This document shows positions 1 to 64,000 of a DNA stretch of 64,000 bases, piece by piece; the stretch's first letter is position 1, and every line of letters begins with the position of its first letter. The notes beneath the pieces are model-generated. The model saw nothing but the letters and a program-made list of their open reading frames with translations, did no database searches and was not told the origin of the DNA. A program made the translations under genes and the position numbers. The stretch lies in NCBI GenBank assembly GCA_022710935.1, contig JAKLFY010000031.1:1857-65856 (forward strand), read 5' to 3'. Source of the stretch: Verrucomicrobiota bacterium. Its GTDB lineage: Bacteria > Verrucomicrobiota > Verrucomicrobiia > Limisphaerales > J093.

Positions 1-396
1 GTCGGTCTCGCGCGCGGGGGCTTGGGCGGTGCCCGGGCCGCAGGCCGCCAGGCTCGAGATCAGGACGAGGCGGCGGATTTGGCCGGCTTGGGTGTCGAGG
101 GCGTCCACGAGGTGGGCGGTGCCACCCCGGTTGACGGCATCGAATTCCGAGAGGCGGCTCGCCTTGGTCGTCCCGGCGCAATGGATGACATGCGTGATGC
201 CGGACAGGGCTTCGCGCAGGCTGGCCGGATCGGCCACGGATCCGCGGCGCAGCTCGACGCGAGGCAGATGATTTCGGACGAACTGCAGATCGCTGGTTGG
301 CCGCGCCAGGAGGACCGCGGGAATGTCCCGGGCGCACAGCGCATCCAGGATATGACTGCCCACGAATCCGTTGCCGCCAGTCAGCAGCACTTTCAT
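1..396 (-). CDS. NAD-dependent epimerase/dehydratase-family SDR (N-terminal part only, runs off the window)
   Basis: The reverse complement of 340-396 reads MKVLLTGGNGFVGSHILDALCARDIPAVLLAR, a Rossmann GxxGxxG N-terminus. The frame stays open to position 1. The ATG at 396 lies 11 nt after the upstream gene's stop (407). It is absent from the ORF track because the window edge truncates it. Confidence 0.7.
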   Translation of the reverse strand, partial: MKVLLTGGNGFVGSHILDALCARDIPAVLLARPTSDLQFVRNHLPRVELRRGSVADPASLREALSGITHVIHCAGTTKASRLSEFDAVNRGGTAHLVDALDTQAGQIRRLVLISSLAACGPGTAQAPARETD

Positions 397-406
397 GGGC
401 AACGGC

Positions 407-1726
407 TCAAATCACACCGAGTTCGCGTCCAACCCGGCCCATCATTTCGAGTGCGAAATCGATCTGGTTGTCGGTGTGGGTGGCCATGAGGCTGATGCGC
501 AGCAACTCCTGGCCTGGCGGCACGCCGGGCGACACGACCGGGTTGACGAACACGCCCTGCTCTTCGAGTTGTCTGCAGAACTTGAATGTCGTCAACAGAT
601 CCCGCACGTACACGGGCAGGATCGGCGTCTGCGATGCCCCAAGGTCAAAACCGAGCGCCAGCAGGCCCTGCTTCATGCGGTCGGTGTTGTGCCAGAGACG
701 CTGGATGCGCTCCGGCTCGCCGGTCATGATCCTGAGGGCGGCGAGCACGGCCGCGACGTTTGCCGGGCTCATGCTGGCGCTGAAGATCAGCGGCTTCGAG
801 TGGTGTTTGAGGTAATCGATCGTGGCCTTGTCGGAGGCGATGAACCCGCCCAGGCTGGCGAGCGATTTGCTGAACGTCCCCATGATGAGGTGCACCTCAT
901 CGGTCAGGCCGAAGTGGTTCGCCGTGCCCGCCCCTCGATCCCCGAGCACGCCGATGGCATGGGCGTCGTCCACCATGACCACGGTCCCGTACTCCCTCGC
1001 CAGCTTGCACAGCTCGGGAAGCTGGATGATGTCGCCCTCCATGCTGAACACGCCGTCGACCACAATCAGCTTGCCGGCCTCGCGCTCGATCATCTGAAGC
1101 CGGTTCTCGAGCGCCGCCATGTCCTTGTGAGCGAACCGGACGAACTTGCCCTGGCACAGGAGGCAGCCTTCCACGATGCTCGCGTGATCGCTCTTGTCGG
1201 CGAGCACATACTCCCCTTTGCCGACCAGCGAGCTGATGACCCCGAGGTTGACCTGGAACCCGGTGCTGTAGAGCAGCACCGCCTCCTTTTGCACCAGCCG
1301 CGCCAGCGCCTCCTCGAGTTCGAGATGGATGTCCAGCGTCCCATTGAGAAACCGCGACCCGGCACAGCCGCCCCCGTACTTGTCCACCGCCGCCTTGGCG
1401 GCTTCCTTGATCTTCGGGTGGTTGGTCAATCCCAGGTAGCTGTTGGATCCCAGCATCAGCACCTTGCGCCCGCCGATGATGACTTCGGTGTCTTGCGCCG
1501 AGGAAATGGTCCGGAAATACGGATAGAGACCCAGGCCGCGCACCTCCTCCGCATTGCGGAACGCGCGCGTCTTCTCGAGCAGGCGCGGTACGTGGTTCGA
1601 GGGGCTGCGAGCGGACTTGGCCCCCTGCCGGCTTTCAGCGGCGGCGTCTGGAACAGCGTCCGCGTCTTCCGGCGCATCGGAGTGCGCCTGGTCTTCGAGT
1701 TCCGTCTTGGGGTCAGTGCGTTTCAT
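407..1726 (-). CDS. PLP-dependent alpha-oxoamine synthase, serine-palmitoyltransferase-like (BioF/Kbl/Spt family)
   Basis: Family motifs are present: [38 protein letters not shown] and GTFSKS (PLP lysine). I prefer the ATG at 1726 (MKRTDP...). The track start at 1753 is a GTG that overlaps the dcp stop. Confidence 0.85.
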
Positions 1727-1749
1727 AATGCGATCGAAGGCCCGGCGCG

Positions 1750-3876
1750 TCACTTCCCCCCGGCAGGCACCGGGAATCCCCGATCGCGCATGAGCGCGGC
1801 GATGCCGGCGTCGCGCCCGCGGAACTGCCGGTAAGCCTCGGCCGGCTCGACCGTGTTGCCCGCCGAGAGCACGTGGCGCTTGAACCGCGCGGCGATGGAA
1901 TTGTCGTAGAGGCCGCCGGCTTCGAGGAACGCCTCCGCCGCATCGGCGGTCAGCGTGTCGGCCCAGAGGTAGCTGTAGTAGCCGGCGGAGTAGCCTTCGC
2001 CGGCAAAGATATGGGCGAAGTGGGGCATGCGATGGCGCATGACGATCTCGGAAGGCATGCCGAGTTGATCGAGTTCATCGCGCTCGAATGCCGCCGGGTC
2101 GATCGCCCGCTCGCCGGCCAGGTGCAGTTTCATGTCGATCAGGCCGCTGGCCAGGAACTCGGTCGTGGCGAACCCCTGGTTGAACTTCGAGGCCTTCTGG
2201 ATGCGCTGGGCCAGCGCGGACGGCATCGGCTCCCCGGTCTTCGAGTGGAGCGCGAACCGGTTGAGCACCTCGGGCGTCGCCAGCCAGCGCTCGTTGATCT
2301 GAGAGGGCAGCTCGACGTAATCGCGCGGCACGCGCGTGCCCGACAGCGACGGGTAGGTCACGTCCGAACACAGACCGTGCAGCGCGTGGCCGAACTCGTG
2401 GAAAAGGGTCTTGGCATCCTCCCAGGACACCAGAACCGGCTCGCCCGCGCCCCCTTTCATGAAGTTCGAGTTGTTCGAGACCAGCGTCGTGATCGGGCGA
2501 TCGAACCGTTCCTGGCTCCGATAGGCGTTCATCCAGGCCCCCGACCGCTTGCCCGTCCGCGCATACGGATCGAAATAGAACAGCCCGACGTGGCGTCCGT
2601 CGGCGGCTCGAACCTCCCAGACACGAACCTCGCCATGATACACCGGGACGTCGGGCGCGGGCGTGAAGGCCAGCCCATAGATCTGGCCGGCCGCCCAGAA
2701 CATCGCCTCGCGGAGCTTGTCGAGCTGCAGGTACGGTTTCACCTCGTTCTCATCGAGGTCGTACTTGGCCTTGCGGACCTTCTCGGCGTAAAAGCGGTAG
2801 TCCCAAGGCGCAATCTTGATCCCCGCGCCCTCGGCATCGGCGATCGCCTGCATGTCGGCGACTTCCTCGCGGACCCGGGCCAGGGCCGGCTTCCAGACCG
2901 CTTCCATCAGTTCCATCGCCCGTTCGGGGGTCCGGGCCATCGAGTTCTCGAGCCGCCAGTGGGCGTGGGTCGCGTAGCCAAGCAGCCGCGCACGCTCGGC
3001 GCGGAGCCCGAGGATCTCGGAGATCAAGGGCTTGTTGTCGTGCGCGCCGGGATGATCGCCGCGGCTGACGAAATTGCGCCAAACCTGCTCGCGCAAGTCG
3101 CGCCGTATCGAGTAGGTCAGGAACGGCTCGACGCTCGATCGGGTGTTCGCGATCACCCACTGGCCCTTCTGGTCGCGCGCCTCCGCCTCGGCCGCCGCGG
3201 CGGCCCGGAACGAATCCGGCAGCCCGGCCAGGCCGGCCGCATCCGCGATCACCGTGGCGTACCCTTCCTCGTCCGCGAGCAGATTCTGACTGAATGTGGT
3301 GTAGAGGGTCGCAAGGCGCTGGTTGATGGCCGCGACGCGCGCCTTGCCGGCGGCGTCGAGCCGCGCGCCGGCCCGGACGAACTCCGTGTGGTGCAGCCAG
3401 ACCAGGCGCTGCTGTTCGGGCGTCAGCCGGGCCTTGTCCGGCGATTGGTAGACGGCCTCGATGCGCTTGAAAAGCGCCTCGTTCTGATAGACCTCGTCGC
3501 GCAAGGCGGCCAGCTTCGGCTCGAGCTCCTGCTCGATGGCCCGGAACTCCGGCGTGCTCATCGTCGAGCCCCAGACGCCGTAAACGGCCTCGACCCGGTC
3601 CAGGGTGCGCCCCGCCTTTTCGAGCGCCGCAATCGTGTTGTCGAAACTGGCCGGAGCGGCCTGGTCGGCAATCTGGCGAATCTCGGCCCGGTAGGCCCCG
3701 ATCGCGGTCTCGAAGGCCGGTTTGAAATGCGCCACCTGCACCTGGTCGAACGGCGGCAGACCCCCGTGCGGGCCTTTCCACTCGGACGCCAGCGGTCCGG
3801 CGTCCGGCGCGTCGGACGCGGCAAGGCTCGAGGCGAGGCTGAGCGCTCCGACACCCGTCGCGAGAACGCGGCTCAT
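1750..3876 (-). CDS. dcp: M3-family peptidyl-dipeptidase (Dcp-like), secreted
   Basis: Zinc motif HEFGHALH and full-length M3 architecture. The signal-like N-terminus [20 protein letters not shown] begins at the ATG at 3876. Confidence 0.85.
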
Positions 3877-3999
3877 AGAACGAAAGAACCTGGCGCTCGA
3901 TGCGCCCCTCGAATAGCCATGATCACAATGCACAAGTCAGATGGAACCGAACGTCTTAAGCTCAACGCTCAACGGAACGGGGCGTGGAATGTACGGGTG

Positions 4000-5100
4000 T
4001 CAGTTGGCTGCGCGGCCCGAGATGCCCTTGGTGCCTTTGGCGATGGCGCGGGCGGATTCCTTGGGCCGGAGAGCGCGCACGGCGGCGCCGGCCTGCCACA
4101 TCTCGGAATCGCGAATCGCGCGCAGTTCCTTTTGCAGTTGGGCCTGGTAATTGGGGGCGCCGCACGCCTTGAGCACTCGGGCGCATTCCTTGCCGGTTTT
4201 GACGCGCTGATAAAGCTCCTTGAACACCGGCAGGACCGCCTTCCTGAACCGCGGCTTCCAATCGAGCGCGCCGCGCTGGGCGGTGGCCGAGCAGTTCGAG
4301 TACATCCAGTCCATGCCGTTCTCGTCGACCAGCCGGATGAGGCTCTGGGTCAGTTCCTCGACCGTTTCGTTGAAGGCCTCGCTCGGCGTGTGGCCGTTGG
4401 CGCGCAGCACATCGTACTGGGCTTCCATGATGCCGGCCAGGGCGCCCATGAGCACGCCGCGCTCGCCGGTCAGGTCGCTGAAGACCTCGTGTTCGAACGT
4501 GGTGGGGAAGAGGTAGCCCGATCCGATCCCGATGCCGATCGCCAGGCAGCGTTCCTCGGCGCGCCCTGTGGCGTCCTGCTCGACCGCGAAGCTCGAATTG
4601 ATGCCGGCGCCGGTCAGGAAGTTGCGGCGCACCGAGGTGCCGGATCCCTTCGGGGCGACCATGATGACGTCGACGTCGGCCGGGGGGACGATGCCGGTCT
4701 GCTTCCTGTAGGCGATCGAGAATCCGTGGGAGAAATAGAGGGCGTCGCCCGGTTTGAGGTTGGCCTTGATGACGGGCCAGACGACGCGCTGGGCGGCATC
4801 GGAGACGAGGATCTGGACGATCGTGGCGCGGCGGACCGCCTCGTCGATTTCGAAGAGCGTCTTGCCCGGTTTCCATCCGTCCTGCACGGCGCGGTCCCAG
4901 TCGCGCTTGAACTGGCTGGCCTGGCCGACGATGACGTTGAAGCCGTTGTCACGCAGGTTGAGCGATTGGGCCGGGCCCTGGACGCCGTACCCGATGATGG
5001 CGATCACCTCGTTCTTGAGGACCTTGCGCGCCTTGGCCATCGGGAATTCTTTGCGCGTGATGACCTGTTCCCGTGTGCCGCCGAAATCAATAGTTGCCAT
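4000..5100 (-). CDS. ilvC: ketol-acid reductoisomerase
   Basis: MATIDFGGTREQV... followed by IIGYGVQGPAQSLNLRDNG (Rossmann) and the conserved IlvC core. I prefer the ATG at 5100 over the upstream MSHHHHGILT extension. Confidence 0.9.
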   Translation of the reverse strand: MATIDFGGTREQVITRKEFPMAKARKVLKNEVIAIIGYGVQGPAQSLNLRDNGFNVIVGQASQFKRDWDRAVQDGWKPGKTLFEIDEAVRRATIVQILVSDAAQRVVWPVIKANLKPGDALYFSHGFSIAYRKQTGIVPPADVDVIMVAPKGSGTSVRRNFLTGAGINSSFAVEQDATGRAEERCLAIGIGIGSGYLFPTTFEHEVFSDLTGERGVLMGALAGIMEAQYDVLRANGHTPSEAFNETVEELTQSLIRLVDENGMDWMYSNCSATAQRGALDWKPRFRKAVLPVFKELYQRVKTGKECARVLKACGAPNYQAQLQKELRAIRDSEMWQAGAAVRALRPKESARAIAKGTKGISGRAAN

Positions 5101-5274
5101 GGTCAATATGCCGTGATGGTGGTGTGACATTCACAGTGCCACACCGGGTTGTGTCTCTGTCTGTTTGTCGATCCGCCTGTTCCCACCCGGGTGTCGGGCT
5201 CCAGGAACCGAACCAACCGGACCCGATGTTCGCCGGAGGAGGCGCCAGGCGTCAAATAGAAAGCCGGATTCCCC

Positions 5275-5748
5275 TCATTTCCGGGGCAAAGCCACCTTGC
5301 CCGTCCGCGTCAGTTCGAGAATGCCGAAGGCCTTCATCAGTTCGATGAACTTCTCGACCTTGCTCTCGTCGCCCGTGATCTCGATGGTGAGCGTCTTGGG
5401 TTGGACGTCGATGATTTTGGCCCTGAAGATGTCGGTGATCTGCATGACCTCGGCGCGCGTCTTCGAGTCGACGCCCACCTTGATCATGGCCAGCTCGCGA
5501 TCGACGAATTCGCCTTCCCGGAAGTCCTGCACCTTGACGGTCTCGACCAGCTTCTCGAGCTGCTTGACGATCTGGTCCACCGTCGCGTCGTTCCCCCGCG
5601 TGACGATCGTCATGCGAGACATGGTCGGATCCTGTGTCGGAGCAACGTTGAGCGTGTCGATGTTGAAGCCGCGTCCGCTAAACAGACCGGCCACGCGCGT
5701 CAGCACGCCAAACTTGTTCTCGACCAACACGGAAATGGTGTGTCGCAT
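5275..5748 (-). CDS. ilvH: acetolactate synthase small (regulatory) subunit
   Basis: ACT-domain N-terminus MRHTISVLVENKFGVLTRVAGLFSGRGFNIDTLNVAPT. It is 157 aa and lies directly upstream of ilvC. Confidence 0.9.
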   Translation of the reverse strand: MRHTISVLVENKFGVLTRVAGLFSGRGFNIDTLNVAPTQDPTMSRMTIVTRGNDATVDQIVKQLEKLVETVKVQDFREGEFVDRELAMIKVGVDSKTRAEVMQITDIFRAKIIDVQPKTLTIEITGDESKVEKFIELMKAFGILELTRTGKVALPRK

Positions 5749-5834
5749 GGTTCAATTGCTATCAATCGCCCCGCCCGGCGGTCAAAACAAATCCAGAACC
5801 AGATCGTCCCTGGCGCACCTGATCCGACAAAGAG

Positions 5835-5925
5835 GGGTCAGTTCTTGAGTTTGTCATATTCTTCTGCTGCCCGTTGGCGCTGACGCACCAATATGCCAAT
5901 ATCAAGAACTGACCCGTTTGTGGAC
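5835..5925. repeat. perfect 14-bp inverted repeat (GGGTCAGTTCTTGA ... TCAAGAACTGACCC) around a 63-nt AT-richer spacer
   Basis: Arms at 5835-5848 and 5912-5925 are exact reverse complements. The element sits 87-177 nt upstream of the ilvH start. Confidence 0.7.
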
Positions 5926-6104
5926 CTCCTGGCCTACAGGGGCAGACATCGAGGTTGTAGGCCGCGTGCCCCCACGCGGCGCGAAGACACACACCGGCGC
6001 AAACGCCGGATCGGGGCACCCGACCCGATTGCCGGGAATCTCTCTCCGGTGTGGGCCGGTGCCCTCACCGGGCGAGGGAACACGGACAGCAACCGGATCC
6101 ACCG
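5925..6104. repeat. MITE/REP-like composite element, copy A
   Basis: Contains the hairpin GGCCTACA..TGTAGGCC, the family core GCCGCGTG-CCCC-CACGCGGC (5961-5980), and the arm GGTGCCCTCACCGGGCGA...CAACCGGATCCACCG. The other family copies are at 17905, 46007, 59585 and 62850. Confidence 0.75.
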
Positions 6105-6191
6105 GGCGGAGGGGGGGAATCGCCTCGAAACTGTTGCGCGAACGCGGTCAAGCGGCTAGTTTGCGCACAACTTGGCCATAGCGCATTAACC

Positions 6192-7121
6192 ATGTCACGC
6201 AGACTCAGTGCCATCGCCCCCGATTGGTGGGACTACACGACGCTGGATGAGGAGATCATTCGGGCCGCCGCCCGGCTCACGCCGGAGAAGATGCTGCGGC
6301 TTGCGCGTCCGGGCTTCAAAGTGGTGTTTTATGACACGCTCGAGAGCTTCTACCTGGCGGAAGCGCTCGAGTACATTGACGCCTGGCGCCAGTCGACCGA
6401 CGACAATCCGGTGGGGATCTGCGGGCCGATCGGCCCGACCGAGCAGCTTCCCCTGGTCGCCCAGATCGTCAATACCCTCGACCTCGACATCCGCTCCGCG
6501 CATTTCTGGGGCATGGACGAATGGTACCTCGATGGTCGCGAGGCGCCGCTGGACCATCCGCTCTCGTTCGAACGGGCCGACCGCGCGCTCTGCTTCGATC
6601 GCATCCGCAAGAATCTCCGGATGCCCGACGCCCACCTCCACTTCCCGAAGGCCGACACGGCGCCATATCGGCGGAGCTGGGACGGCGTGCGTTGCGCTGT
6701 CATGCAGGGCGGCCAGGGCGACGTGAAGCATTGGGCCTTCAACGATCCGCCGCGGCGCCGGGGCAAGTACAAGGACCAGCCGCCGTCGCCGGCGGAATAC
6801 CGGAAGCTGGCGACCCGTGTGGTGGATTTGCATCCATTGACGGTGGCGCAGAATGCCCGCACCTCGGGAGGCGGCAACATCGCGTTGGTGCCCACGCAAG
6901 CCTTGAGTGTCGGCCCGGTCGAGACATGGAAGGCCGAGAAAGTGTCGATCTGGCATGCCGGCAACCACGACAACCCATTCGGCCAGCGGTTGACAGCATT
7001 CATGATTGCGGAGCGGATCGCCGACGCGGCGGTGCCGATGTCCCTGCTCGCCGACCATCCGAACGTCCAGTTTAACTACTACCGCCGGGGCATCGGGACA
7101 TGCGACGTGGAGATGCACTGA
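6192..7121 (+). CDS. glucosamine-6-phosphate deaminase/isomerase-like (NagB/6-phosphogluconolactonase superfamily) protein
   Basis: Motifs GMDEW and [15 protein letters not shown] in a 309-aa ORF starting at ATG 6192. Its last 22 nt overlap the next gene's start. Confidence 0.6.
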
Positions 7122-8164
7122 GACCGGCCGAGTCTTCGGGTTCGAACGGCTCGCGCCGGGATTTCCTGCGCAGGAACCTGCAGGCGAGCGGTCTGCTGGG
7201 GGCTGTGGGCGCGTTGGCGGCGTCCGGACCCAATGTCCGGGCCGCCCGTAGCAGCGCCGAGAACCCGTTCGCCTATGACGTCGGCAAGTTCGAGCGGACG
7301 GATCCCAAGTTCATTCACTACGAGGAGACGGCCCGGTTCAAGTCGCCCCGTCCCGAACCGCGGCGGCTTGCGCTGGGGCCGGAGGGCGCGCTCCACGTGG
7401 CCGCCGGCGACTCGGTCGTGCGTCTGGGGGAGGGCGGCGGGGTCGACTTCGAGATTGCGCTCGCCGGGCCGGCGCAGTGTCTGGGTGTGGCCAGGGACGG
7501 GCTTCTCTACGTCGCGCTGCGCGATCATATCGAGGTCTTCGATGCCAGGGGCCAGCGGACGGCTGTCTGGAGTTCGCCGGTGTCGAAGACATGGCTGACC
7601 GGCGTGGCGGTGGGCGAGGACGGTCTTTTTGCGGCGGATTCCGGCGGTCGCGCGGTGTTGCGGTACGATCGCTCGGGCCGGCTTCTGGGGCGGATCGGCG
7701 AGCAGGACAAGGAGCGCGGCATTCCCGGTTTTGTGCTTCCGAGTCCGTTCCTCGATGTCGAACTGCATCGCGACGGTCTCCTGCGGGTGAACAACCCCGG
7801 CAGGCACCGGGTTGAACTGTACACGGCGTCGGGCGATCTCGAACTGGCGTGGGGGAGACCGACGGCGGCAATCGACGGTTTTTGCGGCTGCTGCAATCCG
7901 ATCAATCTGGCGACGCTGCCTGACGGGCGCTGCGTGACCTGCGAGAAGGGGCTGCGGCGCGTGAAGGTTTACAGTGCCCTGGGCGAGTTCGAATGCGTCG
8001 TTTCCGGAGCGGAGTCGTTTGCCCAGAGCGTGCCCCCGGGCGTCAGCATGGCGAAGGCCGCGCTGGATGCGGTGGCTGATGCGCGGGGCCGCATCTTCAT
8101 ACTCGATCCGCTGGCGGGGGACATCCGCGTGATGGCCCGCAAGCGCGAAGGAGCTTCCTCATGA
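7100..8164 (+). CDS. Tat-exported NHL-repeat beta-propeller protein with a C-terminal Cys cluster
   Basis: Twin-arginine signal [26 protein letters not shown]. Repeated NHL-like blades are visible ([24 protein letters not shown]). The Cys cluster is [25 protein letters not shown]. Confidence 0.65.
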
Positions 8165-8730
8165 CGCCTCGATCTCCAGGAGAGGGCCCGGTGAGTCGCC
8201 GCAATTTCCTGCGCAACGGGGCGCGGGTGGCGGCCCTGACGGGCGTGGGCGCGGTGGTTGGGACCCTTGTGCACCGCACGAGCAGTCAGACCACCGTCTG
8301 GCAGATCGATCCCTTGAAGTGTCTGCGCTGCGGGCGTTGCGCGACCGAGTGTGTGCTCGATCAATCGGCGGTGAAGTGCGTGCATTCGTACGATCTTTGC
8401 GGCTACTGCGAGCTGTGCACCGGCTATTTCGTGCCTGAGCCCAATGCCCTCAACACGGGCGCGGAGAACCAGCTCTGCCCGACGGGCGCCATCCAGCGCA
8501 AGTACATCGAGGATCCGTATTACGAGTACACCATCGACGAGGCGCTGTGCATCGGATGCGGCAAATGTGTCGAGGGGTGCAGCCGGTTCGGCAACGGCTC
8601 GCTCTACCTTCAGGTGCGCCAGCATCTCTGCCTCAATTGCAGCGAATGTGCCATCGGGCGGGTCTGCCCGGGCGACGCCTTCCGCCGCGTGCCGGTGAGC
8701 CAACCGTATTTGCTCAAGACCTCGCACTGA
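8161..8730 (+). CDS. Tat-signal 4Fe-4S polyferredoxin (NapG/MauM-like)
   Basis: Tat motif SRRNFLRNGARVAALTG. Several Cys motifs are present (CLRCGRCATEC, CIGCGKCVEGC, CLNCSECAIGRVCP). The ATG at 8161 overlaps the previous stop (ATGA). Confidence 0.75.
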   Translation: MTPRSPGEGPVSRRNFLRNGARVAALTGVGAVVGTLVHRTSSQTTVWQIDPLKCLRCGRCATECVLDQSAVKCVHSYDLCGYCELCTGYFVPEPNALNTGAENQLCPTGAIQRKYIEDPYYEYTIDEALCIGCGKCVEGCSRFGNGSLYLQVRQHLCLNCSECAIGRVCPGDAFRRVPVSQPYLLKTSH

Positions 8731-8737
8731 GCCGCGC

Positions 8738-10237
8738 ATGAGGGACGATACGCCACGAGGTCTCGGAGGGGGCGCCAAAAGGCCGTCTGCCGGTCCGGAC
8801 ACCGCTCAACGCGGGAAGTCGCACTCGATGGACCTCGACATTGAGAGCGGCGTTGAAGCGCCGCTCTCGAAGCGCTGGCTCTGGCCCGCATTCCTCGCGT
8901 TGGCAATTGTCTGGGTGTGCGGCGGGACGGCGGCCCTGGGCGAGGCGCGGTTCCCTCCGCCAGAGTTCGAAAGCGGGCATGCGCTGCCCTTGACCGCGAC
9001 GCCGAGCCCGCGGTCTCTGGCCATGCAGCACGTCGACGTGGCGGCGCTCGTGGGGGCGCTTGGGTTGGCGTGTTACCTGGTGCATCGGCGACGGTCGCGA
9101 CGGGGCATCATTGCGCTGTCCCTGTTCTCGCTGATCTACTTCGGGTTCTACCGCGAGGGATGCATCTGCGCGATCGGGGCGGTGCAGAACGTGGCCTTGG
9201 CCTTGTGCGATGCGAGCTACGCGCTGCCCATGACGGTGCTCGTTTTCTTCTTTGCGCCTTTGGTGGTGGCGTTGTTTGCCGGACGGACGTTTTGCGCCGC
9301 GGTGTGTCCCCATGGAGCGCTGCAGGATCTGGTCTTGATCAAGCCGGTGAAGGTGCCCGCCTGGCTCGACCACGCTTTGAGCGTGGTGCCGTTCCTCTTT
9401 CTCGGGGCCGGTCTCGCCTTTGCGGCGACCGGCAGCGCGTTTATCATCTGCCGCTACGACCCTTTTGTGCCGCTCTTTCGACTGACCGGGAGCGCGACGC
9501 TGCTGACTTTGGGCGGGCTCTTTGTCCTGGCGAGCCTCTTTATCGGGCGCCCGTACTGCCGGTTCCTCTGCCCGTATGGGGCGTTGTTGCGCCTGGCGGC
9601 GCTCGCCTCGAAATGGCGGGTGCGCATCACCCCGGACTTCTGCACCCAATGCCGCCTCTGCGAAGAGGCCTGTCCCTACGGTGCGATTCGCGAGCCAGCG
9701 CTCACGTCGACCACGCCGCCGGTCCTGGTCCCGGCCCGGCGGCGCCTTGGCCGGCTGCTGCTCCTGCTGCCGGTCGCTTTGTTTGTCGGCGGCTGGGTGG
9801 GGTCCAAGCTGAGCGTTCCATTCTCGAAAGTGCACCCGACCGTCGCCCTGGCGGAGCGCTACGCCGATCCCAACAAGCCAACCGTGATGCCCATCCCGGC
9901 CACGCCGGACAGCCTCGCGTTGGGGCGCGCCGAGCGGGATGCGCCGCAGTTGGTTGCGGCCGCTGTGGACATTCGCCGCCGATTCGTTCTGTCCGGCTGG
10001 CTCTTCGGCGGTTGGACTGTGCTGGTGGTTTTTGCGAAGCTGATCGGCTTGTCCGTGCGACCGGATCGAACCGACTTCGAGCCGGATCGGGGCGCCTGCG
10101 TGGCGTGCGCGCGCTGTTTCATGGCGTGTCCCAACGAGCGGGTGCGGCTCGGGCTCCTGCCTGCGTCCGCCATTCCGACCCGCCCCGGACCGGGACTTGG
10201 AACCGGCCCGACGGCGGCTGGAACGAAACGGGATTGA
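8738..10237 (+). CDS. NapH/MauN/NosR-type integral-membrane 4Fe-4S protein
   Basis: Two CxxxCP motifs (FCAAVCPHG, YCRFLCPYG), two CxxCxxCxxxCP motifs (CTQCRLCEEACP, CVACARCFMACP) and multiple TM helices. An alternative start is the ATG at 8828 (MDLDIES). Confidence 0.75.
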   Translation: MRDDTPRGLGGGAKRPSAGPDTAQRGKSHSMDLDIESGVEAPLSKRWLWPAFLALAIVWVCGGTAALGEARFPPPEFESGHALPLTATPSPRSLAMQHVDVAALVGALGLACYLVHRRRSRRGIIALSLFSLIYFGFYREGCICAIGAVQNVALALCDASYALPMTVLVFFFAPLVVALFAGRTFCAAVCPHGALQDLVLIKPVKVPAWLDHALSVVPFLFLGAGLAFAATGSAFIICRYDPFVPLFRLTGSATLLTLGGLFVLASLFIGRPYCRFLCPYGALLRLAALASKWRVRITPDFCTQCRLCEEACPYGAIREPALTSTTPPVLVPARRRLGRLLLLLPVALFVGGWVGSKLSVPFSKVHPTVALAERYADPNKPTVMPIPATPDSLALGRAERDAPQLVAAAVDIRRRFVLSGWLFGGWTVLVVFAKLIGLSVRPDRTDFEPDRGACVACARCFMACPNERVRLGLLPASAIPTRPGPGLGTGPTAAGTKRD

Positions 10238-10252
10238 AGCGCCTCGAGTCGC

Positions 10253-12061
10253 ATGGCTGCAACGAGTCAAACCCCGCCGGTGAACGCCCCCGAAGCGCGA
10301 CGCGCAGCGCGCCTTTTTTGGATCACGGCAGCGATCGCCGCGATTTTCTGCGTCGGCGTCATCATCGCGCTGGTGATTCGACATGTTCAGTCGAGAGTGG
10401 ACGATCCGCTCAAGTCGCGGGAGTTGATCGCGCTCAAGGCCAGGCTGCTCGAGACCCCCCAGGACGAGCAGCTCAAGGAACAGATCCGCGCCCTGGATCT
10501 GCGGCTGCGCCAGGTGTACTTCCGGCAGATCGCTTTTCAGGCTGCGGGGGCATGGCTCCTGTTGGCGGGCGGCGCGCTGCTGGTCTGGTCGGCGCGCCAG
10601 GCGGCCCGACTCGAGGCCCAGGTCTACTGCCCGCGCCTGGTCACGGACGCCGCGGAGCGGCAGGATCGGCTCGCCGGGCGCGCGCGGCGAGCCGTCATCG
10701 GCATGGGCGCCTTGGCGGGTTTGGGTCTCGTCGCGTTGGCGTTGTCGAGCGGGACAGCCCTTCCCGAGCGTCCGGACCAGATCGGGAAGTTCCTGGCCAG
10801 GCTCGGAGGCGAGGAGGGCGAGGAGGCGTCCGGTCCGATGCCCGCGGCTCTGTTTGCGGCGAACTGGCCGCGCTTTCTCGGTCCGACGGGCAATGCGTAC
10901 GCGAGCAACGGCGTGCCGTTCGAGCCGTGGGATGTGGCGACGGGCGCCGGCATCCTGTGGCGCGCCAGTGCCACCAACCAGGGGTTCAATTCGCCCATCG
11001 TCTGGAGTAACCGCGTCTTTCTCTCAGGCGCCGAGCAGCAGCAAAGGGAGGTGTTTTGCTATGACGCGGACAGCGGGGCGCTCGTCTGGCGTCGGCCCGT
11101 CGCCAACATTCCAGGCAGCCCGGCGCAGTTGCCCGAGGTCGCCGAGGGCACGGGCCTGGCCGCGCCGTCCATGGCGACCGATGGCCGGCGGGCATTCGTG
11201 ATTTTCGGCAACGGGGATCTGGCGGCCTTCCGTTTCGACGGCACGCTGGCGTGGGCCAAGCATCTGGGCGTGCCCAAGAACGCGTACGGGCATGCCACGT
11301 CGCTTGTCCCCTGGCAGGACCGCCTGTTGGTCCAGCTCGATCAAGGCCAGGCCGAACAGAACCGTTCGCGCCTCTACGCCTTCGATGGCGCGACGGGGCG
11401 AATCGTGTGGGAACGGACGCGCGCGGTTCCGGAGTCGTGGGCCACGCCGTGCGTCGCGGACACGCCGGTCGGCCCGCAGATCATCACGCTTGGCGGCCCC
11501 TGGGTGATTGCTTACGCGGCGATGGATGGCGCCGAGTTGTGGCGCGGCGAAGTCCTGATGGGCGAGATCGCCCCTTCGCCCATTTACGTCGGCGGCCTGG
11601 TCCTGACACCGAGCCCGATGGACAGACTGGTGGCGCTGCGTCCCGACGGGCAGGGCAACGTTACCCAGAGCCACGTGGCCTGGACGGCCGAGGACAACAT
11701 CCCGGACATCACCAGCCCTGCCAGCAACGGCGAGCTTGTGTTCCTGGCGACCACGTACGGGACCTTGACCTGTTACGACGCCGGGAGCGGCGAGAAGCAA
11801 TGGGAACAGGAGCTCGAAATCGAGATCAACGCGACCCCCGCCATCGCGCGGGACCGTCTGCTCGTCCTCGGCAAGAAGGGCGAGGTCCTGATCGCCAAGG
11901 CGGCGCGCGAATTCAAGGAAGTGGCCCGTTTCGACATGGGCGAACCCATTCTCGCCAGTCCCGCTCTGCTGTCGGACCGGCTGTTTATCCGCACCACGAA
12001 GACCCTGTTCTGCATCGGTGCGAAGGCGGCGCAATCCAAGGCGCCCGAGAAACAACCGTGA
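10253..12061 (+). CDS. membrane-anchored PQQ-like (BamB-type) beta-propeller repeat protein
   Basis: Three N-terminal hydrophobic helices are followed by repeated blades of the form ...GALVWRR..., ...GRIVWER..., ...GAELWRG..., ...GEKQWEQ... Confidence 0.65.
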   Translation: MAATSQTPPVNAPEARRAARLFWITAAIAAIFCVGVIIALVIRHVQSRVDDPLKSRELIALKARLLETPQDEQLKEQIRALDLRLRQVYFRQIAFQAAGAWLLLAGGALLVWSARQAARLEAQVYCPRLVTDAAERQDRLAGRARRAVIGMGALAGLGLVALALSSGTALPERPDQIGKFLARLGGEEGEEASGPMPAALFAANWPRFLGPTGNAYASNGVPFEPWDVATGAGILWRASATNQGFNSPIVWSNRVFLSGAEQQQREVFCYDADSGALVWRRPVANIPGSPAQLPEVAEGTGLAAPSMATDGRRAFVIFGNGDLAAFRFDGTLAWAKHLGVPKNAYGHATSLVPWQDRLLVQLDQGQAEQNRSRLYAFDGATGRIVWERTRAVPESWATPCVADTPVGPQIITLGGPWVIAYAAMDGAELWRGEVLMGEIAPSPIYVGGLVLTPSPMDRLVALRPDGQGNVTQSHVAWTAEDNIPDITSPASNGELVFLATTYGTLTCYDAGSGEKQWEQELEIEINATPAIARDRLLVLGKKGEVLIAKAAREFKEVARFDMGEPILASPALLSDRLFIRTTKTLFCIGAKAAQSKAPEKQP

Positions 12062-14595
12062 AACCGCCCGTCTCGACGATTCACAGTGCGCCCCTGGCCG
12101 GACCCGACTCGGCGGCCAATCCGCCCGGTTCGGTGGATCTGGCTTTTGTGGACGCAGCGGTCGAGCGGTTGGGGCGGACGCCCGCGGCCCTGATCCCGAT
12201 TCTGCAGGCCGTGCAGGGGCATTACGGCTATCTGCCCGCGCGCGCTCTCGAGCGGATTGGTGAGATTACGGCGATCACGCCGGCGGCGATCACCGGCGTG
12301 TCGACCTTCTACGACATGTTCCGGCACGCGCCGGTCGGGCGGCACCTCGTCCGCGTCTGCCACGGCACGGCCTGCCATGTCACCGGCTCCGAGCGGGTCG
12401 AGGACGCGCTCCGCCGGCAGTTGCGGATCCCGGACGGAGACGATACGGATCCGGACCGGCAATTCACGATCGAGCCGGTGGCGTGTCTGGGATGCTGCAC
12501 CCTGGCGCCGGTGGTCAGGATTGGCGGCAGCACGTTCGGCCACACCACCGCCGAGAAGGTCCCTCAACTCCTGCGCGATTTCCTCGAAAGCCAGCGGGCC
12601 CTCGGCGGCTCGGCGCGGTCGACGGAGGATCTCAAGGCGCGCCCCGGTCGCGCGATCGAGATCCATGTGGGCCTGGGCTCGTGCTGCATGGCGAAAGGCA
12701 GCGACCGGCTGTTTCACGCGCTCGTGGATCACGCCGAGCGCTGCGGCGGCAGCGTCGTGGTCAAGCGGGTGGGCTGTGTGGGGATGTGCCATCGCACGCC
12801 GTTGGTCGAGGTGGCCGAGGCCAACGGGCGCAGCACGTTCTACGCGGGGGTGCAACCGGGGAACGCCGCCGCCCTGCTCGAGCGGCATCTGCGTCCGCGC
12901 GCCTGGCTCGCGCGCGTGAGCCGCTTCTGGGAGAATGCCATCGACCAGGTGCTCGTCGATCGCACCGAGCCGGACCAGGTCCGGTCGTGCGCCCTCGATC
13001 TGCGGGAGGGGAGCGTCTCGGCCTTCCTCGGTAAGCAGGTGCACATCGCCACCGAACACTTCGGCAAGCTCGATCCCCTCGACCTCGACGAGTACCTGGC
13101 GCATGACGGATTTATCGCCCTCCGCCGCTGTCTGGCCGGCCTCGACGCGCGGGCGAGGCCGACGCCTCTCGACGCACCGGCGCCGCACACAGACGCGGAC
13201 TCCGCCCCGGGCGCTCAGCCCCCGGGAAACGCCCTTTCCCCAGAGCGTCCGCCGCTGTCTCCCGAAGAGATCATCGATGCCATCGTGGCGTCAGGACTTC
13301 GGGGGCGCGGAGGGGCCGGTTTCCCGAGCGGACGCAAATGGCAGGTGGCGCGTCAGCAGCCGGGCGCGGTGAAGTATGTTGTCGGGAACGGGGACGAGGG
13401 CGATCCGGGGGCGTTCATGGACCGGATGATTCTCGAGTCGTTTCCGTATCGGGTGATCGAGGGCCTGGCGATCGCGGCCGTCGCCATTGGAGCGCATGAG
13501 GGCGCGTTCTACATCCGGCACGAGTATCCGCTGGCCGTGCGCCGGGTTCGGGCGGCGATTCTCGAACTCGAACGGCGCGGCTGGCTGGGGGACGCGCTGT
13601 GCGGATCGCCCTATCCTTTGCGAATCACCATCAAGGAGGGGGCGGGAGCATTCGTGTGCGGCGAGGAGACGGCGCTGATCCAGTCCGTGGAAGGGCGTCG
13701 GGGCATGCCCAGCCTGCGCCCGCCGTTCCCGGCGCAATCCGGCTTGTGGGGGAAGCCGACCCTGATCAACAACGTCGAGACCCTGGCGATGGTGCCGTGG
13801 ATCATCCGGCACGGTCCGGAGGCGTTTGCCGCCATCGGCACTGACACCAGCAAGGGGACGAAGGTGTTCGCCCTGGCCGGAAGGGTGCGCCGGGGCGGCC
13901 TGATCGAGATACCGATGGGCACGACCGTGCGCGAGATTGTCGAGGACATCGGCGGGGGCGTCGAGGCGGGACGCCGTTTCAAGGCTGTGCAGATTGGCGG
14001 GCCCTCGGGGGGATGCGTCCCTGCGCGGCTGGCGGACACGCCGGTCGATTACGAGTCGCTCCAGCGCGTGGGTGCGATCATGGGGTCGGGCGGGCTGGTG
14101 GTGCTGGACGATTCCACCTGCATGGTGGACATCGCCCGCTATTTCCTCCAGTTCACACAGGATCAGTCGTGCGGCAAGTGCACCTTCTGCCGCATCGGCA
14201 CCAAGCGCATGCTCGAGATCCTCGATCGCCTCTGCGGCGGACGCGGCCACAAGCAGGATCTGGACGAACTCGAGTCGTTGGCCGTTCAGATCAGTCGGGG
14301 CAGCCTCTGCGGCCTGGGCAAGACCGCGCCCAACCCGGTGTTGACCACCCTGCGCTATTATCGGGATGAGTACGAGGCGCACATCCAGGGGCGGTGTCCG
14401 GCGGGCAAGTGCCTGCCGCTGATCAAGTATCACATCACCGCCGACTGCACCGGCTGCACGCTGTGCGCCCAGCATTGCCCCGTCGATGCCATCCCGATCG
14501 CGCCCTACGAACGGCACGTCATCAACCTCGATTTGTGCACGCGCTGCGATTCCTGCCGCCGCGTCTGCCCCCATCACGCCGTGGAGGTGACATGA
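12058..14595 (+). CDS. fused NuoE-like / thioredoxin-like [2Fe-2S] / NuoF-like (FMN, NADH) / 2x[4Fe-4S] subunit
   Basis: The GTG at 12058 overlaps the previous stop (GTGA). The NuoE part is VCHGTACHV...ACLGCC. A second Trx-like ferredoxin follows (GSCCMAKG...CVGMCH). The NuoF motifs are GRGGAGFPSGRKW, GDEGDPGAF, CGEETALI and SCGKCTFCR. The C-terminus carries CTGCTLCAQHCP and CTRCDSCRRVCP. Confidence 0.85.
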   Translation: MKPPVSTIHSAPLAGPDSAANPPGSVDLAFVDAAVERLGRTPAALIPILQAVQGHYGYLPARALERIGEITAITPAAITGVSTFYDMFRHAPVGRHLVRVCHGTACHVTGSERVEDALRRQLRIPDGDDTDPDRQFTIEPVACLGCCTLAPVVRIGGSTFGHTTAEKVPQLLRDFLESQRALGGSARSTEDLKARPGRAIEIHVGLGSCCMAKGSDRLFHALVDHAERCGGSVVVKRVGCVGMCHRTPLVEVAEANGRSTFYAGVQPGNAAALLERHLRPRAWLARVSRFWENAIDQVLVDRTEPDQVRSCALDLREGSVSAFLGKQVHIATEHFGKLDPLDLDEYLAHDGFIALRRCLAGLDARARPTPLDAPAPHTDADSAPGAQPPGNALSPERPPLSPEEIIDAIVASGLRGRGGAGFPSGRKWQVARQQPGAVKYVVGNGDEGDPGAFMDRMILESFPYRVIEGLAIAAVAIGAHEGAFYIRHEYPLAVRRVRAAILELERRGWLGDALCGSPYPLRITIKEGAGAFVCGEETALIQSVEGRRGMPSLRPPFPAQSGLWGKPTLINNVETLAMVPWIIRHGPEAFAAIGTDTSKGTKVFALAGRVRRGGLIEIPMGTTVREIVEDIGGGVEAGRRFKAVQIGGPSGGCVPARLADTPVDYESLQRVGAIMGSGGLVVLDDSTCMVDIARYFLQFTQDQSCGKCTFCRIGTKRMLEILDRLCGGRGHKQDLDELESLAVQISRGSLCGLGKTAPNPVLTTLRYYRDEYEAHIQGRCPAGKCLPLIKYHITADCTGCTLCAQHCPVDAIPIAPYERHVINLDLCTRCDSCRRVCPHHAVEVT

Positions 14596-16223
14596 ACGAC
14601 ACCGAAAACGGCACTCCGCGCCAGACGCCCGAATTCGAGATCGTGATCGACGGGCGTCCGGTGACCGTGCGCGAAGGGGAGACCGTGCTGGCTGGCGCGC
14701 GCCGCTTGGGACTCGATATCCCCACGCTCTGCTACCTCCCGAAATGCGGTCCCTTGACCTCCTGTCTGGTTTGCCTGGTCAAGGTCCGCGCGGGGGGGGG
14801 AGGCGGCGGGCGTCTTGTGCCGTCGTGCGGCCTCGAAGTCCAACCGGGCATGGTGATTGAAAGCGAGACCGACGAGGTGCGGACGGCGCGGCGCACGGCG
14901 CTCGAACTGCTTTTCAGCGATCACGTCGGCGATTGTCTCGCGCCCTGCCATCGCCTCTGCCCCTTGCACCTCAACATCCCGGTGATGCTTCGTCAGGTCG
15001 AGACCCAGGCCTGGGACGCGGCAACCAGCACTGTGCTGCGGGCGCTGCCGATGCCCGCGATCCTCGGGCGGCTTTGCCATCACCCCTGCGAGAACGGCTG
15101 CCGCCGCGGGACACACGATCAGCCCACCGCGATTCGCGATGTCGAACGCCTGGTCGCCGACCGGGACCTGGCATCGTCGAGTCCGTTCCTGCCGCCGCGC
15201 AAGCCCGCGACGGGGAAATCGGTGGCGATCATCGGGGCGGGACCGACTGGGCTTGCCGCGGCCTTCTTTCTCCTGCGAGAGGGGCACGGCGTCACAATCT
15301 TCGATCGCCATGACAAACCGGGTGGGAGCCTGCGCATCGAGGTGGCTGGCGGCGCGTTGGATTCGGCGACGCTTGACGCCGAAATGAACCGGCTGCGGGC
15401 CCTCGGCGCCCAGTTCAGCCTCGGGGTCGAGTTGGGGCGCGACGAGACGCTCGAAGGCCTTTTGCCGCGCTTTGACGCCGTGCTTGTCGCTTGGGGCCAA
15501 AAGGACAAGGCCCGCGACAGCCTGGGTCTGACAACCACCCCAACCGGCATCCGGGCCGATCCCCTCACCGCGGCGACTTCGCGGTCAAAGGTCTTCGCCG
15601 CGGGAGCCGCCATCCGCCCGATCAAGCACCTCGTTCGCGCCATGAGCGAGGGACGGTCCGCCGCCCTCGCCGTCCATCGCACCCTGGTCGGACTGAAAGC
15701 GGGGGGCGAACAACGGCTTTTTTCGAGTGTGATGGGACGTTTGAGCGCCCCCGAGCTGGGGCTTTTCCTGATCGGGCATAACCCCGCTCCCCGCATCTCC
15801 CCCGGGCAGGGTGTGCTGCGCGGTTTCACCGTTCTCGAAGGCCGGGGCGAAGCGGGCCGTTGTCTGCACTGCGACTGCCGTGCCGAAGGAAACTGCCAAC
15901 TGCAGCATTACGGCGAGTTGTACGGCGTCGAGCCGGGCCGGTTTCGTTCCCAACGCCGCCCCTTCGAACAGCATCTCGAACGCGGCGAGATCGTGTTCGA
16001 GCCGGGCAAGTGCATCCTGTGCGGCATCTGCGTCAGGATCACGGAGCTGGCGCGGGAACCGCTCGGGCTGACGTTCATCGGGCGCGGATTTGACGTGCGG
16101 GTGGCTGCGCCGTTGGACCGTGCGATTGCCGACGGCTTGCAGAAAGTGGCCCGGGAATGTGTCGAGGCCTGTCCGACGGGCGCTCTGGCCTTCAAGCATG
16201 ACGTCCGGCCTCCCGAGCCATAG
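14592..16223 (+). CDS. [2Fe-2S] ferredoxin domain fused to a GltD-like FAD/NAD(P)-binding oxidoreductase with a C-terminal Fe-S domain
   Basis: The ATG at 14592 overlaps the previous stop (ATGA). The N-terminus is NuoG-like and 2Fe-2S (TLCYLPKCGPLTSCLVCLV). Next come a GltD-like CHHPCENGCRRG and the dinucleotide fold VAIIGAGPTGLAAAFFL. The C-terminus carries CILCGICV and ECVEACPTGA. Confidence 0.8.
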   Translation: MNDTENGTPRQTPEFEIVIDGRPVTVREGETVLAGARRLGLDIPTLCYLPKCGPLTSCLVCLVKVRAGGGGGGRLVPSCGLEVQPGMVIESETDEVRTARRTALELLFSDHVGDCLAPCHRLCPLHLNIPVMLRQVETQAWDAATSTVLRALPMPAILGRLCHHPCENGCRRGTHDQPTAIRDVERLVADRDLASSSPFLPPRKPATGKSVAIIGAGPTGLAAAFFLLREGHGVTIFDRHDKPGGSLRIEVAGGALDSATLDAEMNRLRALGAQFSLGVELGRDETLEGLLPRFDAVLVAWGQKDKARDSLGLTTTPTGIRADPLTAATSRSKVFAAGAAIRPIKHLVRAMSEGRSAALAVHRTLVGLKAGGEQRLFSSVMGRLSAPELGLFLIGHNPAPRISPGQGVLRGFTVLEGRGEAGRCLHCDCRAEGNCQLQHYGELYGVEPGRFRSQRRPFEQHLERGEIVFEPGKCILCGICVRITELAREPLGLTFIGRGFDVRVAAPLDRAIADGLQKVARECVEACPTGALAFKHDVRPPEP

Positions 16224-16317
16224 CCCGCATTTCTCACCAACTTTTGATGTCATCTGACCGGTCACTGTCACATTTCCGGTTACAGTTCCTCGCGAAGCGT
16301 GTGAAATAACCGGGCTA
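16221..16317. repeat. TAGCCCGCAT-type inverted-repeat element, copy a (degenerate right end CCGGGCTA)
   Basis: The left terminus TAGCCCGCAT at 16221-16230 supplies the TAG stop of the 14592-16223 gene. The right terminus at 16311-16317 pairs with 7 of 10 bases. Confidence 0.55.
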
Positions 16318-16348
16318 AACCTGATCCGCGCGCAACCAATACTCTCTG

Positions 16349-17575
16349 ATGGTGTTCAAAAGGACCATGAGCGATAGTGGGCTCGTGACAACGCTGCGCA
16401 ATTTGTTGTGCCTGACCTTGGTGGCGGGAGGTTTGGCTTTTGCGTTCGGTGCAAGCCCGGCCCAGAACGACGGTGATGTGCCGGCCGAGGAAGCGCCCGC
16501 CCCGCCCGAACCGGGATCAGAAGATCCGGCGACGCCGGCTGCCCCTGTCGAATCCGAGGACACCCCTCAGCCCGAAGCGCCTGAGGAACCCGGGCAACCG
16601 ATGGAACCTAAGGAGGACGGGGGGCCTGAGGCTGCTCCAGCGCCCAACGTCGAGGAGAAACCGCCGCGGGCTGATGGCAGGAGCCTTCCCAACCCGACAC
16701 CGCCTGCGCAGCCAGTGCCTGTCCAACCGGCGCCCGCCCAGTCCAAGCCTGCCCAGCCGGCGCCTGCCGAGCCGGACGTGACTTCGGCTCCGACCGCGGG
16801 CCCGGCGCAAGATTCTCCCTACCAGTCGATCGTTCTGCGCAACGCATTCGGTCTCAAGACGCCGCCTCCCCCTGCGCCTCCGCCCGAACAACCGGCCCAA
16901 CAGGTCTCGCCCTCGGCGCTGAAGTTGTCCGGGATCATCACCTTGTTGGGCGGGCGCCACGCCACCTTCGTCCTTCAGGAGCCCGGCAAGCCGCAGATCA
17001 ACTCCGATCTGGTCGCCGAAGGTGACAAGGACTGGCTGATCACGAATCTCCACGTCCTGCAGATCGACGAGCGGGCGGGGGCAGTGCGCGTTGCCTACGC
17101 AGGAAAGGAGATGACTCTCGACTTCGTGAACAACGGGCTCAAGCCTCCGGCGGCGCCCGCGGCCGCTCCCGGGGCTGTGCCTGGGCGCCCAGGCCAGCCG
17201 CAGCCCGGGGGCACGACACCCGCTGCGGCTGCCGCCCGGGCGACTTGGACCAGACCCGGGGCGGCGGGGACTGCGCCCTCGATCGCCCCCGGGGGGACGC
17301 CGACTCTGACTACGCCCAACCCGAGCGGCCTGCAGTCCATTCCCGTAAGGCCGACCCGCCTCTCTTCCGGAGCCGTTTCGGGAATCAACGCCCCGACGCA
17401 GTTTGGCGGCGGAGGCGAGGCCGTGCAGCCCCCTCAGCCGGCCCTTGCGCCCGAACAGCAGATGCTCCTGATGCGCGCCCAGGAGGAAATCTCGCGCCGT
17501 CAGGGGGTGCCCTTCCCGCCCAGCCCGCCCATCCCCGGGTTGAACAATGCGCCGCCGATGCCCGGCGCGCAGTGA
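16349..17575 (+). CDS. secreted proline/alanine-rich low-complexity protein
   Basis: Signal-like N-terminus LLCLTLVAGGLAFAFGASPAQ. Long PAPxxP-type tracts surround one globular segment (YQSIVLRNAFGL...VAYAGKEMTLDF). Confidence 0.55.
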   Translation: MVFKRTMSDSGLVTTLRNLLCLTLVAGGLAFAFGASPAQNDGDVPAEEAPAPPEPGSEDPATPAAPVESEDTPQPEAPEEPGQPMEPKEDGGPEAAPAPNVEEKPPRADGRSLPNPTPPAQPVPVQPAPAQSKPAQPAPAEPDVTSAPTAGPAQDSPYQSIVLRNAFGLKTPPPPAPPPEQPAQQVSPSALKLSGIITLLGGRHATFVLQEPGKPQINSDLVAEGDKDWLITNLHVLQIDERAGAVRVAYAGKEMTLDFVNNGLKPPAAPAAAPGAVPGRPGQPQPGGTTPAAAAARATWTRPGAAGTAPSIAPGGTPTLTTPNPSGLQSIPVRPTRLSSGAVSGINAPTQFGGGGEAVQPPQPALAPEQQMLLMRAQEEISRRQGVPFPPSPPIPGLNNAPPMPGAQ

Positions 17576-17683
17576 CCGACTTGGGCTTGTCTATGGAGTT
17601 TGGACATTCTTGGTATTGGACTTTATCGCACACTTGATCGCACACTTCATCGATCTGTGGCGAGCAGGACCAAGAGGCAAGGA

Positions 17684-17828
17684 TGTTCTCCCTGGACAAA
17701 TTGAAGGTGTGGGAACGCATCTGGAGCTTTGCACGCGCACGGGCAAGCTTGATCCCGAAGAGAGAGCGTGCGCCATGGCCGTGCTGGAGCGAATCGCATC
17801 GATGCTGGGTGGCTTGGGCTCGGGCTGA
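17684..17828 (+). pseudogene. possible decayed four-helix-bundle (23S rRNA IVS-type) gene remnant
   Basis: The ATG at 17684 gives MFSLDKLKVWERI..., a family-like N-terminus. A different frame ends ...GKLDPEERACAMAVLERIASMLGGLGSG*, a family-like C-terminus. The total length is far too short, and the segment has locally lower GC. Confidence 0.3.
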
Positions 17829-17904
17829 TCGAACAGAGCCTGCCGGACGATGAAGTGTGCGATGAAGATCCTGCAACCGCATCGACAAGCATCGAGAATG
17901 TCCA

Positions 17905-18135
17905 TACTCCAGGCCCGGTGCGGGCACCGGGCCGACACCGGATGGAGACTCCCGTTGTAGGCCGCGTGCCCCCACGCGGCGCAAAGAGAGGCACCGGTGC
18001 GGTCGCCGGGTCAGGGGACCCGGCCTACAAGGGGCAGACATCGGTGTTGTAGGCCGCGTGCCCCCACGCGGCGCGGCAGGCGTGCCCTCACGGGGCGCAA
18101 ACTCGATTCTCACCCGACGACCTCCAGATCCACTG
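17905..18135. repeat. MITE/REP-like composite element, copy B (dimer with two hairpin cores)
   Basis: The core GCCGCGTGCCCCCACGCGGC occurs twice (17961-17980 and 18053-18072). The GGCCTACA..TGTAGGCC hairpin is also present. The right end CCAGATCCACTG is a degenerate terminus. Confidence 0.75.
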
Positions 18136-18199
18136 CGAGAGGCGGGCTGGCGGAGTTTCTTCTGGCTTTTCCCCGAGCCCCTCCTCCACTATTTCGCGC

Positions 18200-19576
18200 A
18201 TGAATACCTCGGATCCGACTTCACCCGCAACTGAATCGAAGTGTTCCCGACGCCATTTCCTGCGGGGGTCATCGGCCGCCTTGGCCGGCGCGGCATTCGC
18301 CGAGTTCCCGTTCGTGTCTGGCGCCCGCGCGGAGGCGGACATGCCGATCAGGATCGGGGTGATCGGCTGCGGCGGACGCGGGACGGGGGCGGTGCTTGAC
18401 GCCCTGGGCGCGGCCACCCAGGTCATTTACCCGAGCGCGGGCTATCACACCGAAGACGTGGCGTCGAATGCGACGGTCGCCCACAAGAACCTCGAGGTGG
18501 TCGCCTTGTGCGACGTGTTCATGGACCGCGTCAACGCCTGCCGCCAGAACCTGAGGAAGCTCGGCGTGAACATCCCGGATGCAATGTGCTTCGACGGGTT
18601 CGATGGGTACAAGAAGCTGCTCGCGATTCCCGAAATCAACTATGTGATCCACGCCACCTCGCCCCATTTCCGCCCGCTCCACGTCAAGGCCGCCGTCGAG
18701 GCCGGCAAGAACGTCTTCATGGAAAAACCCGGCGCCGTCGACGGCCCCGGTGTGCGGACCTTGCTCGAAGCGGGGGAAATCGCCATGGCGAAGAACCTCG
18801 GCATTGCGGCGGGGACCCAGCGCCGGCACCGCCCCAGCTACAACGAGGCGATCCGCCGCATCCACGATGGGCAGATTGGCGAGATCCAATGCCTGCGCTG
18901 TTATTGGAACGGCGGCGTGATCTGGGTGATCGAGAGGACGGATGCGATGAGCGACATGGAATGGCAGCTTCGCAACTGGAACTACTTCACCTGGACCAGC
19001 GGGGATCACATCGCCGAGCAGCACGTGCATAACCTCGATATCATGAATTGGGCGATGGGCGCCCACCCCGTGAAGGCCTACGGCCAGGGCGGACGCCAGG
19101 CGCGCCGGCACCCGATCCACGGCAATATCTACGACCACTTCGCCGTCGAGTTCGAGTATCCCAACGGCGTGCGCATGTTCAGCCAGTGCCGCCAGATGGA
19201 CGGCACCGAAGGGCGGGTGGGCGAAGTGATCCAGGGAACCAAAGGCGTGGCGATGCTCAATGACGGCAACAATCTCCTGACGATCCGCGGCGGCGGCAAC
19301 TGGCGCAGCCGCGGGATCGAGGATGGCAATCCTTACCAGAAAGAGCATCAGAATCTCATCGCCAGCATCCGCGCGGGCAAACCGATTAACGAAGCCAAGA
19401 GCCTGGCCGAAGGCACCCTGACGGCTGTCATGGGACGCGAGTCGGCCTACACGGGCCGGACTGTCGAGTGGGACGAAGCGCTTCACTCGAAACTGCGGTA
19501 CGGCCCCGACAAGTACGAGTTTGGCAGCCTCCCCTTCCCGGAAGTCCCGGTCCCGGGCAAGCACAAGTTCTCCTAG
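18200..19576 (+). CDS. Tat-exported Gfo/Idh/MocA-family oxidoreductase
   Basis: Tat signal SRRHFLRGSSAALAGAAFA. The Rossmann N-terminus is IRIGVIGCGGRGTGA, with family-typical length and core. Confidence 0.8.
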   Translation: MNTSDPTSPATESKCSRRHFLRGSSAALAGAAFAEFPFVSGARAEADMPIRIGVIGCGGRGTGAVLDALGAATQVIYPSAGYHTEDVASNATVAHKNLEVVALCDVFMDRVNACRQNLRKLGVNIPDAMCFDGFDGYKKLLAIPEINYVIHATSPHFRPLHVKAAVEAGKNVFMEKPGAVDGPGVRTLLEAGEIAMAKNLGIAAGTQRRHRPSYNEAIRRIHDGQIGEIQCLRCYWNGGVIWVIERTDAMSDMEWQLRNWNYFTWTSGDHIAEQHVHNLDIMNWAMGAHPVKAYGQGGRQARRHPIHGNIYDHFAVEFEYPNGVRMFSQCRQMDGTEGRVGEVIQGTKGVAMLNDGNNLLTIRGGGNWRSRGIEDGNPYQKEHQNLIASIRAGKPINEAKSLAEGTLTAVMGRESAYTGRTVEWDEALHSKLRYGPDKYEFGSLPFPEVPVPGKHKFS

Positions 19577-19645
19577 CCCGCATGTTTCATGGATTTGTGA
19601 CCACGGCGAAGCTGAGAACTTCAGAATGCGGACCGCTGCGGGCTA
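19574..19645. repeat. TAGCCCGCAT-type inverted-repeat element, copy b
   Basis: TAGCCCGCA (19574-19582) and TGCGGGCTA (19637-19645) are reverse complements. The left end supplies the TAG stop of the oxidoreductase gene. Confidence 0.65.
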
Positions 19646-19683
19646 GAAAGGCCCGCTTCACACCAATCCCAGACCTCACGCTC

Positions 19684-20694
19684 ATGACAACACAACCCCG
19701 TTCCGACCTCCTCCGCATCCGTCCGTTGGCCGGCCTGTTCGCGGCCTGGGCCCTGCTCCTCGCGCTTGGCACCGGCTGCGGACCCCGCGAATCCGGCGAA
19801 TCCGGCGGCTCGACGCCGGACTCGAAACCCCGCATCGCGCTGATCATGAAATCGCTGGCGAACGAGTTTTTCCTGACCATGGAGAACGGCGCCCGCACCC
19901 ATCAGAAGAACCATGCGACCGAGTACGATCTTCTGGCCAACGGCATCAAAGATGAACTGGACGTCGCCCGCCAGATCGACCTGGTCGAGCAGATGATCGC
20001 CCAGCGCGTCGCCGCCATCGTGATTGCCCCCGCCGACTCGAAAGCGCTCGTCACCGTCTGCCGCAGGGCCCAGGAGGCCGGCATCATCGTGGTCAATATC
20101 GACAACAAATTCGACGACGCTGTTCTGGCCGAGAAAGCGGCCCGCATCCCGTTTGTCGGTCCGGACAACCGCAAAGGCGCGCGGCGCGTGGGAGATTACC
20201 TGGCCCGCCGGCTCCAGCCCGGCGATCCCGTGGCGATCATCGAAGGGCCGCCCAACGCCTTCAACGCCCAGCAGCGCAAGCTCGGCTTCACCGAGGCGGT
20301 CCAAGCCGCCGGCCTGCGCCTGGCCAGTTCGCAATCCGGCTATTGGGAAACGGACAAGGCCAACCAGGTCGCCGCCGCCATCCTGACCGAGCATCCGGAC
20401 TTGAAGGCGTTCCTCTGTTCGAACGACAGCATGGCCCTCGGGGCAATCGCGGCCCTGCGCGCGGCGGGCAAAGCGGACACGGTGCTCGTCGTCGGATACG
20501 ACAACATCTCGGCCGTCCAGGCGCTGCTCAAGGAAGGGAAGATCCTCGCGACCGCCGACCAGCACGCCGATCAGATCGCCGTCTTCGGCATCGAGTACGC
20601 CCTGCAACTGCTCGAAACCAAGAGCGCGCCCGCCGACCGCGAAACACCCGTCGACCTCGTCACCGCGCAAGGCGTCGAACCCCCGGCGCCCTGA
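19684..20694 (+). CDS. rbsB: sugar (ribose-type) ABC transporter substrate-binding lipoprotein
   Basis: Lipobox LLLALGTGC after the ATG at 19684. The fold is periplasmic-binding type I (IALIMKSLANEFF, VGPDNRKGA, NDSMALGA). Confidence 0.8.
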   Translation: MTTQPRSDLLRIRPLAGLFAAWALLLALGTGCGPRESGESGGSTPDSKPRIALIMKSLANEFFLTMENGARTHQKNHATEYDLLANGIKDELDVARQIDLVEQMIAQRVAAIVIAPADSKALVTVCRRAQEAGIIVVNIDNKFDDAVLAEKAARIPFVGPDNRKGARRVGDYLARRLQPGDPVAIIEGPPNAFNAQQRKLGFTEAVQAAGLRLASSQSGYWETDKANQVAAAILTEHPDLKAFLCSNDSMALGAIAALRAAGKADTVLVVGYDNISAVQALLKEGKILATADQHADQIAVFGIEYALQLLETKSAPADRETPVDLVTAQGVEPPAP

Positions 20695-20702
20695 TCCGCC
20701 CC

Positions 20703-22259
20703 ATGCCGGACGCCAGCCCTTTGCTCGAAGTCCGCGCCCTCGGCAAGCGCTACGCCGCGCCGGTGCTGATCGATGTCGATTTCGAGGTGCGCCGGGGCGA
20801 GGTGCACGCGCTGGTCGGGGAGAACGGCGCGGGCAAGAGCACCCTGTCGCGCATCATCGCCGGCCTCACGCTGCCCGACGCCGGCTCGATGACCTTCGAG
20901 GGCGCTCCCCATGCCCCGCGCACCAAACGCGAGGCCGAGCGCAGCGGGGTGCGCCTGGTCATGCAGGAGCTCAACCTCATCGGCAACCTCACCGTCGCTG
21001 AAAACATCTTCCTCGACGAACTGCCTCATCGCTGGGGCTGGATCCGGTACCGCGCCCTGCATGATCGGGCCCGGGCGGTGCTCGACCCCCTCGGGCTCGG
21101 CGCCCTGCATCCGGGCCGCCGCGTCAGCGCGCTGGGCATCGGCCAGCAGCAGATGATCGAGATCGCGGCCGGCCTCTCCCAGCGCTGCAGCCTCCTCATT
21201 CTCGACGAGCCGACCGCCGCCCTCATGGACGCGGAGATCGAGCATCTCTTTGCCCAGATCAAACGCCTCAAGGCCGCCGGCACCAGCATCCTCTACATCT
21301 CGCATCGGCTCGAGGAAATCCAGCGGATCAGCGACCGCGTCAGCGTCCTGCGCGACGGCCAGATGATCGCCTCGCGTCCAACCCGCGAGATCTCCCTCGA
21401 TGAAATCGTCCGCCTGATGGTCGGACGCGAGCTCGAACAGTTGGGCGAACGGCGCCCAGCCGCGCCCGGCCCCGTCGCCCTCCGCGTGGCCGGACTCTCC
21501 CGCAAGCCGGTCGTCAAGGATGTCAGCTTCGAGGTCCGGCGCGGCGAAATCCTCGGGTTCGCCGGCCTGATGGGATCCGGACGCACCGAGACGATGCGGG
21601 CCGTGTTTGGTGCGGATCCGCCCGACGCCGGGGAGATCTACGTGGGCGGCGCGACGCAGCCGGCGCGCCTGCGCTCACCCAAAGAGGCGATCGCCCAGGG
21701 CCTGGCTCTTCTGACCGAAGACCGCAAAGGGCAAGGCCTGCTCCTGCCCTGGTCGATCCGCGCGAACCTGAGCCTGCTCTGCCTCCCCGAGATCAGCGGC
21801 CTCGGCGGATGGATCCGGCGCGCCGCCGAGCACGACCAGGCCGGACGCTGGGCGCGCGCGCTGGGCGTCCGCTGCCATTCGCTCGAGCAGCGGGTGGCCG
21901 AATTGAGCGGAGGCAACCAGCAGAAGGTGGTCATCGCCAAATGGCTCGCCCGCAACTGCGACGTCCTCATCTTCGACGAGCCCACGCGCGGGATCGACGT
22001 CGGGGCGCGGCGGGACATCTACCGCCTGATCACGGATCTGGCCGACCAGGGCAAGGCCATCATCCTCGTCTCCTCGGACCTGCGTGAGTTGCTCGCCCTC
22101 TGCGATCGGATCGCCGTCATGTCGGCCGGGCGCATCGCGGCCACATTCGACCGCGGTTCGTGGAGCCAGGACCAGATCATGACCGCCGCCTTGAGCGGAT
22201 ACCTCGGGGGGAACGCATCGGCGTCTGCCTCGGAGACAACGGTTGCCGACGCCTCATGA
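20703..22259 (+). CDS. rbsA: sugar ABC transporter ATP-binding protein (duplicated ATPase)
   Basis: Walker A motifs GENGAGKST and GLMGSGRT, signature LSGGNQQK, and two ABC cassettes. The start is the ATG at 20703. Confidence 0.85.
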   Translation: MPDASPLLEVRALGKRYAAPVLIDVDFEVRRGEVHALVGENGAGKSTLSRIIAGLTLPDAGSMTFEGAPHAPRTKREAERSGVRLVMQELNLIGNLTVAENIFLDELPHRWGWIRYRALHDRARAVLDPLGLGALHPGRRVSALGIGQQQMIEIAAGLSQRCSLLILDEPTAALMDAEIEHLFAQIKRLKAAGTSILYISHRLEEIQRISDRVSVLRDGQMIASRPTREISLDEIVRLMVGRELEQLGERRPAAPGPVALRVAGLSRKPVVKDVSFEVRRGEILGFAGLMGSGRTETMRAVFGADPPDAGEIYVGGATQPARLRSPKEAIAQGLALLTEDRKGQGLLLPWSIRANLSLLCLPEISGLGGWIRRAAEHDQAGRWARALGVRCHSLEQRVAELSGGNQQKVVIAKWLARNCDVLIFDEPTRGIDVGARRDIYRLITDLADQGKAIILVSSDLRELLALCDRIAVMSAGRIAATFDRGSWSQDQIMTAALSGYLGGNASASASETTVADAS

Positions 22260-23248
22260 AGCCGTCCGATCCGCCAACACCGAGTTCCTCGCGCGCCGCC
22301 GAATGGCGCCAGGTGCTCGCCGAGTACCTCGGCCTGACAGTCGCCCTGGCGATCCTGATGGCGGTGTTCAGCCTGAGCGCCCAGCATTTCTTCAGCGCCA
22401 TTACCCTCCGGACCATCGCCAATCAAATCCCGTCCGCTCTGCTGGTGGCGACAGCGATGACGTTCGTCCTGGTGATTGGCGAGATTGACCTGTCGGTCGG
22501 ATCGGTTCTGGCGCTCTCAGGCGCAGTGATGGGTGTGGCGATGGCCCAGTGGCATTGGCCATTGTGGGCGTCGCTGATCGCGGCTCTGGCAACAGGCTTG
22601 GTCTGCGGCGCGTTCAACGGCCTGGTCTCGATCCGCTGGCGGTTGCCTTCCTTCATCGTCACCCTGGGCATGCTCGAAATGGCCCGCGGGGGCGCCCACG
22701 CCGTGACCCGGTCTCAAACCCAGTACATCGGGTCTGCCGTCGGAGCGATTGCCGACACTGACATCCTCGGTTTTTCCCTGCCCTTTCTCGTGGCGGTGAT
22801 CATTGTGGTTGTTGGACAACTGGTGCTCTCCCGCACCGTGTTCGGACGCCACATGGTGGCTGTGGGCACCAATCAGGAGGCGGTCCGGCTCAGCGGCATC
22901 GATCCGCGTCCGGTCAAGCTCGCCGTCTTTCTGATCACCGGCATGCTGGTGGCCCTGGCCGCCGCGATCGATACCTCGCGCTTCCAGTCGGCCAATCCCA
23001 ACGCCGGACTCGGCTTCGAACTGCAGGCGATCGCAGCCGTCGTCATCGGCGGCACCAGCCTGATGGGCGGACGCGGCTCCGTCGTCAGCACATTTCTGGG
23101 CGTGCTGATCATCGCCGTGCTCAATTCCGGGCTCGCGTCCGTGGGGGCCAAGGACGAAATGAAACGGCTGGTGACCGGCTTGGTCATTGTGGCGGCCGTC
23201 ATCGTCGATCACTACCGGCACCGCCTCACAAAAGCACGGACAGTTTAG
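22256..23248 (+). CDS. rbsC: sugar ABC transporter permease
   Basis: Polytopic RbsC/BPD-type permease. The ATG at 22256 overlaps the rbsA stop (ATGA). Confidence 0.8.
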   Translation: MKPSDPPTPSSSRAAEWRQVLAEYLGLTVALAILMAVFSLSAQHFFSAITLRTIANQIPSALLVATAMTFVLVIGEIDLSVGSVLALSGAVMGVAMAQWHWPLWASLIAALATGLVCGAFNGLVSIRWRLPSFIVTLGMLEMARGGAHAVTRSQTQYIGSAVGAIADTDILGFSLPFLVAVIIVVVGQLVLSRTVFGRHMVAVGTNQEAVRLSGIDPRPVKLAVFLITGMLVALAAAIDTSRFQSANPNAGLGFELQAIAAVVIGGTSLMGGRGSVVSTFLGVLIIAVLNSGLASVGAKDEMKRLVTGLVIVAAVIVDHYRHRLTKARTV

Positions 23249-23250
23249 CA

Positions 23251-24168
23251 ATGAAGACACGCATTGTTGTTGTCGGCAGTTCGAACACGGACATGATCAT
23301 CCGGTTGAACCGGCTGCCGCGTCCGGGCGAGACCCTGCTCGGCGGCGAGTTCTCGATGGCCGCCGGCGGAAAGGGCGCCAACCAGGCCGTCGCCGCCGCG
23401 CGCGCCGGCGCGCGGGTCACCTTCATCGCGCGTGTCGGGAAGGACATCTTCGGCGAGCGCGCCCTCGAAGGCTTCCGGCGCGACGGCATCGCCGTGGACC
23501 GCATCATCCGCGACCCGCGGTCGGCCTCGGGCGTCGCGTTGATCTTCGTCGGCGCTGAGGGGCAGAACAGCATCGCGGTGGCCTCGGGCGCAAACGCCCG
23601 ATTGACGGCGTCCGATGTCCGCAGGGCGCGGGGGGTCATCGCCGAGGCGGATCTGGTGGTGATGCAATTGGAGACGCCGCTGGCCACGGTCCGGGCCGCG
23701 GCCCAAGAGGCAGCCGCTGCGGGAGTTCCCGTCGTGCTGAACCCGGCGCCGGCAAGGCCTTTGCCGCGGACGCTGCTGCGCCTGGTGACCGTGCTGACGC
23801 CCAACGAAACCGAGGCCGAAATGCTCTCGGGCGTGCGCATCCGCAACGATCGGTCTGCCGTCCGGGCGGCGGTTGCGCTTCTCGGCCACGGGCCGAAGAT
23901 CGTGGCGATCACACTCGGGGCGCGCGGCGCCCTGGTGGCAACCCAGGAAGGCCATCAGATCGTGCCGGCGTTCCCCGTGCGTGCAGTGGACACGACCGCG
24001 GCGGGGGATGTTTTTAACGGGGCTTTGGCAGTCGCGCTGGCTGAGGAGAAGCCGCTGATCGAGGCGGTCCGATTTGCCAACGCTGCGGCCGCCTTGTCCG
24101 TGACGCGCCTGGGGGCGCAGCCCTCGGCCCCCAGACGCAGCACGATCGAGCGTCTTCTGTGCGGGTGA
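23251..24168 (+). CDS. rbsK: ribokinase
   Basis: PfkB motifs GGKGANQAVAAAR and DTTAAGDVFNGA. It is 305 aa and starts 3 nt after rbsC. Confidence 0.85.
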   Translation: MKTRIVVVGSSNTDMIIRLNRLPRPGETLLGGEFSMAAGGKGANQAVAAARAGARVTFIARVGKDIFGERALEGFRRDGIAVDRIIRDPRSASGVALIFVGAEGQNSIAVASGANARLTASDVRRARGVIAEADLVVMQLETPLATVRAAAQEAAAAGVPVVLNPAPARPLPRTLLRLVTVLTPNETEAEMLSGVRIRNDRSAVRAAVALLGHGPKIVAITLGARGALVATQEGHQIVPAFPVRAVDTTAAGDVFNGALAVALAEEKPLIEAVRFANAAAALSVTRLGAQPSAPRRSTIERLLCG

Positions 24169-24568
24169 GGTTCTTCGGCGCCCGGAGCCACCTCGTGGCA
24201 AGCGCGCGTGTCCATGCGGGTCCACCCGCAGCCGAGCAACCGGCTAACGGATGATGGGGGACGAACTGCGGTTGAAGCCGGCGGTGGCGGCCCTTGCACG
24301 GCCGGCCCCGAGACTCTCTTCCGTACCAGACATCATCCGCCAGGTGCGTGGGCTGACAGACAGGCCTGCAACGGCTAATCCCAGCGACCTTTTCGAGCGA
24401 CCTTTTCCCTTGACACCTGCCGGGCTCGCGTCGATCTGTCATATCATTGGATGCCCAGGCTGACCTCGCCGCGCAATCGAGGCGGCAGCCTGCGAGGCGG
24501 TCATCGACTCGTTGGCCTGCCGCAGGGCGTGGGAGGCGACCCCAAGCTCCGAACCGTTGCGAGCACGC

Positions 24569-26593
24569 ATGGCCATGACACCGTCCAATCTCTGTTTGTG
24601 GGTTGCCTCTGCAGTCACGGTCTTTCGCCTCGGCATCGCTCAACCCGCCTTCCCCGCGGTTCAGTTCAGCGGCCTCATGGGAGGCGATGGGAGAGTTCAC
24701 TTCGATCCCGCGCATGGACCCGGGCAGTATGCGGGACATGCCCCGGTATTGGCGGGTTGCCCCCAATGGGGTTGGGGCGGACCAATGGTCCAACTCCCGG
24801 TTCCCCCACCCGGTGTGGCGCATACGCCCTATGACTCGCACTGGAGCAATCAACGTGATGTCTGGGCGCTTCCCACGGCCGGAGTCGGCTTCCAAGATCT
24901 AACGGATGGAGTTGGCGTCTTTCTCCGCAGCCATGCGCCGGACATGCCGGAACCCGACTTCTATGGCGAGACTAACCAGAACGACGGGTGGTTTCGTTTC
25001 CAGGTTCTGATCCCGCCGGGGAATACGAACGCCGAACTGGACTTTACCCTGCAACTGACTAACCGGATTGATGGTCGGACCAACTACTGGTTCAGCCAAT
25101 ACTGCTGGGACTGGGCGGGGACCAACGCCGCGCAGATCGTGTTCCGGCCCTTGACTCGGGTGCTGGATCCGTTGGGACCAGCGAACACCAGTTGGTCTTG
25201 GCGCAACACGATGAGCCTGGACGATCCGACGGGACTCGACCGGGGGCGCGCCCCGGCGCGTCGTTTCAAGATCATCGGTGTTCCGACGGCGCTCGAACAC
25301 GAAGTCTATCTCGAAGTGGCGCAGGGCTTGCCGTACACCTTGCCGGACCTCGAGGCATTCTGGTCCGGGCTGTCCCAAACGCTTTTGCCGGCAGGCTTGG
25401 TGCTCGAACGCACGAATTTTGCCTGGCCACAAGGTTCGGGGTACACGGGCTATCTGACCGGTTTGTCCACCTTCCCGCCCGGCCACAAGGACGCCGAAAC
25501 CAACAACTCATTCTTCAGTATTCTGATCCGGACGAACACCACGCCCCCGTTGGTCGCTCCCCCATTGGTGTTCATCACCGCCGGAACCCATTACGAGCCG
25601 CCCGGACCGCTGGTGTGCGAAGGCATCGTCCGACGCATCATCGAAGGCGGGTATTGGAAGCATCTCACCTTCGTCATCGTGCCGGTCTGTAACCCGGATG
25701 CGTTCGCCTGGGGGGTGACCGTGCTGCGTCCGTTCGGCACCAAGTATTCCGGGGCCGGCGCTGGTCCCGGATCGGGCGTATTGCCGGAGCATGACCTGGA
25801 AAACGGAATGTCGTGGTATCGGGAGGACCAGGATGACGTCGAGGCCGTCGTGCTCCGCGAGCACCTGAAAACCGTCCGCGCCCGCTTTCCCGGTTCCACC
25901 ATGCTCCTGCACCTGGACCTGCATTCTGACCTGTGTCCTCACCCGGACGGGTGGGAAGGCGCTGGGGGCGCGGAGTACCGGGGCGGCCCGCCGGTTTATG
26001 GGTTGATCATGGCTGCGGATGAGGAACAACGGGCGAGTGCCGAGCAATTCGCCGCTCGCATGGATGCCACACCGCACCTGGGTCCCTACCTGCGCAGTCC
26101 GCTGCGGTGGCGGGTGAATAATCCGTGCTGGCCCTGGCCCCCAGAGGACTACGGCAACAACGTCGGGGCCAACATCTGTCTCGTGCTCGAGTTTGACGAG
26201 GCCTGCCTGTATCGAGACAGCACGCCCAACGACACCCACGGGGCGCCGCCAGTCTGGTTGGTCGATCCGCCGCCGCCCTTCCTGCGCTGTGCCACCAACG
26301 AATGCTATTGGGTCGATGGACCGCTGGCACGTGCCGAGTACTACCATCGCTTCGGGCGCGACATCGCCGACGCGATCGCCGCCTACTTCAGTCCCGTTTC
26401 GGCGCCCTCGATCACGCTACTGGCCAATCACCGGATCGAGGTGCGCTGGACCGAGGGGGTCCTTCAGCAAACCACTCGCCTCGAAGGCGAGGCTACCCAG
26501 TGGACCGACGTGGTCGGCGTGGCATCGCCCTGGACCACCGCGCTGTCGAGCGGCGACGTCATGTTCTTCCGCACCAAACGCCCAAGCGATTGA
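24569..26593 (+). CDS. secreted hypothetical protein with a weak M14/AstE-like metallopeptidase-fold signature
   Basis: Signal-like LCLWVASAVTVFRLGIAQP follows the ATG at 24569. The segments FITAGTHYEPPG and LLHLDLHSD resemble M14-type metal-ligand regions, but the spacing is not canonical. The tail ends ...VMFFRTKRPSD. Confidence 0.4.
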   Translation: MAMTPSNLCLWVASAVTVFRLGIAQPAFPAVQFSGLMGGDGRVHFDPAHGPGQYAGHAPVLAGCPQWGWGGPMVQLPVPPPGVAHTPYDSHWSNQRDVWALPTAGVGFQDLTDGVGVFLRSHAPDMPEPDFYGETNQNDGWFRFQVLIPPGNTNAELDFTLQLTNRIDGRTNYWFSQYCWDWAGTNAAQIVFRPLTRVLDPLGPANTSWSWRNTMSLDDPTGLDRGRAPARRFKIIGVPTALEHEVYLEVAQGLPYTLPDLEAFWSGLSQTLLPAGLVLERTNFAWPQGSGYTGYLTGLSTFPPGHKDAETNNSFFSILIRTNTTPPLVAPPLVFITAGTHYEPPGPLVCEGIVRRIIEGGYWKHLTFVIVPVCNPDAFAWGVTVLRPFGTKYSGAGAGPGSGVLPEHDLENGMSWYREDQDDVEAVVLREHLKTVRARFPGSTMLLHLDLHSDLCPHPDGWEGAGGAEYRGGPPVYGLIMAADEEQRASAEQFAARMDATPHLGPYLRSPLRWRVNNPCWPWPPEDYGNNVGANICLVLEFDEACLYRDSTPNDTHGAPPVWLVDPPPPFLRCATNECYWVDGPLARAEYYHRFGRDIADAIAAYFSPVSAPSITLLANHRIEVRWTEGVLQQTTRLEGEATQWTDVVGVASPWTTALSSGDVMFFRTKRPSD

Positions 26594-26693
26594 GCTGATC
26601 TCTCCTTCCACAGTCCGTCCCGCAGCCGCTCATGCGCGTCCACGTGCGTCAGGCCTGCGGACTGGACTTGACGATCAACCTGGCACGTCAAGA

Positions 26694-26760
26694 ACCATGT
26701 TTCCTCTCCGATTCGTGTGATTCGTGTGATTCGTGGTTGGCGCTCGGCGATACCGGCCAA
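26694..26760. repeat. half copy of the CACGAAT hairpin element
   Basis: CCGATTCGTGTGATTCGTGTGATTCGTGGTTGGCGCTCGGCGATACCGGCCAAC matches the right arm and flank of the 41012-41575 units. Confidence 0.7.
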
Positions 26761-26809
26761 CAGTTTGGGGAACCTGTGATGTAACCGGCTGCTATGGGAT
26801 CGGCAGCCT

Positions 26810-29800
26810 CTACTGCCGCACCAAGATCGTACGGTACCACAGGAAGGGTGCCGTGTTGGTAATGGTCAGGAGCCCGCTGTGTGGTCCACCCGGCAGGTCG
26901 GTCCAAATCGCATCCGGTCTAAGAGACTCGGAGTACTGAACAAAGGTGTCGTACCCGGGCCGTTGCACGACAAAGAGATGCACCGTTGGCGACGAGCCGC
27001 TGTAAACGAGGCTCATAACGATCGGCGGTCCCATGACTTCGATGCCCACAGATGCCCAGTCATTGGATGGATTCACATCGGTCGACGGCGTGTCGACATT
27101 GCCCATGGCCATGAGGCTGCCATACACGTTCGGGACAACCGTGATGGTCACTGTGGCGCTCGTGCCTCCCCCCAAGTCGCCCAACTCGCAGACCACGACG
27201 CCGCCGGCCAGGGTGCATTCGCCCTGACTCGAAGTCGCGCTGACAAACGTCGTGTTTGCCGGCACAGGACTCTTGACCGTGACGCCCCGGGCGACCGAAA
27301 GACGCGTGTTCGCCACCCTGAACTCGATCGCAAGGTTGCCGCCGCCGGCGACCGGGTTTGGCACGGCACGCCCGAGAATCAGGACGTCCACCGGCGCAAC
27401 GACCGTGATCTTGAAGAACTGCGGAGGACTGGTGTCTACGCCGCCATTGGCGGTGCCGCCATCGTCTTGGAGGAGTACGGCCACGGTCGCTTCACCCACA
27501 GCGGTGTCGTGGGCTTGATAGGTGAGAGTGCCATCGGCACTGACTGCGGGCTGGACGGCAAAGATGCCTTCGTAGTCATTGTTCACGACAAAGTGGATCT
27601 GCTGTGTCGCCTCGTTCGCCGGCCCTGCGCGTATGCCGGTCGCCCAGCCGGCTATCGACTGCGGCCCGGCGCCCTGGGTTGAGACCTGGTTGGGTCCCTT
27701 CGTGAAGGCTGGCGCGTCGTTCACCGGCAACACCGTGATGGTGAACGTTTGCGGAGCGCTGGTGTCCACACCGCCGTTCGCCGTCCCGCCGTCGTCTTTC
27801 AAGAGCACGGTGACGGTCGCACTCCCGTGCGCATCAGGCGCCGGGGTGAAGCTCAGAGTTCCATCCGCAGAGAGCGTTGGCTCGGCAAAGAACAGGCTGC
27901 TGTTGTCGTTGGTGACCTCGAACGTCAGAACCTGAGCCGATTCCTCGGGAGGTCCGGACTGAATGTCAGTCGCCCAAGCTGCAAGGCTCACCGTGCCACT
28001 GTCTTCATTGACTGTCTGGTCAGGACCCTTGGTGAATGTGGGCTGGTGGTTAGCGGGGCTCAAGAGATTGAAGGTTGCCGTGACCGACTTTGCGGCGTCC
28101 ATTGTCACGACACGTTCGGTCTCTCCGGCGCCATCGCCAGTCCAGCCGTCGAACGTCGAGTTGGGGTCCGCTTGAGCCGTAAGCGTCACCAGCGCGCCGG
28201 TCGGAAACTCCGCGGAGCAAGTGCCGCCGCAGTCAATGCCCGCGGGCTGACTTGTCACGCGGCCAGTCCCGCTGCCGTTCTTTTCTACGATGAGGGCTGC
28301 GTTTGCTGTGGCGGAGAAGGTGATCTGCAGCCACTGGGAGAACTCGGACGTATTGCCCAGCGGATCGGTGGCCGTTGCCGTCACGTAGCGGTCCAAGTAA
28401 TACAATGAACCGGGATACGGTCTTGACAGCTCGAACTCCGCAACCCCGGTTGAATCCGTCTCGGTTGCGAGGGATTCAAAACTCTCTTCGCCTTGGCCAT
28501 ACCCCGAAGGGTCTCCGCTTTCTCCCACGAAAAACTCGATTGTGAATGCGGTGCCGGGGGCACTATTGAGAGTCCCCCCGATGGTAAGATTCGTATTCGA
28601 GTCCCAGGACCTTGTCAGAACTGGATAGTTCTGCAGCAGATTGGCACCGACGTCGCTGTCATTCGCATCGTTGGCGGTCGGTCCTGCGCCGCCCAGGTCA
28701 ATTCCCAACTCACGGTTGTTTGCGAGGCTGTTGCCTCGCATCGCGTTCCGGTCCCCCGAGTAAATGCGCACGCCAGTTCCACGATTGTCAAATATCTTGT
28801 TGGCGGTGAATCTGTTCTGGCTTGCTGAGTTGGTTACAACAATGCCCGAGCCTTCGTTTCCACCAGGATCGAACCCGCCATAGTATCCCCCAATGTCGTT
28901 CCCCACGACGACGTTGTTGGTTGAGAGCACACCGTCGATCACCACACCATGAGCTGCGTTATATGCGATGATGTTCCCCGTGTTGTAATTGGTCGAGCCA
29001 ATGGTGTTGTGCGAAGAGTCAAGAAGGTAAACTCCAACAGTGTTCCCCAGCTCCCACGTCTCGGTGTCCCCGATCGTATATCGGCTTATGCTGTTGCCTC
29101 TTGCTCCCTCGAGGAAGATGCCGTGGTGGTGGCTGGAAATGAGGCCGCCAGCCGAGAACGACCCGCCCACCGTGTTCGTTTGCGCCCGCGAGAGAAGAAT
29201 CCCGGCCCCCCAGTTGCCCAGCGGTCGCTCACCGTTCGCGTCTGTGCCAATCAGATTCGCCTCGATCGAGTTGAAGGCAACACCATCACCGCGAAGCACC
29301 ACACCATCCCCGAAGTTCCCGGCAATGATGTTCACGTCACTCCACGTCTCACCTCCGACCCGATTGTATTGGGCCTGTTGCGCGGCCGAAGCCTGTATAC
29401 AAATGCCACCCGACGAGTTTCCCAACCCCTCGAAGCCGGGACTCTCGGCATCCGTCGAACCAGTTGCATCCGTTCCAATATAGTTGCCGACGATGGTGCA
29501 CCGACTCGAGTTCTCCAAGGCCACACCGTACCCCAAATTGGCGGAAATGACATTTGGCGGATAGCCGTAACGGCCGATGGTCACCAGGCTGGTGTCTTTG
29601 ACGCGAATGCCATCGCCCTGGTTGCCCGCCGCCTCGGTACCGGTGAGGTCCGTCCCAATATAGTTCCCGTAGATTTCACCCTGGCTGCTTCCCCAAGGGC
29701 TCGGCAATACCAGGATCCCGTGCCGAGGCGATCTACTGAGCACGAGCCCTGCGACCCTGAAAGAGAGACACTCGAAAGTCAGCAGGCCAGCGTTCTCATC

Positions 29801-30115
29801 CAAGTAGTCCAGTCCACTTCCGTCGAGTTCCACGATCGGGTCGCCTGCGTAACCCGGCTGAGATGTTCCGTCGACCGTCACATTCGCCTTGATGTTCGGC
29901 AGGCGCGTGAACAGACGGATGGATTGCGGCCCAGAGTCGATATGGAACAGTATCCGCGGGTACTCCATGTCTGCGTTCGCATCGAGAATGGCCTGCCGCA
30001 GGGAACCGGGGCCCTCGTCATCGGTGGTTGTCACCGTGAAGACAGCAGGGTGGACGCGGGCGACGGCAAGGCACAGGCTAATGGCGATGAAGAGCGAACA
30101 GATCGGAGTCTTCAT
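26810..30115 (-). CDS. large secreted adhesin-like protein with parallel beta-helix repeats, an InlB-B-like repeat, two cadherin/Ig-like repeats and a DUF11-like repeat
   Basis: The signal is MKTPICSLFIAISLCLAVA, from the ATG at 30115. A GPGSLRQAILDAN (CSLREA-like) motif is followed by many beta-helix turns. Next are GSGTGRVTSQPAGIDCGGTC and two ~100-aa repeats ending TITVLPVNDAP and KITVVAP. An alternative in-frame ATG lies at 30187. Confidence 0.75.
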   Translation of the reverse strand: MKTPICSLFIAISLCLAVARVHPAVFTVTTTDDEGPGSLRQAILDANADMEYPRILFHIDSGPQSIRLFTRLPNIKANVTVDGTSQPGYAGDPIVELDGSGLDYLDENAGLLTFECLSFRVAGLVLSRSPRHGILVLPSPWGSSQGEIYGNYIGTDLTGTEAAGNQGDGIRVKDTSLVTIGRYGYPPNVISANLGYGVALENSSRCTIVGNYIGTDATGSTDAESPGFEGLGNSSGGICIQASAAQQAQYNRVGGETWSDVNIIAGNFGDGVVLRGDGVAFNSIEANLIGTDANGERPLGNWGAGILLSRAQTNTVGGSFSAGGLISSHHHGIFLEGARGNSISRYTIGDTETWELGNTVGVYLLDSSHNTIGSTNYNTGNIIAYNAAHGVVIDGVLSTNNVVVGNDIGGYYGGFDPGGNEGSGIVVTNSASQNRFTANKIFDNRGTGVRIYSGDRNAMRGNSLANNRELGIDLGGAGPTANDANDSDVGANLLQNYPVLTRSWDSNTNLTIGGTLNSAPGTAFTIEFFVGESGDPSGYGQGEESFESLATETDSTGVAEFELSRPYPGSLYYLDRYVTATATDPLGNTSEFSQWLQITFSATANAALIVEKNGSGTGRVTSQPAGIDCGGTCSAEFPTGALVTLTAQADPNSTFDGWTGDGAGETERVVTMDAAKSVTATFNLLSPANHQPTFTKGPDQTVNEDSGTVSLAAWATDIQSGPPEESAQVLTFEVTNDNSSLFFAEPTLSADGTLSFTPAPDAHGSATVTVLLKDDGGTANGGVDTSAPQTFTITVLPVNDAPAFTKGPNQVSTQGAGPQSIAGWATGIRAGPANEATQQIHFVVNNDYEGIFAVQPAVSADGTLTYQAHDTAVGEATVAVLLQDDGGTANGGVDTSPPQFFKITVVAPVDVLILGRAVPNPVAGGGNLAIEFRVANTRLSVARGVTVKSPVPANTTFVSATSSQGECTLAGGVVVCELGDLGGGTSATVTITVVPNVYGSLMAMGNVDTPSTDVNPSNDWASVGIEVMGPPIVMSLVYSGSSPTVHLFVVQRPGYDTFVQYSESLRPDAIWTDLPGGPHSGLLTITNTAPFLWYRTILVRQ

Positions 30116-30159
30116 GGAGATCTGCTTTCTGGTTTGGTTCTTCCGGGCAAGGTCCAAAC

Positions 30160-30234
30160 CCCGTGTGAGCTGTGTCGTGACACGCATACTTGCTCCTTGA
30201 GTGGAATGGCAAAGCGCCGACAGTTGTGACAGAG
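30160..30234 (-). promoter_or_regulatory. conserved upstream leader core, copy 1
   Basis: The block CTGTGTnGTGACACGCATnCT...GGAATGGCAAAGCG...TTGTGACAGAG is shared with 39520-39589 and 40808-40883. Each copy lies upstream of a minus-strand surface-protein ORF. Confidence 0.6.
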
Positions 30235-30251
30235 GTCGCGGACCAAAGGCA

Positions 30252-30368
30252 ATGGAAGAGGACGCGTCCAAGAGTGGCGGCAGCCCCGCGTTTCCGAACA
30301 CGCAGTGGACGGTCATCGTCGACGCCGTTTCCAGCAGACCGGAGCCGGTGCAGGAGGCGCCCACCTAG
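30252..30368 (+). pseudogene. 5' fragment (38 codons) of an ECF sigma factor gene, paralogous to 41660-42406
   Basis: It translates to MEEDASKSGGSPAFPNTQWTVIVDAVSSRPEPVQEAPT*. The intact gene reads MMEDDASKNGGSSAFPNTQWTVIVDAVSSHPERVREAL. The DNA is near-identical over about 90 nt and then diverges into a TAG. Confidence 0.8.
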
Positions 30369-30433
30369 ACCCGGAAATCCCACCCGCGGACCGTCAGGAA
30401 TGCCGCGACCGTCCCACTGGTGAGATTTCCGGG

Positions 30434-30464
30434 TTCGGCGAATCTGGTGGTGTATTCGCCCGAA
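30434..30464 (-). terminator. hairpin immediately 3' of the RHS gene stop (candidate terminator)
   Basis: TTCGGCGAAT (30434-30443) pairs with ATTCGCCCGAA (30454-30464) with one bulge around a 10-nt loop. No U-tract follows. Confidence 0.3.
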
Positions 30465-33400
30465 TCAACGCGACCGCCGTACGGCGCGGAAGTACCGCGC
30501 AGCGCTCGCCCCGAGGGTCACATCGAAGGTCTGGTACAGGTCGGGTTGGGTTGTTCGCAGTTCCTCCTGCCACGGGGCCGCGGGATCCAGCGAGGCGCAC
30601 GAGTGCACTTCGCAGTCCCAGCCTGGCCGCCCATAGAGCACTAACGCCGGAGACTGATCGGCGTCCAGCACAGCTTCGAGCAGCGGCTCTTCGCTGATGA
30701 TCACAACGCGCCCGGATTGTGGGGCGAAGTTGGCGACTTGATTCCCGTCGGTCGTCAACCCAACGGTATTGTCCAAGAGCAGGTCGACGAAGGCCGAGGA
30801 CTCGTTCGAGACAGCAGTAAAGTACAGCCAGGCAACCTGCTGCGTGCCGATCAGCCACTGGTTAGCGCACATTCTCATGCTCAACGATTGCAGCGAGTCG
30901 GTCAGCACCGTGATCGAGCTTTCACAGATCCCCGGAGTGACCGGCTCGAGTGTGAAGTCCGTCAGGCGGTCAGTGGGAGCCTCGACGGTCATCGAGAGGC
31001 TGGTGAGGGGCACTGTCGAGATGAGGTTCACCGGCACGCGTCCCCGGTTGCCCACCTCGAGCACCAACCGACCGAGGCTGGGCACCACACACTCGCCCAC
31101 GACAATCGTGAACACCCTGGCATCCATCAGATTCGGCCTGCCGGTATCTGCCACCCAGACCGTGATCGCATATGACCGGCTCGCCTGCGAACAGGCCGGG
31201 TTCCAGCGGAAAACACCGTTGGTCGGGTCGACAACCACGCCTGACGGTGCGCCCGCTCCGAGGCTGAATCGCCACTCACCCGAGGGCGTGCCCAGAACCG
31301 CGTTTGTGAACGTGACCGTTGCGCCCGGAAGCGTCGTTGAATCGAGAACCGATGACAGCACCGGCGCGGTGGCCGGAACGGTCGTTACAGCCTGCGGCGC
31401 GGCGGGAAGCGGCTCTTCCTGGCCGACGTTGTCGCGGGCGAGGCTGGTGAAGGCGTAGGTGTGGCCGGGTTCGCCGCGGAACCAGGCGCTGGTGGCGGTG
31501 GTCTGCGACAGCCAGAGGAACCGGTTCGTCCCGTTCTCCGTCACGCAGATGTCGAAGCTGGCGAGGCCGGAGCCGCCGGGATCGTCCTGGCCGGACCATT
31601 GCACGAGGAAGGTTGGGCCGGCCTCGGCCGGCAACGGCGCCACGGCGCTGACGGGCGCGGCGGCATCGAGGGTGTTGAAGACGAGCGGCGTGTCAATGGG
31701 GTCGTTGTAGTCAAACACGATGCGGGCGCGGTTCTCGACGCGCGTGCCGCTGGCCGCGCCGGAGTTCGCGCGGACAATGTAGCTGATGCTCCCGTCGCCG
31801 CGGCCGGTCCCGTCGTTGGGGTAGAGAAGACCGATCAACGGGTCTTCGGGATACCAGCCCGTGTTCGGGTCAATCGCGGTCAAGGTCAACGTGAGGAGGC
31901 GCGTGGGCATGTCGAGGTGCGCGTCCACCTCCACGAGGATGGCGTTGCTGGGCAGCAGTGCCAGCGCGGAAGCGCCATCGCCGAGCGGGATGAGGGTCTG
32001 GTTGGTGACGATGAAGGCCAGACTCTTCTGGTAGTGGTTGAGCCCAGGGGGAATGGCCAGGACCTGGTTGCCAAAGGCGATCTCGGTCAACTCGAACGTG
32101 CTGAGGTCGAGGTTCGGGTCGAGCATGTCTGTGACAACAACATGCTGCGCCGGGGCGGTGGCGCTGGGCTGGTTCTCGAACCGGATTTGATAGGCCAACG
32201 TGCCGTCCGCCGGCAGGTAGGCCGCACTGCCATATCCCGACGGCCCGAGTTTGTCGTTTGGGTCAGACGAGCGGGCAAGCGCGAAGGACCAGCAGCCGTT
32301 GATGGGTGTCGGTGTGGGGTCGGGGTTGAGGATGTCAAAGTAATCCTTGAGGTCCTTCAGAATGTCCCAGGCATCCTTCAGTTTCTCAGGTCGGTCGTGA
32401 ACATTGAAGAATTTGAAAAAGAGATCGAATGCCGCACGCCAGCTATTGTCACTTAAGAAGTCGGCGTTCCTTGCCCTTTCGTCAGCCGCAGCGTTGCGCT
32501 TCTCGTCGTCGTCGAAATTACGGATCATTTCCTCATGGCTTCGATGGAATCTGAGGTAATGTCGAAGCCAATCGCCAAATGGATCACTGTCTTCCCTCAA
32601 TCCACTCGGATCAGTGAGCATTACCGGACGGCTTCGCGTATACGCATACAGGTTGAGGCCGCCGAGTATATGCACAGGATCAGTCGTGTGAAATCTGCCA
32701 AGTGAGGGGGAATAGTCTCTCGCCCGCATGAACTCCAACCCGTTCCCCTCGTTCATCACGCCAAATTCGCCGACGAACTCGAACGGGTTCGGAAGCGTCT
32801 CGGCCTTCGTGAGCGACAGGCCGAACGGGTCGTAGGCGTAGGCGTTGGCCACCGCGCCGGACGGGCCGGTCAGTTCGCTGGTGTGGCCGATGGCGGAGAA
32901 GGTGTAGAAAGCCGGGTCGCCCGCGGCATCGCTGCGCGCGAGCAGACCGAAGCCGTGGTCGTAGCGAGCAATCAGGTTGCCGCCGCCGTCGTATTCGGCA
33001 GCCACGTTGCCTAGGCCGGTCGGGTCAATCACGTAGCGCGTAGTCTGGCCGTTGTGCGTTGTGGCGATGCGATTGCCAAAGGCGTCGTAGGCGTACGTCC
33101 AGGTGTCCGTGGGTGTGGTGACGCCGATGAGGCGATCCTCGATGTCGTATGTGTTGGTTGATGGTTGAGAGTTGATGGTTGAGAAGGTCAGGTTGCCGTC
33201 GAGGTCGTAAAGCAGCGTTTCGTCGCCAACCGAGGTGTATTGATTCAATGTGTTCGCGGCGTAATCAGTCGCGACGCCGTTGTCGGTGACCTGTGTGCGG
33301 TTGCCCGCGGAATCGTAGGCGTAGTTCACCACGCGGCCGTTTGGGTAGGTGACGCTGGTCAACTGGCCGAGCGAGTCGTGGCCGTAGGTTTCCGTGCCGG

Positions 33401-36400
33401 CGAGCGTGGTCATCGAGTCGCGGCGACCGGAGGCGTCGTAGGTGTAAACAAAGCTGGAGAGGACGGAGTTGTCCGCCTTGCGGTTGACGAGGGACACGAC
33501 CTGGCCGGCGGCGTTGTACTCGTACGTGGTGAAAACGCCGTTCCCGAGCGTCTTGCGGCTGAGCCGGCCGGCGGGGTCGTAGTCGTAGTCCACAACCAAC
33601 TGGCCGAGGCCGTTGGTCATGCGGTCAAGCCGGCCCAGTTCATCGTAGAGATACGCGGTGACTTGGCCATCCTGGTCCGCGCGGCGGGTACGGCGTCCGG
33701 CGGGGTCGTAATCGAAGGTGAAGAACCTGCCGCCGGGATATTGGATGCGGGTAAGGCGGTCGGTGAGTGGATCGTACTCCATTTCGATGGTTTGCTGGGA
33801 ACCAAGCAAACCGTCGAAATACGTGGCTGAACGCAAGTTCCCGGCGGAATCGTAGGCGTATGTGAAGTCGGTAATGCCAGGCGTGGTGGCGTAGTCCTTG
33901 GACGTGAGCTGACCAGCAGAATTGTAGGTGTAGGTGATAACGCCGCCTCGGCGGTTGGTGGACGTGATGACGCTGCCGTGCGCGTCGTAGGCGAACCGCT
34001 CCGCGGTGGCATCGGCGTAGGTGATGGCGGTGAGGTTGCCGCGATCGTCGTAGGCGTATTTGAGGTCGTTCCCGCGCGCGTCGCGGACCTGGGCGAGGCG
34101 GTTGAAGTTCGGCTCGTAAGTGAAGCTGTTGTTCTGGCGCAGCGGGTCTTCGATGCCGCTGAGGTTGCCAAAGCCGTCATAGCCGTAGCGGTAACGTTCG
34201 CCGCCCGGGCCGACAAGCTGGGTGAGTTGATCGAGGTCGTCGTAGGTGAAGTTGACGATCCGGCCCTCGCCGTCGCGCACCTGGGCCAGTTGCCCGCCGA
34301 GGCCGTAAAGGAGTTGCGTGGCGCGGCCCGTGGCATCGGTGACGGTGACCATGCCGGCGGAATCGTATGCGTAGTTGACTTGTTGCGCGCCGCCGCAGCA
34401 GTTCTGCGAGGTCTGGATCAGGCGGCCTTGCGCGTCGTAAACGAACGAGTCCTGGCTAAGATCGGGGTGGGTGACGTTGGCGAGCGCGTGGAGTCGCTGC
34501 GGAATGTCGTCAGTGTGATAAGCGTAAGTCGTAACGCGATTGCCGGGTGCGGTGACACGGATGAGGTGTTCGCCCGAGGCGTCGTATTCGTAGGTAGTGA
34601 CGCGGTCGTCGGCTGCGCCCGGGCCGAGCGGGTCGGTGATTTGCGCGAGGCGGCCTGATCCGTTGTATTGGAGGAGGAATTGTCTGCCGCTGGAGTGCGT
34701 GAGCGAAGTCAACTGCGAGCCGGTGTAGCCGCAGGTGATGCGATTGCCGTTGGGGTCTTCGACATATTCAAGGCGGCCGATGGGGCTGTTCGTGGCGAAC
34801 ACCCAGGCCGTCTTGTCGGCCTCGATGAGCCGGAACGTGCTGTTGGTAAGCAACATCACACCGGTGTCGCTGCCCGTGGCCACATACTGCCCGTAGCTGC
34901 TCCGGCCAAAGAAACGCTCGGCGCCACCCGGGCCGCGGACGGTCACGCCGTAATAGCTGATGAGCGTCTGCGCGTGGATCTCCCAATTGTGCGACCAACC
35001 GCGCCCGAGCGCGCCGAGGCGGTATCGCGAGAGGATGGGCTGGCCATACGTGCGGCGGAAAACGAGCGGGAAACCGGGCGAAGGCGCGGAAGCGTCCACA
35101 GCAGCAGCGAGGGTGCGGACAGGATTGAGCGCGGCGGCGGCTTGCAAGACCTCGAAATTGAACAACGGCGCCGGGTCGTTGGTCATCTGGCCCACCTTGG
35201 CCAGGTGGTTCAGGTTGTCGCCCATCATGACGACGTAGTTGGCCCAAAGCGGGCCGGCGGCTTTCACGAGGTTGGCCCAGACGGCGTCCCAGCCGGCGGC
35301 ATCGGCAGTCTCGGGCCGCGAGCGCGCTCGGAGATCTTCCCAGGGGACGCTGAAAAGCCGTTCCGTGCCGTTGGTCCAGTGGCCGCTTCCGAGGATACTT
35401 CGGTGGCCGTGGCTCGGGAAGAGGACTGCCCCTGGCACGCCGGGAGCCGGCGAAGGCCACTCGACAATCGTGGTATCGTCAGCGGTAACGGTCCCCACGT
35501 TGAACTGAACCGGGTCCTGCCATTCCCCATGAAAGCCGGCGAAGTAGAACGGGACGCGCCCGCGCTCGCCCGGTTGGAGCCAGCCGGGAGTGGCGCTCGA
35601 TCCGACCGCGATGCCCTGAACCGAGTTGAGGGGGCGCGCTACGTTGAAAATGTAAGTCGGCGGGGCGGACAGCCTCCCGCCACCGCCTCCCCCACCCCCA
35701 CCCCCGCCTCCCACTGGGGGCGTCGGTGCGTAGCCCGGAATGGCCCTCCAGTTGACTCGGTGCGCGGTGACTGTGCTGTTTTCGTAGGCCGTCACCTTGA
35801 GCAATGGGACGGGCATGGGGCGAGTGCCCGTATTCGCGTATTCGACGTAGAGGGTCTGGCCGCCGCCGGGGCTCAGGGCGGTCCCCACGAGACGGGCTTC
35901 GAATTTCGCCTCGCCGCCGGACACAACGGTGAGCGCGTTGGTCAGGACTCGGGTTGCGGCACCCTTGGTGACCCACACGCTGTACGTGCCCGCGCTCATT
36001 GATCCGGTGTTGAAAAAGAGCTGGAGTTGCGTGGCACCCACAAGCTCGGTGCGGTTTGGAACGTGCCGAGTGCCCGACGTTTTCACCAACTCCACCGTCA
36101 TGGTTTCATCGAAACCCACACCCGACAACGCGGCGGAGGGGAGGGTCTTGTCCAAGACCGACACCCACCAGTGAGAGCTTTCGTCGCCGGGGATGACGGT
36201 CGGGCTGATGCCATTCACATAGAACGGCGCGGTTTCGGCGCTGAGGCTGTAGGTGCCGTCGCCGAGTTGCTCGGCGGAAACGAGCACGTAGTACGCGGCT
36301 CCACCGGGGACTCCCGTTAGCTCAATGGTCTGATTTGGTGACAGCTCGCGCGCGCTGTAATCGCTGTCTTGCCTGCTCGGGATGGAGGCGACGCTGGCGA

Positions 36401-39392
36401 AGAGATGGTTGACGCCAGACGAGCTCGTGAGGTTGAGGCGCAGGCTTTCGCCAGCCGGAACCTGGATGGCGTAGTAGTGCAGGCGGCTCGCCCCGGTGAA
36501 CGTGCCGGAAATGGGGCCTCCGTTCGCTGTGAAGGTCCGGTAAGCGATGGTCAACGGATCGGACGCGGCCGTGTTGTTGGCTTCTTCACTCTCGATGGCC
36601 GCATTGCCGAGGTCCGCGCGGACGATCACATGGTATCTGCCTGGCAAAAGGCCGGGCGCGTTGAAGGTCGTCGAAGCCAAATAGACCTCGTTCGTGGCGA
36701 GTCCGCCTGGATGGTTGACGGTGGCGACACGAACATCCGTGATATTCCAAAACGGGTCGGCCGAGACATACACAGCATCGGTCCAACTGCCAAGGAGGGC
36801 CGTCCCGAGCACGTTGCGTCCCTCCCACGACACACTGACGGCGTCGCCCGCCCAGAATTCCTGCATGTCGCAAACCACGTTGGTGACCTCCAGGTCCACG
36901 GGAACAAGGTTGAAGGTGACCGATCGCGAATTGATGATGTCGAGCGAATTGCCGGCGAGGTCCGCGACGTTCGTACTGAATGCCACGCGATAGAGCCCGA
37001 CGGCGGTTTGCGATGGGAACGTGACCCGCCAACGATTGAGGCCAACCTCCTGAATGCCGCTGACGGACACCGCCTGCCCGAGGGTGTTGGTGAGCCGCAC
37101 ATTGGCGGGAATCAAGGTGGCGCTGTCCATCTGTTCACTGAACCAGACGTCCACCGAGGTGATAGTGCCCGCGATGTCGCCGGGCGGAGTGTGTTGCGTG
37201 ACGCGCGGCGGTACGGTGTCGAGGATGAGGGTAAAGCTGAAGGCATCGTCCGTCTCACCGGGAATACCGTTGGCGTTTTGGTCGAGTTGATAGCCATCGG
37301 CGTCAAGCAAAGTCGGCAGCAGGGTGAAGTGATATGCGCCTTGGTCGGTCTGTGGAGCGAAACCAAAGCGATAGAGTCGGTCGCCAACTTCGGAGATCCC
37401 AGTGGGGACAATCTCCCCCAGCGGTCCGACGATGACCAGTTTGTCCATCGTGAACGAGTTCATGGCGATGGCTTGGTTGAAGTGGATAGCGATGCTATCA
37501 CGGAAGGAGCGGGGGAGCGGGAATACATAGTCGTTGGTGGGGTACACAAGCACTCGCCCCGGCAATGAGAAGCGGGCATGAGTGCGTGGTGCGCCCGGAT
37601 ACAAATGGACCGTGCCCGCACCGCCCGGGGTAGTGGCATTGAGGCCGCCCGAGGCCGCGATTTTCGCGAGACCAAACCCCGCGGTGTCCGTGGCATACAC
37701 CGCAATGCGCCCACCCCCGCCACCACCATAGCCGGAGAGGGCACTGTTACCCCCATCTGCCCGGATGATCCCTCCCCCCGTCAAACCGCCCACGCGGACA
37801 TAGATCGCACCGCCGGCCCCGCCGCTCCCATCCCGGTCGGCTCCGTTGGCCAGCAATTGTCCCTCCAAATCCAATGCCGCCGCCGTTAACCGAACGAGCC
37901 CACCCCCTGGACCGTATCCGCTGCCACTGCCCCAGTCCTCCGGATCGGCATAATCCCCATAGACGGGTAGCACGGTGGGGCTGGGTGCGATGGCCATGCC
38001 GCCCAGACCCCCATGACTCCCACCACTATAAAACGCCGAAGCCGGGGCCGGCACATTCCCCACCGTCCGCCCCGCCACATACCCCCGCCCACTCACGTCA
38101 ATCCGGCTCATCGCATCCACCACCACCGCCCCCGTGACGTTGATCTCCAGCTTGTGCGTGTTCGTCTCCGTGCAGGGCAAATGCGTCAACACTGAGTAAT
38201 TGCTCAGCGTCAGCGCCGGCGCCACCAACCGCTCGGTCGTAAACGTGCCGCCGCCAATCGTCACCGGCGCCGTCGAGGTCACCGAGCCACTGAATATCAT
38301 CGAGCTGTTCGTCCCCAACACCAGCGGCGTCGTTCCTCCCAGCAGCGCATCCTCCAATTCCAAACGTGCTCCTCCACTCACCTCCACCCCGCCCGCAAAC
38401 TCGACCACCATCCCCGGATGCTCCGGCTTCACCTGCGTCTGTGCCCCCCGAATCACCACCCCATCCGCAATCACGAAGGTGTTCGTCCCCGCCACCCCCA
38501 ACGGCGTCCAACCGTTGCCCCCACTCCCCGCGTCAATCATCAACGTGCCCACCGCCTCGTCGGTGTCCCGCACATACACCGTGCCCGCACCGCCCGGAAA
38601 GCGCGGACTTGCCGCCCCCGCCGCGCTCAAGTTCCCAAGGTTGAATTGAGAATGCTCCGCGGCATACACTGCAATCCGACCGCCGCCTCCCCCCCCGTAG
38701 TTGTTCGAGTAGACGCTCGTCCCACCTTTGGCCTGCATCGTGCCGTTGCCTGTCAAAGCGTTCACCGCGACACGAATCCCGCCCCCCGCTCCGCCGCTGC
38801 CATCGGCATTGCTGCCGTTGGCCAGGAGTTGTCCCTGTAGTTCCAGCGAACCCGCAACAAGACGAATCAACCCACCGCCCGACACGTACCCGCTTCCGCT
38901 GCCCCATTCCTGCGGGTCGGCGTAGGTCCCATACACAGCCAAAGGCGTTGAACTACCTGCAATCCAAGCACCCAACCCGCCATAGCTGCCCCCGCTGTGA
39001 AACGCCGACGCCGGCGCCGGCACATTCCCCACCGTCCGCCCCGCCAGGTACCCCTTCCCGCTCACGTCGATGCGGCTGTCGGCTGAAATGGCGATCTGGT
39101 CGCTGATCGTCAGATCGAGTTTGTGTGTTTCGCTGACGGTGCAGGGCGAGTGGGTGAGGACAGCGCCGTTGGTCAGGAGCAGCGAATTGAAGAGGTGCAG
39201 CCCGTCGACGGTCACCGTGACGGGGCCGTCGATCACGATGTCTTGGTCATCGTAAGTCGTGTCAGTTTCGGAAATGGTGATGTTGCTGGTGAATGTGGCG
39301 GCGGTGGCCAAGTTCACCGCGAAACCAACTGCGAAACATGCCAGGCGAAGCAGAACCAGCCTGCCTCTTCTTGCCGTACGATGATGGGTCAT
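30465..39392 (-). CDS. giant secreted RHS/YD-repeat protein (2975 aa) with duplicated Gly-rich beta-helix modules and an atypical long post-core tail
   Basis: The ATG at 39392 is preceded by GGAGGAGGG. The signal is LVLLRLACFAVGFAVNLATA. Two paralogous beta-helix modules come first, then Ig-like, CARDB-like and PPC-like segments and a G12 tract. The RHS region starts near GRGWSHNW, carries dozens of YD repeats (YAYDSAGN, YTYDASGR, ...) and ends with the core motif PVMLTDPSGL at 32598-32612. Confidence 0.9.
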   Translation of the reverse strand: MTHHRTARRGRLVLLRLACFAVGFAVNLATAATFTSNITISETDTTYDDQDIVIDGPVTVTVDGLHLFNSLLLTNGAVLTHSPCTVSETHKLDLTISDQIAISADSRIDVSGKGYLAGRTVGNVPAPASAFHSGGSYGGLGAWIAGSSTPLAVYGTYADPQEWGSGSGYVSGGGLIRLVAGSLELQGQLLANGSNADGSGGAGGGIRVAVNALTGNGTMQAKGGTSVYSNNYGGGGGGRIAVYAAEHSQFNLGNLSAAGAASPRFPGGAGTVYVRDTDEAVGTLMIDAGSGGNGWTPLGVAGTNTFVIADGVVIRGAQTQVKPEHPGMVVEFAGGVEVSGGARLELEDALLGGTTPLVLGTNSSMIFSGSVTSTAPVTIGGGTFTTERLVAPALTLSNYSVLTHLPCTETNTHKLEINVTGAVVVDAMSRIDVSGRGYVAGRTVGNVPAPASAFYSGGSHGGLGGMAIAPSPTVLPVYGDYADPEDWGSGSGYGPGGGLVRLTAAALDLEGQLLANGADRDGSGGAGGAIYVRVGGLTGGGIIRADGGNSALSGYGGGGGGRIAVYATDTAGFGLAKIAASGGLNATTPGGAGTVHLYPGAPRTHARFSLPGRVLVYPTNDYVFPLPRSFRDSIAIHFNQAIAMNSFTMDKLVIVGPLGEIVPTGISEVGDRLYRFGFAPQTDQGAYHFTLLPTLLDADGYQLDQNANGIPGETDDAFSFTLILDTVPPRVTQHTPPGDIAGTITSVDVWFSEQMDSATLIPANVRLTNTLGQAVSVSGIQEVGLNRWRVTFPSQTAVGLYRVAFSTNVADLAGNSLDIINSRSVTFNLVPVDLEVTNVVCDMQEFWAGDAVSVSWEGRNVLGTALLGSWTDAVYVSADPFWNITDVRVATVNHPGGLATNEVYLASTTFNAPGLLPGRYHVIVRADLGNAAIESEEANNTAASDPLTIAYRTFTANGGPISGTFTGASRLHYYAIQVPAGESLRLNLTSSSGVNHLFASVASIPSRQDSDYSARELSPNQTIELTGVPGGAAYYVLVSAEQLGDGTYSLSAETAPFYVNGISPTVIPGDESSHWWVSVLDKTLPSAALSGVGFDETMTVELVKTSGTRHVPNRTELVGATQLQLFFNTGSMSAGTYSVWVTKGAATRVLTNALTVVSGGEAKFEARLVGTALSPGGGQTLYVEYANTGTRPMPVPLLKVTAYENSTVTAHRVNWRAIPGYAPTPPVGGGGGGGGGGGGRLSAPPTYIFNVARPLNSVQGIAVGSSATPGWLQPGERGRVPFYFAGFHGEWQDPVQFNVGTVTADDTTIVEWPSPAPGVPGAVLFPSHGHRSILGSGHWTNGTERLFSVPWEDLRARSRPETADAAGWDAVWANLVKAAGPLWANYVVMMGDNLNHLAKVGQMTNDPAPLFNFEVLQAAAALNPVRTLAAAVDASAPSPGFPLVFRRTYGQPILSRYRLGALGRGWSHNWEIHAQTLISYYGVTVRGPGGAERFFGRSSYGQYVATGSDTGVMLLTNSTFRLIEADKTAWVFATNSPIGRLEYVEDPNGNRITCGYTGSQLTSLTHSSGRQFLLQYNGSGRLAQITDPLGPGAADDRVTTYEYDASGEHLIRVTAPGNRVTTYAYHTDDIPQRLHALANVTHPDLSQDSFVYDAQGRLIQTSQNCCGGAQQVNYAYDSAGMVTVTDATGRATQLLYGLGGQLAQVRDGEGRIVNFTYDDLDQLTQLVGPGGERYRYGYDGFGNLSGIEDPLRQNNSFTYEPNFNRLAQVRDARGNDLKYAYDDRGNLTAITYADATAERFAYDAHGSVITSTNRRGGVITYTYNSAGQLTSKDYATTPGITDFTYAYDSAGNLRSATYFDGLLGSQQTIEMEYDPLTDRLTRIQYPGGRFFTFDYDPAGRRTRRADQDGQVTAYLYDELGRLDRMTNGLGQLVVDYDYDPAGRLSRKTLGNGVFTTYEYNAAGQVVSLVNRKADNSVLSSFVYTYDASGRRDSMTTLAGTETYGHDSLGQLTSVTYPNGRVVNYAYDSAGNRTQVTDNGVATDYAANTLNQYTSVGDETLLYDLDGNLTFSTINSQPSTNTYDIEDRLIGVTTPTDTWTYAYDAFGNRIATTHNGQTTRYVIDPTGLGNVAAEYDGGGNLIARYDHGFGLLARSDAAGDPAFYTFSAIGHTSELTGPSGAVANAYAYDPFGLSLTKAETLPNPFEFVGEFGVMNEGNGLEFMRARDYSPSLGRFHTTDPVHILGGLNLYAYTRSRPVMLTDPSGLREDSDPFGDWLRHYLRFHRSHEEMIRNFDDDEKRNAAADERARNADFLSDNSWRAAFDLFFKFFNVHDRPEKLKDAWDILKDLKDYFDILNPDPTPTPINGCWSFALARSSDPNDKLGPSGYGSAAYLPADGTLAYQIRFENQPSATAPAQHVVVTDMLDPNLDLSTFELTEIAFGNQVLAIPPGLNHYQKSLAFIVTNQTLIPLGDGASALALLPSNAILVEVDAHLDMPTRLLTLTLTAIDPNTGWYPEDPLIGLLYPNDGTGRGDGSISYIVRANSGAASGTRVENRARIVFDYNDPIDTPLVFNTLDAAAPVSAVAPLPAEAGPTFLVQWSGQDDPGGSGLASFDICVTENGTNRFLWLSQTTATSAWFRGEPGHTYAFTSLARDNVGQEEPLPAAPQAVTTVPATAPVLSSVLDSTTLPGATVTFTNAVLGTPSGEWRFSLGAGAPSGVVVDPTNGVFRWNPACSQASRSYAITVWVADTGRPNLMDARVFTIVVGECVVPSLGRLVLEVGNRGRVPVNLISTVPLTSLSMTVEAPTDRLTDFTLEPVTPGICESSITVLTDSLQSLSMRMCANQWLIGTQQVAWLYFTAVSNESSAFVDLLLDNTVGLTTDGNQVANFAPQSGRVVIISEEPLLEAVLDADQSPALVLYGRPGWDCEVHSCASLDPAAPWQEELRTTQPDLYQTFDVTLGASAARYFRAVRRSR

Positions 39393-39697
39393 TTCCCTCC
39401 TCCTTCTCCGGCGTGTGCCCCGGCCGGTTTGTTTGCAGGTGACACGGGGATCTGGGGTGGTGCGCATTCGGTCAGCCCTTGCCCGGGTTTTCGCCCAAAT
39501 GCGTTGAGGTCCAACTCCCGACCGCGCTGTGTTGTGACACGCATGCTCTCCAACGCTGAAATGGCAAAGCGGGGAGGATTGTGACAGAGGCGCAGGTCCA
39601 GGACATTCGTCGTTGTCGCCTGAGCTCCGACCGAGACGTCCGTGGTCTGGGCCGTCTCAAACGACAGCTTGAGTTTCAGGCGCGGGATGTCTAACGA
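39393..39697 (-). promoter_or_regulatory. duplicated divergent intergenic/leader region, copy 2
   Basis: It aligns with 40693-40900 (leader) and 41560-41647 (sigma-proximal part ending TCTAACG). It abuts the truncated paralog at 39691-39697. Confidence 0.65.
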
Positions 39698-40365
39698 ATC
39701 AGCCCCCCGCCTGGAGCCCCTCCTGCATAGGGTCCGCTGCCGCTTCCCCATTCGTTAGGTTTCGCGTAATCCCCGTAGACCGCGTTGGCCGGCTGATCCG
39801 AAGACCAGGAAGCCCCCAATCCCCCATAGCTGGCGCCGCTATTATATTGTGCCGCCCCGTTGGTCGTGTTGCCTGTGGTCCGCCCCGCGATGTACCCTTT
39901 CCCACTCACGTCAATCCGGCTGTCAGTCGAAACCACGATGGCGTTGGTGACGGTCAGGTCCAGCTTGTGCGTGCTCGTCTCCGTGCATGGCGAGTGCGTG
40001 AGCACCGCGCCATCGGTGAGGAGCAGGGAATTGAAGGCGTGCGGGCCGTCCATCGCCACCGTCACGCCCGCGCCGGAGATGACGAGATCCAGACCGTCAT
40101 AGCTGGTGTTCGACTCGCTGAGGGTCAGGCTGCTCGTGATCCAGGTTTGGGCGGAGGCGGGGAGCGTGGCCGCGAAGAGGCACACAAGGCACAAAACGGG
40201 CCAAGCAGCGAACCGCGGATGGCGCGGATGGTCTCCAGCCTGAATCCGCGGCCATCCGGGAAATCCGTGGTTGCCTGGCGTTCTGGCCGCGGACCGGAAT
40301 GTCCGCGCTCCTTCAAGGGCTTCGTGCGGATTCGTGTTCATAGGGGGTTCTCGTTGGGCGGTCAT
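39691..40365 (-). pseudogene. truncated paralog (224 aa) of the RHS protein N-terminal beta-helix module
   Basis: TWITSSLTLSESNTSYDGLDLVISG...THSPCTETSTHKLDLTV...SRIDVSGKGYIAGRT...GGGLIR* parallels RHS residues TFTSNITISETDTTYDDQDIVIDG...GGGLIRLVAG. The stop codon is created at the junction with leader copy 2. Confidence 0.6.
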
Positions 40366-40573
40366 TGAGTTCTTTGCGGCAGAAGATCAGGTCCGGGTTT
40401 CGCTTTTCGATTCAGGGTGTCCTTGGCTGGATGAGGTTGAACCCCACGGAATTCACACACGCTCTGCCGGCGAGGAGCGTCGAGGGAGCGTCTGTCGGCT
40501 GTCGGATGACTGGCGGCTCGACAGGCAGAAGGATGGCGCGTAGAGTGACGGCATGAGCGCTGAAACCGCCCAA

Positions 40574-40693
40574 TTATTGGCGGCCTTCGAGGCGTTGCCC
40601 ACCCAGGAACAACAAGTGTTCGTGAAGGAGTGAATGAGGCGAATATCCCACCGACATCAGCCAGCCTCTTCTCGCCCCATGATCATGACTCAT
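40574..40693 (-). pseudogene. remnant of the RHS-gene 5' end (about 12 homologous codons) behind leader copy 3
   Basis: MSHDHGARRGWLM... compares with MTHHRTARRGRLV... in the RHS gene. The ATG at 40693 has the same GAAGGAGGA-type RBS context. Homology is lost near 40655. Confidence 0.4.
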
Positions 40694-40900
40694 TTTCGTC
40701 CTCCTTCGCCGGCCAGCGTCCCGGCCGGTCTGTTGCACAGGGCACGGGGATCTGAGGTGGCGTCTGTTCGGTTAGACCCATGCTCCGTTTCTGGACCCAA
40801 TGCTAAACCCCGTGCGCGCTGTGTAATGACACGCATGCTTGCTCCGTGAGTGGAATGGCAAAGCGGAGACAATTGTGACAGAGATCGAGGGCCAGACCCA
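40693..40900 (-). promoter_or_regulatory. duplicated leader region, copy 3 (core 40808-40883)
   Basis: It is collinear with 39393-39600 with scattered substitutions and 1-nt indels. Confidence 0.65.
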
Positions 40901-40952
40901 AGAGTCGCGGGCCACCTTGAAACCCGAGACATGAGAGAACCAAGACGCCGTG

Positions 40953-40998
40953 AGCTCGGATTTCTGGGGCTCAATCCCGGTGGTGAGAAATCCGAGCT
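40953..40998. repeat. perfect 13-bp stem hairpin (AGCTCGGATTTCT / AGAAATCCGAGCT)
   Basis: The arms at 40953-40965 and 40986-40998 are exact reverse complements around a 20-nt loop. Confidence 0.7.
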
Positions 40999-41011
40999 GG
41001 GCGGCGTCGCT

Positions 41012-41575
41012 GTGACCACCAATCACGCGAATCACACGAATCATGGTTCCCCTCCAATTCGTGTGATTCGTGGTTGGCGCCTGACGGTGCGGGCCAAACG
41101 TGAGGCCATCTGTTCCTGCCTCGAACCACGGTCGCGGCGTGCGGCAGCGGGTCCGCCGCAACACCCTGACCGAGAGTCCACCGGAGGGGATTGTCCGAGT
41201 CTGACGCAGCCGATTGTGCTCTGCTCGTTGAACTGCCCAGGAGAGGGAGTGACCACGAATGACACCAATCACACGAATCATGGTCCCCCTCCAATTCGTG
41301 TGATTCGTGTGATTCGTTGGCGCCTGACGGTGCGGGCCAAACGTGAGGCTCTCTGTTCCTGTCTCGAACCACGGTCGAAGCGTGTGACACACGGTCTGCG
41401 GGAACACCCTGACCGGGAGTCCACCGGAGGGGATTGTCCGAGTCTGACGCAGCCGATTGTGCTCTGCTCGTTGAATCGTCCAGGAGAGGGAGTGACCACG
41501 AATGACACCAATCACACGAATCATGGTTCCCCTCGAATTCGTGTCATTCGTGTGATTCGTGGTTGGCGCCTGGTG
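41012..41575. repeat. tandem array (about 2.3 copies, period 237-243 bp) of a unit carrying a 14-bp-stem CACGAAT hairpin
   Basis: The anchor GTGACCACSAAT recurs at 41012, 41249 and 41492. The first hairpin has CGAATCACACGAAT (41028-41041) pairing with ATTCGTGTGATTCG (41057-41070). The inter-hairpin sequence is also conserved between copies. Confidence 0.85.
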
Positions 41576-41659
41576 TCCGGTGCAGACATCCGTGGTTTGA
41601 GCCCTCTCAAACGGCGGCTTGAGTTCCGGGCAAGGGCTTTCTAACGTCGCACATACCTG

Positions 41660-42406
41660 ATGATGGAAGACGACGCGTCCAAGAATGGCGGCAGCTCCGC
41701 GTTTCCGAACACGCAGTGGACGGTCATCGTCGACGCCGTTTCCAGCCATCCGGAGCGGGTGCGCGAGGCGCTCGAAGGACTCTGTCGGGCCTACCGTCAG
41801 CCGATTGTCAATTGGTTCAAACGGAATGACTTTCGGCAGGATCCCGAAGACCTGGCTCAGGGGTTCCTGGCCTACATGCTCGAGAAAGGCCTCCTGACCA
41901 AGGTCGCGCCGCGGACGGGCCGATTCCGCTGTTTCCTCGCGGCGTGCATGCGCCGGTTTTTGCACGACAACTGGGACAAACAGAACGCGCAGAAGGCCGG
42001 AGGCGGCGTCCAACCGGTGCCCCTGGCCGACCACGACGCCGAGGCCGGCGCCGACACCCACACCGACAGCCAGCTCGATATCGACTTCGCCCTGGCCATT
42101 CACGGACAGGTCATGAGTCAACTGGCGCCCCGCGACGAACTGAAGCCCTACCTGTTTCAGAAGGACACGACCGAAGGATGGAATGACATCGCCGCCGCCC
42201 TCGGTACGACACCGACGGCGATTCGCCAGGAAGTATGCCGGCTGCGGCGACGGCACTGGGAGAAGTTTCGCGATGAAGTGGCTGAGATCGTCAGGCCGTC
42301 GGATCGAGCCGAGGAAACAAAGTACCTGTACGAACTGCTGTTCCGGAATCTGCCGGCCGAGGCGGGGGAACGGCATTGTCCCGGTGGATATGCCCCGGGA
42401 ACATGA
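41660..42406 (+). CDS. ECF-type sigma-70 family factor (kinase-associated, ECF43-like)
   Basis: FPNTQWTVIVDA...ALEGLCRAYRQPIVNWF...DLAQGFLAYML (region 2) and ...TPTAIRQEVCRLRRRHWEKFRDEV (region 4). It is paralogous to 49279-50115. A Ser/Thr kinase gene follows and there is no anti-sigma gene. Confidence 0.75.
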   Translation: MMEDDASKNGGSSAFPNTQWTVIVDAVSSHPERVREALEGLCRAYRQPIVNWFKRNDFRQDPEDLAQGFLAYMLEKGLLTKVAPRTGRFRCFLAACMRRFLHDNWDKQNAQKAGGGVQPVPLADHDAEAGADTHTDSQLDIDFALAIHGQVMSQLAPRDELKPYLFQKDTTEGWNDIAAALGTTPTAIRQEVCRLRRRHWEKFRDEVAEIVRPSDRAEETKYLYELLFRNLPAEAGERHCPGGYAPGT

Positions 42407-42626
42407 ACCTGCGCAGGCCGGATGTGCGGTGTCCTCATCGCAAGCGGCTGTTTCTGGCGACGAGGACGTCGCCACTCCTGACCGGTTTATGGGAGCGCCA
42501 GGCGCAGGAAGTCGGTCGGTCAGCGCCCGGCCGCCAGTCACAACCGAACTTGAACCTCCATCTACGGATTGGGCGAAGCGTGCGGGTGGATTGTGGACCA
42601 CCTGAGCGCTACTGCCTGGATCGACG

Positions 42627-45600
42627 ATGCCAGATCAAACCCAGAACAGGAGAATCCCCTACTTCGGAGACTTCGTCTTGTTTGACGAGGTCGGCCGCGG
42701 CGGGATGGGCGTGGTCTATGACGCTCAACAATCGAGCCTGGACCGGCGGGTGGCCCTCAAAATCCTCCACCCGGATCTGTCTGCGACCGACGCCGCCCGC
42801 CAGCGGCTCCGGCTCGAAGCGGAAGCCGCGGCGCGACTCGAACACCCGCACATTCTCCCCATCTACGAAGTGGGCGAACACGACGGCCGTCCTTACCTCG
42901 CGATGCAGTTCGTCGAAGGCGAGAGTCTGGCCCAGCGCATCGCGCGGCTCGGGTCGGAGATCCCAGAAAAGGAGGCGGCAACCCTCCTGGCGAAGGTCGC
43001 CCGGGCTGTCCAACACGCGCATGAACGCGGCGTGCTGCACCGGGATCTCAAGCCGGGAAACATCCTTCTCGACCAGGCCGGCCAGCCGCATCTGATCGAC
43101 TTCGGCTTGGCCCGGTGCGTCGGCCAGGATTCAGGCCTGACCCGGACAGGGGCGTTTCTGGGCACACCCGCTTATGCGTCGCCCGAACAGGCGGCTGGCC
43201 AGACCCAGGCCGTCACCACCGCAACAGACATCTACAGTCTCGGCGCCATTCTGTATGCCCTGCTCACAGGTCAGCCGCCCTTTGTCGGCAAGTCCGCCGC
43301 CGAGACAATCGACAACGTCAGATCCGCTGATCCCGTCCGCCCGCGATCGATCCGGCCATCGCTCGCGCGCGATCTCGAGACGATTTGTCTGAAATGCATC
43401 GAGAAGGAGCCCCGGCGCCGCTACGGCTCGGCTCTCGCGTTGGCGGAGGACCTCGAACGCTTCGTTGAAGGCAGGCCGATCCTTGCCCGACCGGTCAAAC
43501 CACTGGAACGGCTCTGGATGTGGACGCGCCGAAACCCGGTCCATGCCGCGCTGGGCTTGATGGCATTCCTGGTGGTACTCCTGTCTTTGGCCGGGCTCAT
43601 TCAACGGCAACACGCCCGAGCCAGGGAAATCATGCATGTCCGGCAGAGCGAACTGCTCGGTCAAGTCCAGATCACGCGCTTGACGCCGCATCAGGCTGGG
43701 TGGTCGCAACGTGCCTGGACCCAAGCCGTCGAAGCCGCCGCAATTCCGACGGCGATGCGTTCGGATGACGTGCGCAATCAAGCGGCGGCCCTTCTGGCCG
43801 GACTCGACGCACACCAGATAGGGGAGTGGGCGAATTTCAGCGCGTCCAGTGTCCTCTTCGATCGGGAAGGCAAGCGCATCCTGATCGGGTGTGTGGACGA
43901 CCGCACACGACTGCTGGAGCTCGCCGGCGAAAACATGCAGACGAGTCCCTTGACCAATTCGGGGCCAATGGCATTCGGAGAGAATGGCGCGCCTCTCCAA
44001 CTCCTGTTCGATGCCTCAAGCCGCTCGCTCCATGTTGTTGACGTCCTGACCGGGCGACCGATGCGGGAATGGGCTGTGCCGGCTTCGATTGGCGCGGACC
44101 GGGCCGCATCGAACAGCCCGGTCGATGGGCGCCCGCTTCTCGCCTTCACACCCGATGGATCGTGCGCCGCCGGCGTGTTCGAGGGATCGGATGGTCGCCA
44201 ACACGTTGCCTCTTTTCTGCCCGGTGCCGTTCGGTCGCTGCTGGGCCTTGGAGCATCGGTGTCCGCGGTCACCATCTCTCCGGATGGGAGCCTGGCGGCG
44301 GCCGGGGAGTCGAGAGGAAAAGTGCACGTGTGGTCGACCCACGACGCCAGCCGCATCGCTGAGTTTTCAGCGAGCCGAGTCGAGATTCTCTCCCTGGCGC
44401 TCAGGCGGGTCGCGCGGCATCGCGATTCTCCCGAGGCAAGCGCGAGCGGAACCTGGCTCGTGGCGATTGGCGACGCGGGAGGCACGGTGACGATTTGGGA
44501 TGTCGAGAGCCAGACAGCGACGGCTCACTGCGTTGGCGGTCACTACCACATCAATGCGGTCGCGTTCAGCCCGGATGGAGCGACACTCGCTTCAGGCGGA
44601 CGCGGTCCGGTGAAACTGTGGGATGTGGGCACCGGCCGGTTGCTGCTGGAATGTCAGTGGGGCGACTACATCACGGACCTCGCATTTTCACCTGACGGCG
44701 CGTGTCTGGCCATGAGCGCGGAGAACAAGAACCCGCCCTACCCGGCCGGCCTCGCCATCTGGCGTCTGGAACCCGGACGCGGGATCCAGACGCTGCGCGG
44801 CCTCTCGGGTCAGGTGTCGAAGGTGTGTTTTTCGCCGGATGGACGGAGGTGCGCGGCCTTGTCGCACCGATGGGAGGTGGGGGTGTGGGATGTGGCCGAG
44901 GACCGACTGCTGCGGATCTTCGAGGCGCCGGTCGGCCAAATCGCCGACAACGCGTCGCTGGCCTGGAGCCCGGATGGCGAACATCTCGCCTTTGCAGGCT
45001 GGCAGGCTGCTCGATTGTGGGATATCGCGTCCGGTCAGACGCTGCGGCGTTGGGACGAACGCCAGTTGCCCCCGGGCCTCTGCGACACCCTCGCCTTTCC
45101 AGACGAAGAACATCTCTTTCTCTTCAGGGTCGAGACGCGCGACGGCAAACACCCTCCGCTGAAATCCGTTGCGGATCCAAAAGGTCACCCCCGCGTCTGC
45201 CGTCTGCGCGAGATCCTGAGTTCGGACCATCCCACTCTCATCGCGGAGATCACTGACTTCAGCGACCATGTCAAAGAGGTCGAGGCGCCGCCCGACGGAC
45301 GTTGCTTTGTCGTGGAGGGCAAGTCTGTGTTCGGGGATGAGAACTCGGCGATCATGAAGTGCTTCGATGGACGCACGGGCAGGGAGTTGTGGTCGCGCGA
45401 CCTGCGGCGCGAGGAATGTGGGGTGTTGGCGATCGACGCCGCCGGGAAGCTTCTTTCCTTCCCGCAGGATCCGCTGGGTGAAGCATCGCTTGTTGAGTTG
45501 CAGACGGGTCGTGCGCTCGAGGTCCTGGACTTTTTCCCCTGGGGGATCCGGGCCGAGCCCCGCCTGTATGCCGGAAACGCATTCGACCGTGACCGAGACA

Positions 45601-45845
45601 TCCGCCTGTTCGACGCTCCAGGCCAGGCCCCTTTGCTCACGCTCGCCGTTGACCCCTGCGCCGCCAGCGGCGTCCGCTTCAATGCCGAGGGAACCCGGCT
45701 GGCCTGGGGCAACGCGGATGGGACGGTTACTGTTTGCCACCTCGATGAAATGGAGAACCGCCTGCGCGCTGCTAGCGCGCATTTCTCACCAGGTCTTGTA
45801 CAGCGCGAAGTCGATGTCATCGAGAGAGACAGCCATGCGCGCTAG
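42627..45845 (+). CDS. Ser/Thr protein kinase with one TM helix and extracytoplasmic WD40 beta-propeller repeats
   Basis: Hanks motifs GRGGMGVVY, VALK, HRDLKPGNILL, DFGLA and GTPAYASPE. The TM helix is ALGLMAFLVVLLSLAGLI. Many WD-like repeats follow (GTVTIWD, PVKLWD, EVGVWD, AARLWD). Confidence 0.9.
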   Translation: MPDQTQNRRIPYFGDFVLFDEVGRGGMGVVYDAQQSSLDRRVALKILHPDLSATDAARQRLRLEAEAAARLEHPHILPIYEVGEHDGRPYLAMQFVEGESLAQRIARLGSEIPEKEAATLLAKVARAVQHAHERGVLHRDLKPGNILLDQAGQPHLIDFGLARCVGQDSGLTRTGAFLGTPAYASPEQAAGQTQAVTTATDIYSLGAILYALLTGQPPFVGKSAAETIDNVRSADPVRPRSIRPSLARDLETICLKCIEKEPRRRYGSALALAEDLERFVEGRPILARPVKPLERLWMWTRRNPVHAALGLMAFLVVLLSLAGLIQRQHARAREIMHVRQSELLGQVQITRLTPHQAGWSQRAWTQAVEAAAIPTAMRSDDVRNQAAALLAGLDAHQIGEWANFSASSVLFDREGKRILIGCVDDRTRLLELAGENMQTSPLTNSGPMAFGENGAPLQLLFDASSRSLHVVDVLTGRPMREWAVPASIGADRAASNSPVDGRPLLAFTPDGSCAAGVFEGSDGRQHVASFLPGAVRSLLGLGASVSAVTISPDGSLAAAGESRGKVHVWSTHDASRIAEFSASRVEILSLALRRVARHRDSPEASASGTWLVAIGDAGGTVTIWDVESQTATAHCVGGHYHINAVAFSPDGATLASGGRGPVKLWDVGTGRLLLECQWGDYITDLAFSPDGACLAMSAENKNPPYPAGLAIWRLEPGRGIQTLRGLSGQVSKVCFSPDGRRCAALSHRWEVGVWDVAEDRLLRIFEAPVGQIADNASLAWSPDGEHLAFAGWQAARLWDIASGQTLRRWDERQLPPGLCDTLAFPDEEHLFLFRVETRDGKHPPLKSVADPKGHPRVCRLREILSSDHPTLIAEITDFSDHVKEVEAPPDGRCFVVEGKSVFGDENSAIMKCFDGRTGRELWSRDLRREECGVLAIDAAGKLLSFPQDPLGEASLVELQTGRALEVLDFFPWGIRAEPRLYAGNAFDRDRDIRLFDAPGQAPLLTLAVDPCAASGVRFNAEGTRLAWGNADGTVTVCHLDEMENRLRAASAHFSPGLVQREVDVIERDSHAR

Positions 45846-46006
45846 ACGAGCGCCGCCTTGCGTTCATCGAGCCAATTCACAGCCGCATCGAGACAGTTCA
45901 ACGGTCCCAGCAGCGTCTCCTGAAGTTGGGCTTCCATTCCGCCGCGGTCCAGAACCTTGAGAACCCGCCTCCGGACAGGTGGGATCGGCCAGATGACGCG
46001 AATCAC

Positions 46007-46131
46007 GGTGCATCTGGGGGTTGTCGGCGAGGATCGAGTTTGCGCCGCGTGGGGGCACGCGGCCTACAGCGGGAGTCTCCATCCGGTGCCCTCACCGGGC
46101 GACAGAACACCGGCAACAACCAGATGCACCG
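46007..46131. mobile_element. MITE-like element, copy C, with perfect 12-bp terminal inverted repeats
   Basis: CGGTGCATCTGG (46007-46018) and CCAGATGCACCG (46120-46131) are reverse complements. They enclose the family core GCCGCGTGGGGGCACGCGGC (46044-46063) and the hairpin CCGGTG-CCCT-CACCGG. Confidence 0.7.
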
Positions 46132-46218
46132 CACGAGTCACAAGCCGGTGAAAGATTCATGGCCGGGCGTGCCGAATCCGTGTAACCTCGGGGTGTCGAT
46201 TCCTCAGGAAAGGGCGGT

Positions 46219-49200
46219 ATGACAAACTCGATGCCACCTTCTCACTGTCCCGGTTGCGGAGCGGAAGTGCCGCCCGAGGCGCCGCAGGGGTTGTGTCCGC
46301 GCTGCCTGCTGGCCGGCGTCGCGCAAGCGACCGAGTCGGCGCCGACGGTTCGGAGCCCCGACGGGCCGCCGTCCATCGAGGTCGTGAGGGGCGCTTTCCC
46401 GCAGTTGGACATACTCGAATGCATCGGGCAGGGGGGCATGGGCGTGGTGTACAAGGCCCGCCAGCCCAAGCTCGAACGCCTTGTCGCGCTCAAGCTGCTG
46501 CCCCAGCGGTTGGCTGGCGACGCCGCCTTCCGGGAGCGTTTCACCCGCGAGGGCCGCCTGTTGGCCCGGCTCAATCACCCCAGCATCGTCACGGTGTACG
46601 ATTTCGGCGAAGCGGGCGGCTTTTTCTATCTGCTGATGGAATACGTGGACGGCGCCAACCTGCGCCAGGCGATGCAGGCGGGGCGGTTTACGCCCGCGCA
46701 GGCGTTGGCGATTGTGCCGAAGATTTGTGAGGCGCTGCAGTTCGCCCACGGCGAAGGCATCCTGCACCGCGACATCAAACCCGAGAACATCCTGCTCGAC
46801 ACGAAGGGCCGAGTGAAGATCGCCGACTTCGGGATTGCCAAGCTGATGGGCGAGCGCCCGAGCGGCGGCACGCTGACTGCCACCGGCGCCGCGATGGGCA
46901 CGCCCCAGTACATGGCCCCGGAACAGCTCGAACATCCGCAGGACGTGGACCATCGCGCCGACATCTACTCGCTCGGCGTGGTGTTCTACGAGATGCTGAC
47001 CGGCGAATTGCCGCTGGGCCGGTTCGCCCCTCCTTCCGCCAAGACGCCGGTCGATACGCGTGTCGATGATGTTGTTTTCCGGACCCTGGAGAAGGAGCGG
47101 GAGAGGCGCTTCCAAAGCGCGGACGCGGTGAAGACCGAGATCGAGGGCATCACCTCGGGTGGGGCAACGCCAGACGCAAGCCTGGCTGGAGCTGCGGCTT
47201 CGTCCAAAGCTACGCATCCCCCCATTCAATCGGGGGACCAGGCCCCAGGCGTTTGCCCAAGCCCCGGCGCAGGCGGGCGCGGCCCTGACCTGGACGCACG
47301 GCGACTCGAAGAGCCCGGCCGGCTGACGGAACGCGGCGAGCCTGCACCGCTGGGCGGGGACGCGGTTTCTCCGCTGAGCATTCGGCCCGAGCATCGGCCG
47401 CTGGTGCTCATGGGATTGGCGGTGTTGTTGGCCCTGCTGATGTTACGACTGCTGCCGTTGCCGGGCCTCCTGATCGGAACGCTGAGCGGCGCGCTCCGCG
47501 CCGGAATCGGGCCCGCCCTCTGGACCGCGCTGTCGATCGCGGCCGGCGGCTGTGTGGTGTGGCTGGCTTGGGTCAATCGTCGCCGCCTGCTCGAGCCGCT
47601 GGGTGTGGCCCCGGCGGAGCTGGAGGAGTCGGAGACAGTGTCACTCTGGGCGAGCCAACGTATCCTCGGCACGATGGCTGTGGCGGTGCTCATGGCTTTG
47701 GCCGCGGCCGTCGGTTCCCAAGTCGTCCTGCTGATCTCGGCCCTGCTCGGGTTCGCTGCCCATTTCGCCTGGCCCACGGTGTTGGCCCTGGCTATCGGCG
47801 GTTTGCTGGCCTGGTGGCTCCTGCGCAACGAGACGAAGTGGCAGCCGTGTCCGCCCGTTGCCCCCAAGCCGTGGCAACCACGGGTTGGGATACTGTTTCT
47901 CGTTCTCGCGGGGGTGGCGTTGCTGCCGAGCTTGATTGCGTTCGAGGGAGGCGTGCGCTACTGGCAACTGGACGCGCTGCTGGGCGTGACCGGGGTGGCG
48001 CTGCTGACGCGGAGTCGCGGTTGGCGAACGGCGGCCTTGTGCGTCAACACGTTCCTGGCCGTGCTCGGCGCGGCCCAGATCTTCGCCGCCCTCCTCCTCA
48101 TCGCCCGATTGCGGTCCCCGGTGGAACTCAGTCCGTTGACGGCGTCTGTCGGCGTCGGCCCGGCGCTGGGTTTAGCGGTGCTGCAAATCCTCGCGTTCGT
48201 GGCGGGCCTGGTGGTGCTGTACCGACGCGATGTGCGGCTCAGTTTCGGACTGGGAGAGGCGGCCCGTCGGTCGGAGCCGGTCATGGCCGGGGGCGGTGCG
48301 CCAGTCGGGCGGATGTGTCCCCACGCCGTTTGGAGTGTCGTGTTGGTGGGGCTGAGCCTGCTGTTTGCCGTGCTCGGTTTGCCACTCCTTGTCCTGATGG
48401 CCCGCGGGCTGACTGATAGCGGGCCTGGTGGCGTTGGGAAGGTGGCGCTGCTGCTGCAGGCTGGATTGGGATTGCTCGGCGTCGGCTCCGCAATCGCCGG
48501 CACCGTGATGGGCATCGTGAGCTGGCGCCGGATCGGACGCAGCGGGGGCGCGCTGCGCGGCAAGGCGCTGGCGGTGATCGGCGCGCTGACCTGGCCGGTG
48601 CTGGCGGTGGTGCTCGTGCCGCTGCTGGCTGCGTTCATCGGTTTCTTCACAGTGCGAGTGATGGAACCGCCGCGGGCCAGCGTGCCCATCGTGTCCGTCG
48701 CGGGCAACGTGCAATCGGGCGTTGTTGGGAACTACCGGATCCCTGCCGGTCAGGCCGCGGTGTTTGAAGTGGTGACTCGAGATGCGGCTCGAATTGTTCC
48801 GCTGCCCGGTTTTGCGGTCCATGCCCTGGCGTCGTCGGAGGGAGAGGCGGAAGCGGAGCTGCTCCTCGAGTCCGCACCGCCAAAAGGGAATCGTGTCGGT
48901 CGAGGGTCCCGGCAACTCACGTTGATTTGCGGGGGTCGCAGCACCGCGATGACAGACCTGTCTCTGCCGGATGGGGCGTCCGGGTTGGCCCAGCCAAGCC
49001 TGGTCGGGAGGGATCTCGGTCCGGACATCGAGACGATCGAAGCCGCATTGGCCAACGCGGAGCGGCAGCGTCTCACGGTGCGGAGGCAGCTCGAGCCGGA
49101 CAGCGAAATAATCGACTGGTTCCAAACAAGTGACCCGGGCCGATACCCGGTGGGTCTGCGGGTGCGGACGTACGCGCATGGGCTGCCGGAGATCCGGCCG

Positions 49201-49278
49201 GGCGGACCGGGCACCGTTGGCGCCGGCACGAACTGGGTTGGCGGCGCGCAAGCCGCCGTACAACCTCAAGGCGGTTGA
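46219..49278 (+). CDS. Ser/Thr protein kinase with N-terminal Cys4 zinc-ribbon-like motif and a polytopic (about 12 TM) membrane domain
   Basis: CPGCGAEV...GLCPRCLL is followed by GQGGMGVVYKA, HRDIKPENILL, DFGIAKL and GTPQYMAPE. A long series of hydrophobic helices comes next, then a roughly 330-aa C-terminal domain. Confidence 0.9.
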   Translation: MTNSMPPSHCPGCGAEVPPEAPQGLCPRCLLAGVAQATESAPTVRSPDGPPSIEVVRGAFPQLDILECIGQGGMGVVYKARQPKLERLVALKLLPQRLAGDAAFRERFTREGRLLARLNHPSIVTVYDFGEAGGFFYLLMEYVDGANLRQAMQAGRFTPAQALAIVPKICEALQFAHGEGILHRDIKPENILLDTKGRVKIADFGIAKLMGERPSGGTLTATGAAMGTPQYMAPEQLEHPQDVDHRADIYSLGVVFYEMLTGELPLGRFAPPSAKTPVDTRVDDVVFRTLEKERERRFQSADAVKTEIEGITSGGATPDASLAGAAASSKATHPPIQSGDQAPGVCPSPGAGGRGPDLDARRLEEPGRLTERGEPAPLGGDAVSPLSIRPEHRPLVLMGLAVLLALLMLRLLPLPGLLIGTLSGALRAGIGPALWTALSIAAGGCVVWLAWVNRRRLLEPLGVAPAELEESETVSLWASQRILGTMAVAVLMALAAAVGSQVVLLISALLGFAAHFAWPTVLALAIGGLLAWWLLRNETKWQPCPPVAPKPWQPRVGILFLVLAGVALLPSLIAFEGGVRYWQLDALLGVTGVALLTRSRGWRTAALCVNTFLAVLGAAQIFAALLLIARLRSPVELSPLTASVGVGPALGLAVLQILAFVAGLVVLYRRDVRLSFGLGEAARRSEPVMAGGGAPVGRMCPHAVWSVVLVGLSLLFAVLGLPLLVLMARGLTDSGPGGVGKVALLLQAGLGLLGVGSAIAGTVMGIVSWRRIGRSGGALRGKALAVIGALTWPVLAVVLVPLLAAFIGFFTVRVMEPPRASVPIVSVAGNVQSGVVGNYRIPAGQAAVFEVVTRDAARIVPLPGFAVHALASSEGEAEAELLLESAPPKGNRVGRGSRQLTLICGGRSTAMTDLSLPDGASGLAQPSLVGRDLGPDIETIEAALANAERQRLTVRRQLEPDSEIIDWFQTSDPGRYPVGLRVRTYAHGLPEIRPGGPGTVGAGTNWVGGAQAAVQPQGG

Positions 49279-50115
49279 ATGCCCGGCGCTGATCCCATCC
49301 GAATCGACGCCTCGGCTGGCGACTCCGCGACTGAGGCGTCGACGGTCCATGTCTCGCCGCAAGGCGGCGGCTTTGTCGCGACCCGTTGGACGCTGGTGCT
49401 GCGTGCTCGAGGCCAGTCGCCCGACGCGCGAGCTGCGTTGGGCGAGCTGTGCGAGGCCTACTATGCGCCAGTCGGGACCTTCATTCGCGCGACCGTGCGG
49501 GACGACGAGGCCGCGCGCGATCTGACGCAGGAGTTTTTCGCGCGCGTGCTGGCGGGAAGCGCCTTCGACCGCGCCGATCCCGAACGCGGACGCTTCCGCT
49601 CGTTTCTCCTGGGCGCCGTGAAGCACTTCTTGGCCGACGCCCGCGCACGCGCCGCTGCGAGCAAGCGGGGCGGTGGGGCGCTGCTGGTGCCGCTCGAAGC
49701 GGGCACCGACACCTCGCCCGGTCTCGAAGTGCCCGACCCGCGCTCGGCGGATGTCGAGACTGCCTTCGATCGCCACTGGGCGTTCGTGCTGTTGGAACGG
49801 GCCTTGCGTCAACTCGAAGGCGAGGCGGCGTCCGAGGGCAAGGCCGAGCAGTTTGCCGTGTTGAAGCCGTGGCTCACCGGCGCCGCGGCCCAGCCCCAGA
49901 GCGAGGCGGCTGCGTGTCTTGGACTCAACGAAGGCGCTGTCAAAGTGGCCATTCATCGCCTCCGCAGCCGGTTCCGCGACCTGGTCAAACGGGAAATCGC
50001 CCAGACAGTGCGCGACAGCGCGGACGTCGCGGCCGAACTGAGGCACCTGATCGAGGTCGTGGCGCGAGGGCGCGAGGCGCCGGGTCGGGATGAAACAGCC
50101 CGGAATGAAACTTGA
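49279..50115 (+). CDS. ECF-type sigma-70 family factor (kinase-associated, ECF43-like)
   Basis: The ATG directly abuts the kinase stop (TGAATG). TRWTLVLRA...ALGELCEAYYAPV...DLTQEFFARVL and LNEGAVKVAIHRLRSRFRDLV mark regions 2 and 4. Confidence 0.75.
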   Translation: MPGADPIRIDASAGDSATEASTVHVSPQGGGFVATRWTLVLRARGQSPDARAALGELCEAYYAPVGTFIRATVRDDEAARDLTQEFFARVLAGSAFDRADPERGRFRSFLLGAVKHFLADARARAAASKRGGGALLVPLEAGTDTSPGLEVPDPRSADVETAFDRHWAFVLLERALRQLEGEAASEGKAEQFAVLKPWLTGAAAQPQSEAAACLGLNEGAVKVAIHRLRSRFRDLVKREIAQTVRDSADVAAELRHLIEVVARGREAPGRDETARNET

Positions 50116-50160
50116 CTTGGCCGCCGCGGATCCTGAGGTTGAGCGCATCCAAAAAAGACC

Positions 50161-50874
50161 ATGACAACACACGACACCATCAATCGACGCCACTTCATCG
50201 AGACTGCGGGAGTCGCGGCCGCCGCCGCGGGATTCCTCGGGAGCGCGGCTCCCGCCCACGCTGCTGACGCGCCGCCTCCGGCGAACGCGAAGGTGAGGAT
50301 CGTGGGGATTTGCGGCAGCCATCGCAAAGGCAAGACGACCGCCGCGGGCCTTCAAATGGCTCTCGATTCCGCCAGGGCCGTCAGCCCCGAGATCGAGACC
50401 GAACTGATCGAGTTGATGGACTACAAGCTGCTCCCGGCTGTGCCGGGCGGCGAGATCCAGGACGACTACGCCAGGATTCATGCGAAGATCACCGACCCGA
50501 CGGTGGGGGGCATCATCCTGGGATCGCCTGTGTATTTCAGCAACATGAGCGCGATGATGAAGATGTTCATCGAGCACTTCAGCCCATACAAGAAAAACGG
50601 CGCCCTCTCGAACAAGGTGGCCGGGGTGCTGACGGTCGCCGGCGCGCGCAATGGCGGCCAGGAAGGCGTCGCCCAGTCCATCATGGCCGCGCTCCTGGGC
50701 GTCGAGATGATCGTTGTCGGCGACGGGCGCCCGACAGGCCACAGCGGCGCCACGTTGTGGAACAGCGCCAAGGACGACATCACGCAGGACGAATTCGGGT
50801 GCGCCACGGCGAAGGGCCTGGGCAAACGCGTCGCCGAGGTCGCGCTCCGAATGGCAGGCAAGGCGAGGTCCTGA
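50161..50874 (+). CDS. Tat-signal NAD(P)H-dependent FMN reductase / flavodoxin-fold protein
   Basis: Tat-like NRRHFIETAGVAAAAAGFLGSAAPAHA. The flavodoxin-like core is VRIVGICGSHRKGKTT...GIILGSPVYFSNMSA...GGQE. Confidence 0.7.
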   Translation: MTTHDTINRRHFIETAGVAAAAAGFLGSAAPAHAADAPPPANAKVRIVGICGSHRKGKTTAAGLQMALDSARAVSPEIETELIELMDYKLLPAVPGGEIQDDYARIHAKITDPTVGGIILGSPVYFSNMSAMMKMFIEHFSPYKKNGALSNKVAGVLTVAGARNGGQEGVAQSIMAALLGVEMIVVGDGRPTGHSGATLWNSAKDDITQDEFGCATAKGLGKRVAEVALRMAGKARS

Positions 50875-51043
50875 TCTGGAAACTGCACACGGCTGACGGC
50901 TGAGAGCGGGCGGATGGGCGGGCTTGCGATCACCCCGATCCGGCGTGGATCGAGAGACCTGACACACTGGATCCATGACAGAGTGCCTTCCGAACCGACA
51001 GGAGGCTCTTGGCAAAGCGGTGTCGGTCGGGCATGTTGGTGTC

Positions 51044-51613
51044 ATGCGAACCGCGGAGGCATTTCACTTGCGCGAGACGACGGGCACGTCGGGTCTCGAC
51101 GCGACGCTGCGCAGCGCGGTCGAGGCACTGGCGCGGCACGAGGTGCCGCATCTTGTCGTTGGCGGCCTGGCCGTCCAGGAACACGGCTACTTCCGCGTCA
51201 CGACGGACTGCGACCTTGTCGTGCCGGACGTGCTGGATGCGGTCGAGGTGCTGGCCGCCGATCTGTCGGGTCCGTTCGTCAAGCACAGGGACTGCGACGA
51301 CACGGTGAAAGACAAGCGGAACGGGGTGTTGGTCAACATGCTGCCGGCGGGGCATGTCCTCAAGGCGGGCTGCCGGGTGCCGTTTCCCGTGCCCATCGAG
51401 GTCTGGGACGAGCCCCGGTTTGTCTCACTCGAGAAGCTGATCGCGCTCAAGCTCGACAGTTGGTCGAACAGCCCCAACCGCCGATTGAAGGACAAAGCCG
51501 ACGTGATCGAATTGATCCAAGCCCTGCGCCTCCCGCGGGAACTGGCGGTGGACGAATCGGTGCGGGCTTTCTATATCGAGACCTGGGACGCGCTGGCGGC
51601 GGAGCCTCTCTAG
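51044..51613 (+). CDS. minimal nucleotidyltransferase-fold protein (MNT/AbiEii-like), stand-alone
   Basis: NTase signature HLVVGGLAVQEHGYFRVTTDCDLVV (G-G...D-x-D). The ATG at 51044 (MRTAEAF) is preferred. No HEPN-like partner is adjacent. Confidence 0.45.
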   Translation: MRTAEAFHLRETTGTSGLDATLRSAVEALARHEVPHLVVGGLAVQEHGYFRVTTDCDLVVPDVLDAVEVLAADLSGPFVKHRDCDDTVKDKRNGVLVNMLPAGHVLKAGCRVPFPVPIEVWDEPRFVSLEKLIALKLDSWSNSPNRRLKDKADVIELIQALRLPRELAVDESVRAFYIETWDALAAEPL

Positions 51614-51681
51614 CCCGCATGGCAGTCCTCTTGCGAGGTCTGACCGCGCTGTGCACCGTCGGGGTGTGAATATGCGGGCTA
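51611..51681. repeat. TAGCCCGCAT-type inverted-repeat element, copy c, filling the gap between convergent genes
   Basis: TAGCCCGCAT (51611-51620) and ATGCGGGCTA (51672-51681) are perfect reverse complements. Each end supplies the TAG stop of the gene reading into it. Confidence 0.7.
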
Positions 51682-52410
51682 GAAAAGGGCCGGAAACACC
51701 TCGATGAGGTCATCGATGTTCGCCGCGGTCACGAACAAGTACCGGGCTTCAAACTCGTCGCGATCATCCCGTTGGATCGCGGCGGTTTCCGGGGGCGCGC
51801 CCGGACGACTCAGGACGGCGGCAACGATCTTGCCGGACTTGAAAGCGGCGGCGATGGCCTGGGCGTCGCCGATCAGGCGGAGGTCAGGGAGGAGGAGGGC
51901 GAATCGGGGTGTCGGGTTGCGCCAGCAATCCAGGGCCTGCAACCCGGCCGGAACTCCAATGACACTGACGAAGAGCGTGGCATCCGGGTGTTTCGACGCG
52001 AGTGCGTCCCAGGCCCTCTGGGCAGTGAGAAAACTGAGCGGCGTGGTGGTGTCGGGGGGCAGCGGGACCGAGGATGGATCTTTTCTGGCGGCGGGAGTCA
52101 GTTCCGGGTAATCGACTCCGACCAGACGGATTCGGTCGCCCCAACCGCTGCGCAGTCCGCGGATGGCGGCTTCCTCGAAGGCGTACACCTCCCGAGCCTG
52201 GCCGGGCATCTGTCCGAAGGGATTGGCCACGATGAGCGCTGCCTGGCCGGGCGTCTGGCCGGCCAGGTGTTCGCCCAGAACGCGCAGGGCGATTTCGCGG
52301 CGGTCCAGGGCGCGCCCGTGCACGAGGCGGTCGGGGGTGCGGAACATCCGCCAGGCGAGCAGGGCGGCGGCGACGATCAGGAGTGCGGCGAGGACAGTTT
52401 TTGCTTTCAT
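51679..52410 (-). CDS. membrane-anchored hypothetical protein
   Basis: N-terminal anchor MKAKTVLAALLIVAAALLAW. No motif is recognised in this 243-aa ORF, which has no competing gene. Confidence 0.5.
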   Translation of the reverse strand: MKAKTVLAALLIVAAALLAWRMFRTPDRLVHGRALDRREIALRVLGEHLAGQTPGQAALIVANPFGQMPGQAREVYAFEEAAIRGLRSGWGDRIRLVGVDYPELTPAARKDPSSVPLPPDTTTPLSFLTAQRAWDALASKHPDATLFVSVIGVPAGLQALDCWRNPTPRFALLLPDLRLIGDAQAIAAAFKSGKIVAAVLSRPGAPPETAAIQRDDRDEFEARYLFVTAANIDDLIEVFPALF

Positions 52411-52494
52411 GAAGCTGCTTCAGTGGCGCCGGCGAGGACCGGCGTGTCGGATCCCCGGGAAGATGGCGGGGAAGGCGATCGGCCGTTGCCCCAT

Positions 52495-53151
52495 TCACCC
52501 GCCTCCGCCGAAGTAGCCCGGGATGGTGTCGGCCTCGAAGAGGGCGGTGATGCCCAGGCTCTCGAGGCGTTTCCGATTGCAGCCTTCAACGTGTCCATCG
52601 AGGAACAGCCCGTTGGCCCGCTGCGAATGGCGCGCATGCACTTCATTCTCGCTGGCCACGCGGAAGAAGTAGAATTGCTGCGACCCGATCCCCTGGCGTC
52701 CGCGGCTTGTGGTATCGGCCACATGGAGGTATTCGAGCGGATTGGCGATGCTGTCGACGTGGAGGAGTTCGCTGAAGGCGCCTCGGGTGTAATTGGTGGG
52801 GGGATCCAACCGCACCCCGTAGGTGCGGACCCAGTTGGTGAGCTTGGGCGGGGGGTATGTGGGGCAGAGGAAGAGTTCGAGGGGACGGAGGTTTTCGTTT
52901 GTGCTCAGGAGCGAGGCCCATGTGACGCCGGGATCGAGCGGGGCATTGATGGGCACCAGACCCTGGTTGTCCTGGGCGTAGGCGAGCGTGGCCAGGCCGA
53001 TCTGCTTGAGGTTGTTGACGCATTGGACTTGCTTGGCGCGCGCCTTGGCACGGCTGAGGGCTGGCAGCAACAAGCTGGCGAGAATGCCAATGATGGCAAT
53101 CACCACGAGGAGTTCGATCAGGGTGAACCCCGTTGAGATTCGGCGGCGCAT
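52495..53151 (-). CDS. prepilin-type N-terminal cleavage/methylation domain protein (DUF1559-like)
   Basis: [29 protein letters not shown] follows the ATG at 53151. The C-terminus is of the H-x9-DG type ([13 protein letters not shown]). Confidence 0.8.
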
Positions 53152-53296
53152 GCAGTTCCTGTTCCTGTTCCGCGCGGGCGCGTGGCCGGCCTGCAATCCG
53201 CGCTCCGGAATCCGGAGTTCGTCTCTGTGTTTTCGCTCGCCACCCGCACTGATGGGTCTAGCATATCGCAGGCCATGATTGGGTCAATCCATCGCC

Positions 53297-54700
53297 ATGT
53301 TGTTTAACTCGGCTGTCTTCCTCCAGTTCTTCGCCGCGTTTCTGCTGCTGTTCTACCTGGCCCGAAACAGCCTTGTGGCACGGAATGTCCTGATTGTCCT
53401 GGCCAGCTACCTGTTCTACGGCTGGTGGGATTATCGGTTCCTGTCGCTGTTGATCCTGTCGAGCCTCCTGGATTACGGCGTGGCGCGGGCGCTGGATCGC
53501 TGCGCGCATCCGGCCCACCGCAGACTCTGGCTGGCCCTGAGCCTCGCCACGAGCCTCGGTCTGCTCGGTTTCTTCAAGTACTGCAACTTCTTCATCGACT
53601 CCGCCGCGGTCCTGCTCACGCAACTGGGGCTGCATGTCGAACCCCGAACGCTCAACATTGTTCTGCCCGTCGGCATCTCGTTCTACACGTTCCAGACCAT
53701 GAGTTACACGCTGGACGTGTACCGCCGGTCTATGCCGGCGACGCGCGACCTGCTCAGTTTCCTCGCGTACGTCGCGTTTTTCCCGCAACTGGTCGCCGGC
53801 CCGATCGAACGGGCGAGCCGCCTCTTGCCCCAGTTCACCCAAACGCGCGTCATCACCCGCCAGCGGCTGATCGACGGCGTGTGGCTGATGATCTGGGGCA
53901 TGTTCAAGAAGGTGGTGGTTGCCGACAACCTCGCCCCCCTCGTCGAGATGGTGTTCGATCATCCGGCGCCGGCGGGGCCCATGGTCGTACTCGGCACGGT
54001 CGCCTTTGCCTTCCAAATCTATGGCGACTTCTCAGGCTATTCGGACATCGCGCGCGGCTTGGCCAGCGTGCTCGGCTTCGACCTGATGGTCAATTTCAAC
54101 CTGCCCTATGCCGCCACCAGCCCGCGGGATTTCTGGAGGCGCTGGCACATCAGCCTTTCGACCTGGCTGCGCGATTACCTCTACATCGCCCTGGGAGGCA
54201 GCCGCTGCGGAGTCTGGCGGACACGATTCAATTTGCTGGCGACCATGCTCCTGGGGGGATTGTGGCACGGGGCGGCCTGGAACTTTGTTCTTTGGGGGCT
54301 CTGGCACGGCCTGGGACTCGTCCTGACGCGCCCCGCCCAATCGCGCGCTCCTGCGGCGGGGCGCCCGCGATGGCGGCTGTTGCAGTGGGCGGCCACGATG
54401 CTCTTTGTGCTGTATGGCTGGCTCCTGTTCCGTGCCGGGTCGCTCGCGCACATCCTCGACCTGACATCCGCCCTGGCCTGCTGGGAGTGGCCGGCCTGGG
54501 GACTGAGTTATCTGATAAACCTGATGGCCTTCACGCTCCCCTTGGCGCTCGCTCAAGTGTGGCAGGCCCGGGCGCGCGATCTCATGGCCCCAGCGCGCTG
54601 GCCCGCGTCGAGCAGAGCTCTGCTGCAAGGCATTCTGCTGCTGGCGATCGTCGTTTTCTGGCAGAAAGAAGCCGCCCCGTTCATCTACTTTCAGTTCTGA
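53297..54700 (+). CDS. MBOAT-family membrane O-acyltransferase (AlgI/DltB-like)
   Basis: MLFNSAVFLQFF..., FYTFQTMSYTLDVYRR, FFPQLVAGPIER, FWRRWHISLSTWLRDYLY and the catalytic-His region LWHGAAWNFVLWGLWHG. Confidence 0.85.
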   Translation: MLFNSAVFLQFFAAFLLLFYLARNSLVARNVLIVLASYLFYGWWDYRFLSLLILSSLLDYGVARALDRCAHPAHRRLWLALSLATSLGLLGFFKYCNFFIDSAAVLLTQLGLHVEPRTLNIVLPVGISFYTFQTMSYTLDVYRRSMPATRDLLSFLAYVAFFPQLVAGPIERASRLLPQFTQTRVITRQRLIDGVWLMIWGMFKKVVVADNLAPLVEMVFDHPAPAGPMVVLGTVAFAFQIYGDFSGYSDIARGLASVLGFDLMVNFNLPYAATSPRDFWRRWHISLSTWLRDYLYIALGGSRCGVWRTRFNLLATMLLGGLWHGAAWNFVLWGLWHGLGLVLTRPAQSRAPAAGRPRWRLLQWAATMLFVLYGWLLFRAGSLAHILDLTSALACWEWPAWGLSYLINLMAFTLPLALAQVWQARARDLMAPARWPASSRALLQGILLLAIVVFWQKEAAPFIYFQF

Positions 54701-54707
54701 GGCGCCC

Positions 54708-55793
54708 ATGAATGCCCGAGGTTCAATGGGCGGCACATCCGCCAAGGCAATGACAACCGCTCGAATCCAACCGCGCAGCCACGAATGCGTCTTCACGGCG
54801 CGCGATTTGGCCGCGATCGCCGGCGCGCCGGTCGCTGTGCTGCTGCTGCTTGCGGCTCTGTTTCATCTTGCGGCCGCCGCGGGCTGGCTGCCGGCGCCCC
54901 GACCGACACTCGACATGGACCGCACCCTGCTCATTCACCAGGCGGACTCCAGCCGGTCGGCCCAGGACGCCGCGGTCATCCTGGTTGGCGATTCGTCCTG
55001 CCTGATGGATGTGTCGGCGGAGGACCTGACACGGCACTTGGGCCAGTCAGCTCTCAACCTGGGCCTCCTGAGCTACCTCGACCTGCCCAGCTTCGGCATC
55101 CTGGTGCGGAACTGCGCCCATGCGAACCCCGAGCGTCTCGAGACTGTCGTGTTGCTGCTCCACCCGGAGAGCCTGCGCCTCCAGACGCCGTCGGCCTATC
55201 ACCGCGCCCAACTCGAAGACTATCTGGCCGGACGCGACGCCCGTGCGACCGTCGGGATCGCGGGCCGGTTGCAGACGGCTCTGGGCGCCAACCTCGCGCG
55301 TGGGAGGCTGGTGGCCCGGCTCATCCCCACCCCGCTCTCCGGCGTCTATGGCCGCTTCTATGGTTTTACCCACGACTTCTCGCGCTGGTTGAGGGCGCAT
55401 CGAGGCAGCGCGATCGATCCGCAACGCTTTGACCGAACCAAGGCGCAAGGCAACGCCGAGTATCGACTGGCCCAGCGGCTCGAATCCGAAAGCCGTCTGT
55501 TCCGCCAATGCGTGCCGTCCGGCGTCCGGCTGGTCGTGGGGCTGACCCCGGTCCCGAGATCGTTCGTCGGCCCCGACCATGAGGCCACGTGCGCGCGCAT
55601 CCTCGAACAATGGGCGAAGTGGTTGAAGGCCGATGCCGTGCTCGACGGTCTTCCGGCCTCGATGCCCGACGAACTGTTCGCGAGCGTCACGCACCTGACC
55701 GGAGAGGGGCAGACTCTGTTCACCCAACGCCTCGCCGCAGAACTGCAGACCGCCGCGATGGCCTGGGCATCGAGGCCGGGCGCGATCCCCTGA
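54708..55793 (+). CDS. SGNH/DltD-like partner protein of the MBOAT acyltransferase (hypothetical)
   Basis: One TM helix is followed by VILVGDSSCLMD (GDS block) and a late SVTHLTGEG block. The gene starts 8 nt after the MBOAT gene. Confidence 0.45.
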   Translation: MNARGSMGGTSAKAMTTARIQPRSHECVFTARDLAAIAGAPVAVLLLLAALFHLAAAAGWLPAPRPTLDMDRTLLIHQADSSRSAQDAAVILVGDSSCLMDVSAEDLTRHLGQSALNLGLLSYLDLPSFGILVRNCAHANPERLETVVLLLHPESLRLQTPSAYHRAQLEDYLAGRDARATVGIAGRLQTALGANLARGRLVARLIPTPLSGVYGRFYGFTHDFSRWLRAHRGSAIDPQRFDRTKAQGNAEYRLAQRLESESRLFRQCVPSGVRLVVGLTPVPRSFVGPDHEATCARILEQWAKWLKADAVLDGLPASMPDELFASVTHLTGEGQTLFTQRLAAELQTAAMAWASRPGAIP

Positions 55794-55813
55794 GCTGAAC
55801 ACTTGATGCAGGA

Positions 55814-56854
55814 ATGAATCGTGCTAACAATTCTCTCGTGGTCAGTGATTCGAACGGCGATCGCAGGCAGTTGCGCATGGTGCCATGCCCGAACTGCGGA
55901 GTGAGACTCTTTTTGGACGGAGACCTTCCGCCGTTGAGCACAGTGCCCTGCACCAAATGCGGCGAGTTGGTCATGATACCGATGCGCTTGCGGCAGTTCG
56001 AATTGCAGGCCGTCATCGGGAAGGGAGGGATGGCGACGGTCTACCGGGCATTCGATACGACACTGCAAAGGGATGTCGCCGTCAAACTCATGAACCCCGA
56101 GCTGATGCAGGATCAGAACGGGATGAACCAGTTCCTCCGCGAGGCGCGGGCGTGCGGGCAGCTCAACCACACCAACATCATCCACATCTACACGTTCGAC
56201 GACCTCGATGGGCAGGCCTACCTGGTGATGGAACTGGCCGATCGGGGGAGCCTCGACAGCCGGATCGAGAAAGGCCCCGTGCCCGAACTCGACGTGCTCG
56301 ATATCGGCATCAAGGTCGCCTCGGCGCTCGATACCGCCCTCAAACACGGCCTCCTCCACTGCGATATCAAACCAGGCAACATTCTGTTCAATGCGGACGG
56401 CGAGCCCAAATTGGTCGATTTCGGCATCGCCCGCCGTACCGACGCCGAATCCGACCACGATGGGACCGTGCTGGGCACGCCGTACTACATCGCGCCGGAA
56501 AAGATCCGACGGGAACAGGAGAACTTCCTTTCGGACATGTACAGCCTGGCGGGCACGCTTTACCATGCGATCACGCAGCACGTGCCGTTCGAGGCGCCAA
56601 CGGTCGAAGACGTGGTCGCCGCCCACGTGCACACGCCGCTCACGCCGCCCGACCGCGTCAACCCGGATATCACGGCACCCACCAGCGACGCGCTGGTCCG
56701 CGCGATGGCCAAGAAACCGTCCGACCGATTCGAGTCGTACGATGCGTTCATTATGGGGCTCAACGCCGCCCGCAGTCAGTACCTGGTCGGACGCTATATC
56801 ACTCCTCAGCCCGCCCGGCCGGGCACCCGGTTCAAGAATCTGTTCCGCCGCTAA
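55814..56854 (+). CDS. soluble Ser/Thr protein kinase with an N-terminal zinc ribbon
   Basis: CPNCGVRL...CTKCGELV is followed by GKGGMATVYRA, VAVK, HCDIKPGNILF, DFGIA and GTPYYIAPE. Confidence 0.85.
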   Translation: MNRANNSLVVSDSNGDRRQLRMVPCPNCGVRLFLDGDLPPLSTVPCTKCGELVMIPMRLRQFELQAVIGKGGMATVYRAFDTTLQRDVAVKLMNPELMQDQNGMNQFLREARACGQLNHTNIIHIYTFDDLDGQAYLVMELADRGSLDSRIEKGPVPELDVLDIGIKVASALDTALKHGLLHCDIKPGNILFNADGEPKLVDFGIARRTDAESDHDGTVLGTPYYIAPEKIRREQENFLSDMYSLAGTLYHAITQHVPFEAPTVEDVVAAHVHTPLTPPDRVNPDITAPTSDALVRAMAKKPSDRFESYDAFIMGLNAARSQYLVGRYITPQPARPGTRFKNLFRR

Positions 56855-56858
56855 ACCT

Positions 56859-58343
56859 ATGAACCACCCTCACCAACACTGCTCCGGTTGTCTCTCCCGC
56901 CGACGCTGTCTGCAACTGGTCGGCATGGCTGCGGCCGGGCTCGGTTTCAGCGGCCAGCTCATGCCCGCCCTGGCCAGGCAGCGGAGGCCCGCCCCCGACT
57001 TCGTGGATCCCGCCGCTTTGCGGCCCAGGCCCAAAGTCCGTATCGATGCCGCCTTCCTCGAAATGCCGCGTCCGTACTGGCTTGGTTGGCCGGGCACCAC
57101 CTATGACTTGGACAGGCACCAGGCCGAATACAGGGGGCGCCTGCGCGAGTCATGCCAGCGGCTGGGGATCGACCTGTACGAGGAGTCGGCGCCGATCCAG
57201 GCCGACGCGGGCGTCGCTTCGCTGATCCAAGGCGTCCACCAACGCCAACCCGACGCTCTGCTGGTGATCCTCCAGCACATGGGATGCTGGGGATGGACGG
57301 AACGCCTGGCCAGGGACGCACGCTGCCCGCTCCTGATCTTCGCTCCCATCGGCACTTCGTTCACGGGCCACGTGGCTGGCATCTCGCGCCGCCCCGGCGT
57401 CCACCTGATCTCGTCTCTCGACTGGTCGGCCGTCGAGGACGGTCTGCGGATGATCCGCGCCAAACGGATGTTCGAGGAGAGCCGGATCCTCTGGATTCAC
57501 GGCGACAAGCGCAACGAGACTGTCCTCGACCGCCTGGGCGCCAAGATCCGCGCGACACCGCGCGACACCTTCAATCAGCTCTTCGACACCATGCCCGTGA
57601 ACGAGGAGGTCAAGGATGTGGCGTCCGCCCTCCGTCGCCGGGCCAAGAAGGTGGTCGAGCCGAACTGGCAGGATTGTCTCAATGCCGCGCGCGCGTACAC
57701 CACCGCCAAGCGGTTGCTCGCGGACGAACAGGCCCATGCGTTGTCGATGGATTGTTTGGGAATGGTCGGGGCAAAACTCGTGCCCACGCCCCCGTGCGCG
57801 GCCTGGACACTGCTCCAGGACGAAGGGATCACCGCCGGATGCGAAGCCGATCTGCACGGCGCGACCTCGATGATGCTGACCAGTTACCTGCTGGACCGGC
57901 CCGGCTACATGAACGATCCGGTGGCCGAGACGGCGAAGAACCTCCTGATCGCAGCCCATTGCACTTCGGGCACGCGCCTCAACGGCTTCACCAAGCCCCA
58001 GGCGCCCTACATCCTTCGCGACCACTCCGAGTCGTCGCTCGGCGTGGCGGTCCAGGTGCTCTGGCCCGTCGACACCCCCATCAGCCTCATCCGCTTCAGC
58101 AACACCAACGAACTGATCATCGATACCGGCCGCGTCGTCAGCAATGTCGACACGCCGCCCGCGGGCGGATGCCGCACGTCGATCGAGATCCGCATGGATC
58201 GAGTCGAGGACGCGCGGGATGTGCTGGGCTTTCACCAGGTGGTGACCCTGGGCGATCACCGGCGTGTGGTTGAAGGATTCTGCCAGTTGATGGGGATCCG
58301 TGTGGTGCACTCGCCCGAGCACAGCGCCCCGGCGACAGCGTGA
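56859..58343 (+). CDS. hypothetical protein with a Tat-like signal, possibly sugar-isomerase (FucI/AraA)-like fold
   Basis: SRRRCLQLVGMAAAGLGFSG follows the ATG at 56859. The resemblance of the C-terminal half to L-fucose/arabinose isomerase C-domains is only my impression. Confidence 0.35.
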   Translation: MNHPHQHCSGCLSRRRCLQLVGMAAAGLGFSGQLMPALARQRRPAPDFVDPAALRPRPKVRIDAAFLEMPRPYWLGWPGTTYDLDRHQAEYRGRLRESCQRLGIDLYEESAPIQADAGVASLIQGVHQRQPDALLVILQHMGCWGWTERLARDARCPLLIFAPIGTSFTGHVAGISRRPGVHLISSLDWSAVEDGLRMIRAKRMFEESRILWIHGDKRNETVLDRLGAKIRATPRDTFNQLFDTMPVNEEVKDVASALRRRAKKVVEPNWQDCLNAARAYTTAKRLLADEQAHALSMDCLGMVGAKLVPTPPCAAWTLLQDEGITAGCEADLHGATSMMLTSYLLDRPGYMNDPVAETAKNLLIAAHCTSGTRLNGFTKPQAPYILRDHSESSLGVAVQVLWPVDTPISLIRFSNTNELIIDTGRVVSNVDTPPAGGCRTSIEIRMDRVEDARDVLGFHQVVTLGDHRRVVEGFCQLMGIRVVHSPEHSAPATA

Positions 58344-58350
58344 GCAAACC

Positions 58351-59553
58351 ATGAACACAATTCTCGCACGGCACAGCTCCCGGGGAGCCCACAGCTCCAA
58401 TCCGTCCTCCACCCCTCGCTCGGCCACGACGCTCGGCGTCCGACTCGGGCTCGCCCTGCTCCTCTCGTTCGGGGCGCTGGCCGAGGTCGCCCTGCATTCT
58501 CCAGGCCTGCCCCCTTCACGCATGGACGACCAGGGGCGGCTCGTCGAGGACTGGGGGGCAGTCGGAATCCGTTTGACCGGCGAAGGCCTCGCCACGGACC
58601 AGGGAGTCACGGTGACCGAGGTGAAGCTCGACGGCCATATCCCGGCGGCGCAAGCCCGCCAACGCCTGGGCTCGATCGCCTGTGCCCTGACCGCATTCCG
58701 CGCGCCGGTCTGGCCCAGTGGCCTCGACGTGCTGACCGTCGCCGTCGAGGAGACCAGCGGACACGCGAGCGCCTGCACGATCGCCCTCGATCTTCCAGCG
58801 AATGTGCGCGTCGGAGCGAAAACCGTCCTGCAAGGCGGGCGTCCGATCCTCGCCTTGCCCGCAACGCCGCGCGTTACTGAGAGAACGCGAGACTGGGGCT
58901 ATCGGGACGACGCGGTTTCCCTGCCGGGGTGGGCCAGACCGGAAGGCGCATGCGACCCGGCCTTTCGGAATATCCGCGCCGGTCTGGGAGGCGTGCCGAT
59001 CGAGTACCGTTTCAACGTTGTTCCGGGGGCCGCTTTCAACGTCGTCCTGGGATTCTGTGAAAGCCATTGGGCCCAGTCCGGCCAACGGCCCGTCGTGTGC
59101 CGGCTCGAGGGCGCGGCGCCGCAGGAAATCGACCCCATTGCGCGCTGGGGTCAGCACCAGCCCGGAGCGGTGCTCTTCGCAGCCAAGGACGCCAATGGAG
59201 ACGGCTGTCTTGATCTTGCTGTTCTTCCCAGGGCCGGCGCGCCCGACCTCAATCCGATCCTGAACGTCATCTGGATATTCCCGGATGGACCACCGCCGGC
59301 CCTCGATCGCGTGATTGCGGGGCAAAGCACGATTCAGGCGCTGCGGCACGTCGACGTGGGCGGCGACAAAGACCAGTCGCTCCATTCGGCGGGACTCATC
59401 GAATACGAACTGGCGTTGCCGCCCAACGGACGGCAGGAACTCGTCTTCCTCGTCGCATGTCCCGGCAGTTCGGCGCCGCGACCGGATCAAACCGGGTGGA
59501 CGGTCGAGACTCTGCGCCGGGCCGCCAGCGAGGTCTGGCGCGACTGGCGGTGA
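58351..59553 (+). CDS. secreted hypothetical protein
   Basis: Signal-like VRLGLALLLSFGALAEVA follows the ATG at 58351. The ORF codes for 400 aa, with no motif recognised. Confidence 0.45.
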   Translation: MNTILARHSSRGAHSSNPSSTPRSATTLGVRLGLALLLSFGALAEVALHSPGLPPSRMDDQGRLVEDWGAVGIRLTGEGLATDQGVTVTEVKLDGHIPAAQARQRLGSIACALTAFRAPVWPSGLDVLTVAVEETSGHASACTIALDLPANVRVGAKTVLQGGRPILALPATPRVTERTRDWGYRDDAVSLPGWARPEGACDPAFRNIRAGLGGVPIEYRFNVVPGAAFNVVLGFCESHWAQSGQRPVVCRLEGAAPQEIDPIARWGQHQPGAVLFAAKDANGDGCLDLAVLPRAGAPDLNPILNVIWIFPDGPPPALDRVIAGQSTIQALRHVDVGGDKDQSLHSAGLIEYELALPPNGRQELVFLVACPGSSAPRPDQTGWTVETLRRAASEVWRDWR

Positions 59554-59584
59554 GGGGCAGATGGCGGACGGGACCGGCGCATCG

Positions 59585-59632
59585 CTCGGGCGACAGAACG
59601 CCGGCAACAACCAGAGGCACCGGCCATTCGTG
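59585..59632. repeat. MITE-like family, partial copy D (one arm)
   Basis: CTCGGGCGACAGAACGCCGGCAACAACCAGAGGCACCG matches the right arm of copy C, and 11 of 12 terminus bases agree. Confidence 0.6.
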
Positions 59633-59716
59633 GGCTTCCAAGAAAGTTGTGGCGTCTGGCGGCGTCGCTTGGCACCATGCAAGGCGCAGAAGCAATATCT
59701 CTTCAACAATAACCAG

Positions 59717-62700
59717 ATGAAACTCAAAACGTATCGCAGGTTTCTATCAGCCACTGGCCTCGGCGCCATGGCGGGCATGGGCATCGCATTGGTTCAGGCT
59801 CAGACAGTGATTCCTGAGTCACTCGCGCTGCCTTTGAACTCAGTTGACACGGAGAAACCGGGCTTTGTCGTACGCGTGTTCCAAGCGACGGGCGCGCAGC
59901 TCGAGAACACGATCGCTCGCGCCGAGAACCAAATCGGCGGCTTCCTCATCAATCCCGCCACCGGCCTGCCCTATGAGAACATTGCCGATCTCACCGACTT
60001 CTACGGCATGGGCCAGTTTATTTTCAACCCTGACGGGACCTACGACGAAACGGCCACGATCGCCTATTCGGCCGGGTGGTTTCCCGGGATTCCCGGAATC
60101 GAGAATACGACCATCAATATTGCGCTCGAAGCGATTACCTACATCCAGTACCAGCCCGGAACCTACGCGATGGTGATCACCGGTGACGACGGCGCCAAGC
60201 TGACTGTGGGCAACGTGTTTGACCGCATCTCGGAACTCGTCCTGGTCGAGAGCCCGAGCACAGCCGACAAGGTGGCCACCTTCACGATCACAAAGGCGGG
60301 GGTGTATGCGTTCCGTGTGATCTACGAACAAGGCGGCGGCGGCTACACCCTCAATTGGTATACGGCCGATCCCGCCGACACCTCCGCGGCAACCCGGGTG
60401 CACCTGAACGACTGGGGCGCCACCCCGTGCTATCGCGCCCTCAAGGCCGGCGCGGCGGTCACGGGACCCTCCGTCTATGCGATTTCGCCGCTGCCCAACG
60501 CCATCAACGTCACCGCTTCCTCGGGGATCCAGGCTGTCATCAAGGACGGCTCGACGGCCCTCAACACGGCCTCGCTCAAGGTGTATTACAATGGGACCGA
60601 CGTGACGGCCAGCGCGACCGTCGGCCCGAAGACCGGCGACCTGACCAAGGTGACCTACAAGCCCGCCCTGCGTCCGGAACCCAACTCGGTCGAGCAATAC
60701 AAACTGACCTTCAACGATCCGACGGCGGCGGGCGGCACCCGCGAAGCGGTGCTCACCTACACCGTGGCTCCGTATGCCGACTATGTTCTGCCGGATCCGA
60801 TCTGGCTCGAGACCTTCGACACCGTGGCGGAAGGAGCGATGCCGGCCGGTTGGACCACCGTGAGTCCGATTGAACCGACTGGCTCGGAAGACCTGTCGAA
60901 CCCGGATTCGGACAGCTACTTGGTCTGGGTGGTCATCAGCAAGGGGCGGGTGTCGGACATCGGGGCCGCGGGCGGATGGAATGCCACCTATCGTCTCAAC
61001 ACCCCCGAGGCCTACATCAACGGCGTGCGAATCGACAGTCTGATCCAGAACCAGTTCGCCTATCACGAATCCGATGTGCGCGGCGGCAGCCAGTACGCCG
61101 AACTCTTCACGCCAAACGTCAACCTCACCGGGAAGACGGACATCTACCTCGTCTACCACAGCATCTACACGCAGAACCAGGACAACATCGCCGGTGTCGA
61201 GTACTCGGTGGATAACGGCACGACGTGGCTGCCGGTGGTCTACATGGTCGACAAGGACGACCTCTTACTCAAGGGCGATGGCACTGTGGACGCCGAAGCG
61301 ACCCTCACGGCCGCGCGCGCTGACACGGCACAGTACATCGACCCGATTTCGGGCGAAACGATCGGACTGACCTACGGCGCCTTCGTCAAGGCCGCGCGCA
61401 ACACGTGGCCGAATCTGACCGAGTACGTCAGCGGACGCATCAACGACGACCAGATGGAATCCAAGCGCATCGAGCGGTTCCGTCTGCCCCAAGCGGACAA
61501 CAAGAGCCAGGTCAAAGTCCGCTTCTTCCAGGCCGGCACGGGAAGTTGGTTCTTCGGCGTCGACAGCGTCGGCTTCTACAGCATCACGGCACCGCAGAAG
61601 CCGGAAATCACCACCCAGCCGGTCGGAGGCGTCATCTCCGCCGGGTCCGCGCTCACGCTCACGGTTGTGGCGACGGGTACGGAGCCTCTCTCGTATCAGT
61701 GGAAGCTGAACGACGCCGACATTCCGGGAGCAACGGGCTCAGCCTACACCGTGGCCAGCGCCACGGCCGCCGCTGCGGGCGACTACACGGTGCAAATCAC
61801 CAACGCGGGCGGTTCGGTCACCAGCGCCAAAGCCAAGGTGACCGTGTTCACCGGCGCAATCGGCGACGATCTCGTGGCGCACCTCAAGCTGGACGGAAAC
61901 CTCAACGATGCGAGCGGGCGCGGAAACGCCGGCACCGCAGTCGGCGCCGTCGCCTACGACTCGGGCAAAGCGGGTCAGGCAATGCATCTGGCGTCCAACG
62001 CGGACTACATCACGCTGGGCACGCCGGCCGATCTGAACTTCGGCCAGGCTACCGATTTCTCGATCGCCTTCTGGACCAAGGCCGTGACCTGGGGCGGTGA
62101 CCCGGCGTTCATCGCCAACAAGGATTGGGACAGCGGCGGCAACCAGGGCTACGTCGTGGCAACCGACGACGACGGCCACCTGCAGTGGAACCTGGCGGGG
62201 CCTCCGGGCAGCCGCAAGGATTACGACGGACCGGCGGGCACCTTCTCAGACGCCGCCTGGCATCATGTCGCAATCACCTTCAACCGCACCGGGCCGGCCA
62301 CCACCTACGTGGATGGAGTTCTCCGCGACGCCCGGCCCATGACGGCCGATCAAAACAACGTCGACACCCCCTCCGGCCTGGCCACCAATGTCGGCCAGGA
62401 CGGCGTCGGAGACTATGGCTCCCGATTCAGCGATGTCTCCTTCGACGACATCGGGATCTGGCGCCGCGTGCTCACACCGCAGGAAGTGACCGCAATCTTC
62501 GAGGCCGGCCAGGCGGGCAAGGACCTCTCGACGGTCGTGGTGTCCGGACCGACCGATGCCGGCACGCTCGGCATGCAGTTCACAGCAGGCAAGGTCGTCT
62601 TGACTTGGGAGAGCGGCGCCACCCTGCAGTCCGCAACCAGTATCGTCGGCCAATGGACGGACGAGGCCGCAACAAGCCCCGCCTCGCTCGACCCCGCCGG

Positions 62701-62731
62701 GGCGGCCAAGTTCTATCGGCTTAAGAAGTAA
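59717..62731 (+). CDS. large secreted protein with PA14-like, Ig I-set-like and LamG/ConA-like lectin domains
   Basis: The signal is GLGAMAGMGIALVQAQ. The PA14-like segment is GTYAMVITGDDGAKLTV...GGGGYTLNWY. The Ig-like segment is LSYQWKLNDADIPGATGSAYTVA...GDYTVQITN. The LamG-like segment is AWHHVAITF...YVDGVL...DIGIWRRVLT. The tail ends ...AAKFYRLKK. Confidence 0.8.
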   Translation: MKLKTYRRFLSATGLGAMAGMGIALVQAQTVIPESLALPLNSVDTEKPGFVVRVFQATGAQLENTIARAENQIGGFLINPATGLPYENIADLTDFYGMGQFIFNPDGTYDETATIAYSAGWFPGIPGIENTTINIALEAITYIQYQPGTYAMVITGDDGAKLTVGNVFDRISELVLVESPSTADKVATFTITKAGVYAFRVIYEQGGGGYTLNWYTADPADTSAATRVHLNDWGATPCYRALKAGAAVTGPSVYAISPLPNAINVTASSGIQAVIKDGSTALNTASLKVYYNGTDVTASATVGPKTGDLTKVTYKPALRPEPNSVEQYKLTFNDPTAAGGTREAVLTYTVAPYADYVLPDPIWLETFDTVAEGAMPAGWTTVSPIEPTGSEDLSNPDSDSYLVWVVISKGRVSDIGAAGGWNATYRLNTPEAYINGVRIDSLIQNQFAYHESDVRGGSQYAELFTPNVNLTGKTDIYLVYHSIYTQNQDNIAGVEYSVDNGTTWLPVVYMVDKDDLLLKGDGTVDAEATLTAARADTAQYIDPISGETIGLTYGAFVKAARNTWPNLTEYVSGRINDDQMESKRIERFRLPQADNKSQVKVRFFQAGTGSWFFGVDSVGFYSITAPQKPEITTQPVGGVISAGSALTLTVVATGTEPLSYQWKLNDADIPGATGSAYTVASATAAAAGDYTVQITNAGGSVTSAKAKVTVFTGAIGDDLVAHLKLDGNLNDASGRGNAGTAVGAVAYDSGKAGQAMHLASNADYITLGTPADLNFGQATDFSIAFWTKAVTWGGDPAFIANKDWDSGGNQGYVVATDDDGHLQWNLAGPPGSRKDYDGPAGTFSDAAWHHVAITFNRTGPATTYVDGVLRDARPMTADQNNVDTPSGLATNVGQDGVGDYGSRFSDVSFDDIGIWRRVLTPQEVTAIFEAGQAGKDLSTVVVSGPTDAGTLGMQFTAGKVVLTWESGATLQSATSIVGQWTDEAATSPASLDPAGAAKFYRLKK

Positions 62732-62849
62732 CGTCGGCATCGGCTTGCGGTGAAGCCGCAATGGCCGGGGAGCAACCGCTCCCCGGCCATCACGGTCCGC
62801 CCAGGAGGGCCCTTTGCTCCGCGCCTTCCCCAGGAATCCCCCATGCGGA

Positions 62850-62985
62850 CGGTGCATCTGCCAGTTGTCGGTGTGATGCCGCCCGGTGAGGGCACCGGGC
62901 CGACACCGGATCGAGACTCCCCGTGTAGGATGCGTGCCCCCACGCGGCGCAAACCCGATTCCCACCGACAACCTCCAGAGACACG
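62850..62985. mobile_element. MITE-like element, copy E
   Basis: It begins CGGTGCATCTGCC and ends CCAGAGACACGG (9 of 12 bases match the terminus). It contains CCCGGTG-AGGG-CACCGGG and a degenerate core ATGCGTGCCCCCACGCGGC. It is collinear with the reverse complement of copy C. Confidence 0.7.
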
Positions 62986-63055
62986 GCATTCGGAGGGCCG
63001 ATCCAATCGCGCTTGCGTCGCCCGCTCCGGGTGACTTACGCTTCCTGCATAGCCT

Positions 63056-63880
63056 ATGAGCAAAATCTACTTTGGCATCAACATGGAGTTCGTCCGGCAC
63101 GCCGATCAATCGTTCGAGTGGGGGGTTGAGAAGGCGGCGGCACTCGGATACACGCATATCGAGCCGATGGTCCACTGGGGCCGCGAGCTCCTCAGCGAGG
63201 CTGGCTACTTCCACAGCGTCTCGATGCTGGATGACCCGCTGCGGATCACTCGGGCGTGCGAACGGGCCGGAGTCAAGCTCTCCGGACTGTCCGCTCACAC
63301 CCCGATCACCAAGCCCGAGATCGGAGTCGAGTATCTCAAACAGGCCATCCGCTTCGCGGCCGAATGCGGCGCGCCCGTGGTCAACACCGACGAGGGCCGC
63401 AAGCAGCCCTGGACAACCGAGGAGGAGGATTTCACGCTGATGCGCTACACGCTCATGGAAGCAGCCAGGGTGGCCGAACCGCGCGGCATCCTGATCGGGC
63501 TGGAGTGCCACCAGCAATACAGCAAGACCCCCGATGGCCTGGACCGCATCCACAAGCTGGTGAAAAGCCCCGCGATCGGCATCAACTTCGACACCGGCAA
63601 CGCCTTTTTGTGCGGACACGATCCCTACAAGTGGCTCAAGCGCGTCGTCAAGCGCCTGGTCCACCTGCACGCGAAAGACATCTCTGTGCAGCAGGGATCG
63701 TCCGAGCGCGGCAAGGTCACCGGCACCCCCGTCGGCTGCGCCTGCGGGGAGGGCGTGATCGATTGGACCCGAGTGATCCGGCTGTGCCGCGAAGCCAAAC
63801 GCGATATTGTCCTGTCGGTCGAGTGCGGAACGATCGACCAGGCCGAACGATCCATTCAACATCTGAAGAGCCTCGTCTGA
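63056..63880 (+). CDS. sugar phosphate isomerase/epimerase (xylose-isomerase-like TIM barrel)
   Basis: Family-typical layout in 274 aa: GYTHIEP, ...VNTDEG..., [18 protein letters not shown] and VHLHAKD. Confidence 0.7.
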
Positions 63881-63896
63881 GAACCGCGGACTGACT

Positions 63897-64000
63897 ATGG
63901 AACCACACGCTGACATTGCCGTCGTTGGACTGGCCGTCATGGGCCAGAACCTGATTCTGAACATGAACGACCACGGCTTCACGGTCGTGGCCTACAACCG
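63897..64000 (+). CDS. gnd: 6-phosphogluconate dehydrogenase (decarboxylating), N-terminal fragment
   Basis: The ATG at 63897 gives [34 protein letters not shown], the canonical Gnd N-terminus. The window edge truncates the gene. Confidence 0.8.

Follow-up and report, generated by a model that had tools for sequence, protein, structure and literature searches.

Seven open reading frames (ORFs) lie on one strand at positions 6192-16223 of the 64,000-nt stretch of verrucomicrobial DNA analysed here (the window), and they raise the question of what a flavoprotein module in the cytoplasm, a NapG/NapH-like pair and two beta-propellers would do together. An earlier sequence-only reading had taken them for a translationally coupled seven-gene operon that carries electrons from NAD(P)H to the periplasm and has no recognisable terminal enzyme. 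All seven ORFs were confirmed (Table 1), and most of the domain content that had been assigned to their products agreed with profile searches against Pfam and NCBIfam.

The conserved unit is six genes

The junctions between the genes were mostly as described. The stop/start overlaps at 12058-12061 (GTGA) and 14592-14595 (ATGA) are real, as is the 15-nt gap ahead of 10253, and the public gene calls concur. The overlapping ATGA at 8161-8164 is less certain, since an AAGGAG Shine-Dalgarno sequence precedes ATG 8161 but the public calls take GTG 8191, which leaves the start of the polyferredoxin ambiguous between a 189-aa and a 179-aa product. The proposed 7-nt gap before the NapH-like gene is doubtful too, because both the orthologues and the public calls favour ATG 8828, giving a protein of 469 aa and a gap of 97 nt.

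Table 1. Positions in the window of the seven ORFs and of the sequence features within them
Feature	Position (nt)	Strand	Basis or remark
309-aa ORF (formerly "NagB-like")	6192..7121	+	Gene call on identical public contigs
NHL propeller, 354 aa	7100..8164	+	AlphaFold model and Foldseek
NHL propeller, Tat motif SRRDFLR	7151-7171	+	
NHL propeller, conserved motif GFCGCCNP	7877-7900	+	
Polyferredoxin (NapG-like), 189 aa	8161..8730	+	Fer4 families, Tat motif
Polyferredoxin, Tat motif SRRNFLR	8194-8214	+	
NapH-like membrane protein	8738..10237	+	Fer4_5 x2 and Fer4; ATG 8828 is the probable true start
NapH-like protein, extra invariant Cys	9158-9169 (GCIC), 9446-9460 (ICRYD)	+	
NapH-like protein, CX3CP motifs	9293-9310, 9557-9574	+	
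NapH-like protein, 4Fe-4S motifs	9641-9676, 10097-10132	+	TM hairpin between them
PQQ_2 propeller, 602 aa	10253..12061	+	PQQ_2 Pfam match, hydropathy
PQQ_2 propeller, predicted TM helices	10322-10378, 10529-10585, 10691-10747	+	Hydropathy
NuoE-NuoF fusion (BfuC-BfuB), 845 aa	12058..14595	+	Pfam and NCBIfam, solved relatives
NuoE-NuoF fusion, FMN-site motif GRGGAG	13303-13320	+	
NuoE-NuoF fusion, C-terminal cluster motifs	14446-14481, 14536-14571	+	
Truncated NfnA/StnC-like BfuA subunit, 543 aa	14592..16223	+	Solved relatives, orthologue alignment
NfnA-like subunit, single Rossmann motif GAGPTG	15234-15251	+	
NfnA-like subunit, NAD(P)H-domain deletion point	about 15516-15536	+	
NfnA-like subunit, degenerate FAD "GD" motif VFAAGAA	15591-15611	+	

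The first ORF had been counted as a NagB-like member of the operon. Its NagB match is weak (16 bits; cut-off 236.9), no Pfam family was found in it, and no homologue adjoins the cluster in any of the 80 related loci that we fetched out of more than 590 matching species. It thus lies outside the conserved system, despite the 22-nt overlap with the NHL gene at ATG 7100, which was confirmed and is present in the public calls on identical contigs.

The other six genes were strongly co-conserved in the Verrucomicrobiota and Planctomycetota loci. Counting only loci whose contig was long enough past the NHL gene, the polyferredoxin gene follows the NHL gene in 76/76, the NapH-like gene comes next in 67/67 and the PQQ_2 propeller gene follows it in 60/60, while the NuoE-NuoF fusion gene is in order in 54 of 57 and the NfnA-like gene in 47 of 51. 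The full order (NHL propeller, Tat polyferredoxin, NapH-like protein, PQQ_2 propeller, NuoE-NuoF fusion, truncated NfnA-like subunit) is kept in 47 of the 51 loci, and since it is conserved across the two phyla, the arrangement is far beyond chance. The co-conservation expected of the operon is therefore present in related genomes, but for six genes rather than seven.

The cytoplasmic Bfu-type module

The NuoE-NuoF fusion and the GltD-like subunit constitute an Nfn/Stn-type Bfu module, of the electron-bifurcating family, a more specific assignment than the cytoplasmic flavoprotein module first proposed, whose NuoE/F fusion and GltD-like N-domain were both found. In the fusion protein a NuoE-like [2Fe-2S] BfuC is joined to BfuB, in which the NuoF FMN/NADH site lies between a thioredoxin-like domain at the N-terminus and a 2x[4Fe-4S] domain at the C-terminus; all of the cluster cysteines are invariant in 49 orthologues. 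Its best solved relatives are NfnB 9n5u_B (695 bits), StnB 8oh5_B and Csac NfnB 9bov_B, and the solved relatives cover the N-terminal domain and residues 400-845. The NfnA-like subunit combines a Fer2_4 [2Fe-2S] N-terminus, a GltD-type 2x[4Fe-4S] domain and C-terminal [4Fe-4S] motifs, with Fe-S cysteines that are invariant among orthologues, and is matched by its best solved relatives (9bov_A, 8oh5_C and 9n5u_A) in its N-terminal parts only.

The nearest solved relatives of both cytoplasmic proteins are the NfnABC/StnABC complexes of Caldicellulosiruptor saccharolyticus, Sporomusa ovata and Thermococcus sibiricus. Common to these and the window are the NuoE-like [2Fe-2S] subunit, the NuoF-like FMN/NADH subunit with its thioredoxin-like N-domain and C-terminal 2x[4Fe-4S] ferredoxin-binding domain, and, in BfuA, the N-terminal [2Fe-2S], the inserted GltD-type Fe-S/flavin module and the HydA/NuoG-type clusters. 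In the window, however, the C and B subunits are fused, and the A subunit is 543 aa long rather than 960-1180 aa; it has neither the Fdh-like C-terminal domain nor an NAD(P)H-binding domain, and the aspartate of its FAD GD motif is gone. Alignment with orthologues of ~700 aa that retain GGGNTA revealed that the NAD(P)H domain, of ~146 residues, is cleanly missing. This NADPH domain is deleted in most orthologues, all of the Planctomycetota ones included, but retained in eight, indicating that the input chemistry is not uniform, and the GD aspartate is missing from all 29 of the short Verrucomicrobiota forms. In the window module the only nicotinamide site still intact is the FMN/NADH site in the NuoF part, so that, of the proposed NAD(P)H input, NADH stands whereas the NADPH domain has been lost, here as in most orthologues. 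Since that domain is deleted and the FAD motif is degenerate, the module is ruled out as a plain NADH/NADPH transhydrogenase, and its electrons must go elsewhere. The catalogue of Bfu types in PMC9304861 contains none with membrane and periplasmic partners in the form found in the window.

Membrane and periplasmic partners

The polyferredoxin has four CxxCxxC motifs of the Fer4 families and 17 cysteines, all of them 100% conserved among orthologues, and its predicted Tat signal was borne out by an RR motif in 76/76 orthologues. Its neighbour is a polytopic Fe-S protein of the NapH/NosR superfamily with about 8 TM helices in an AF2 model, in which the two CxxxCP and two 4Fe-4S motifs (CxxCxxCxxxCP) noted earlier were confirmed, the Fe-S motifs being predicted to be cytoplasmic. 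Neighbouring genes for a Tat four-cluster ferredoxin and a polytopic protein with these motifs resemble NapG/NapH. BLASTP of the polyferredoxin against E. coli NapG gives E=1e-5 across the signal and first cluster motif, and alignment of the membrane protein with E. coli NapH by hhalign (probability 95.6%, 144 columns) confirms a homologous NapH core. The two systems nevertheless differ: the NapH models give 44 bits against cut-offs of 213-234; there is no NapG profile match; the ferredoxin gene precedes that of the membrane protein, with a propeller gene ahead; and NapA, NapB, NapC and NapD are missing. Compared to E. coli NapH, the membrane protein carries an additional pair of helices at its N-terminus, has its two cluster motifs split by a TM hairpin and possesses three further invariant cysteines, predicted to lie on the outer face. 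No solved structure of its fold was found. In the Nap system, NapG is held at the membrane by NapH, on which the cytoplasmic Fe-S protein NapF docks; no cofactor has been assigned to the CX3CP motifs of NapH and NosR, whose membrane part is regarded as a probable quinol oxidiser (PMC5928378).

The NHL protein had no match to Pfam NHL at E<=0.01, and its fold was therefore confirmed by a structure model, which shows a six-bladed beta-propeller (AlphaFold, pLDDT 81; Foldseek NHL-domain matches with probability 1.0) that is predicted to be exported. The Tat signal ascribed to it is present in the window and in 45 of 47 assessable Verrucomicrobiota orthologues, but is not family-wide, since the Planctomycetota proteins carry a plain TM anchor instead. 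The second propeller (PQQ_2, BamB-like, 86.7 bits) has three predicted TM helices ahead of the propeller, consistent with the membrane anchor proposed for it, and its propeller domain is predicted to be periplasmic. A score of only 32 bits with the PQQ-dehydrogenase model TIGR03075 (cut-off 480) speaks against a PQQ dehydrogenase. Among the orthologues of the PQQ_2 propeller no metal or cofactor motif is conserved, neither propeller has a recognisable active site, and the two could act as scaffolds. In the NHL protein, C264 and C265 are 100% conserved, C262 95% and C281 79%; the vicinal C264-C265 pair is the only universal redox-capable feature of the NHL/PQQ_2 assembly.

The reported lack of molybdopterin, heme, copper and hydrogenase motifs held in both motif and family searches: none of the seven proteins contains a CxxCH heme motif, profile searches returned no Mo, Cu or hydrogenase family among them, and no heme, Mo, Cu or hydrogenase component was found in the conserved flanks of the related loci. 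Nor does a known nap, nos or mau set account for the members, as neither the window nor the related loci contained such a catalytic gene. NosR/NosGH and MauM/MauN belong to the same membrane superfamily and serve the periplasmic beta-propeller enzymes NosZ and the methylamine dehydrogenase heavy chain. The window, by contrast, has no NosZ, Mau structural genes or cytochromes, and its membrane protein, which scores 34 bits with the NosR model (cut-off 1000), lacks the FMN-binding periplasmic domain of NosR. DsrMKJOP, Hmc, Tmc, Qrc and Rnf work alike in linking cytoplasmic and periplasmic redox pools through periplasmic Tat ferredoxin-like, integral membrane and cytoplasmic Fe-S/flavin parts, and weak profile matches relate the window proteins to RnfC (NuoF-like) and RnfB (polyferredoxin). 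These complexes, however, use hemes, NrfD-type proteins or ion-translocating subunits; their membrane subunits are unrelated, and no such families match the window proteins. A possible functional analogue is DsbD/CcdA, which brings cytoplasmic reducing power to periplasmic cysteine pairs; DsbD does so by a thiol-disulfide cascade from thioredoxin/NADPH, whereas the window would use Fe-S clusters and NADH, and there is no sequence relationship.

A candidate electron route and its rivals

The reading that we favour, at somewhat less than an even chance, is that the products of the six genes form a single redox complex across the membrane, an Fe-S conduit from NADH to the periplasm with a likely thiol-based end chemistry. 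On the cytoplasmic side, the FMN of the fused BfuC-BfuB core would oxidise NADH, and the electrons would then pass along the Fe-S chain of this core and the truncated NfnA-like subunit to the NapH-like protein and its pair of cytoplasmic [4Fe-4S] clusters. A port of the Bfu module would touch this protein, for which the docking of NapF on NapH is a published precedent (PMC5928378). They may cross the membrane through the NapH-like protein by way of the two CX3CP pairs, the three outer-face cysteines and possibly quinone, and would reach the Tat-exported four-cluster ferredoxin and finally the propeller assembly. Because the Cys-Cys pair is the sole universal redox-capable feature there, thiol-based reduction of a periplasmic substrate seems most likely, candidates for the acceptor being a disulfide, a persulfide or polysulfide, or a thiophilic metal(loid); just these two adjacent conserved cysteines point to it. 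The core of the original conduit idea has withstood the co-conservation, Tat and nap/nos/mau comparisons, while the size of the unit, the NAD(P)H input and the NHL Tat signal were revised. No description of an NADH-to-periplasm conduit operon was found in the literature searchable here, and the route appears to be undescribed.

Instead of a direct Fe-S wire, the NapH-like domain might communicate with the menaquinone pool in the way suggested for NapH, with the Bfu module on it forming a non-pumping NADH (perhaps ferredoxin):quinone oxidoreductase and quinol driving the supply of the periplasmic ferredoxin. The homologous NapH core speaks for this, as do the proposal that the four-helix/CX3CP module of NapH, NosR and RdhC is a quinol-oxidising domain (PMC5928378) and the prediction of membrane-bound quinone-reducing Nuo-Bfu complexes (PMC9304861). 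Nonetheless, we consider it unlikely, since the extra outer-face cysteines and the TM hairpin, absent from E. coli NapH, suggest a modified mechanism, and no quinone site is recognisable from sequence. Flow could also be inward: the propeller assembly would oxidise a periplasmic substrate, and the electrons, entering via the polyferredoxin and the NapH-like protein, would be bifurcated between NAD+ and ferredoxin in the Bfu core, as in a periplasm-facing counterpart of the bifurcating hydrogenases and formate dehydrogenases. Bfu enzymes can run in both directions, typically coupling a third substrate near -400 mV with NAD and ferredoxin (PMC9304861, PMC11829005), and the complete BfuBC cofactor set is conserved here, including the ferredoxin-binding C-terminal clusters. 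This is improbable, however, as the proteins have no metal centre at which a low-potential donor such as H2, formate or CO could react, and a Cys pair is unlikely to oxidise such a donor. Thiol/disulfide couples, for their part, are too positive to reduce NAD+ unless energy is supplied.

A role in maturation or repair, in which the ferredoxin/NapH-like pair, like MauM/MauN or NosR, supplies electrons solely for building or sustaining a protein-derived or metal cofactor in a propeller whose real reaction is not the redox end-point of the conduit, appears decidedly improbable. In its favour, the mau cluster encodes NapG/NapH homologues together with a dehydrogenase whose heavy subunit is a beta-propeller, and NosZ is sustained by NosR (PMC5928378). 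Invariant Cys and Trp residues also occur in the NHL protein. A 1400-residue NADH-oxidising Bfu module co-conserved in more than 90% of loci would nevertheless be a heavy investment for this purpose; genes for MauA/MauB/MauG, NosZ or a flavinyl-transferase are absent from the vicinity, and the propellers lack PQQ-dehydrogenase signatures. Very improbable, finally, is that an Nfn-type transhydrogenase merely adjoins an unrelated periplasmic module, as the 3-4 of 51 loci without Bfu genes adjoining the membrane/periplasmic cluster and the eight orthologues with a complete NADPH domain might suggest. The order is kept across two phyla, the PQQ_2 and fusion genes overlap start to stop, and the lost NADPH site rules out a transhydrogenase for most orthologues. 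The 3 of 51 loci without adjoining Bfu genes do count against the conduit reading, since a different donor may serve the membrane/periplasmic cluster.

At E<=1e-30 the NHL protein matched 1184 representative clusters. The homologues listed included no identified cultured carrier. Many loci have a further PQQ_2 propeller gene upstream, which the window locus does not, and a natural fusion of this upstream propeller with the NHL protein (P0426) links the propellers to one another.

Gene order and conservation of the cluster

ORF calling across the window recovered the seven consecutive plus-strand ORFs of the sequence-only reading, at the same coordinates and in a region with a G+C content of 64-69%. 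Inspection of the sequence confirmed that the ATG of the NHL propeller gene (gene 2) at 7100 lies 22 nt within the gene 1 ORF, that stop and start codons overlap at ATGA 8161-8164, GTGA 12058-12061 and ATGA 14592-14595, and that gaps of 7 nt and 15 nt precede the ATG at 8738 and the start at 10253, respectively. The public gene calls on three identical contigs agree with this layout for genes 1, 2, 6 and 7, and on two of the three for gene 5, while placing the start of gene 3 at GTG 8191 and that of gene 4 at ATG 8828. For gene 3, a Shine-Dalgarno sequence is found at both candidate starts, with AAGGAG lying 7 nt ahead of the upstream ATG; for gene 4, the alignment of orthologues, in which the N-termini are short, favours 8828. 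The tight packing originally described is thus uncertain at the two junctions that depend on these starts and holds at the others. The window sequence has matches in one MAG of Verrucomicrobiota and in two metagenome contigs from JGI digester samples (3300010429 and 3300009771).

A pattern scan with the NHL alignment, using one genome per species, found the cluster in at least 590 species. The best 80 loci, which are almost all from Verrucomicrobiota and Planctomycetota (Pirellulales, Phycisphaerae and Sedimentisphaerales), were searched by tblastn with the seven proteins, and counts were restricted to loci with sufficient downstream sequence. The whole order from gene 2 to gene 7 was kept in 47 of 51 loci, so that the proposed operon withstands a comparison of neighbourhoods across both phyla. 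The three loci that lack genes 6 and 7 have no substitute electron-input module, gene 5 being followed there only by unrelated transport genes. In about half of the loci, a further membrane-anchored PQQ_2 propeller of ~475 aa is encoded directly upstream of the NHL gene; this propeller is absent from the 64-kb window. The NHL family itself comprises 1184 representative clusters at E<=1e-30 (about 1200 at the 50% identity level); the homologues listed are generically named or without a name, and the best 240 of those listed, including the source-named ones, all come from metagenomes or MAGs, with no cultured carrier among them. The cluster is widespread, strictly syntenic and uncharacterised.

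No flanking genes are conserved among the Verrucomicrobiota loci. In the Planctomycete loci L064-L078, the cluster is preceded by a LolD-like ABC ATPase and a 1100-aa duplicated FtsX-type permease and followed by a third PQQ_2 propeller (for example, L070 at 4232-8265 and L076 at 10619-11935).

Genes of the cluster and its surroundings in the window, with the number of assessable loci in which each gene follows the NHL gene
Feature	Coordinates	Strand	Loci
Gene 1, 309-aa ORF	6192-7121	+	
Gene 2, NHL beta-propeller	7100-8164	+	
Gene 3, polyferredoxin with Tat signal	8161-8730	+	76/76
Gene 4, NapH-like membrane protein	8738-10237	+	67/67
Gene 5, membrane-anchored PQQ_2 propeller	10253-12061	+	60/60
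Gene 6, NuoE-NuoF fusion (BfuC-BfuB)	12058-14595	+	54/57
Gene 7, truncated NfnA/StnC-like BfuA	14592-16223	+	47/51
408-aa Pro/Ala-rich protein, N-terminal hydrophobic segment, no Pfam family, immediately after gene 7	16349-17575	+	
Gfo/Idh/MocA-family oxidoreductase with Tat signal (Pfam TAT_signal and GFO_IDH_MocA), 2 kb downstream of the operon	18200-19576	+	
Sugar-type ABC uptake set (periplasmic binding protein, double ABC ATPase, permease), then PfkB-family kinase	19468-24168	+	
1184-aa protein, NosD/right-handed beta-helix and DUF11 domains	26810-30364	-	
3000-aa ORF	30465-39467	-	
Two adjacent large Ser/Thr protein kinases, the first with a fused WD40 propeller	42627-45845, 46219-49278	+	
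FMN_red-fold protein (NADPH-dependent FMN reductase), 237 aa, 88.7 bits, N-terminal twin-arginine-type signal RRHFIETAGVAAAAAGFLGSAAPAHA	50161-50874	+	

The cytoplasmic Bfu module

Four domains make up the product of gene 6: a NuoE-like one with [2Fe-2S], a second one of thioredoxin-like type, one carrying the NuoF-type FMN/NADH site and, at the C-terminus, a 2x[4Fe-4S] domain. Its BfuC part is NuoE-like (2Fe-2S_thioredx, 166 bits, residues 32-174) and is fused to BfuB, in which the NuoF-type site and the B1 [4Fe-4S] cluster are recognised by Complex1_51K (147 bits) and NADH_4Fe-4S (112 bits). The extra domains of BfuB, an N-terminal thioredoxin-like domain and the C-terminal 2x[4Fe-4S] domain, by which Schut et al. 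separate bifurcating from non-bifurcating homologues (PMC9304861), are also present and were aligned with NfnB (residues 7-146 and 149-595); the cofactor map of Bfu enzymes has been refined (PMC11829005). All cluster ligands are invariant among 49 orthologues, as are the GRGGAG motif and Cys705/708/711/751; Cys101/106/143/147, Cys797-837, Cys210 and Cys240 do not vary either, and conservation is 88% for Cys209 and Cys244. The solved structures that match best are NfnB of the archaeal Nfn-Bfu with 695 bits (9n5u_B), Sporomusa ovata StnB (8oh5_B) and Caldicellulosiruptor NfnB (9bov_B), with complex I NuoF far behind at about 340 bits, and the match to Nfn/Stn B takes in an N-terminal domain that ordinary NuoF lacks.

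The 543-aa gene 7 product matches NfnA and StnC best, over their first 680 residues; the alignments with 9bov_A and 8oh5_C end near residue 677 of 1172-1178, and the Fdh-like C-terminal domain is absent. There is a single Rossmann motif, and comparison with orthologues of ~700 aa revealed a clean deletion of ~146 residues that removes GGGNTA and the NAD(P)H-binding domain, the same deletion being found in all other short forms. The ~700-aa form with this domain intact occurs at eight Verrucomicrobiota loci (L013, L017, L020, L021, L025, L026, L049 and L050) and the deleted form at the others, so the NfnA trait of FAD combined with an NADPH-binding domain, the source of its third substrate, is found in these eight orthologues but not in gene 7 of the window. 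The FAD 'GD' aspartate is kept in 8/8 long forms and in 8/10 short Planctomycete forms, and is lost in all 29 short Verrucomicrobiota forms, that of the window included; the Fe-S ligands stay invariant. Identification as GltD was rejected, since the GOGAT small-subunit models score 126-136 bits against cut-offs of 448-483 and the NADPH domain is missing.

By their sequences, genes 6 and 7 encode an Nfn/Stn-type Bfu module, in which coupled NAD/ferredoxin reduction (bifurcation) is a putative activity. With the NAD(P)H domain deleted, the FMN/NADH site of gene 6 is the only clearly intact nicotinamide site in the window, and the module cannot be an NADH/NADPH transhydrogenase. The Bfu module has been rewired: of the 'NAD(P)H' flavoprotein originally proposed, the NADH site survives and the NADPH domain does not.

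The membrane pair and the propellers

The polyferredoxin (gene 3) has an SRRNFLR Tat motif and four CxxCxxC motifs, and thereby the Tat signal and four 4Fe-4S motifs that characterise NapG. The twin-arginine motif, first read in the single sequence, is present in all 76 orthologues, and 17/17 cysteines are invariant. It is not a NapG proper, however: the NapG family was absent among the matches at E<=0.01, and BLASTP with E. coli NapG gave E=1e-5 over 115 residues only. In the NapH-like protein (gene 4), Fer4_5 (CX3CP) units and CxxCxxCxxxCP motifs each occur twice, and CAAVCP, CRFLCP, CTQCRLCEEACP and CVACARCFMACP are invariant; the protein shows the four-helix module, paired CX3CP and paired C-terminal CxxCxxCxxxCP motifs of the NapH-MauN-NosR superfamily. 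The NapH equivalog models score well below their cut-offs (NF007013, 44.5 bits against 234; TIGR02163, 43.7 bits against 213), and a profile of 24 orthologues aligned with E. coli NapH at an hhalign probability of 95.6% over 144 columns, so that the protein is a distant relative within the NapH/NosR superfamily, not a NapH. Unlike NapH, the family has about eight helices and a TM hairpin between its two cluster motifs, and it has three additional invariant cysteines compared with E. coli NapH (Cys142, Cys144 and Cys238), which hydropathy predicts to lie on the outer face. No solved relative was found in the PDB by sequence or fold search, and the model has a pLDDT of 70.

Neither gene belongs to a nap, nos or mau set: NapA, NapB/NapC, NosZ and MauAB are absent from the window and from the conserved flanks of the 80 loci, in agreement with the initial view of a conduit with no recognisable terminal enzyme. 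Likewise, a motif scan found no CxxCH in any of the seven proteins, and profile searches gave no match to molybdopterin, copper or hydrogenase families, as had first been noted.

The AF2 model of gene 2 (pLDDT 81) has 24 strands in six blades, and Foldseek pairs it with NHL domains (those of TRIM2, Thin and Brat) at a probability of 1.0 and with TM-scores reaching 0.80, so that a six-bladed NHL fold is predicted. Pfam NHL is precomputed on many of its homologues; the window protein itself gave nothing at E<=0.01. The structure search returned generic NHL domains alone (TRIM2, Brat, virginiamycin lyase and glutaminyl cyclase) and no functional clue. The Tat signal read in this protein (SRRDFLR) is present in the window and in 45/47 assessable Verrucomicrobiota orthologues, whereas the Planctomycete orthologues have an uncleaved hydrophobic anchor in its place. 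Export of a folded, cofactor-loaded propeller is therefore not universally needed, which argues against a cytoplasmically inserted cluster. An Fe-S cluster exported by Tat on the CxCC motif is thus unlikely, some members also lacking the first cysteine. In this motif, GFCGCCNP, only the adjacent Cys264-Cys265 is universal; some members have T, S or Q in place of Cys262, and the conservation of Cys281 is 79%. The vicinal pair is the sole conserved, potentially redox-capable feature that we can find on the predicted outer side, apart from the ferredoxin clusters.

Three predicted TM helices precede the PQQ_2 (BamB-like) propeller of gene 5, and no conserved metal or cofactor motif was seen among 60 orthologues. 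A PQQ-dependent dehydrogenase was rejected, since TIGR03075 gives 32 bits where its cut-off is 480 and the best family is PQQ_2/BamB-like. In a database protein of 816 aa, P0426, the upstream-type PQQ_2 propeller and the NHL protein are naturally fused, with a TM segment linking the two; the motif of P0426 is FQPCCNP, in which the Cys-Cys pair alone is retained of the cysteines.

Proposed electron route and genomic surroundings

If the products of genes 2-7 form one complex, the fused BfuCB core would oxidise NADH at its FMN, and the Bfu Fe-S chain would pass electrons to the NapH-like protein at its cytoplasmic clusters; candidate ports are the truncated BfuA and the C-terminal domain with which BfuB binds ferredoxin. 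The electrons would then cross the membrane to the four-cluster periplasmic ferredoxin and reach the NHL/PQQ_2 propeller assembly, with Cys264-Cys265 as a candidate site of thiol-based substrate reduction. There is a precedent for such docking, in that NapF, a cytoplasmic Fe-S protein, requires NapH for membrane attachment, and NapG is kept at the membrane by NapH (PMC5928378). We tentatively propose, at well under even confidence, a Bfu-type enzyme hard-wired to the periplasm via a heme-free NapH-like Fe-S membrane protein, in which NADH, possibly together with reduced ferredoxin, would drive a Cys-based beta-propeller reductase; this would be the first of its kind, an electron-sink or reductant-export system specific to the PVC superphylum (Planctomycetota-Verrucomicrobiota-Chlamydiota) and without a characterised counterpart. 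Rival explanations concern both the route and its premise. The route could instead be quinone-linked, or electrons could flow inward with bifurcation; the proteins could also serve as a maturation system. The premise of a single complex has its own rival in the mere co-location of separate units, against which the strict synteny of the cluster speaks.

The modules are of known kinds, with a core of the Bfu/Nfn family, a membrane pair of NapGH type and propellers that are NHL or BamB-like, and membership fails for NapH, NapG, GltD, NfnA (by its NADPH and Fdh-like domains), the PQQ dehydrogenases and NagB. In the Bfu catalogue, the types are soluble except for two membrane types predicted to pump protons, Nuo-Bfu and Mbh-Bfu; it contains no NapH-linked type and does not mention Verrucomicrobia (PMC9304861). 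Full-text literature searches found no description of the cluster. The only lead that combines NHL and electron transfer, UetHI of the cytochrome-based Uet pathway, is not comparable, as cytochromes are absent here. Should the six proteins form one complex, the electron-bifurcating Bfu family, hitherto known only with soluble or proton-pumping partners, would extend to the cell envelope, and a concrete function would be gained for the Fe-S domain on the cytoplasmic side of the NapH/NosR fold, which has long lacked an explanation. The carriers (at least 590 species-level genomes, Verrucomicrobiota and Planctomycetota) belong to abundant, mostly uncultured groups of soils, sediments and digesters, and an electron sink or reductant-export route, if true, would alter their metabolic models. 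The natural variants, with or without the NADPH domain and the propeller Tat signal, suit the study of how Bfu modules are rewired.

Gene 1, initially taken for a NagB-like operon member, proved to be neither. It has no Pfam family, scores 16 bits against the NagB cut-off of 236.9 (glucosamine-6-phosphate deaminase; PDB NagB, E=0.39), and was never present in the 80 related loci by tblastn. Its 22-nt overlap onto the start of the NHL gene occurs in this lineage only, which suggests a lineage-specific insertion at the operon head. The Pro/Ala-rich protein after gene 7 is not kept beside the cluster in other loci, and PADLOC models for defence systems gave no match. The 3000-aa ORF and the NosD/DUF11 protein are likely giant surface proteins, and the FMN_red-fold protein, judged by its N-terminal signal, appears to be an exported flavoprotein.

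Follow-up and report, generated by a model that had tools for sequence, protein, structure and literature searches.

The segment at 30116-30368 of the window, by which we mean the whole 64,000-nucleotide stretch of Verrucomicrobiota DNA analyzed here (65% G+C; all coordinates are those of the window), is probably a decayed and partial duplicate of the divergent control region lying between a sigma-factor gene and an operon of surface-protein genes, in which a promoter that looks functional was retained alongside a dead stump of the sigma gene. BLAST searches within the window, a check proposed in the preliminary description of this DNA, recovered both of the underlying repeats: the leader core at 30156-30245 aligns with 40805-40894 at 86.7% identity over 90 nt (E 3e-26), and 30252-30360 on the plus strand aligns with the sigma gene at 41663-41771 at 91.7% identity over 109 nt (E 2e-40), with an exact run of 50 nt common to the two at 30286-30335. 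A more divergent match links 30150-30235 to 39507-39590 (75.6% identity, E 5e-11). The features of the locus are given below, with reference to a sister genome (L013, GCA_040766265.1), an independently assembled JGI contig (L101, Ga0116236_10041015) and further relatives (L014, L016, L097, L099 and L100).

26810-30115, minus strand: adhesin-like gene, 1101 aa, with a signal peptide, right-handed beta-helix/NosD, Flg_new_2, Big_9 and DUF11 domains (Pfam); its start agrees with the L101 gene call and the L013 orthologue
30116-30151, minus strand: proximal upstream segment of the adhesin gene, 35 nt, 94% identical to L013 6635-6669, which there separates the adhesin from the first gene of the operon
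30156-30245, minus strand: leader core, copy A, comprising a candidate promoter and the first ~50 nt of a conserved 5' UTR block; 87% identical to 40805-40894, 76% to 39507-39590 and 83% to L013 8848-8947
30204-30230, minus strand: candidate ECF-type promoter GTCACAACTGTCGGCGCTTTGCCATTC, with the -35-like element GTCACA and the -10-like element TTGCCATTC, matching the family motif exactly and ending 88 nt before the adhesin ATG
30252-30368, plus strand: sigma 5' fragment, a pseudogene stump of 38 codons and a TAG, 92% identical to 41663-41771
30368-30435, no strand assigned: 68-nt palindromic REP-like repeat abutting the broken end of the sigma fragment, recognized by contig depth and predicted fold
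30465-39392, minus strand: RHS/YD-repeat surface protein, 2975 aa, with RHS_repeat, DUF6531, Big_5, CARDB and DUF7619 domains (Pfam)
39393-39590, minus strand: leader copy B, the full 5' UTR with a motif at 39559-39585; 72-76% identical to copy C and L013
39605-39696, plus strand: sigma-proximal upstream block, copy B, with a degenerate sigma70-like promoter (TTGAGT-N17-TAACGA); 77% identical to 41555-41646
39691-40365, minus strand: 224-aa ORF, paralogous to residues 5-162 of the L013 686-aa protein and to the RHS N-terminus (tblastn 58%; repeat families D3 and D8)
40574-40693, minus strand: truncated stub of 39 codons and a stop, whose translation matches the start of the L013 686-aa gene over the first 12 codons (MSHDHGARRGWL) and then diverges; L013 8695-9008 and 40656-40961 are 82% identical
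40694-40894, minus strand: leader copy C, a 5' UTR with a motif at 40853-40879, by sequence comparison and motif match
41012-41572, no strand assigned: ~2.3 tandem copies of a 243-bp unit, each with a palindromic GTGATTCGTG element (repeat families D2, D4 and D5; 89.5% identity between copies by BLAST)
41555-41646, plus strand: sigma-proximal upstream block, 92 nt, with a sigma70-like promoter (TTGAGT-N17-TAACGT) whose -10 ends 15 nt before the sigma ATG; the same arrangement occurs in 11/11 sigma-homologue loci
41663-42406, plus strand: ECF-type sigma factor, 247 aa from the second ATG (PF07638 at 21.0 bits; 61 homologues)
42537-42563, plus strand: motif copy with one mismatch, 63 nt upstream of the kinase ATG, found by motif scan and at the same position in L013, L014, L016, L097 and L100
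42627-45845, plus strand: 1072-aa Ser/Thr protein kinase carrying a WD40 beta-propeller (Pfam: Pkinase at 1.6e-49, along with several WD40 families)

The preliminary description had noted a conserved leader core between the 3' end of the RHS gene and the adhesin, an opposite-strand fragment nearly identical to the 5' end of the sigma gene, and a TAG into which this fragment runs, and all three were borne out, the fragment being translated as MEEDASKSGGSPAFPNTQWTVIVDAVSSRPEPVQEAPT with its stop at 30366-30368. Its coordinates need adjustment at both genes. The adhesin does begin next to the leader, with its ATG at 30115 rather than 30116; the sigma gene is real, and its true start is the second ATG at 41663 rather than 41660, since the homologues begin MExxS (as judged from an alignment of 25 homologues; most of the 61 are 233 aa long and begin in this way). 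Likewise, an ORF of 38 codons is present as claimed, although the homology ends at 30360 and spans only sigma codons 1-36, codons 37-38 having already diverged.

Copy A consists of the leader core alone, which meets the sigma start codon in a clean junction at about 30250-30252, so that the copied sigma sequence begins exactly at the true start, 41663. Missing from it are the 92-nt sigma-proximal block (41555-41646), the 660-bp repeat array (40895-41554) and about 115 nt of the distal 5' UTR. The earlier view of the block as a copy of the divergent region hence holds for its origin, for which the sigma stump is the proof, and fails for its completeness, as the sigma70-like promoter of the sigma gene is absent. 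In copy B the leader is joined almost directly to a 77% identical copy of the 92-nt block (39605-39696), which implies that the ancestral intergenic region comprised the leader followed by the sigma-proximal block. The repeat array is a 660-bp insert between leader C and sigma's own promoter, and one more copy of its repeat lies at 26689-26760, just beyond the adhesin stop codon. The locus now contains three partial units, each of the form surface gene, leader, sigma upstream region and sigma 5' end. The 224-aa ORF at 39691-40365, which has no Pfam match, is probably a pseudogene piece of the unit containing leader C, and a 26-aa ORF at 40554-40634, considered as a possible antitoxin remnant, found no support in Pfam. 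A search of genome contigs with the leader core returned only two chance matches (Campylobacter and a chlamydia).

Comparison with the sister genome L013, whose sigma factor is 90% identical to that of the window, clarifies the relationship between the adhesin and its leader. There, a single leader is followed by a gene for a 686-aa protein and then by the adhesin gene, while on the other side of the leader lie a REP element, a toxin-antitoxin pair, the sigma-proximal block and the sigma gene. The adhesin genes of the two genomes are 82-88% identical in DNA, and the 38-nt gap separating the L013 adhesin from the 686-aa gene corresponds to window 30117-30151 (94% identity). The N-terminal ~650 aa of the RHS protein are orthologous to, and collinear with, the 686-aa product of this first operon gene (tblastn 62%, residues 1-651); the 224-aa ORF and the opening 12 codons of the stub are collinear with it as well. 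As the adhesin is already the second gene of a leader operon in L013, the label "promoter capture" given to this segment overstates the case and is misleading: judging by this comparison, the adhesin appears to have gained no new regulator and to have kept or regained its old one once the locus had been rearranged. The place of the first gene is taken in the window by the 9-kb RHS gene, which ends in a strong REP-like hairpin, and the adhesin has its own copy of the promoter; owing to this copy, the adhesin may still switch on together with the rest of the sigma regulon.

The hairpin belongs to the 68-nt repeat that starts seven bases after the end of the sigma homology (30360) and recurs beside many different flanking sequences, its contig depth being 600-1400 against 23-27 in the flanks (about 25-50x). 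On the minus strand it is predicted to fold at -40 kcal/mol and lies 30 nt past the RHS stop codon; 30368-30435 has no T-tract, and a terminator scan, which is uninformative in 65% G+C DNA, gave no match there. The last 545 aa of the RHS protein contain only DUF7619 and Ig-like domains, with no C-terminal toxin domain seen, and the 349 nt downstream of the gene hold only the hairpin repeat, the sigma stump and the leader, with no immunity gene.

How the duplicate arose can be read in two ways. The fragment is closest to the window's own sigma gene (92%, against 84% for the L013 sigma and 84-90% for that of another relative, L017), which favors local duplication followed by decay. Most of the differences look derived on the fragment side, as read from aligned homologues rather than from a computed reconstruction, and non-synonymous, as would be expected of such decay. 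Alternatively, about 11 kb containing the RHS gene, leader B, the pseudogene pieces, and leader C with a sigma 5' end might have been imported by Campbell-type or homology-anchored recombination in the sigma 5' region, whereupon the incoming 5' end would have restored the sigma gene and the resident one would have been left as the stump at 30252-30360. This is consistent with the direct repeats of leader core plus sigma 5' end that bracket 10.4 kb of otherwise unique DNA, with the 8% rather than 0% difference between the two sigma 5' copies, with the REP-like repeats at the break points, and with the same pattern in L017 and an independent MAG contig (L102, GCA_040774365.1), where a 92% identical duplicate accompanies a 1-kb toxin-antitoxin (PIN_2) insert. 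Nevertheless, the 11 kb encode neither an integrase nor a transposase, and an imported origin sits poorly with the closeness of the fragment to the resident sigma gene and with the character of its substitutions; we regard it as rather unlikely.

The case of L017 and L102 concerns a different sigma stump, which includes the sigma-proximal block: here, 305 nt of sigma upstream sequence and 80 codons are duplicated, the intact copy lying 1 kb further downstream at 92% identity, and the two copies bracket a 73-aa ORF and the PIN_2 toxin gene. In L013, a UPF0175/DUF3368 pair has been inserted at the same intergenic site. These inserts mark the sigma-proximal space as an insertion hot spot, and those that cut into the sigma gene survive only with a duplicated sigma 5' end. 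A broader proposal, that the gap between sigma and the divergent promoter is a recurrent landing site, whose cargo of surface/RHS genes or toxin-antitoxin modules duplicates the sigma 5' end, the sigma-dependent promoter, or both, is prompted by these cases; as a general account we consider it unlikely.

The candidate promoter itself emerges from the comparison of the sigma-homologue loci, across which a bipartite motif, GTCACA-N15-CCATTY on the surface-gene strand, is the only deeply conserved part of the leader core. The window contains four matches against 0.38 expected (30204-30230, 39559-39585 and 40853-40879 on the minus strand, and, with one mismatch, 42537-42563 on the plus strand), and the loci of the relatives, amounting to 103 kb, contain 19 against 0.08 expected. 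The 23 distinct instances all span 27 nt, with information concentrated in the two halves (yy-GTCACAa and TTgCCATTy in the logo) and a spacer of free sequence. Every instance points towards the next gene, whose start codon follows 22-168 nt later, this gene coding either for a signal-peptide protein of the divergent cluster or for the kinase directly after the sigma stop codon, the latter configuration being seen in the window and in L013, L014, L016, L097 and L100. The motif is present in every examinable locus of the sigma family whose members are 55-100% identical, and in its exact form it is absent from about 75 loci of sigma homologues with 30-37% identity. From this co-occurrence we infer that it is the likely target promoter of the adjacent kinase-linked ECF sigma family.

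RNA polymerase carrying the adjacent sigma factor would then start a few bases past CCATTC, reading into the adhesin gene, and joint control would follow from the presence of the same element before the RHS gene, the truncated stub and the kinase gene. The suggestion that the adhesin, the RHS gene and the truncated paralog inherited a common control element thus agrees with the occurrence of the same leader and motif upstream of all three, and the proposed link to the neighboring ECF/kinase module gains comparative backing from a fixed-spacing motif that appears only beside this sigma family. Over 20 kb, the RNA-labelled runs offer just a few read-contigs of 151 nt, which carry no strand information. 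The one at 30083-30233 extends across the motif and, if truly RNA, would speak for transcription entering from upstream and against initiation at the motif; carry-over of DNA could also account for it. A scan for the sigma70 consensus is uninformative in DNA of 65% G+C.

The possibility that the motif, read on the plus strand as GGAAT-N17-TGTGA, is an autoregulatory promoter of the sigma gene was rejected, as the relatives preserve its opposite orientation towards whichever gene comes next, including the plus-strand kinase gene, and as insertions part it from sigma while leaving it beside the surface gene. It might instead be bound by another regulator or read by a different alternative sigma factor, given that the link to the first sigma is one of co-occurrence in sequence and that the window holds a second kinase-sigma pair, the second ECF sigma being encoded at 49279-50115. 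We consider this quite unlikely, since relatives lacking a second sigma in the vicinity (L014, L097 and L100) still have the motif alongside the first sigma family, and since its bipartite layout, fixed spacing and free spacer are promoter-like rather than typical of a dimeric operator.

We also considered that the leader might work chiefly through its transcript, by way of a cis-regulatory 5' UTR element or an upstream ORF, instead of as a promoter, in view of a second conserved block, (A/G)CATGCGTGTCAYNACACAGC, found in copies A, B and C and in L013. This block holds a small hairpin and an ATG opening an ORF of ~50 codons, whose end overlaps the main start codon, as ATGA, in copies B and C and in L013. 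However, the peptide of this ORF is poorly conserved, the motif may stand anywhere between 22 and 168 nt ahead of the start codon, and the second block is missing from more distant relatives that keep the bipartite motif. Moreover, there was no Rfam match, either in the whole window at the gathering threshold or in 29900-30700 at E <= 1, and an alignment-based fold of four 5' UTRs showed essentially no covariation (one compensatory pair, with a positive covariation term). A primarily RNA-level role is hence decidedly improbable, and the promoter remains our preferred reading of the leader core.

The sigma factor is a borderline member of its profile family, scoring 21.0 bits against PF07638 where the cut-off is 21.1, with NCBIfam matches far below their cut-offs. 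An acidic D-P-E-D-L is conserved in region 2.2 across the family, D64 being invariant. A Pkinase+WD40 gene lies directly downstream of sigma in the window and in L013, L014, L016, L097, L099 and L100, and beyond this first pair the plus strand of the window carries a second kinase and the second sigma. An unsystematic look at the Pfam matches of the neighboring genes noted no anti-sigma domain. The genes neighboring the sigma in relatives include N_methyl/DUF1559, which, like PF07638, may be a hint of the PVC group. A sigma70-like element, TTGnnn-N17/18-TAnnnT, ends 11-15 nt before the sigma ATG in 11/11 loci, and no sigma-specific motif occurs upstream of sigma in the sense orientation. This placement suggests a near-leaderless sigma mRNA made by the housekeeping polymerase. 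In the likely circuit, the sigma factor would be made constitutively and its activity set by the kinase, and the active sigma would then switch on the kinase gene and the neighboring genes for secreted proteins.

The sigma stump, for its part, is very probably a silent, non-functional fossil that marks the source of the copy. It includes nothing beyond the N-terminal extension and the opening residues of region 2.1 before its stop, and consequently cannot be a sigma factor; the absence of a sigma70-like promoter upstream of it in copy A, together with the substitution pattern, points to silence. All eight codon differences from the sigma gene (8/8) are non-synonymous, though 0/8 synonymous is in so small a sample only weakly different from the neutral expectation. 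That the 38-codon ORF is nonetheless expressed, as a free N-terminal sigma peptide bearing the invariant FPxTQWT motif and acting as a decoy for the kinase or another sigma partner, might be suggested by the copy starting exactly at the true start codon of sigma, by the identity to the sigma gene of its central 50 nt encoding AFPNTQWTVIVDAVSS, and by the invariance of the T-x-W residues across the family. The ORF has no promoter of its own, however, every one of its differences from sigma alters the protein, it is absent from L013, and the comparable fragment of L017/L102 is of a different length with a different out-of-frame tail, all of which make an expressed decoy very improbable.

The junctions within 30116-30368 are not an artefact of assembly. 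L101 is identical to the window over 30116-30348; eight metagenome runs of several studies yield a tiling path of Logan contigs (29600-30315, 30306-30410 and 30382 onward) whose depth is that of a single copy; and one run (X5) yields a single contig spanning 29942-30411 without any difference from the window. The NCBI contig DAOTDJ010000011.1 (GCA_035453585.1) is identical to the window over 31660-52406, and its start, extrapolated from L003 coordinates, falls near 30271, inside the sigma fragment; at this extrapolated position the contig end would be a repeat-induced break. A chimera formed through the common 50-nt exact repeat, at which the beginning of that contig at about 30271 and the breaks of the Logan contigs at 30315/30335 might hint, is scarcely credible against the copy A-specific flanks on either side of the repeat (3 and 6 diagnostic differences from sigma), the continuous L101 and X5 contigs and the single-copy depth in every run.

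The motif may be compared with the experimentally demonstrated promoter of the ECF41 group, TGTCACA-n16-CGTC (Wecke et al. 2012, PMC3426412). Both are bipartite with fixed spacing and stand before genes adjoining the sigma gene, and the -35 elements are nearly identical (GTCACA, often after T or C). In contrast, the -10-like half is TTGCCATTY rather than CGTC, the motif precedes the kinase and secreted-protein genes rather than the sigma gene, and the window's sigma factor does not belong to ECF41, being kinase-linked and lacking the C-terminal extension of the ECF41 type. As a separate observation, a -10-like CCATTY departs from the usual ECF CGTC, which is a point against reading the motif as a promoter.

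Several ECF groups are linked to kinases, namely ECF43, ECF59-62, ECF217, ECF267 and ECF283, and kinase control of sigma activity has been proposed for them (PMC7826278, PMC8999054). The locus resembles these in having the sigma gene followed directly by a Hanks-type kinase gene, here with WD40 repeats, in all relatives examined. In ECF43 the acidic DAED motif is missing from region 2.2 and a phospho-threonine replaces the missing charge (PMC8999054); as the present family keeps an acidic DPED in that region, the ECF43 mechanism need not apply and is not assumed here.

Segmental duplication or insertion can leave gene fragments behind as scars, examples being partial copies of target genes where genomic islands end and displaced orphan pieces in Rhs loci. 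The segment described here resembles such scars in its decaying truncated gene end, in the direct repeat across accessory DNA and in the retention of the intact gene. It differs from them in that the 5' end and the promoter are repeated with no integrase in attendance, and in that the repeat carries what is probably a functional promoter for a gene on the opposite strand.

The block is a new example of known processes and not a new kind of system, and no general principle is changed by what is found at 30116-30368. The sigma stump is a clear, dated scar that shows promoter multiplication within a surface-protein locus. To our knowledge, no target promoters or regulons are known for kinase-linked ECF sigma factors in the uncultured bacteria of wastewater and digesters. 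If confirmed, the motif would supply a promoter signature for one kinase-linked sigma family and, as the first regulon for that family, a set of secreted and surface proteins together with the family's own kinase, in an unusual wiring in which the sigma factor is expressed from a housekeeping-type promoter and the kinase gene is a sigma target. Should the gap beside the sigma gene in fact be a recurrent landing site, the sigma gene would stay intact while new surface genes would be born wired into the kinase-sigma regulon, giving it a built-in means of growth by the accretion of cassettes.

The sigma fragment (30252-30368, + strand), a decayed copy of the 5' end of the ECF-type sigma gene, adjoins at its broken end a 68-nt palindromic repeat (30368-30435) that lies 30 nt downstream of the RHS stop codon and occurs only once in the window. 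In sludge and digester metagenomes, this repeat reaches a depth about 25-50 times that of its flanks, and its flanking sequences there are many and different. A mechanical list of ORFs begins the adhesin frame at a GTG at 30364, 83 codons further upstream, so that it runs across the leader and the sigma stump (26810-30364, - strand). The signal peptide, the orthologue in the related contig L013 (GCA_040766265.1) and the JGI gene call all favour the ATG at 30115 as the true adhesin start.

The candidate sigma-specific promoter, GTCACA-N15-CCATTY, is followed 14-16 nt later by a conserved ATG that starts an ORF of about 50 codons:

30185-30187, - strand: ATG in copy A, the adhesin leader
39543-39545, - strand: ATG in copy B, the RHS leader
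40835-40837, - strand: ATG in copy C, the leader of the truncated stub
about 8883-8885 of L013: the equivalent ATG

This ORF ends by overlapping the main start codon (ATGA) in L013 and in copies B and C, and continues in frame into the adhesin in copy A. Its peptide shows poor conservation, and at 65% G+C, open frames this long are not out of the ordinary. As for the RHS protein itself, its C-terminal part (30465-32102, - strand) displays DUF7619 and Ig-like domains alone, without a recognisable toxin domain, and no ORF of immunity-protein size was found downstream of its gene. Rather than a polymorphic toxin, it could be a surface protein with YD repeats.

Between leader C and the promoter of the sigma gene lie about 2.3 copies of a 243-bp unit (41012-41572), each containing the palindromic element GTGATTCGTG(TGATTCGTG); one lone copy (26689-26760) is found directly beyond the adhesin stop codon. 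This repeat element is also carried by L013 and L017, and forms the end point of several public contigs. The junction in L010 (1-2578, a contig of ERZ795055) falls within it: the sigma protein is identical, but the DNA left of the equivalent of 41480 is quite different, with a GH172 gene and two small paired genes, of which one gives a faint RHH_1 match. The contig represents a variant strain or else is chimeric. A further, independent sigma stump, comprising the sigma-proximal block and 80 codons with 92% identity to the intact copy, is present in L017 (2356-4542) and L102 (GCA_040774365.1; 7933-9480), where the stump and intact copies bracket a 73-aa ORF and a PIN_2 toxin gene. After sigma, L017 skips to the equivalent of 44745, and hence lacks the greater part of the kinase gene.

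The genes of a second Ser/Thr kinase (1019 aa) and a second ECF-type sigma factor adjoin each other without a gap (46219-50115, + strand), kinase first, in the reverse order of the first pair; the 278-aa sigma product gives TIGR02937 matches scoring below the cut-off. In the first pair, the candidate promoter lies, in most relatives, within the stretch from the sigma stop codon to the kinase start codon:

42537-42563, + strand: window
10715-10741: L014
6714-6740: L097
6715-6741: L100
sigma-kinase gap: L016 and L013

The sigma gene is preceded by a sigma70-like promoter, positionally conserved 11-15 nt before its ATG. From these promoter positions, the kinase, and not sigma, appears to be the feedback target.

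What the first reader, a model, noticed from the sequence alone, without database searches (positions are those of the whole stretch)
32335..32720. Sharp low-GC island (about 40-50% against about 65%) spanning the RHS core end and the first ~95 residues after DPSGL
- Composition drops abruptly. 32401-32460 is 38% GC and 32521-32580 is 47% GC.
- The drop covers ...GRFHTTDPVHILGGLNLYAYTRSRPVMLTDPSGL plus REDSDPFGDWLRHYLRFHRSHEEMIRNFDDDEKRNAAADERARNADFLSDNSWRAAFDLFFKFFNVHDRPEKLKDAWDILKDLKDYFDIL.
- GC returns to background at about 32330.
- This is the classic footprint of RHS C-terminal tip replacement by horizontally acquired DNA that recombines in the conserved core end.
- The acquired piece is a short, charged, apparently helical domain with no catalytic motif I recognise.
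- It is read through in frame instead of terminating.
Basis: seen in the sequence. Interest (0 to 1): 0.65.

Follow-up and report, generated by a model that had tools for sequence, protein, structure and literature searches.

The report
Swappable low-GC cassette inside RHS gene
The low-GC patch is real: it is a replaceable 148-codon module sitting between two highly conserved stretches inside a 3000-residue secreted RHS-cage surface protein, a two-border variant of the toxin-tip swapping already known for RHS proteins.

Summary
Window 32335-32720 has 50% GC against 65% (z = -4.3), the lowest in the 64 kb. Third-codon-position GC falls too (0.60 against 0.79), so amino-acid content does not explain it. 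Contigs from eight separate metagenome studies cross one or both borders without a mismatch, so it is not an assembly chimera.

The island is a variable cassette, aa 2251-2398 of the minus-strand gene 30465-39467 (window 32274-32717). It holds the last 40 residues of the RHS core, including the DPSGL autoprotease motif, plus 108 further residues. It ends at the RSSDPNDK start of a DUF7619 domain.

Both borders touch handles that are 85-93% identical in DNA to five other MAGs. The cassette between them cannot be aligned.

RHS core, then a 30-210 aa variable segment, then DUF7619 is a widespread, undescribed family architecture in Verrucomicrobiota, Planctomycetota, Chloroflexota and others. It is not a one-off read-through.

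Cassettes in 14 genes have GC3 of 0.53 ± 0.03 whatever the host's GC3.

My best reading is an internal RHS tip replaced by recombination in two handles. It probably sits in the cage lumen. No immunity gene and no recognisable toxin domain were found.

The parts
30465..39467 (-). Gene for a 3000-aa secreted multidomain surface protein. Order of parts: signal peptide or anchor, two beta-helix-like repeats, Big_5, CARDB, DUF6531 plug, RHS/YD shell, variable cassette, DUF7619, FN3-like, He_PIG Ig domain, cohesin-like C-terminus.
   Evidence: ORF and translation. Pfam and NCBIfam hits. The FN3-like and cohesin-like labels come from reading the sequence only.
32598..35105 (-). RHS/YD-repeat shell, aa 1455-2290: DUF6531 plug, RHS repeats and the Rhs-associated core that ends in DPSGL.
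   Evidence: RHS_repeat E = 8e-65. TIGR03696 scores 63 bits against a cut-off of 32.5. AlphaFold2 pLDDT is mostly above 90. Foldseek matches solved Rhs, teneurin and TcC cocoons at E = 1e-54 to 1e-30.
32718..33047 (-). Upstream recombination handle, aa 2141-2250, ending ...NGLEFMRAR. GC is 0.66 and GC3 is 0.86.
   Evidence: It is 85-93% identical in DNA over 315 nt to L001-L004 and L006, and 84% to L014. It is 91-98% identical to L027 in the bins from -150 to -46 codons. Base-by-base alignment places the break after R2250. Contigs from other environments match only this piece, and one diverges at 32719.
32274..32717 (-). Variable low-GC cassette, aa 2251-2398, 444 bp. GC is 0.523 and GC3 is 0.60. 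This is the finding.
   Evidence: No DNA match in any related locus. Composition figures. Borders. Invariant across eight metagenome studies.
32598..32717 (-). First part of the cassette: the last 40 residues of the RHS core (DYSPSLGRFHTTDPVHILGGLNLYAYTRSRPVMLTDPSGL). It carries the bipartite aspartyl autoprotease motif D2263-P-V-H, 19 residues, then D2286-P-S-G-L2290.
   Evidence: Read from the sequence. The motif definition comes from PMC13018210. Identity in this stretch stays near 50% however similar the upstream handle is.
32274..32597 (-). Second part of the cassette: 108 residues after DPSGL. It is charged, has two predicted helices (aa 2298-2324 and 2364-2380), and ends in a Pro-rich tail, NPDPTPTPINGCWSFALA.
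   Evidence: AlphaFold2 gives helices but pLDDT of only 23-37. No Pfam hit at E <= 1. No database relative in three searches. Weak homology only to the cassettes of P0002 and L005.
32085..32273 (-). Downstream recombination handle, aa 2399-2461: RSSDPNDKLGPSGYG..., the N-terminal part of DUF7619.
   Evidence: It is 87-91% identical in DNA over 180 nt to L001-L004 and L006. Base-by-base alignment shows identity resuming at codon R2399.
31665..32264 (-). DUF7619 beta-sandwich domain, about aa 2402-2601. The family is predicted to be a CnaA-like domain with an intramolecular isopeptide bond.
   Evidence: PF24595 scores 63-68 bits against a cut-off of 27. AlphaFold2 pLDDT is about 90 and the region is all-beta. 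PMC12617251 lists DUF7619 among predicted isopeptide domains, with the Lys near the domain start.

Best explanation
The island is the replaceable payload cassette of an RHS-cage surface protein.

**Shown**
- The gene belongs to a widespread family. In it the RHS/YD shell is followed by a 30-210 aa hypervariable segment (median 122 aa). After that come a conserved DUF7619 domain and further Ig-like domains.
- The variable unit runs from 40 codons before the end of the RHS core to 3 codons before the DPNDK motif.
- It is bracketed by two handles whose DNA is 85-98% identical between species.
- Cassette identity is uncoupled from flank identity.
- Cassette GC3 is about 0.53 whatever the host's GC3.

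**Inferred**
- Cassettes are exchanged by homologous recombination in both handles, by double crossover or gene conversion. This swaps the module in frame without leaving a displaced tip.
- The cassette lineages are old and circulate as a pool with its own base composition. That would explain why the segment looks foreign in every host.
- By homology with solved Rhs, TcC and bacterial teneurin-like structures, the chain after DPSGL starts inside the shell lumen.
- The cassette size fits the cargo capacity of such shells.
- This copy keeps a complete autoprotease motif, so it is probably cut after L2290.
- The roughly 600 residues of folded domains that follow cannot fit inside. The Pro-rich tail therefore probably threads out of the shell, as the C-terminus does in animal teneurins.
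- The payload of this copy is a charged helical peptide of unknown activity.
For: - **Composition.** Searches confirm the low GC and the GC3 drop.
- **Family architecture.** One search shows PF05593 + PF25023 + PF24595 in most of the top 120 homologues. One search shows the variable segment in 44 proteins. One search gives a median of 122 aa (interquartile range 99-135) for 54 family members.
- **Family-wide GC3 trough.** In 10 genes, GC3 falls from 0.83 to about 0.5 at -45 codons and recovers about 15 codons after DPNDK. In 14 genes the cassette GC3 is 0.53 ± 0.03 while flank GC3 ranges 0.52-0.89. The correlation is r = -0.11 and Wilcoxon p = 2e-4.
- **Sharp borders.** Searches show DNA identity of 0.87-1.00 in the handles dropping to about 0.5 within one codon, at R2250|D2251 and at A2398|R2399.
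- **Decoupling.** Identity in the last 45 core residues stays near 0.50 while upstream identity ranges 0.3-1.0. Downstream identity tracks upstream identity. Five of the six closest relatives by flank have unrelated cassettes, yet the more distant L005 shares the window's cassette class.
- **Old cassette lineages.** Against L027, which has the same cassette class, third-position identity is about 0.3 in the cassette and 0.8-0.93 in the handles.
- **Cassette class seen with another tail.** One other cassette class, that of P0028 and P0044, also occurs in P0107 ahead of a tail that is not DUF7619.
- **Independent data.** Contigs from other environments match only the upstream handle, and one diverges at 32719.
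- **Same signature in ordinary RHS tips.** Terminal tips in L022 and L024 show a comparable GC3 drop starting 30-45 codons before the core end.
- **Cargo analogy.** The B. inaquosorum teneurin-like protein holds a cleaved 92-aa C-terminal domain inside its shell. C-terminal domains in that family average about 15 kDa, limited by a lumen of about 44,000 cubic angstroms (PMC13018210).
- **Classical model.** Core and tip are decoupled, with a hyperconserved region next to the tip (PMC2935791).
Against: - No exchange event was caught in progress. All strains sampled in eight metagenome studies carry the same cassette, and contigs drop rare variants.
- The window holds no silent or orphan cassettes that could act as donors.
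- There is no immunity-like gene downstream. The gap to the next gene, a large surface protein, is only 100 bp.
- No toxin family matched this cassette or nine others at E <= 1, apart from one sub-threshold peptidase match (PF04450, E = 0.11) in P0074's cassette.
- AlphaFold2 gives no confident fold for the cassette (pLDDT 23-37). I could not inspect the model's coordinates, so the position of the cassette inside the shell and any exit through the wall rest on homology alone.
- Handle conservation could partly reflect purifying selection combined with strong codon bias.
- The very narrow, host-independent cassette GC3 is not directly predicted by simple horizontal transfer. It remains unexplained.
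Confidence: 0.68

Rival explanations
1. Classic one-off RHS C-terminal tip displacement. A foreign tip entered through a single crossover in the core end and happens to be read through into downstream sequence.
For: The upstream junction lies in the conserved core end. Low GC is typical of RHS tips (PMC2935791). Genes of the same RHS clade with ordinary terminal tips share the upstream handle: L014 is 84% identical in DNA.
Against: There is a second sharp junction and a second conserved handle at DUF7619. Downstream identity tracks upstream identity across 54 family members, so DUF7619 belongs with the core rather than with the insert. The architecture is family-wide. There is no stop codon, immunity gene or shunted old tip.
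Confidence: 0.1
2. The segment is an unconstrained, fast-evolving linker that was never exchanged. Relaxed selection lets it drift towards the host's AT-biased mutational equilibrium and accumulate insertions and deletions.
For: AlphaFold2 pLDDT is 23-37. There are almost no database relatives. Residual homology to the cassettes of P0002 and L005 is about 30-44%. Lengths are very variable and Pro- or Gly-rich tails are common.
Against: The low-GC3, high-divergence tract includes 40 residues of the RHS core that remain under protein-level constraint. It starts within one codon in every comparison. Cassette GC3 does not follow host GC3 (r = -0.11). In the low-GC host L010 the cassette is not lower than its flanks. 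Cassette class is incongruent with flank relatedness. One class recurs at 56-58% identity in a gene with a different tail. Relaxed protein constraint does not by itself change synonymous sites.
Confidence: 0.12
3. The tract is selected at the RNA or translation level. A run of rare, AT-ending codons after the shell slows ribosomes so that the cage can fold and close before the downstream domains emerge. Alternatively, it keeps the mRNA unstructured.
For: The GC3 trough sits at the same structural position in 13 of 14 genes whatever the sequence, and its level is very uniform.
Against: The tract is about 150 codons long, far longer than known pause clusters. The same trough occurs in ordinary terminal RHS tips, where nothing follows. 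It does not explain the loss of homology or the decoupling from flanks. No RNA family or terminator was found, and only one promoter-like match. I could not test it directly.
Confidence: 0.07
4. The island is an assembly chimera or a sequencing artefact at the two borders.
For: None beyond the abrupt change in composition.
Against: Contigs of 679 to 7695 bp from eight separate studies cross one or both borders with 0 mismatches in the island. The reading frame is intact over 3000 codons.
Confidence: 0.01
5. The segment is diversified in place by targeted hypermutation, for example by a diversity-generating retroelement.
For: Variability is localised, the borders are sharp, and the base composition is uniform across hosts.
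Against: The window has no second copy of the cassette that could serve as a template repeat. Cassettes differ in length (30-210 aa) and are not homologous, which point mutagenesis cannot produce. Contigs from eight metagenome studies show no cassette variation. I did not search specifically for a reverse transcriptase.
Confidence: 0.02

Closest known systems
Rhs / YD-repeat polymorphic toxins with C-terminal tip displacement (Enterobacterial rhs, Jackson et al. 2009, PMC2935791; Zhang et al. 2012, PMC3482391)
   Same: Both have an RHS cocoon and an Rhs-associated core ending in DPxGL. Both have a variable segment evolutionarily decoupled from the core, a hyperconserved core stretch next to it, and lower GC in the variable part.
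   Different: - Here the variable part is internal. It is bounded by a second conserved handle and followed by about 600 residues of conserved domains.
- The junction lies 40 codons before DPxGL rather than at it.
- There is no immunity gene, no orphan tip array and no T6SS, PAAR or VgrG context.
- The protein has an N-terminal signal-like sequence.
Bacterial teneurin-like proteins (BiTLP; PDB 9IFO and 9PT5; Raoelijaona et al. 2026, PMC13018210)
   Same: Both are large surface proteins with adhesin-like Ig domains ahead of a YD shell. Both have the bipartite DPxG...DPxG autoprotease motif. Both have a short variable C-terminal segment of roughly 90-150 aa, sized for encapsulation, and it is often hydrophobic.
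   Different: - In the teneurin-like proteins the short domain is the true C-terminus and stays wholly inside a closed shell. Immunity genes are present.
- Here the chain continues into DUF7619 and further domains.
- No NHL propeller or FN-plug family was detected by Pfam.
- Foldseek ranks T6SS Rhs cocoons above the teneurin-like protein.
Metazoan teneurins (for example PDB 6FB3)
   Same: In both, a YD shell is followed by an internal linker and then by folded domains that must lie outside the shell. The topology is the same if my inference holds.
   Different: Teneurins lack the aspartyl protease motif and are not cleaved. Their outside domains are ABD and Tox-GHH, not DUF7619. They have no cassette polymorphism. 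An exit through the shell wall is not shown for the window's protein.
DUF7619 / CLIPPER (DUF11) intramolecular-isopeptide stalk domains (PMC12617251)
   Same: The domain just after the cassette matches PF24595. Its DPNDK lysine sits where the family's predicted isopeptide lysine lies. The neighbouring gene carries a DUF11 domain.
   Different: That paper describes these domains in fibrillar adhesin stalks. Its text does not mention RHS or teneurins, so an association with an RHS cage and a role as a recombination handle are not described there.

Membership tests
RHS / YD-repeat cocoon proteins | Multiple RHS/YD repeats | tested here: met
   PF05593 E = 7.7e-65 with 10 stretches. TIGR01643 E = 5e-52.
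RHS / YD-repeat cocoon proteins | Rhs-associated core domain ending in PxxxxDPxGL | tested here: met
   TIGR03696 scores 63 bits against a cut-off of 32.5, over aa 2212-2290. The sequence reads RPVMLTDPSGL.
RHS / YD-repeat cocoon proteins | Closed beta-sheet cocoon fold with an N-terminal plug | tested here: met
   AlphaFold2 pLDDT is mostly above 90 over the shell. Foldseek matches solved Rhs cocoons 8QJA, 7Q97 and 8H8B at E = 1e-54 to 1e-44. DUF6531 plug lies at aa 1455-1515.
RHS / YD-repeat cocoon proteins | Aspartyl autoproteolysis after DPxGL (two Asp plus a conserved Arg) | not testable with these tools
   The residues are present: R2248/R2250, D2263 and D2286. The motif DPVH, 19 residues, DPSG fits the definition in PMC13018210. 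Cleavage itself needs protein work. Several relatives have degenerate motifs such as VDRTGG and VDVLGA, though they keep the Asp.
Polymorphic toxin system (Rhs-CT plus immunity) | Toxin domain at the extreme C-terminus | tested here: not met
   710 residues follow DPSGL, and 602 of them are conserved non-toxin domains.
Polymorphic toxin system (Rhs-CT plus immunity) | Cognate immunity gene immediately downstream | tested here: not met
   Only a 100-bp gap separates the gene from the next one, a roughly 1100-aa beta-helix/DUF11 surface protein.
Polymorphic toxin system (Rhs-CT plus immunity) | Variable segment decoupled from a conserved core and exchanged by recombination | tested here: met
   Exchange is inferred from the mosaic pattern and was not observed directly.
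Polymorphic toxin system (Rhs-CT plus immunity) | Recognisable toxin domain in the variable segment | tested here: not met
   No Pfam family at E <= 1 for this cassette or for eight of nine others. The exception is one sub-threshold peptidase match (PF04450, E = 0.11) in P0074's cassette. The HExxH-like and PLA2-like motifs in a few relatives are visual impressions only.
Polymorphic toxin system (Rhs-CT plus immunity) | Orphan tip or immunity arrays downstream | tested here: not met
   The window has no second copy of the handles, the cassette or the RHS core end.
Bacterial teneurin-like proteins (TLP) | FN-plug plus NHL propeller plus YD shell | tested here: inconclusive
   The YD shell is present, and Foldseek matches 9IFO at E = 1e-41. 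Pfam detected no NHL or FN-plug family. The N-terminal 1440 residues were not modelled.
Bacterial teneurin-like proteins (TLP) | Short C-terminal domain that ends the protein and is fully enclosed in the shell | tested here: not met
   The chain continues for about 600 residues of folded domains.
DUF7619 (predicted CnaA-like isopeptide domain) | Match to PF24595 above the gathering score | tested here: met
   62.9 and 68 bits against a cut-off of 27.
DUF7619 (predicted CnaA-like isopeptide domain) | Lys-Asp-Asn isopeptide triad | tested here: inconclusive
   K2406 in DPNDK and D2447 in VTD lie at the expected spacing from the domain start (one search gives Lys 657, Asp 695 and Asn 764 for a domain starting at 653-655). 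The Asn partner was not identified, and bond formation needs a structure or mass spectrometry.
Diversity-generating retroelement target | Template repeat nearly identical to the variable region, plus a reverse transcriptase nearby | tested here: not met
   The cassette has no second copy in the window. I did not search specifically for a reverse transcriptase.

The most novel reading that the evidence does not exclude
The RHS-DUF7619 proteins may be a distinct delivery or display architecture. A swappable payload would be stored in the RHS cage. It would be covalently continuous, through a Pro-rich thread that leaves the shell, with an isopeptide-stabilised, load-bearing stalk. After autoproteolysis at DPSGL the payload would be held only by that thread, and pulling on the stalk could draw it out. 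This would be a bacterial counterpart of the animal-teneurin topology, in which the C-terminus exits the shell. Cassettes would come from a cross-phylum pool with its own uniform base composition (GC3 0.53 ± 0.03), which hints at an unknown common source or mechanism.
Probability: 0.2. Interest if true: 0.8.

Novelty: new variant of a known kind. Interest (0 to 1): 0.55.

Why it matters
RHS proteins are known for swapping toxic C-terminal tips, always at the very end of the protein and always with an immunity gene alongside.

Here the swappable piece is internal. It is bracketed by two conserved handles, lacks an immunity gene, and lies in a secreted surface protein of environmental Verrucomicrobiota and Planctomycetota.

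The family is large but has no published description that I could find. A search for DUF7619 found two papers, and the one listed does not mention RHS or teneurins.

If the chain really leaves the cage after the cassette, these proteins would be bacterial examples of the topology so far seen only in animal teneurins. That would bear on how teneurins arose.

The uniform, host-independent composition of the cassettes gives a simple sequence signature for finding such modules. It is also an unexplained observation in its own right.

Tried and rejected
- **Searches for relatives of the 108-aa post-DPSGL peptide.**
  - The word-indexed search of 5.8 billion proteins found nothing.
  - The exhaustive phmmer search of 1.84 billion representatives gave one weak hit to a repetitive 945-aa protein (E = 2.7e-5, seven stretches). 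I judged it compositional.
  - A three-sequence profile also found nothing. It did not even recover P0002, so that search is insensitive for this charged sequence.
- **Pfam scan of ten cassettes at E <= 1.** It gave only a sub-threshold peptidase match for one HExxH-containing cassette. My impression of mini-toxins in some relatives is therefore unsupported.
- **Orphan or silent cassettes and extra handle copies.** None in the window or the related loci.
- **RNA family, terminator and promoter scans of the island.** Nothing meaningful.
- **GC3 minima over stop-to-stop ORFs across the window.** Spurious frames and 5' extensions contaminated this, so I replaced it with within-gene windows.
- **First automatic border parsing.** It failed for L004 and L005 and I corrected it by hand.
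- **AlphaFold2 geometry.** It gave no usable position for the cassette, and I could not read the model's coordinates. The inside-or-outside question stays open.
- **Assembly chimerism.** Checked and rejected.
Full report
**1.

The finding lies in a 3000-codon ORF on the minus strand, 30465-39467. DPSGL is aa 2286-2290, which is window 32598-32612.

GC of 32335-32720 is 0.500. All 386-bp windows of the 64 kb average 0.649 (sd 0.035), so z = -4.3. It is the lowest place in the window, and the next-lowest site is 0.528.

The drop is not just an effect of a Lys/Asp/Glu/Phe-rich peptide. Third-position GC falls from about 0.8-0.9 to 0.47-0.62. Over the cassette as finally delimited, GC3 is 0.60. 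Elsewhere in the gene, 148-codon windows give 0.79 ± 0.05 with a minimum of 0.67.

The region is not a chimera. Contigs from eight separate metagenome studies (anaerobic digesters, activated sludge, bioreactors; 2016-2025) cross one or both borders with no mismatch in the island. The few strain differences lie outside it, at 32763, 32810-32895 and 33210.

**2. What the gene is**

Pfam and NCBIfam give Big_5, CARDB, DUF6531, ten RHS repeat hits and the Rhs-associated core at aa 2212-2290. DUF7619 then starts at aa 2402, and a He_PIG Ig domain lies further on.

AlphaFold2 was run on aa 1441-2640 with a 51-sequence alignment.

| Region | Result |
|---|---|
| RHS shell | pLDDT mostly above 90 |
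| DUF7619 | confident beta-sandwich, pLDDT about 90 |
| aa 2293-2401 (the segment in question) | pLDDT 23-37, with two nominal helices |

Foldseek matches solved T6SS Rhs cocoons, a bacterial teneurin-like protein, animal teneurins and TcB-TcC, at E = 1e-54 to 1e-30.

The N-terminus looks like a signal peptide or anchor; this comes from reading the sequence. The neighbours are a beta-helix/DUF11 surface protein, ABC transporter parts and Ser/Thr kinases. There are no T6SS genes and no small ORF downstream of the RHS gene.

**3. The architecture is a family trait, not a read-through accident**

A scan of species-representative genomes found 26 related loci in Verrucomicrobiota, Planctomycetota and Lentisphaerota MAGs. 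Thirteen of them have RHS core, then a roughly 95-140 aa segment, then DUF7619.

Among the best 120 protein homologues, most carry RHS_repeat, TEN_YD-shell and DUF7619 together. They include proteins labelled Chloroflexi, Armatimonadetes, cyanobacteria and Paceibacterota.

In 54 members the segment between the core end and the DPN[DEQ]K motif is 29-213 aa long, with a median of 122. Its sequence is extremely diverse:
- charged and helical, as here;
- strongly hydrophobic (11 of 54);
- Gly-rich;
- Pro-rich.

The window's segment has detectable relatives only in P0002 and L005. They share FGDW... and P[ED]KL.DA.D[IL]LKDL, at 29-44% identity. Three database searches with the segment alone found nothing usable.

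**4. The borders**

I aligned the window codon by codon with five genes whose flanks are about 80% identical in protein: L001, L002, L003, L004 and L006.

DNA identity is 0.87-1.00 from 150 to 46 codons before the core end. It falls to about 0.5 in the last 45 codons. On the other side it rises from 0.33-0.47 to 0.89-0.98 at DPNDK.

Base by base, identity runs up to ...GAG TTC ATG CGG GCG AGA (E F M R A R2250) and is lost from codon 2251. It returns at CGC TCG (R2399, then SSDPNDK).

The variable unit is therefore aa 2251-2398, which is window 32274-32717. The lower compositional edge (about 32330) falls inside the unit because its last 20 codons are Pro-rich.

With blastn the flanking handles are 85-93% (315 nt) and 87-91% (180 nt) identical to those five loci. 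The 468-nt blastn query spanning the cassette (32265-32732) has no hit at all.

Contigs from freshwater-sediment, rhizosphere and compost libraries match only the upstream handle. One of them diverges at 32719.

**5. The middle is decoupled from the flanks**

Across all pairs of 54 family members, identity in the last 45 core residues stays at 0.47-0.50. This holds whether the preceding 105 residues are 30% or 100% identical. Identity of the first 60 DUF7619 residues rises with upstream identity, from 0.49 to 0.90.

The flanks therefore travel together and the middle does not.

Of the six closest relatives by flank, five have unrelated cassettes. The more distant Planctomycetaceae gene L005 has the window's cassette class.

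P0002 shares the class. In its gene (L027) the handles are 91-98% identical in DNA to the window. Third positions in the cassette are only about 30% identical, which is saturation.

Another cassette class, shared by P0028 and P0044, recurs at 56-58% identity in P0107. There a tail that is not DUF7619 follows it.

This is the pattern of old cassette lineages moving between recently homogenised handles.

**6. The low GC is a property of the cassettes as a class**

Averaged over ten genes, GC3 is 0.79-0.86 until 45 codons before the core end. It is about 0.5 through the cassette and 0.83-0.91 from about 15 codons after DPNDK.

With the refined borders, 14 genes give a cassette GC3 of 0.53 ± 0.03. 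That spread is no wider than binomial sampling noise for about 150 codons. Flank GC3 ranges from 0.52 to 0.89. The correlation is r = -0.11, and the cassette is below its flanks in 13 of 14 genes (Wilcoxon p = 2e-4).

The exception is the one low-GC host, L010, where the cassette is slightly above its flanks.

Host mutational drift would predict a correlation with host GC. A shared pool or a shared generating process would not. Why the value is so uniform is unexplained.

Ordinary terminal RHS tips in the same data set (L022 and L024, less so L014 and L021) show a similar GC3 fall that begins 30-45 codons before the core end. The cassette thus carries the compositional signature of an RHS tip.

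**7. How it most likely works**

Sections 3-6 show that the cassette is a replaceable module with two fixed junctions.

Exchange by homologous recombination in both handles is inferred. The classical model for rhs genes uses one crossover with a circular intermediate and shunts the old tip downstream (PMC2935791). Here the window has no shunted tips, and a second handle exists. A double crossover or gene conversion fits better.

The following steps rest on established structural knowledge and are inferred, not tested:
- In Rhs, TcC and the B. inaquosorum teneurin-like protein, the autoprotease site faces the lumen. What follows DPxGL is enclosed there.
- BiTLP's 92-residue C-terminal domain is cleaved and stays in a lumen of about 44,000 cubic angstroms. 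C-terminal domains in that family average about 15 kDa (PMC13018210).
- The cassette sizes here (median 122 aa) fit that limit.
- This copy has the full motif: R2248/R2250, D2263-PVH, 19 residues, D2286-PSGL.
- The roughly 600 residues that follow form several folded beta domains and cannot fit inside. The chain therefore has to leave the shell, as it does in animal teneurins.

DUF7619 is predicted to be an isopeptide-stabilised CnaA-like domain typical of load-bearing stalks (PMC12617251).

The payload's activity is unknown. No toxin family matches it and there is no immunity gene. A bactericidal toxin aimed at kin therefore seems unlikely. A payload against non-kin targets, or a structural filler or plug, remains possible.

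**8. Rivals**

| Rival | Main point against it |
|---|---|
| One-off classical tip displacement | The second handle and the family-wide architecture |
| Neutral drift of a loose linker | The one-codon borders inside constrained core sequence, the lack of correlation with host GC, and the incongruent cassette classes |
| Codon-level selection for pausing | It cannot explain the loss of homology, and terminal tips show the same trough; it was not directly testable |
| In-place hypermutation | Length variation, non-homology, no template copy, and no variation across eight metagenome studies |
| Assembly artefact | Excluded by independent contigs |

**9. Comparison with what is known, and novelty**

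The protein is a member of the RHS cocoon proteins: repeats, core domain and fold were all tested and met.

It fails three defining features of a polymorphic toxin system. The toxin is not terminal, there is no adjacent immunity gene, and there is no recognisable toxin domain. It does share the decoupled variable segment and its low GC.

It resembles bacterial teneurin-like proteins in having a short cage-sized variable segment. It resembles animal teneurins in having domains after the shell. It matches neither fully.

A search for DUF7619 found two papers, and the one listed does not mention RHS or teneurins. Searches on RHS tips and polymorphic toxins surfaced only the classical terminal-tip model among the papers I read. 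My attempt to query the 2012 polymorphic-toxin survey (PMC3482391) failed, so that paper was not read. I saw no description of an internal, two-handle RHS cassette, but my literature check was limited.

I rate this a new variant of a known kind and moderately interesting.

Noticed in passing
window 39507-39590 and 30150-30235 (minus strand): A conserved element of about 90 nt lies upstream of both adjacent giant surface-protein genes. Shared blocks are CCTCTGTCACAA..CGCTTTGCCATTyCA..GGAG..AGyATGCGTGTCACrACACAGC..TTGGACCT. Both copies contain ATG CGT GTC ACx ACA CAG (MRVTTQ). It is in frame with the main ORF in the neighbouring gene and out of frame in the RHS gene, where it falls in ORF 39389-39751. 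It may be a shared promoter, leader or upstream ORF.
   Followed up: partly
window 26810-30364 (minus strand): The gene just downstream encodes a surface protein of about 1100 aa with a NosD/right-handed beta-helix region, an InlB B-repeat-like domain and a DUF11 (CLIPPER) isopeptide-type domain. Its C-terminal roughly 70 residues resemble the C-terminus of the RHS protein (...W..L.....FYR/WYR...). That may be a shared sorting or anchoring domain.
   Followed up: partly
14 related genes: window plus L001-L008, L010, L011, L013, L017, L020: Cassette GC3 is 0.53 ± 0.03 in every gene, no wider than sampling noise. It is uncorrelated with host flank GC3, which ranges 0.52-0.89. I have no mechanism for such a uniform, host-independent composition.
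   Followed up: partly
L001, L002, L006 and other relatives (core end): Several family members have degenerate cleavage motifs (VDRTGG, VDVLGA, IDRSGR) that keep the Asp but lose Pro, Gly or Leu. Because the motif lies inside the swappable unit, each cassette brings its own autoprotease site, and some may be uncleaved.
   Followed up: no
P0107 (1819 aa) and P0119 (1269 aa): P0107 has the hydrophobic cassette class of P0028 and P0044, followed by a tail of about 450 aa that is not DUF7619 and ends in a transmembrane helix. P0119 has RHS core, cassette and DUF7619 fused or adjacent to an IS-type integrase core domain.
   Followed up: no
L006 (contig JAHCLO010000011.1) and L027 (P0002 locus): In these close relatives the gene is split. 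In L027 a separate upstream ORF carries the Big_5 and CARDB part. In L006 the open frame that holds core end, cassette and DUF7619 begins only about 430 nt before the match, and a separate 1626-aa RHS protein (P0019) comes from the same contig. These may be frameshifts, real gene splits or assembly errors.
   Followed up: no
window 42627-45845 and 46219-49278 (plus strand): Two large Ser/Thr protein kinase genes lie a few kb upstream of the RHS gene, and one has a WD40 propeller. This is typical of genomes in the Planctomycetota-Verrucomicrobiota-Chlamydiota group and fits the Verrucomicrobiota affiliation of the best related loci.
   Followed up: no
window 35600-35700 (aa about 1260-1275 of the RHS protein): A run of 12 glycines (PPVGGGGGGGGGGGGRL) sits in the N-terminal part of the protein. 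This homopolymeric codon tract could be prone to slippage.
   Followed up: no
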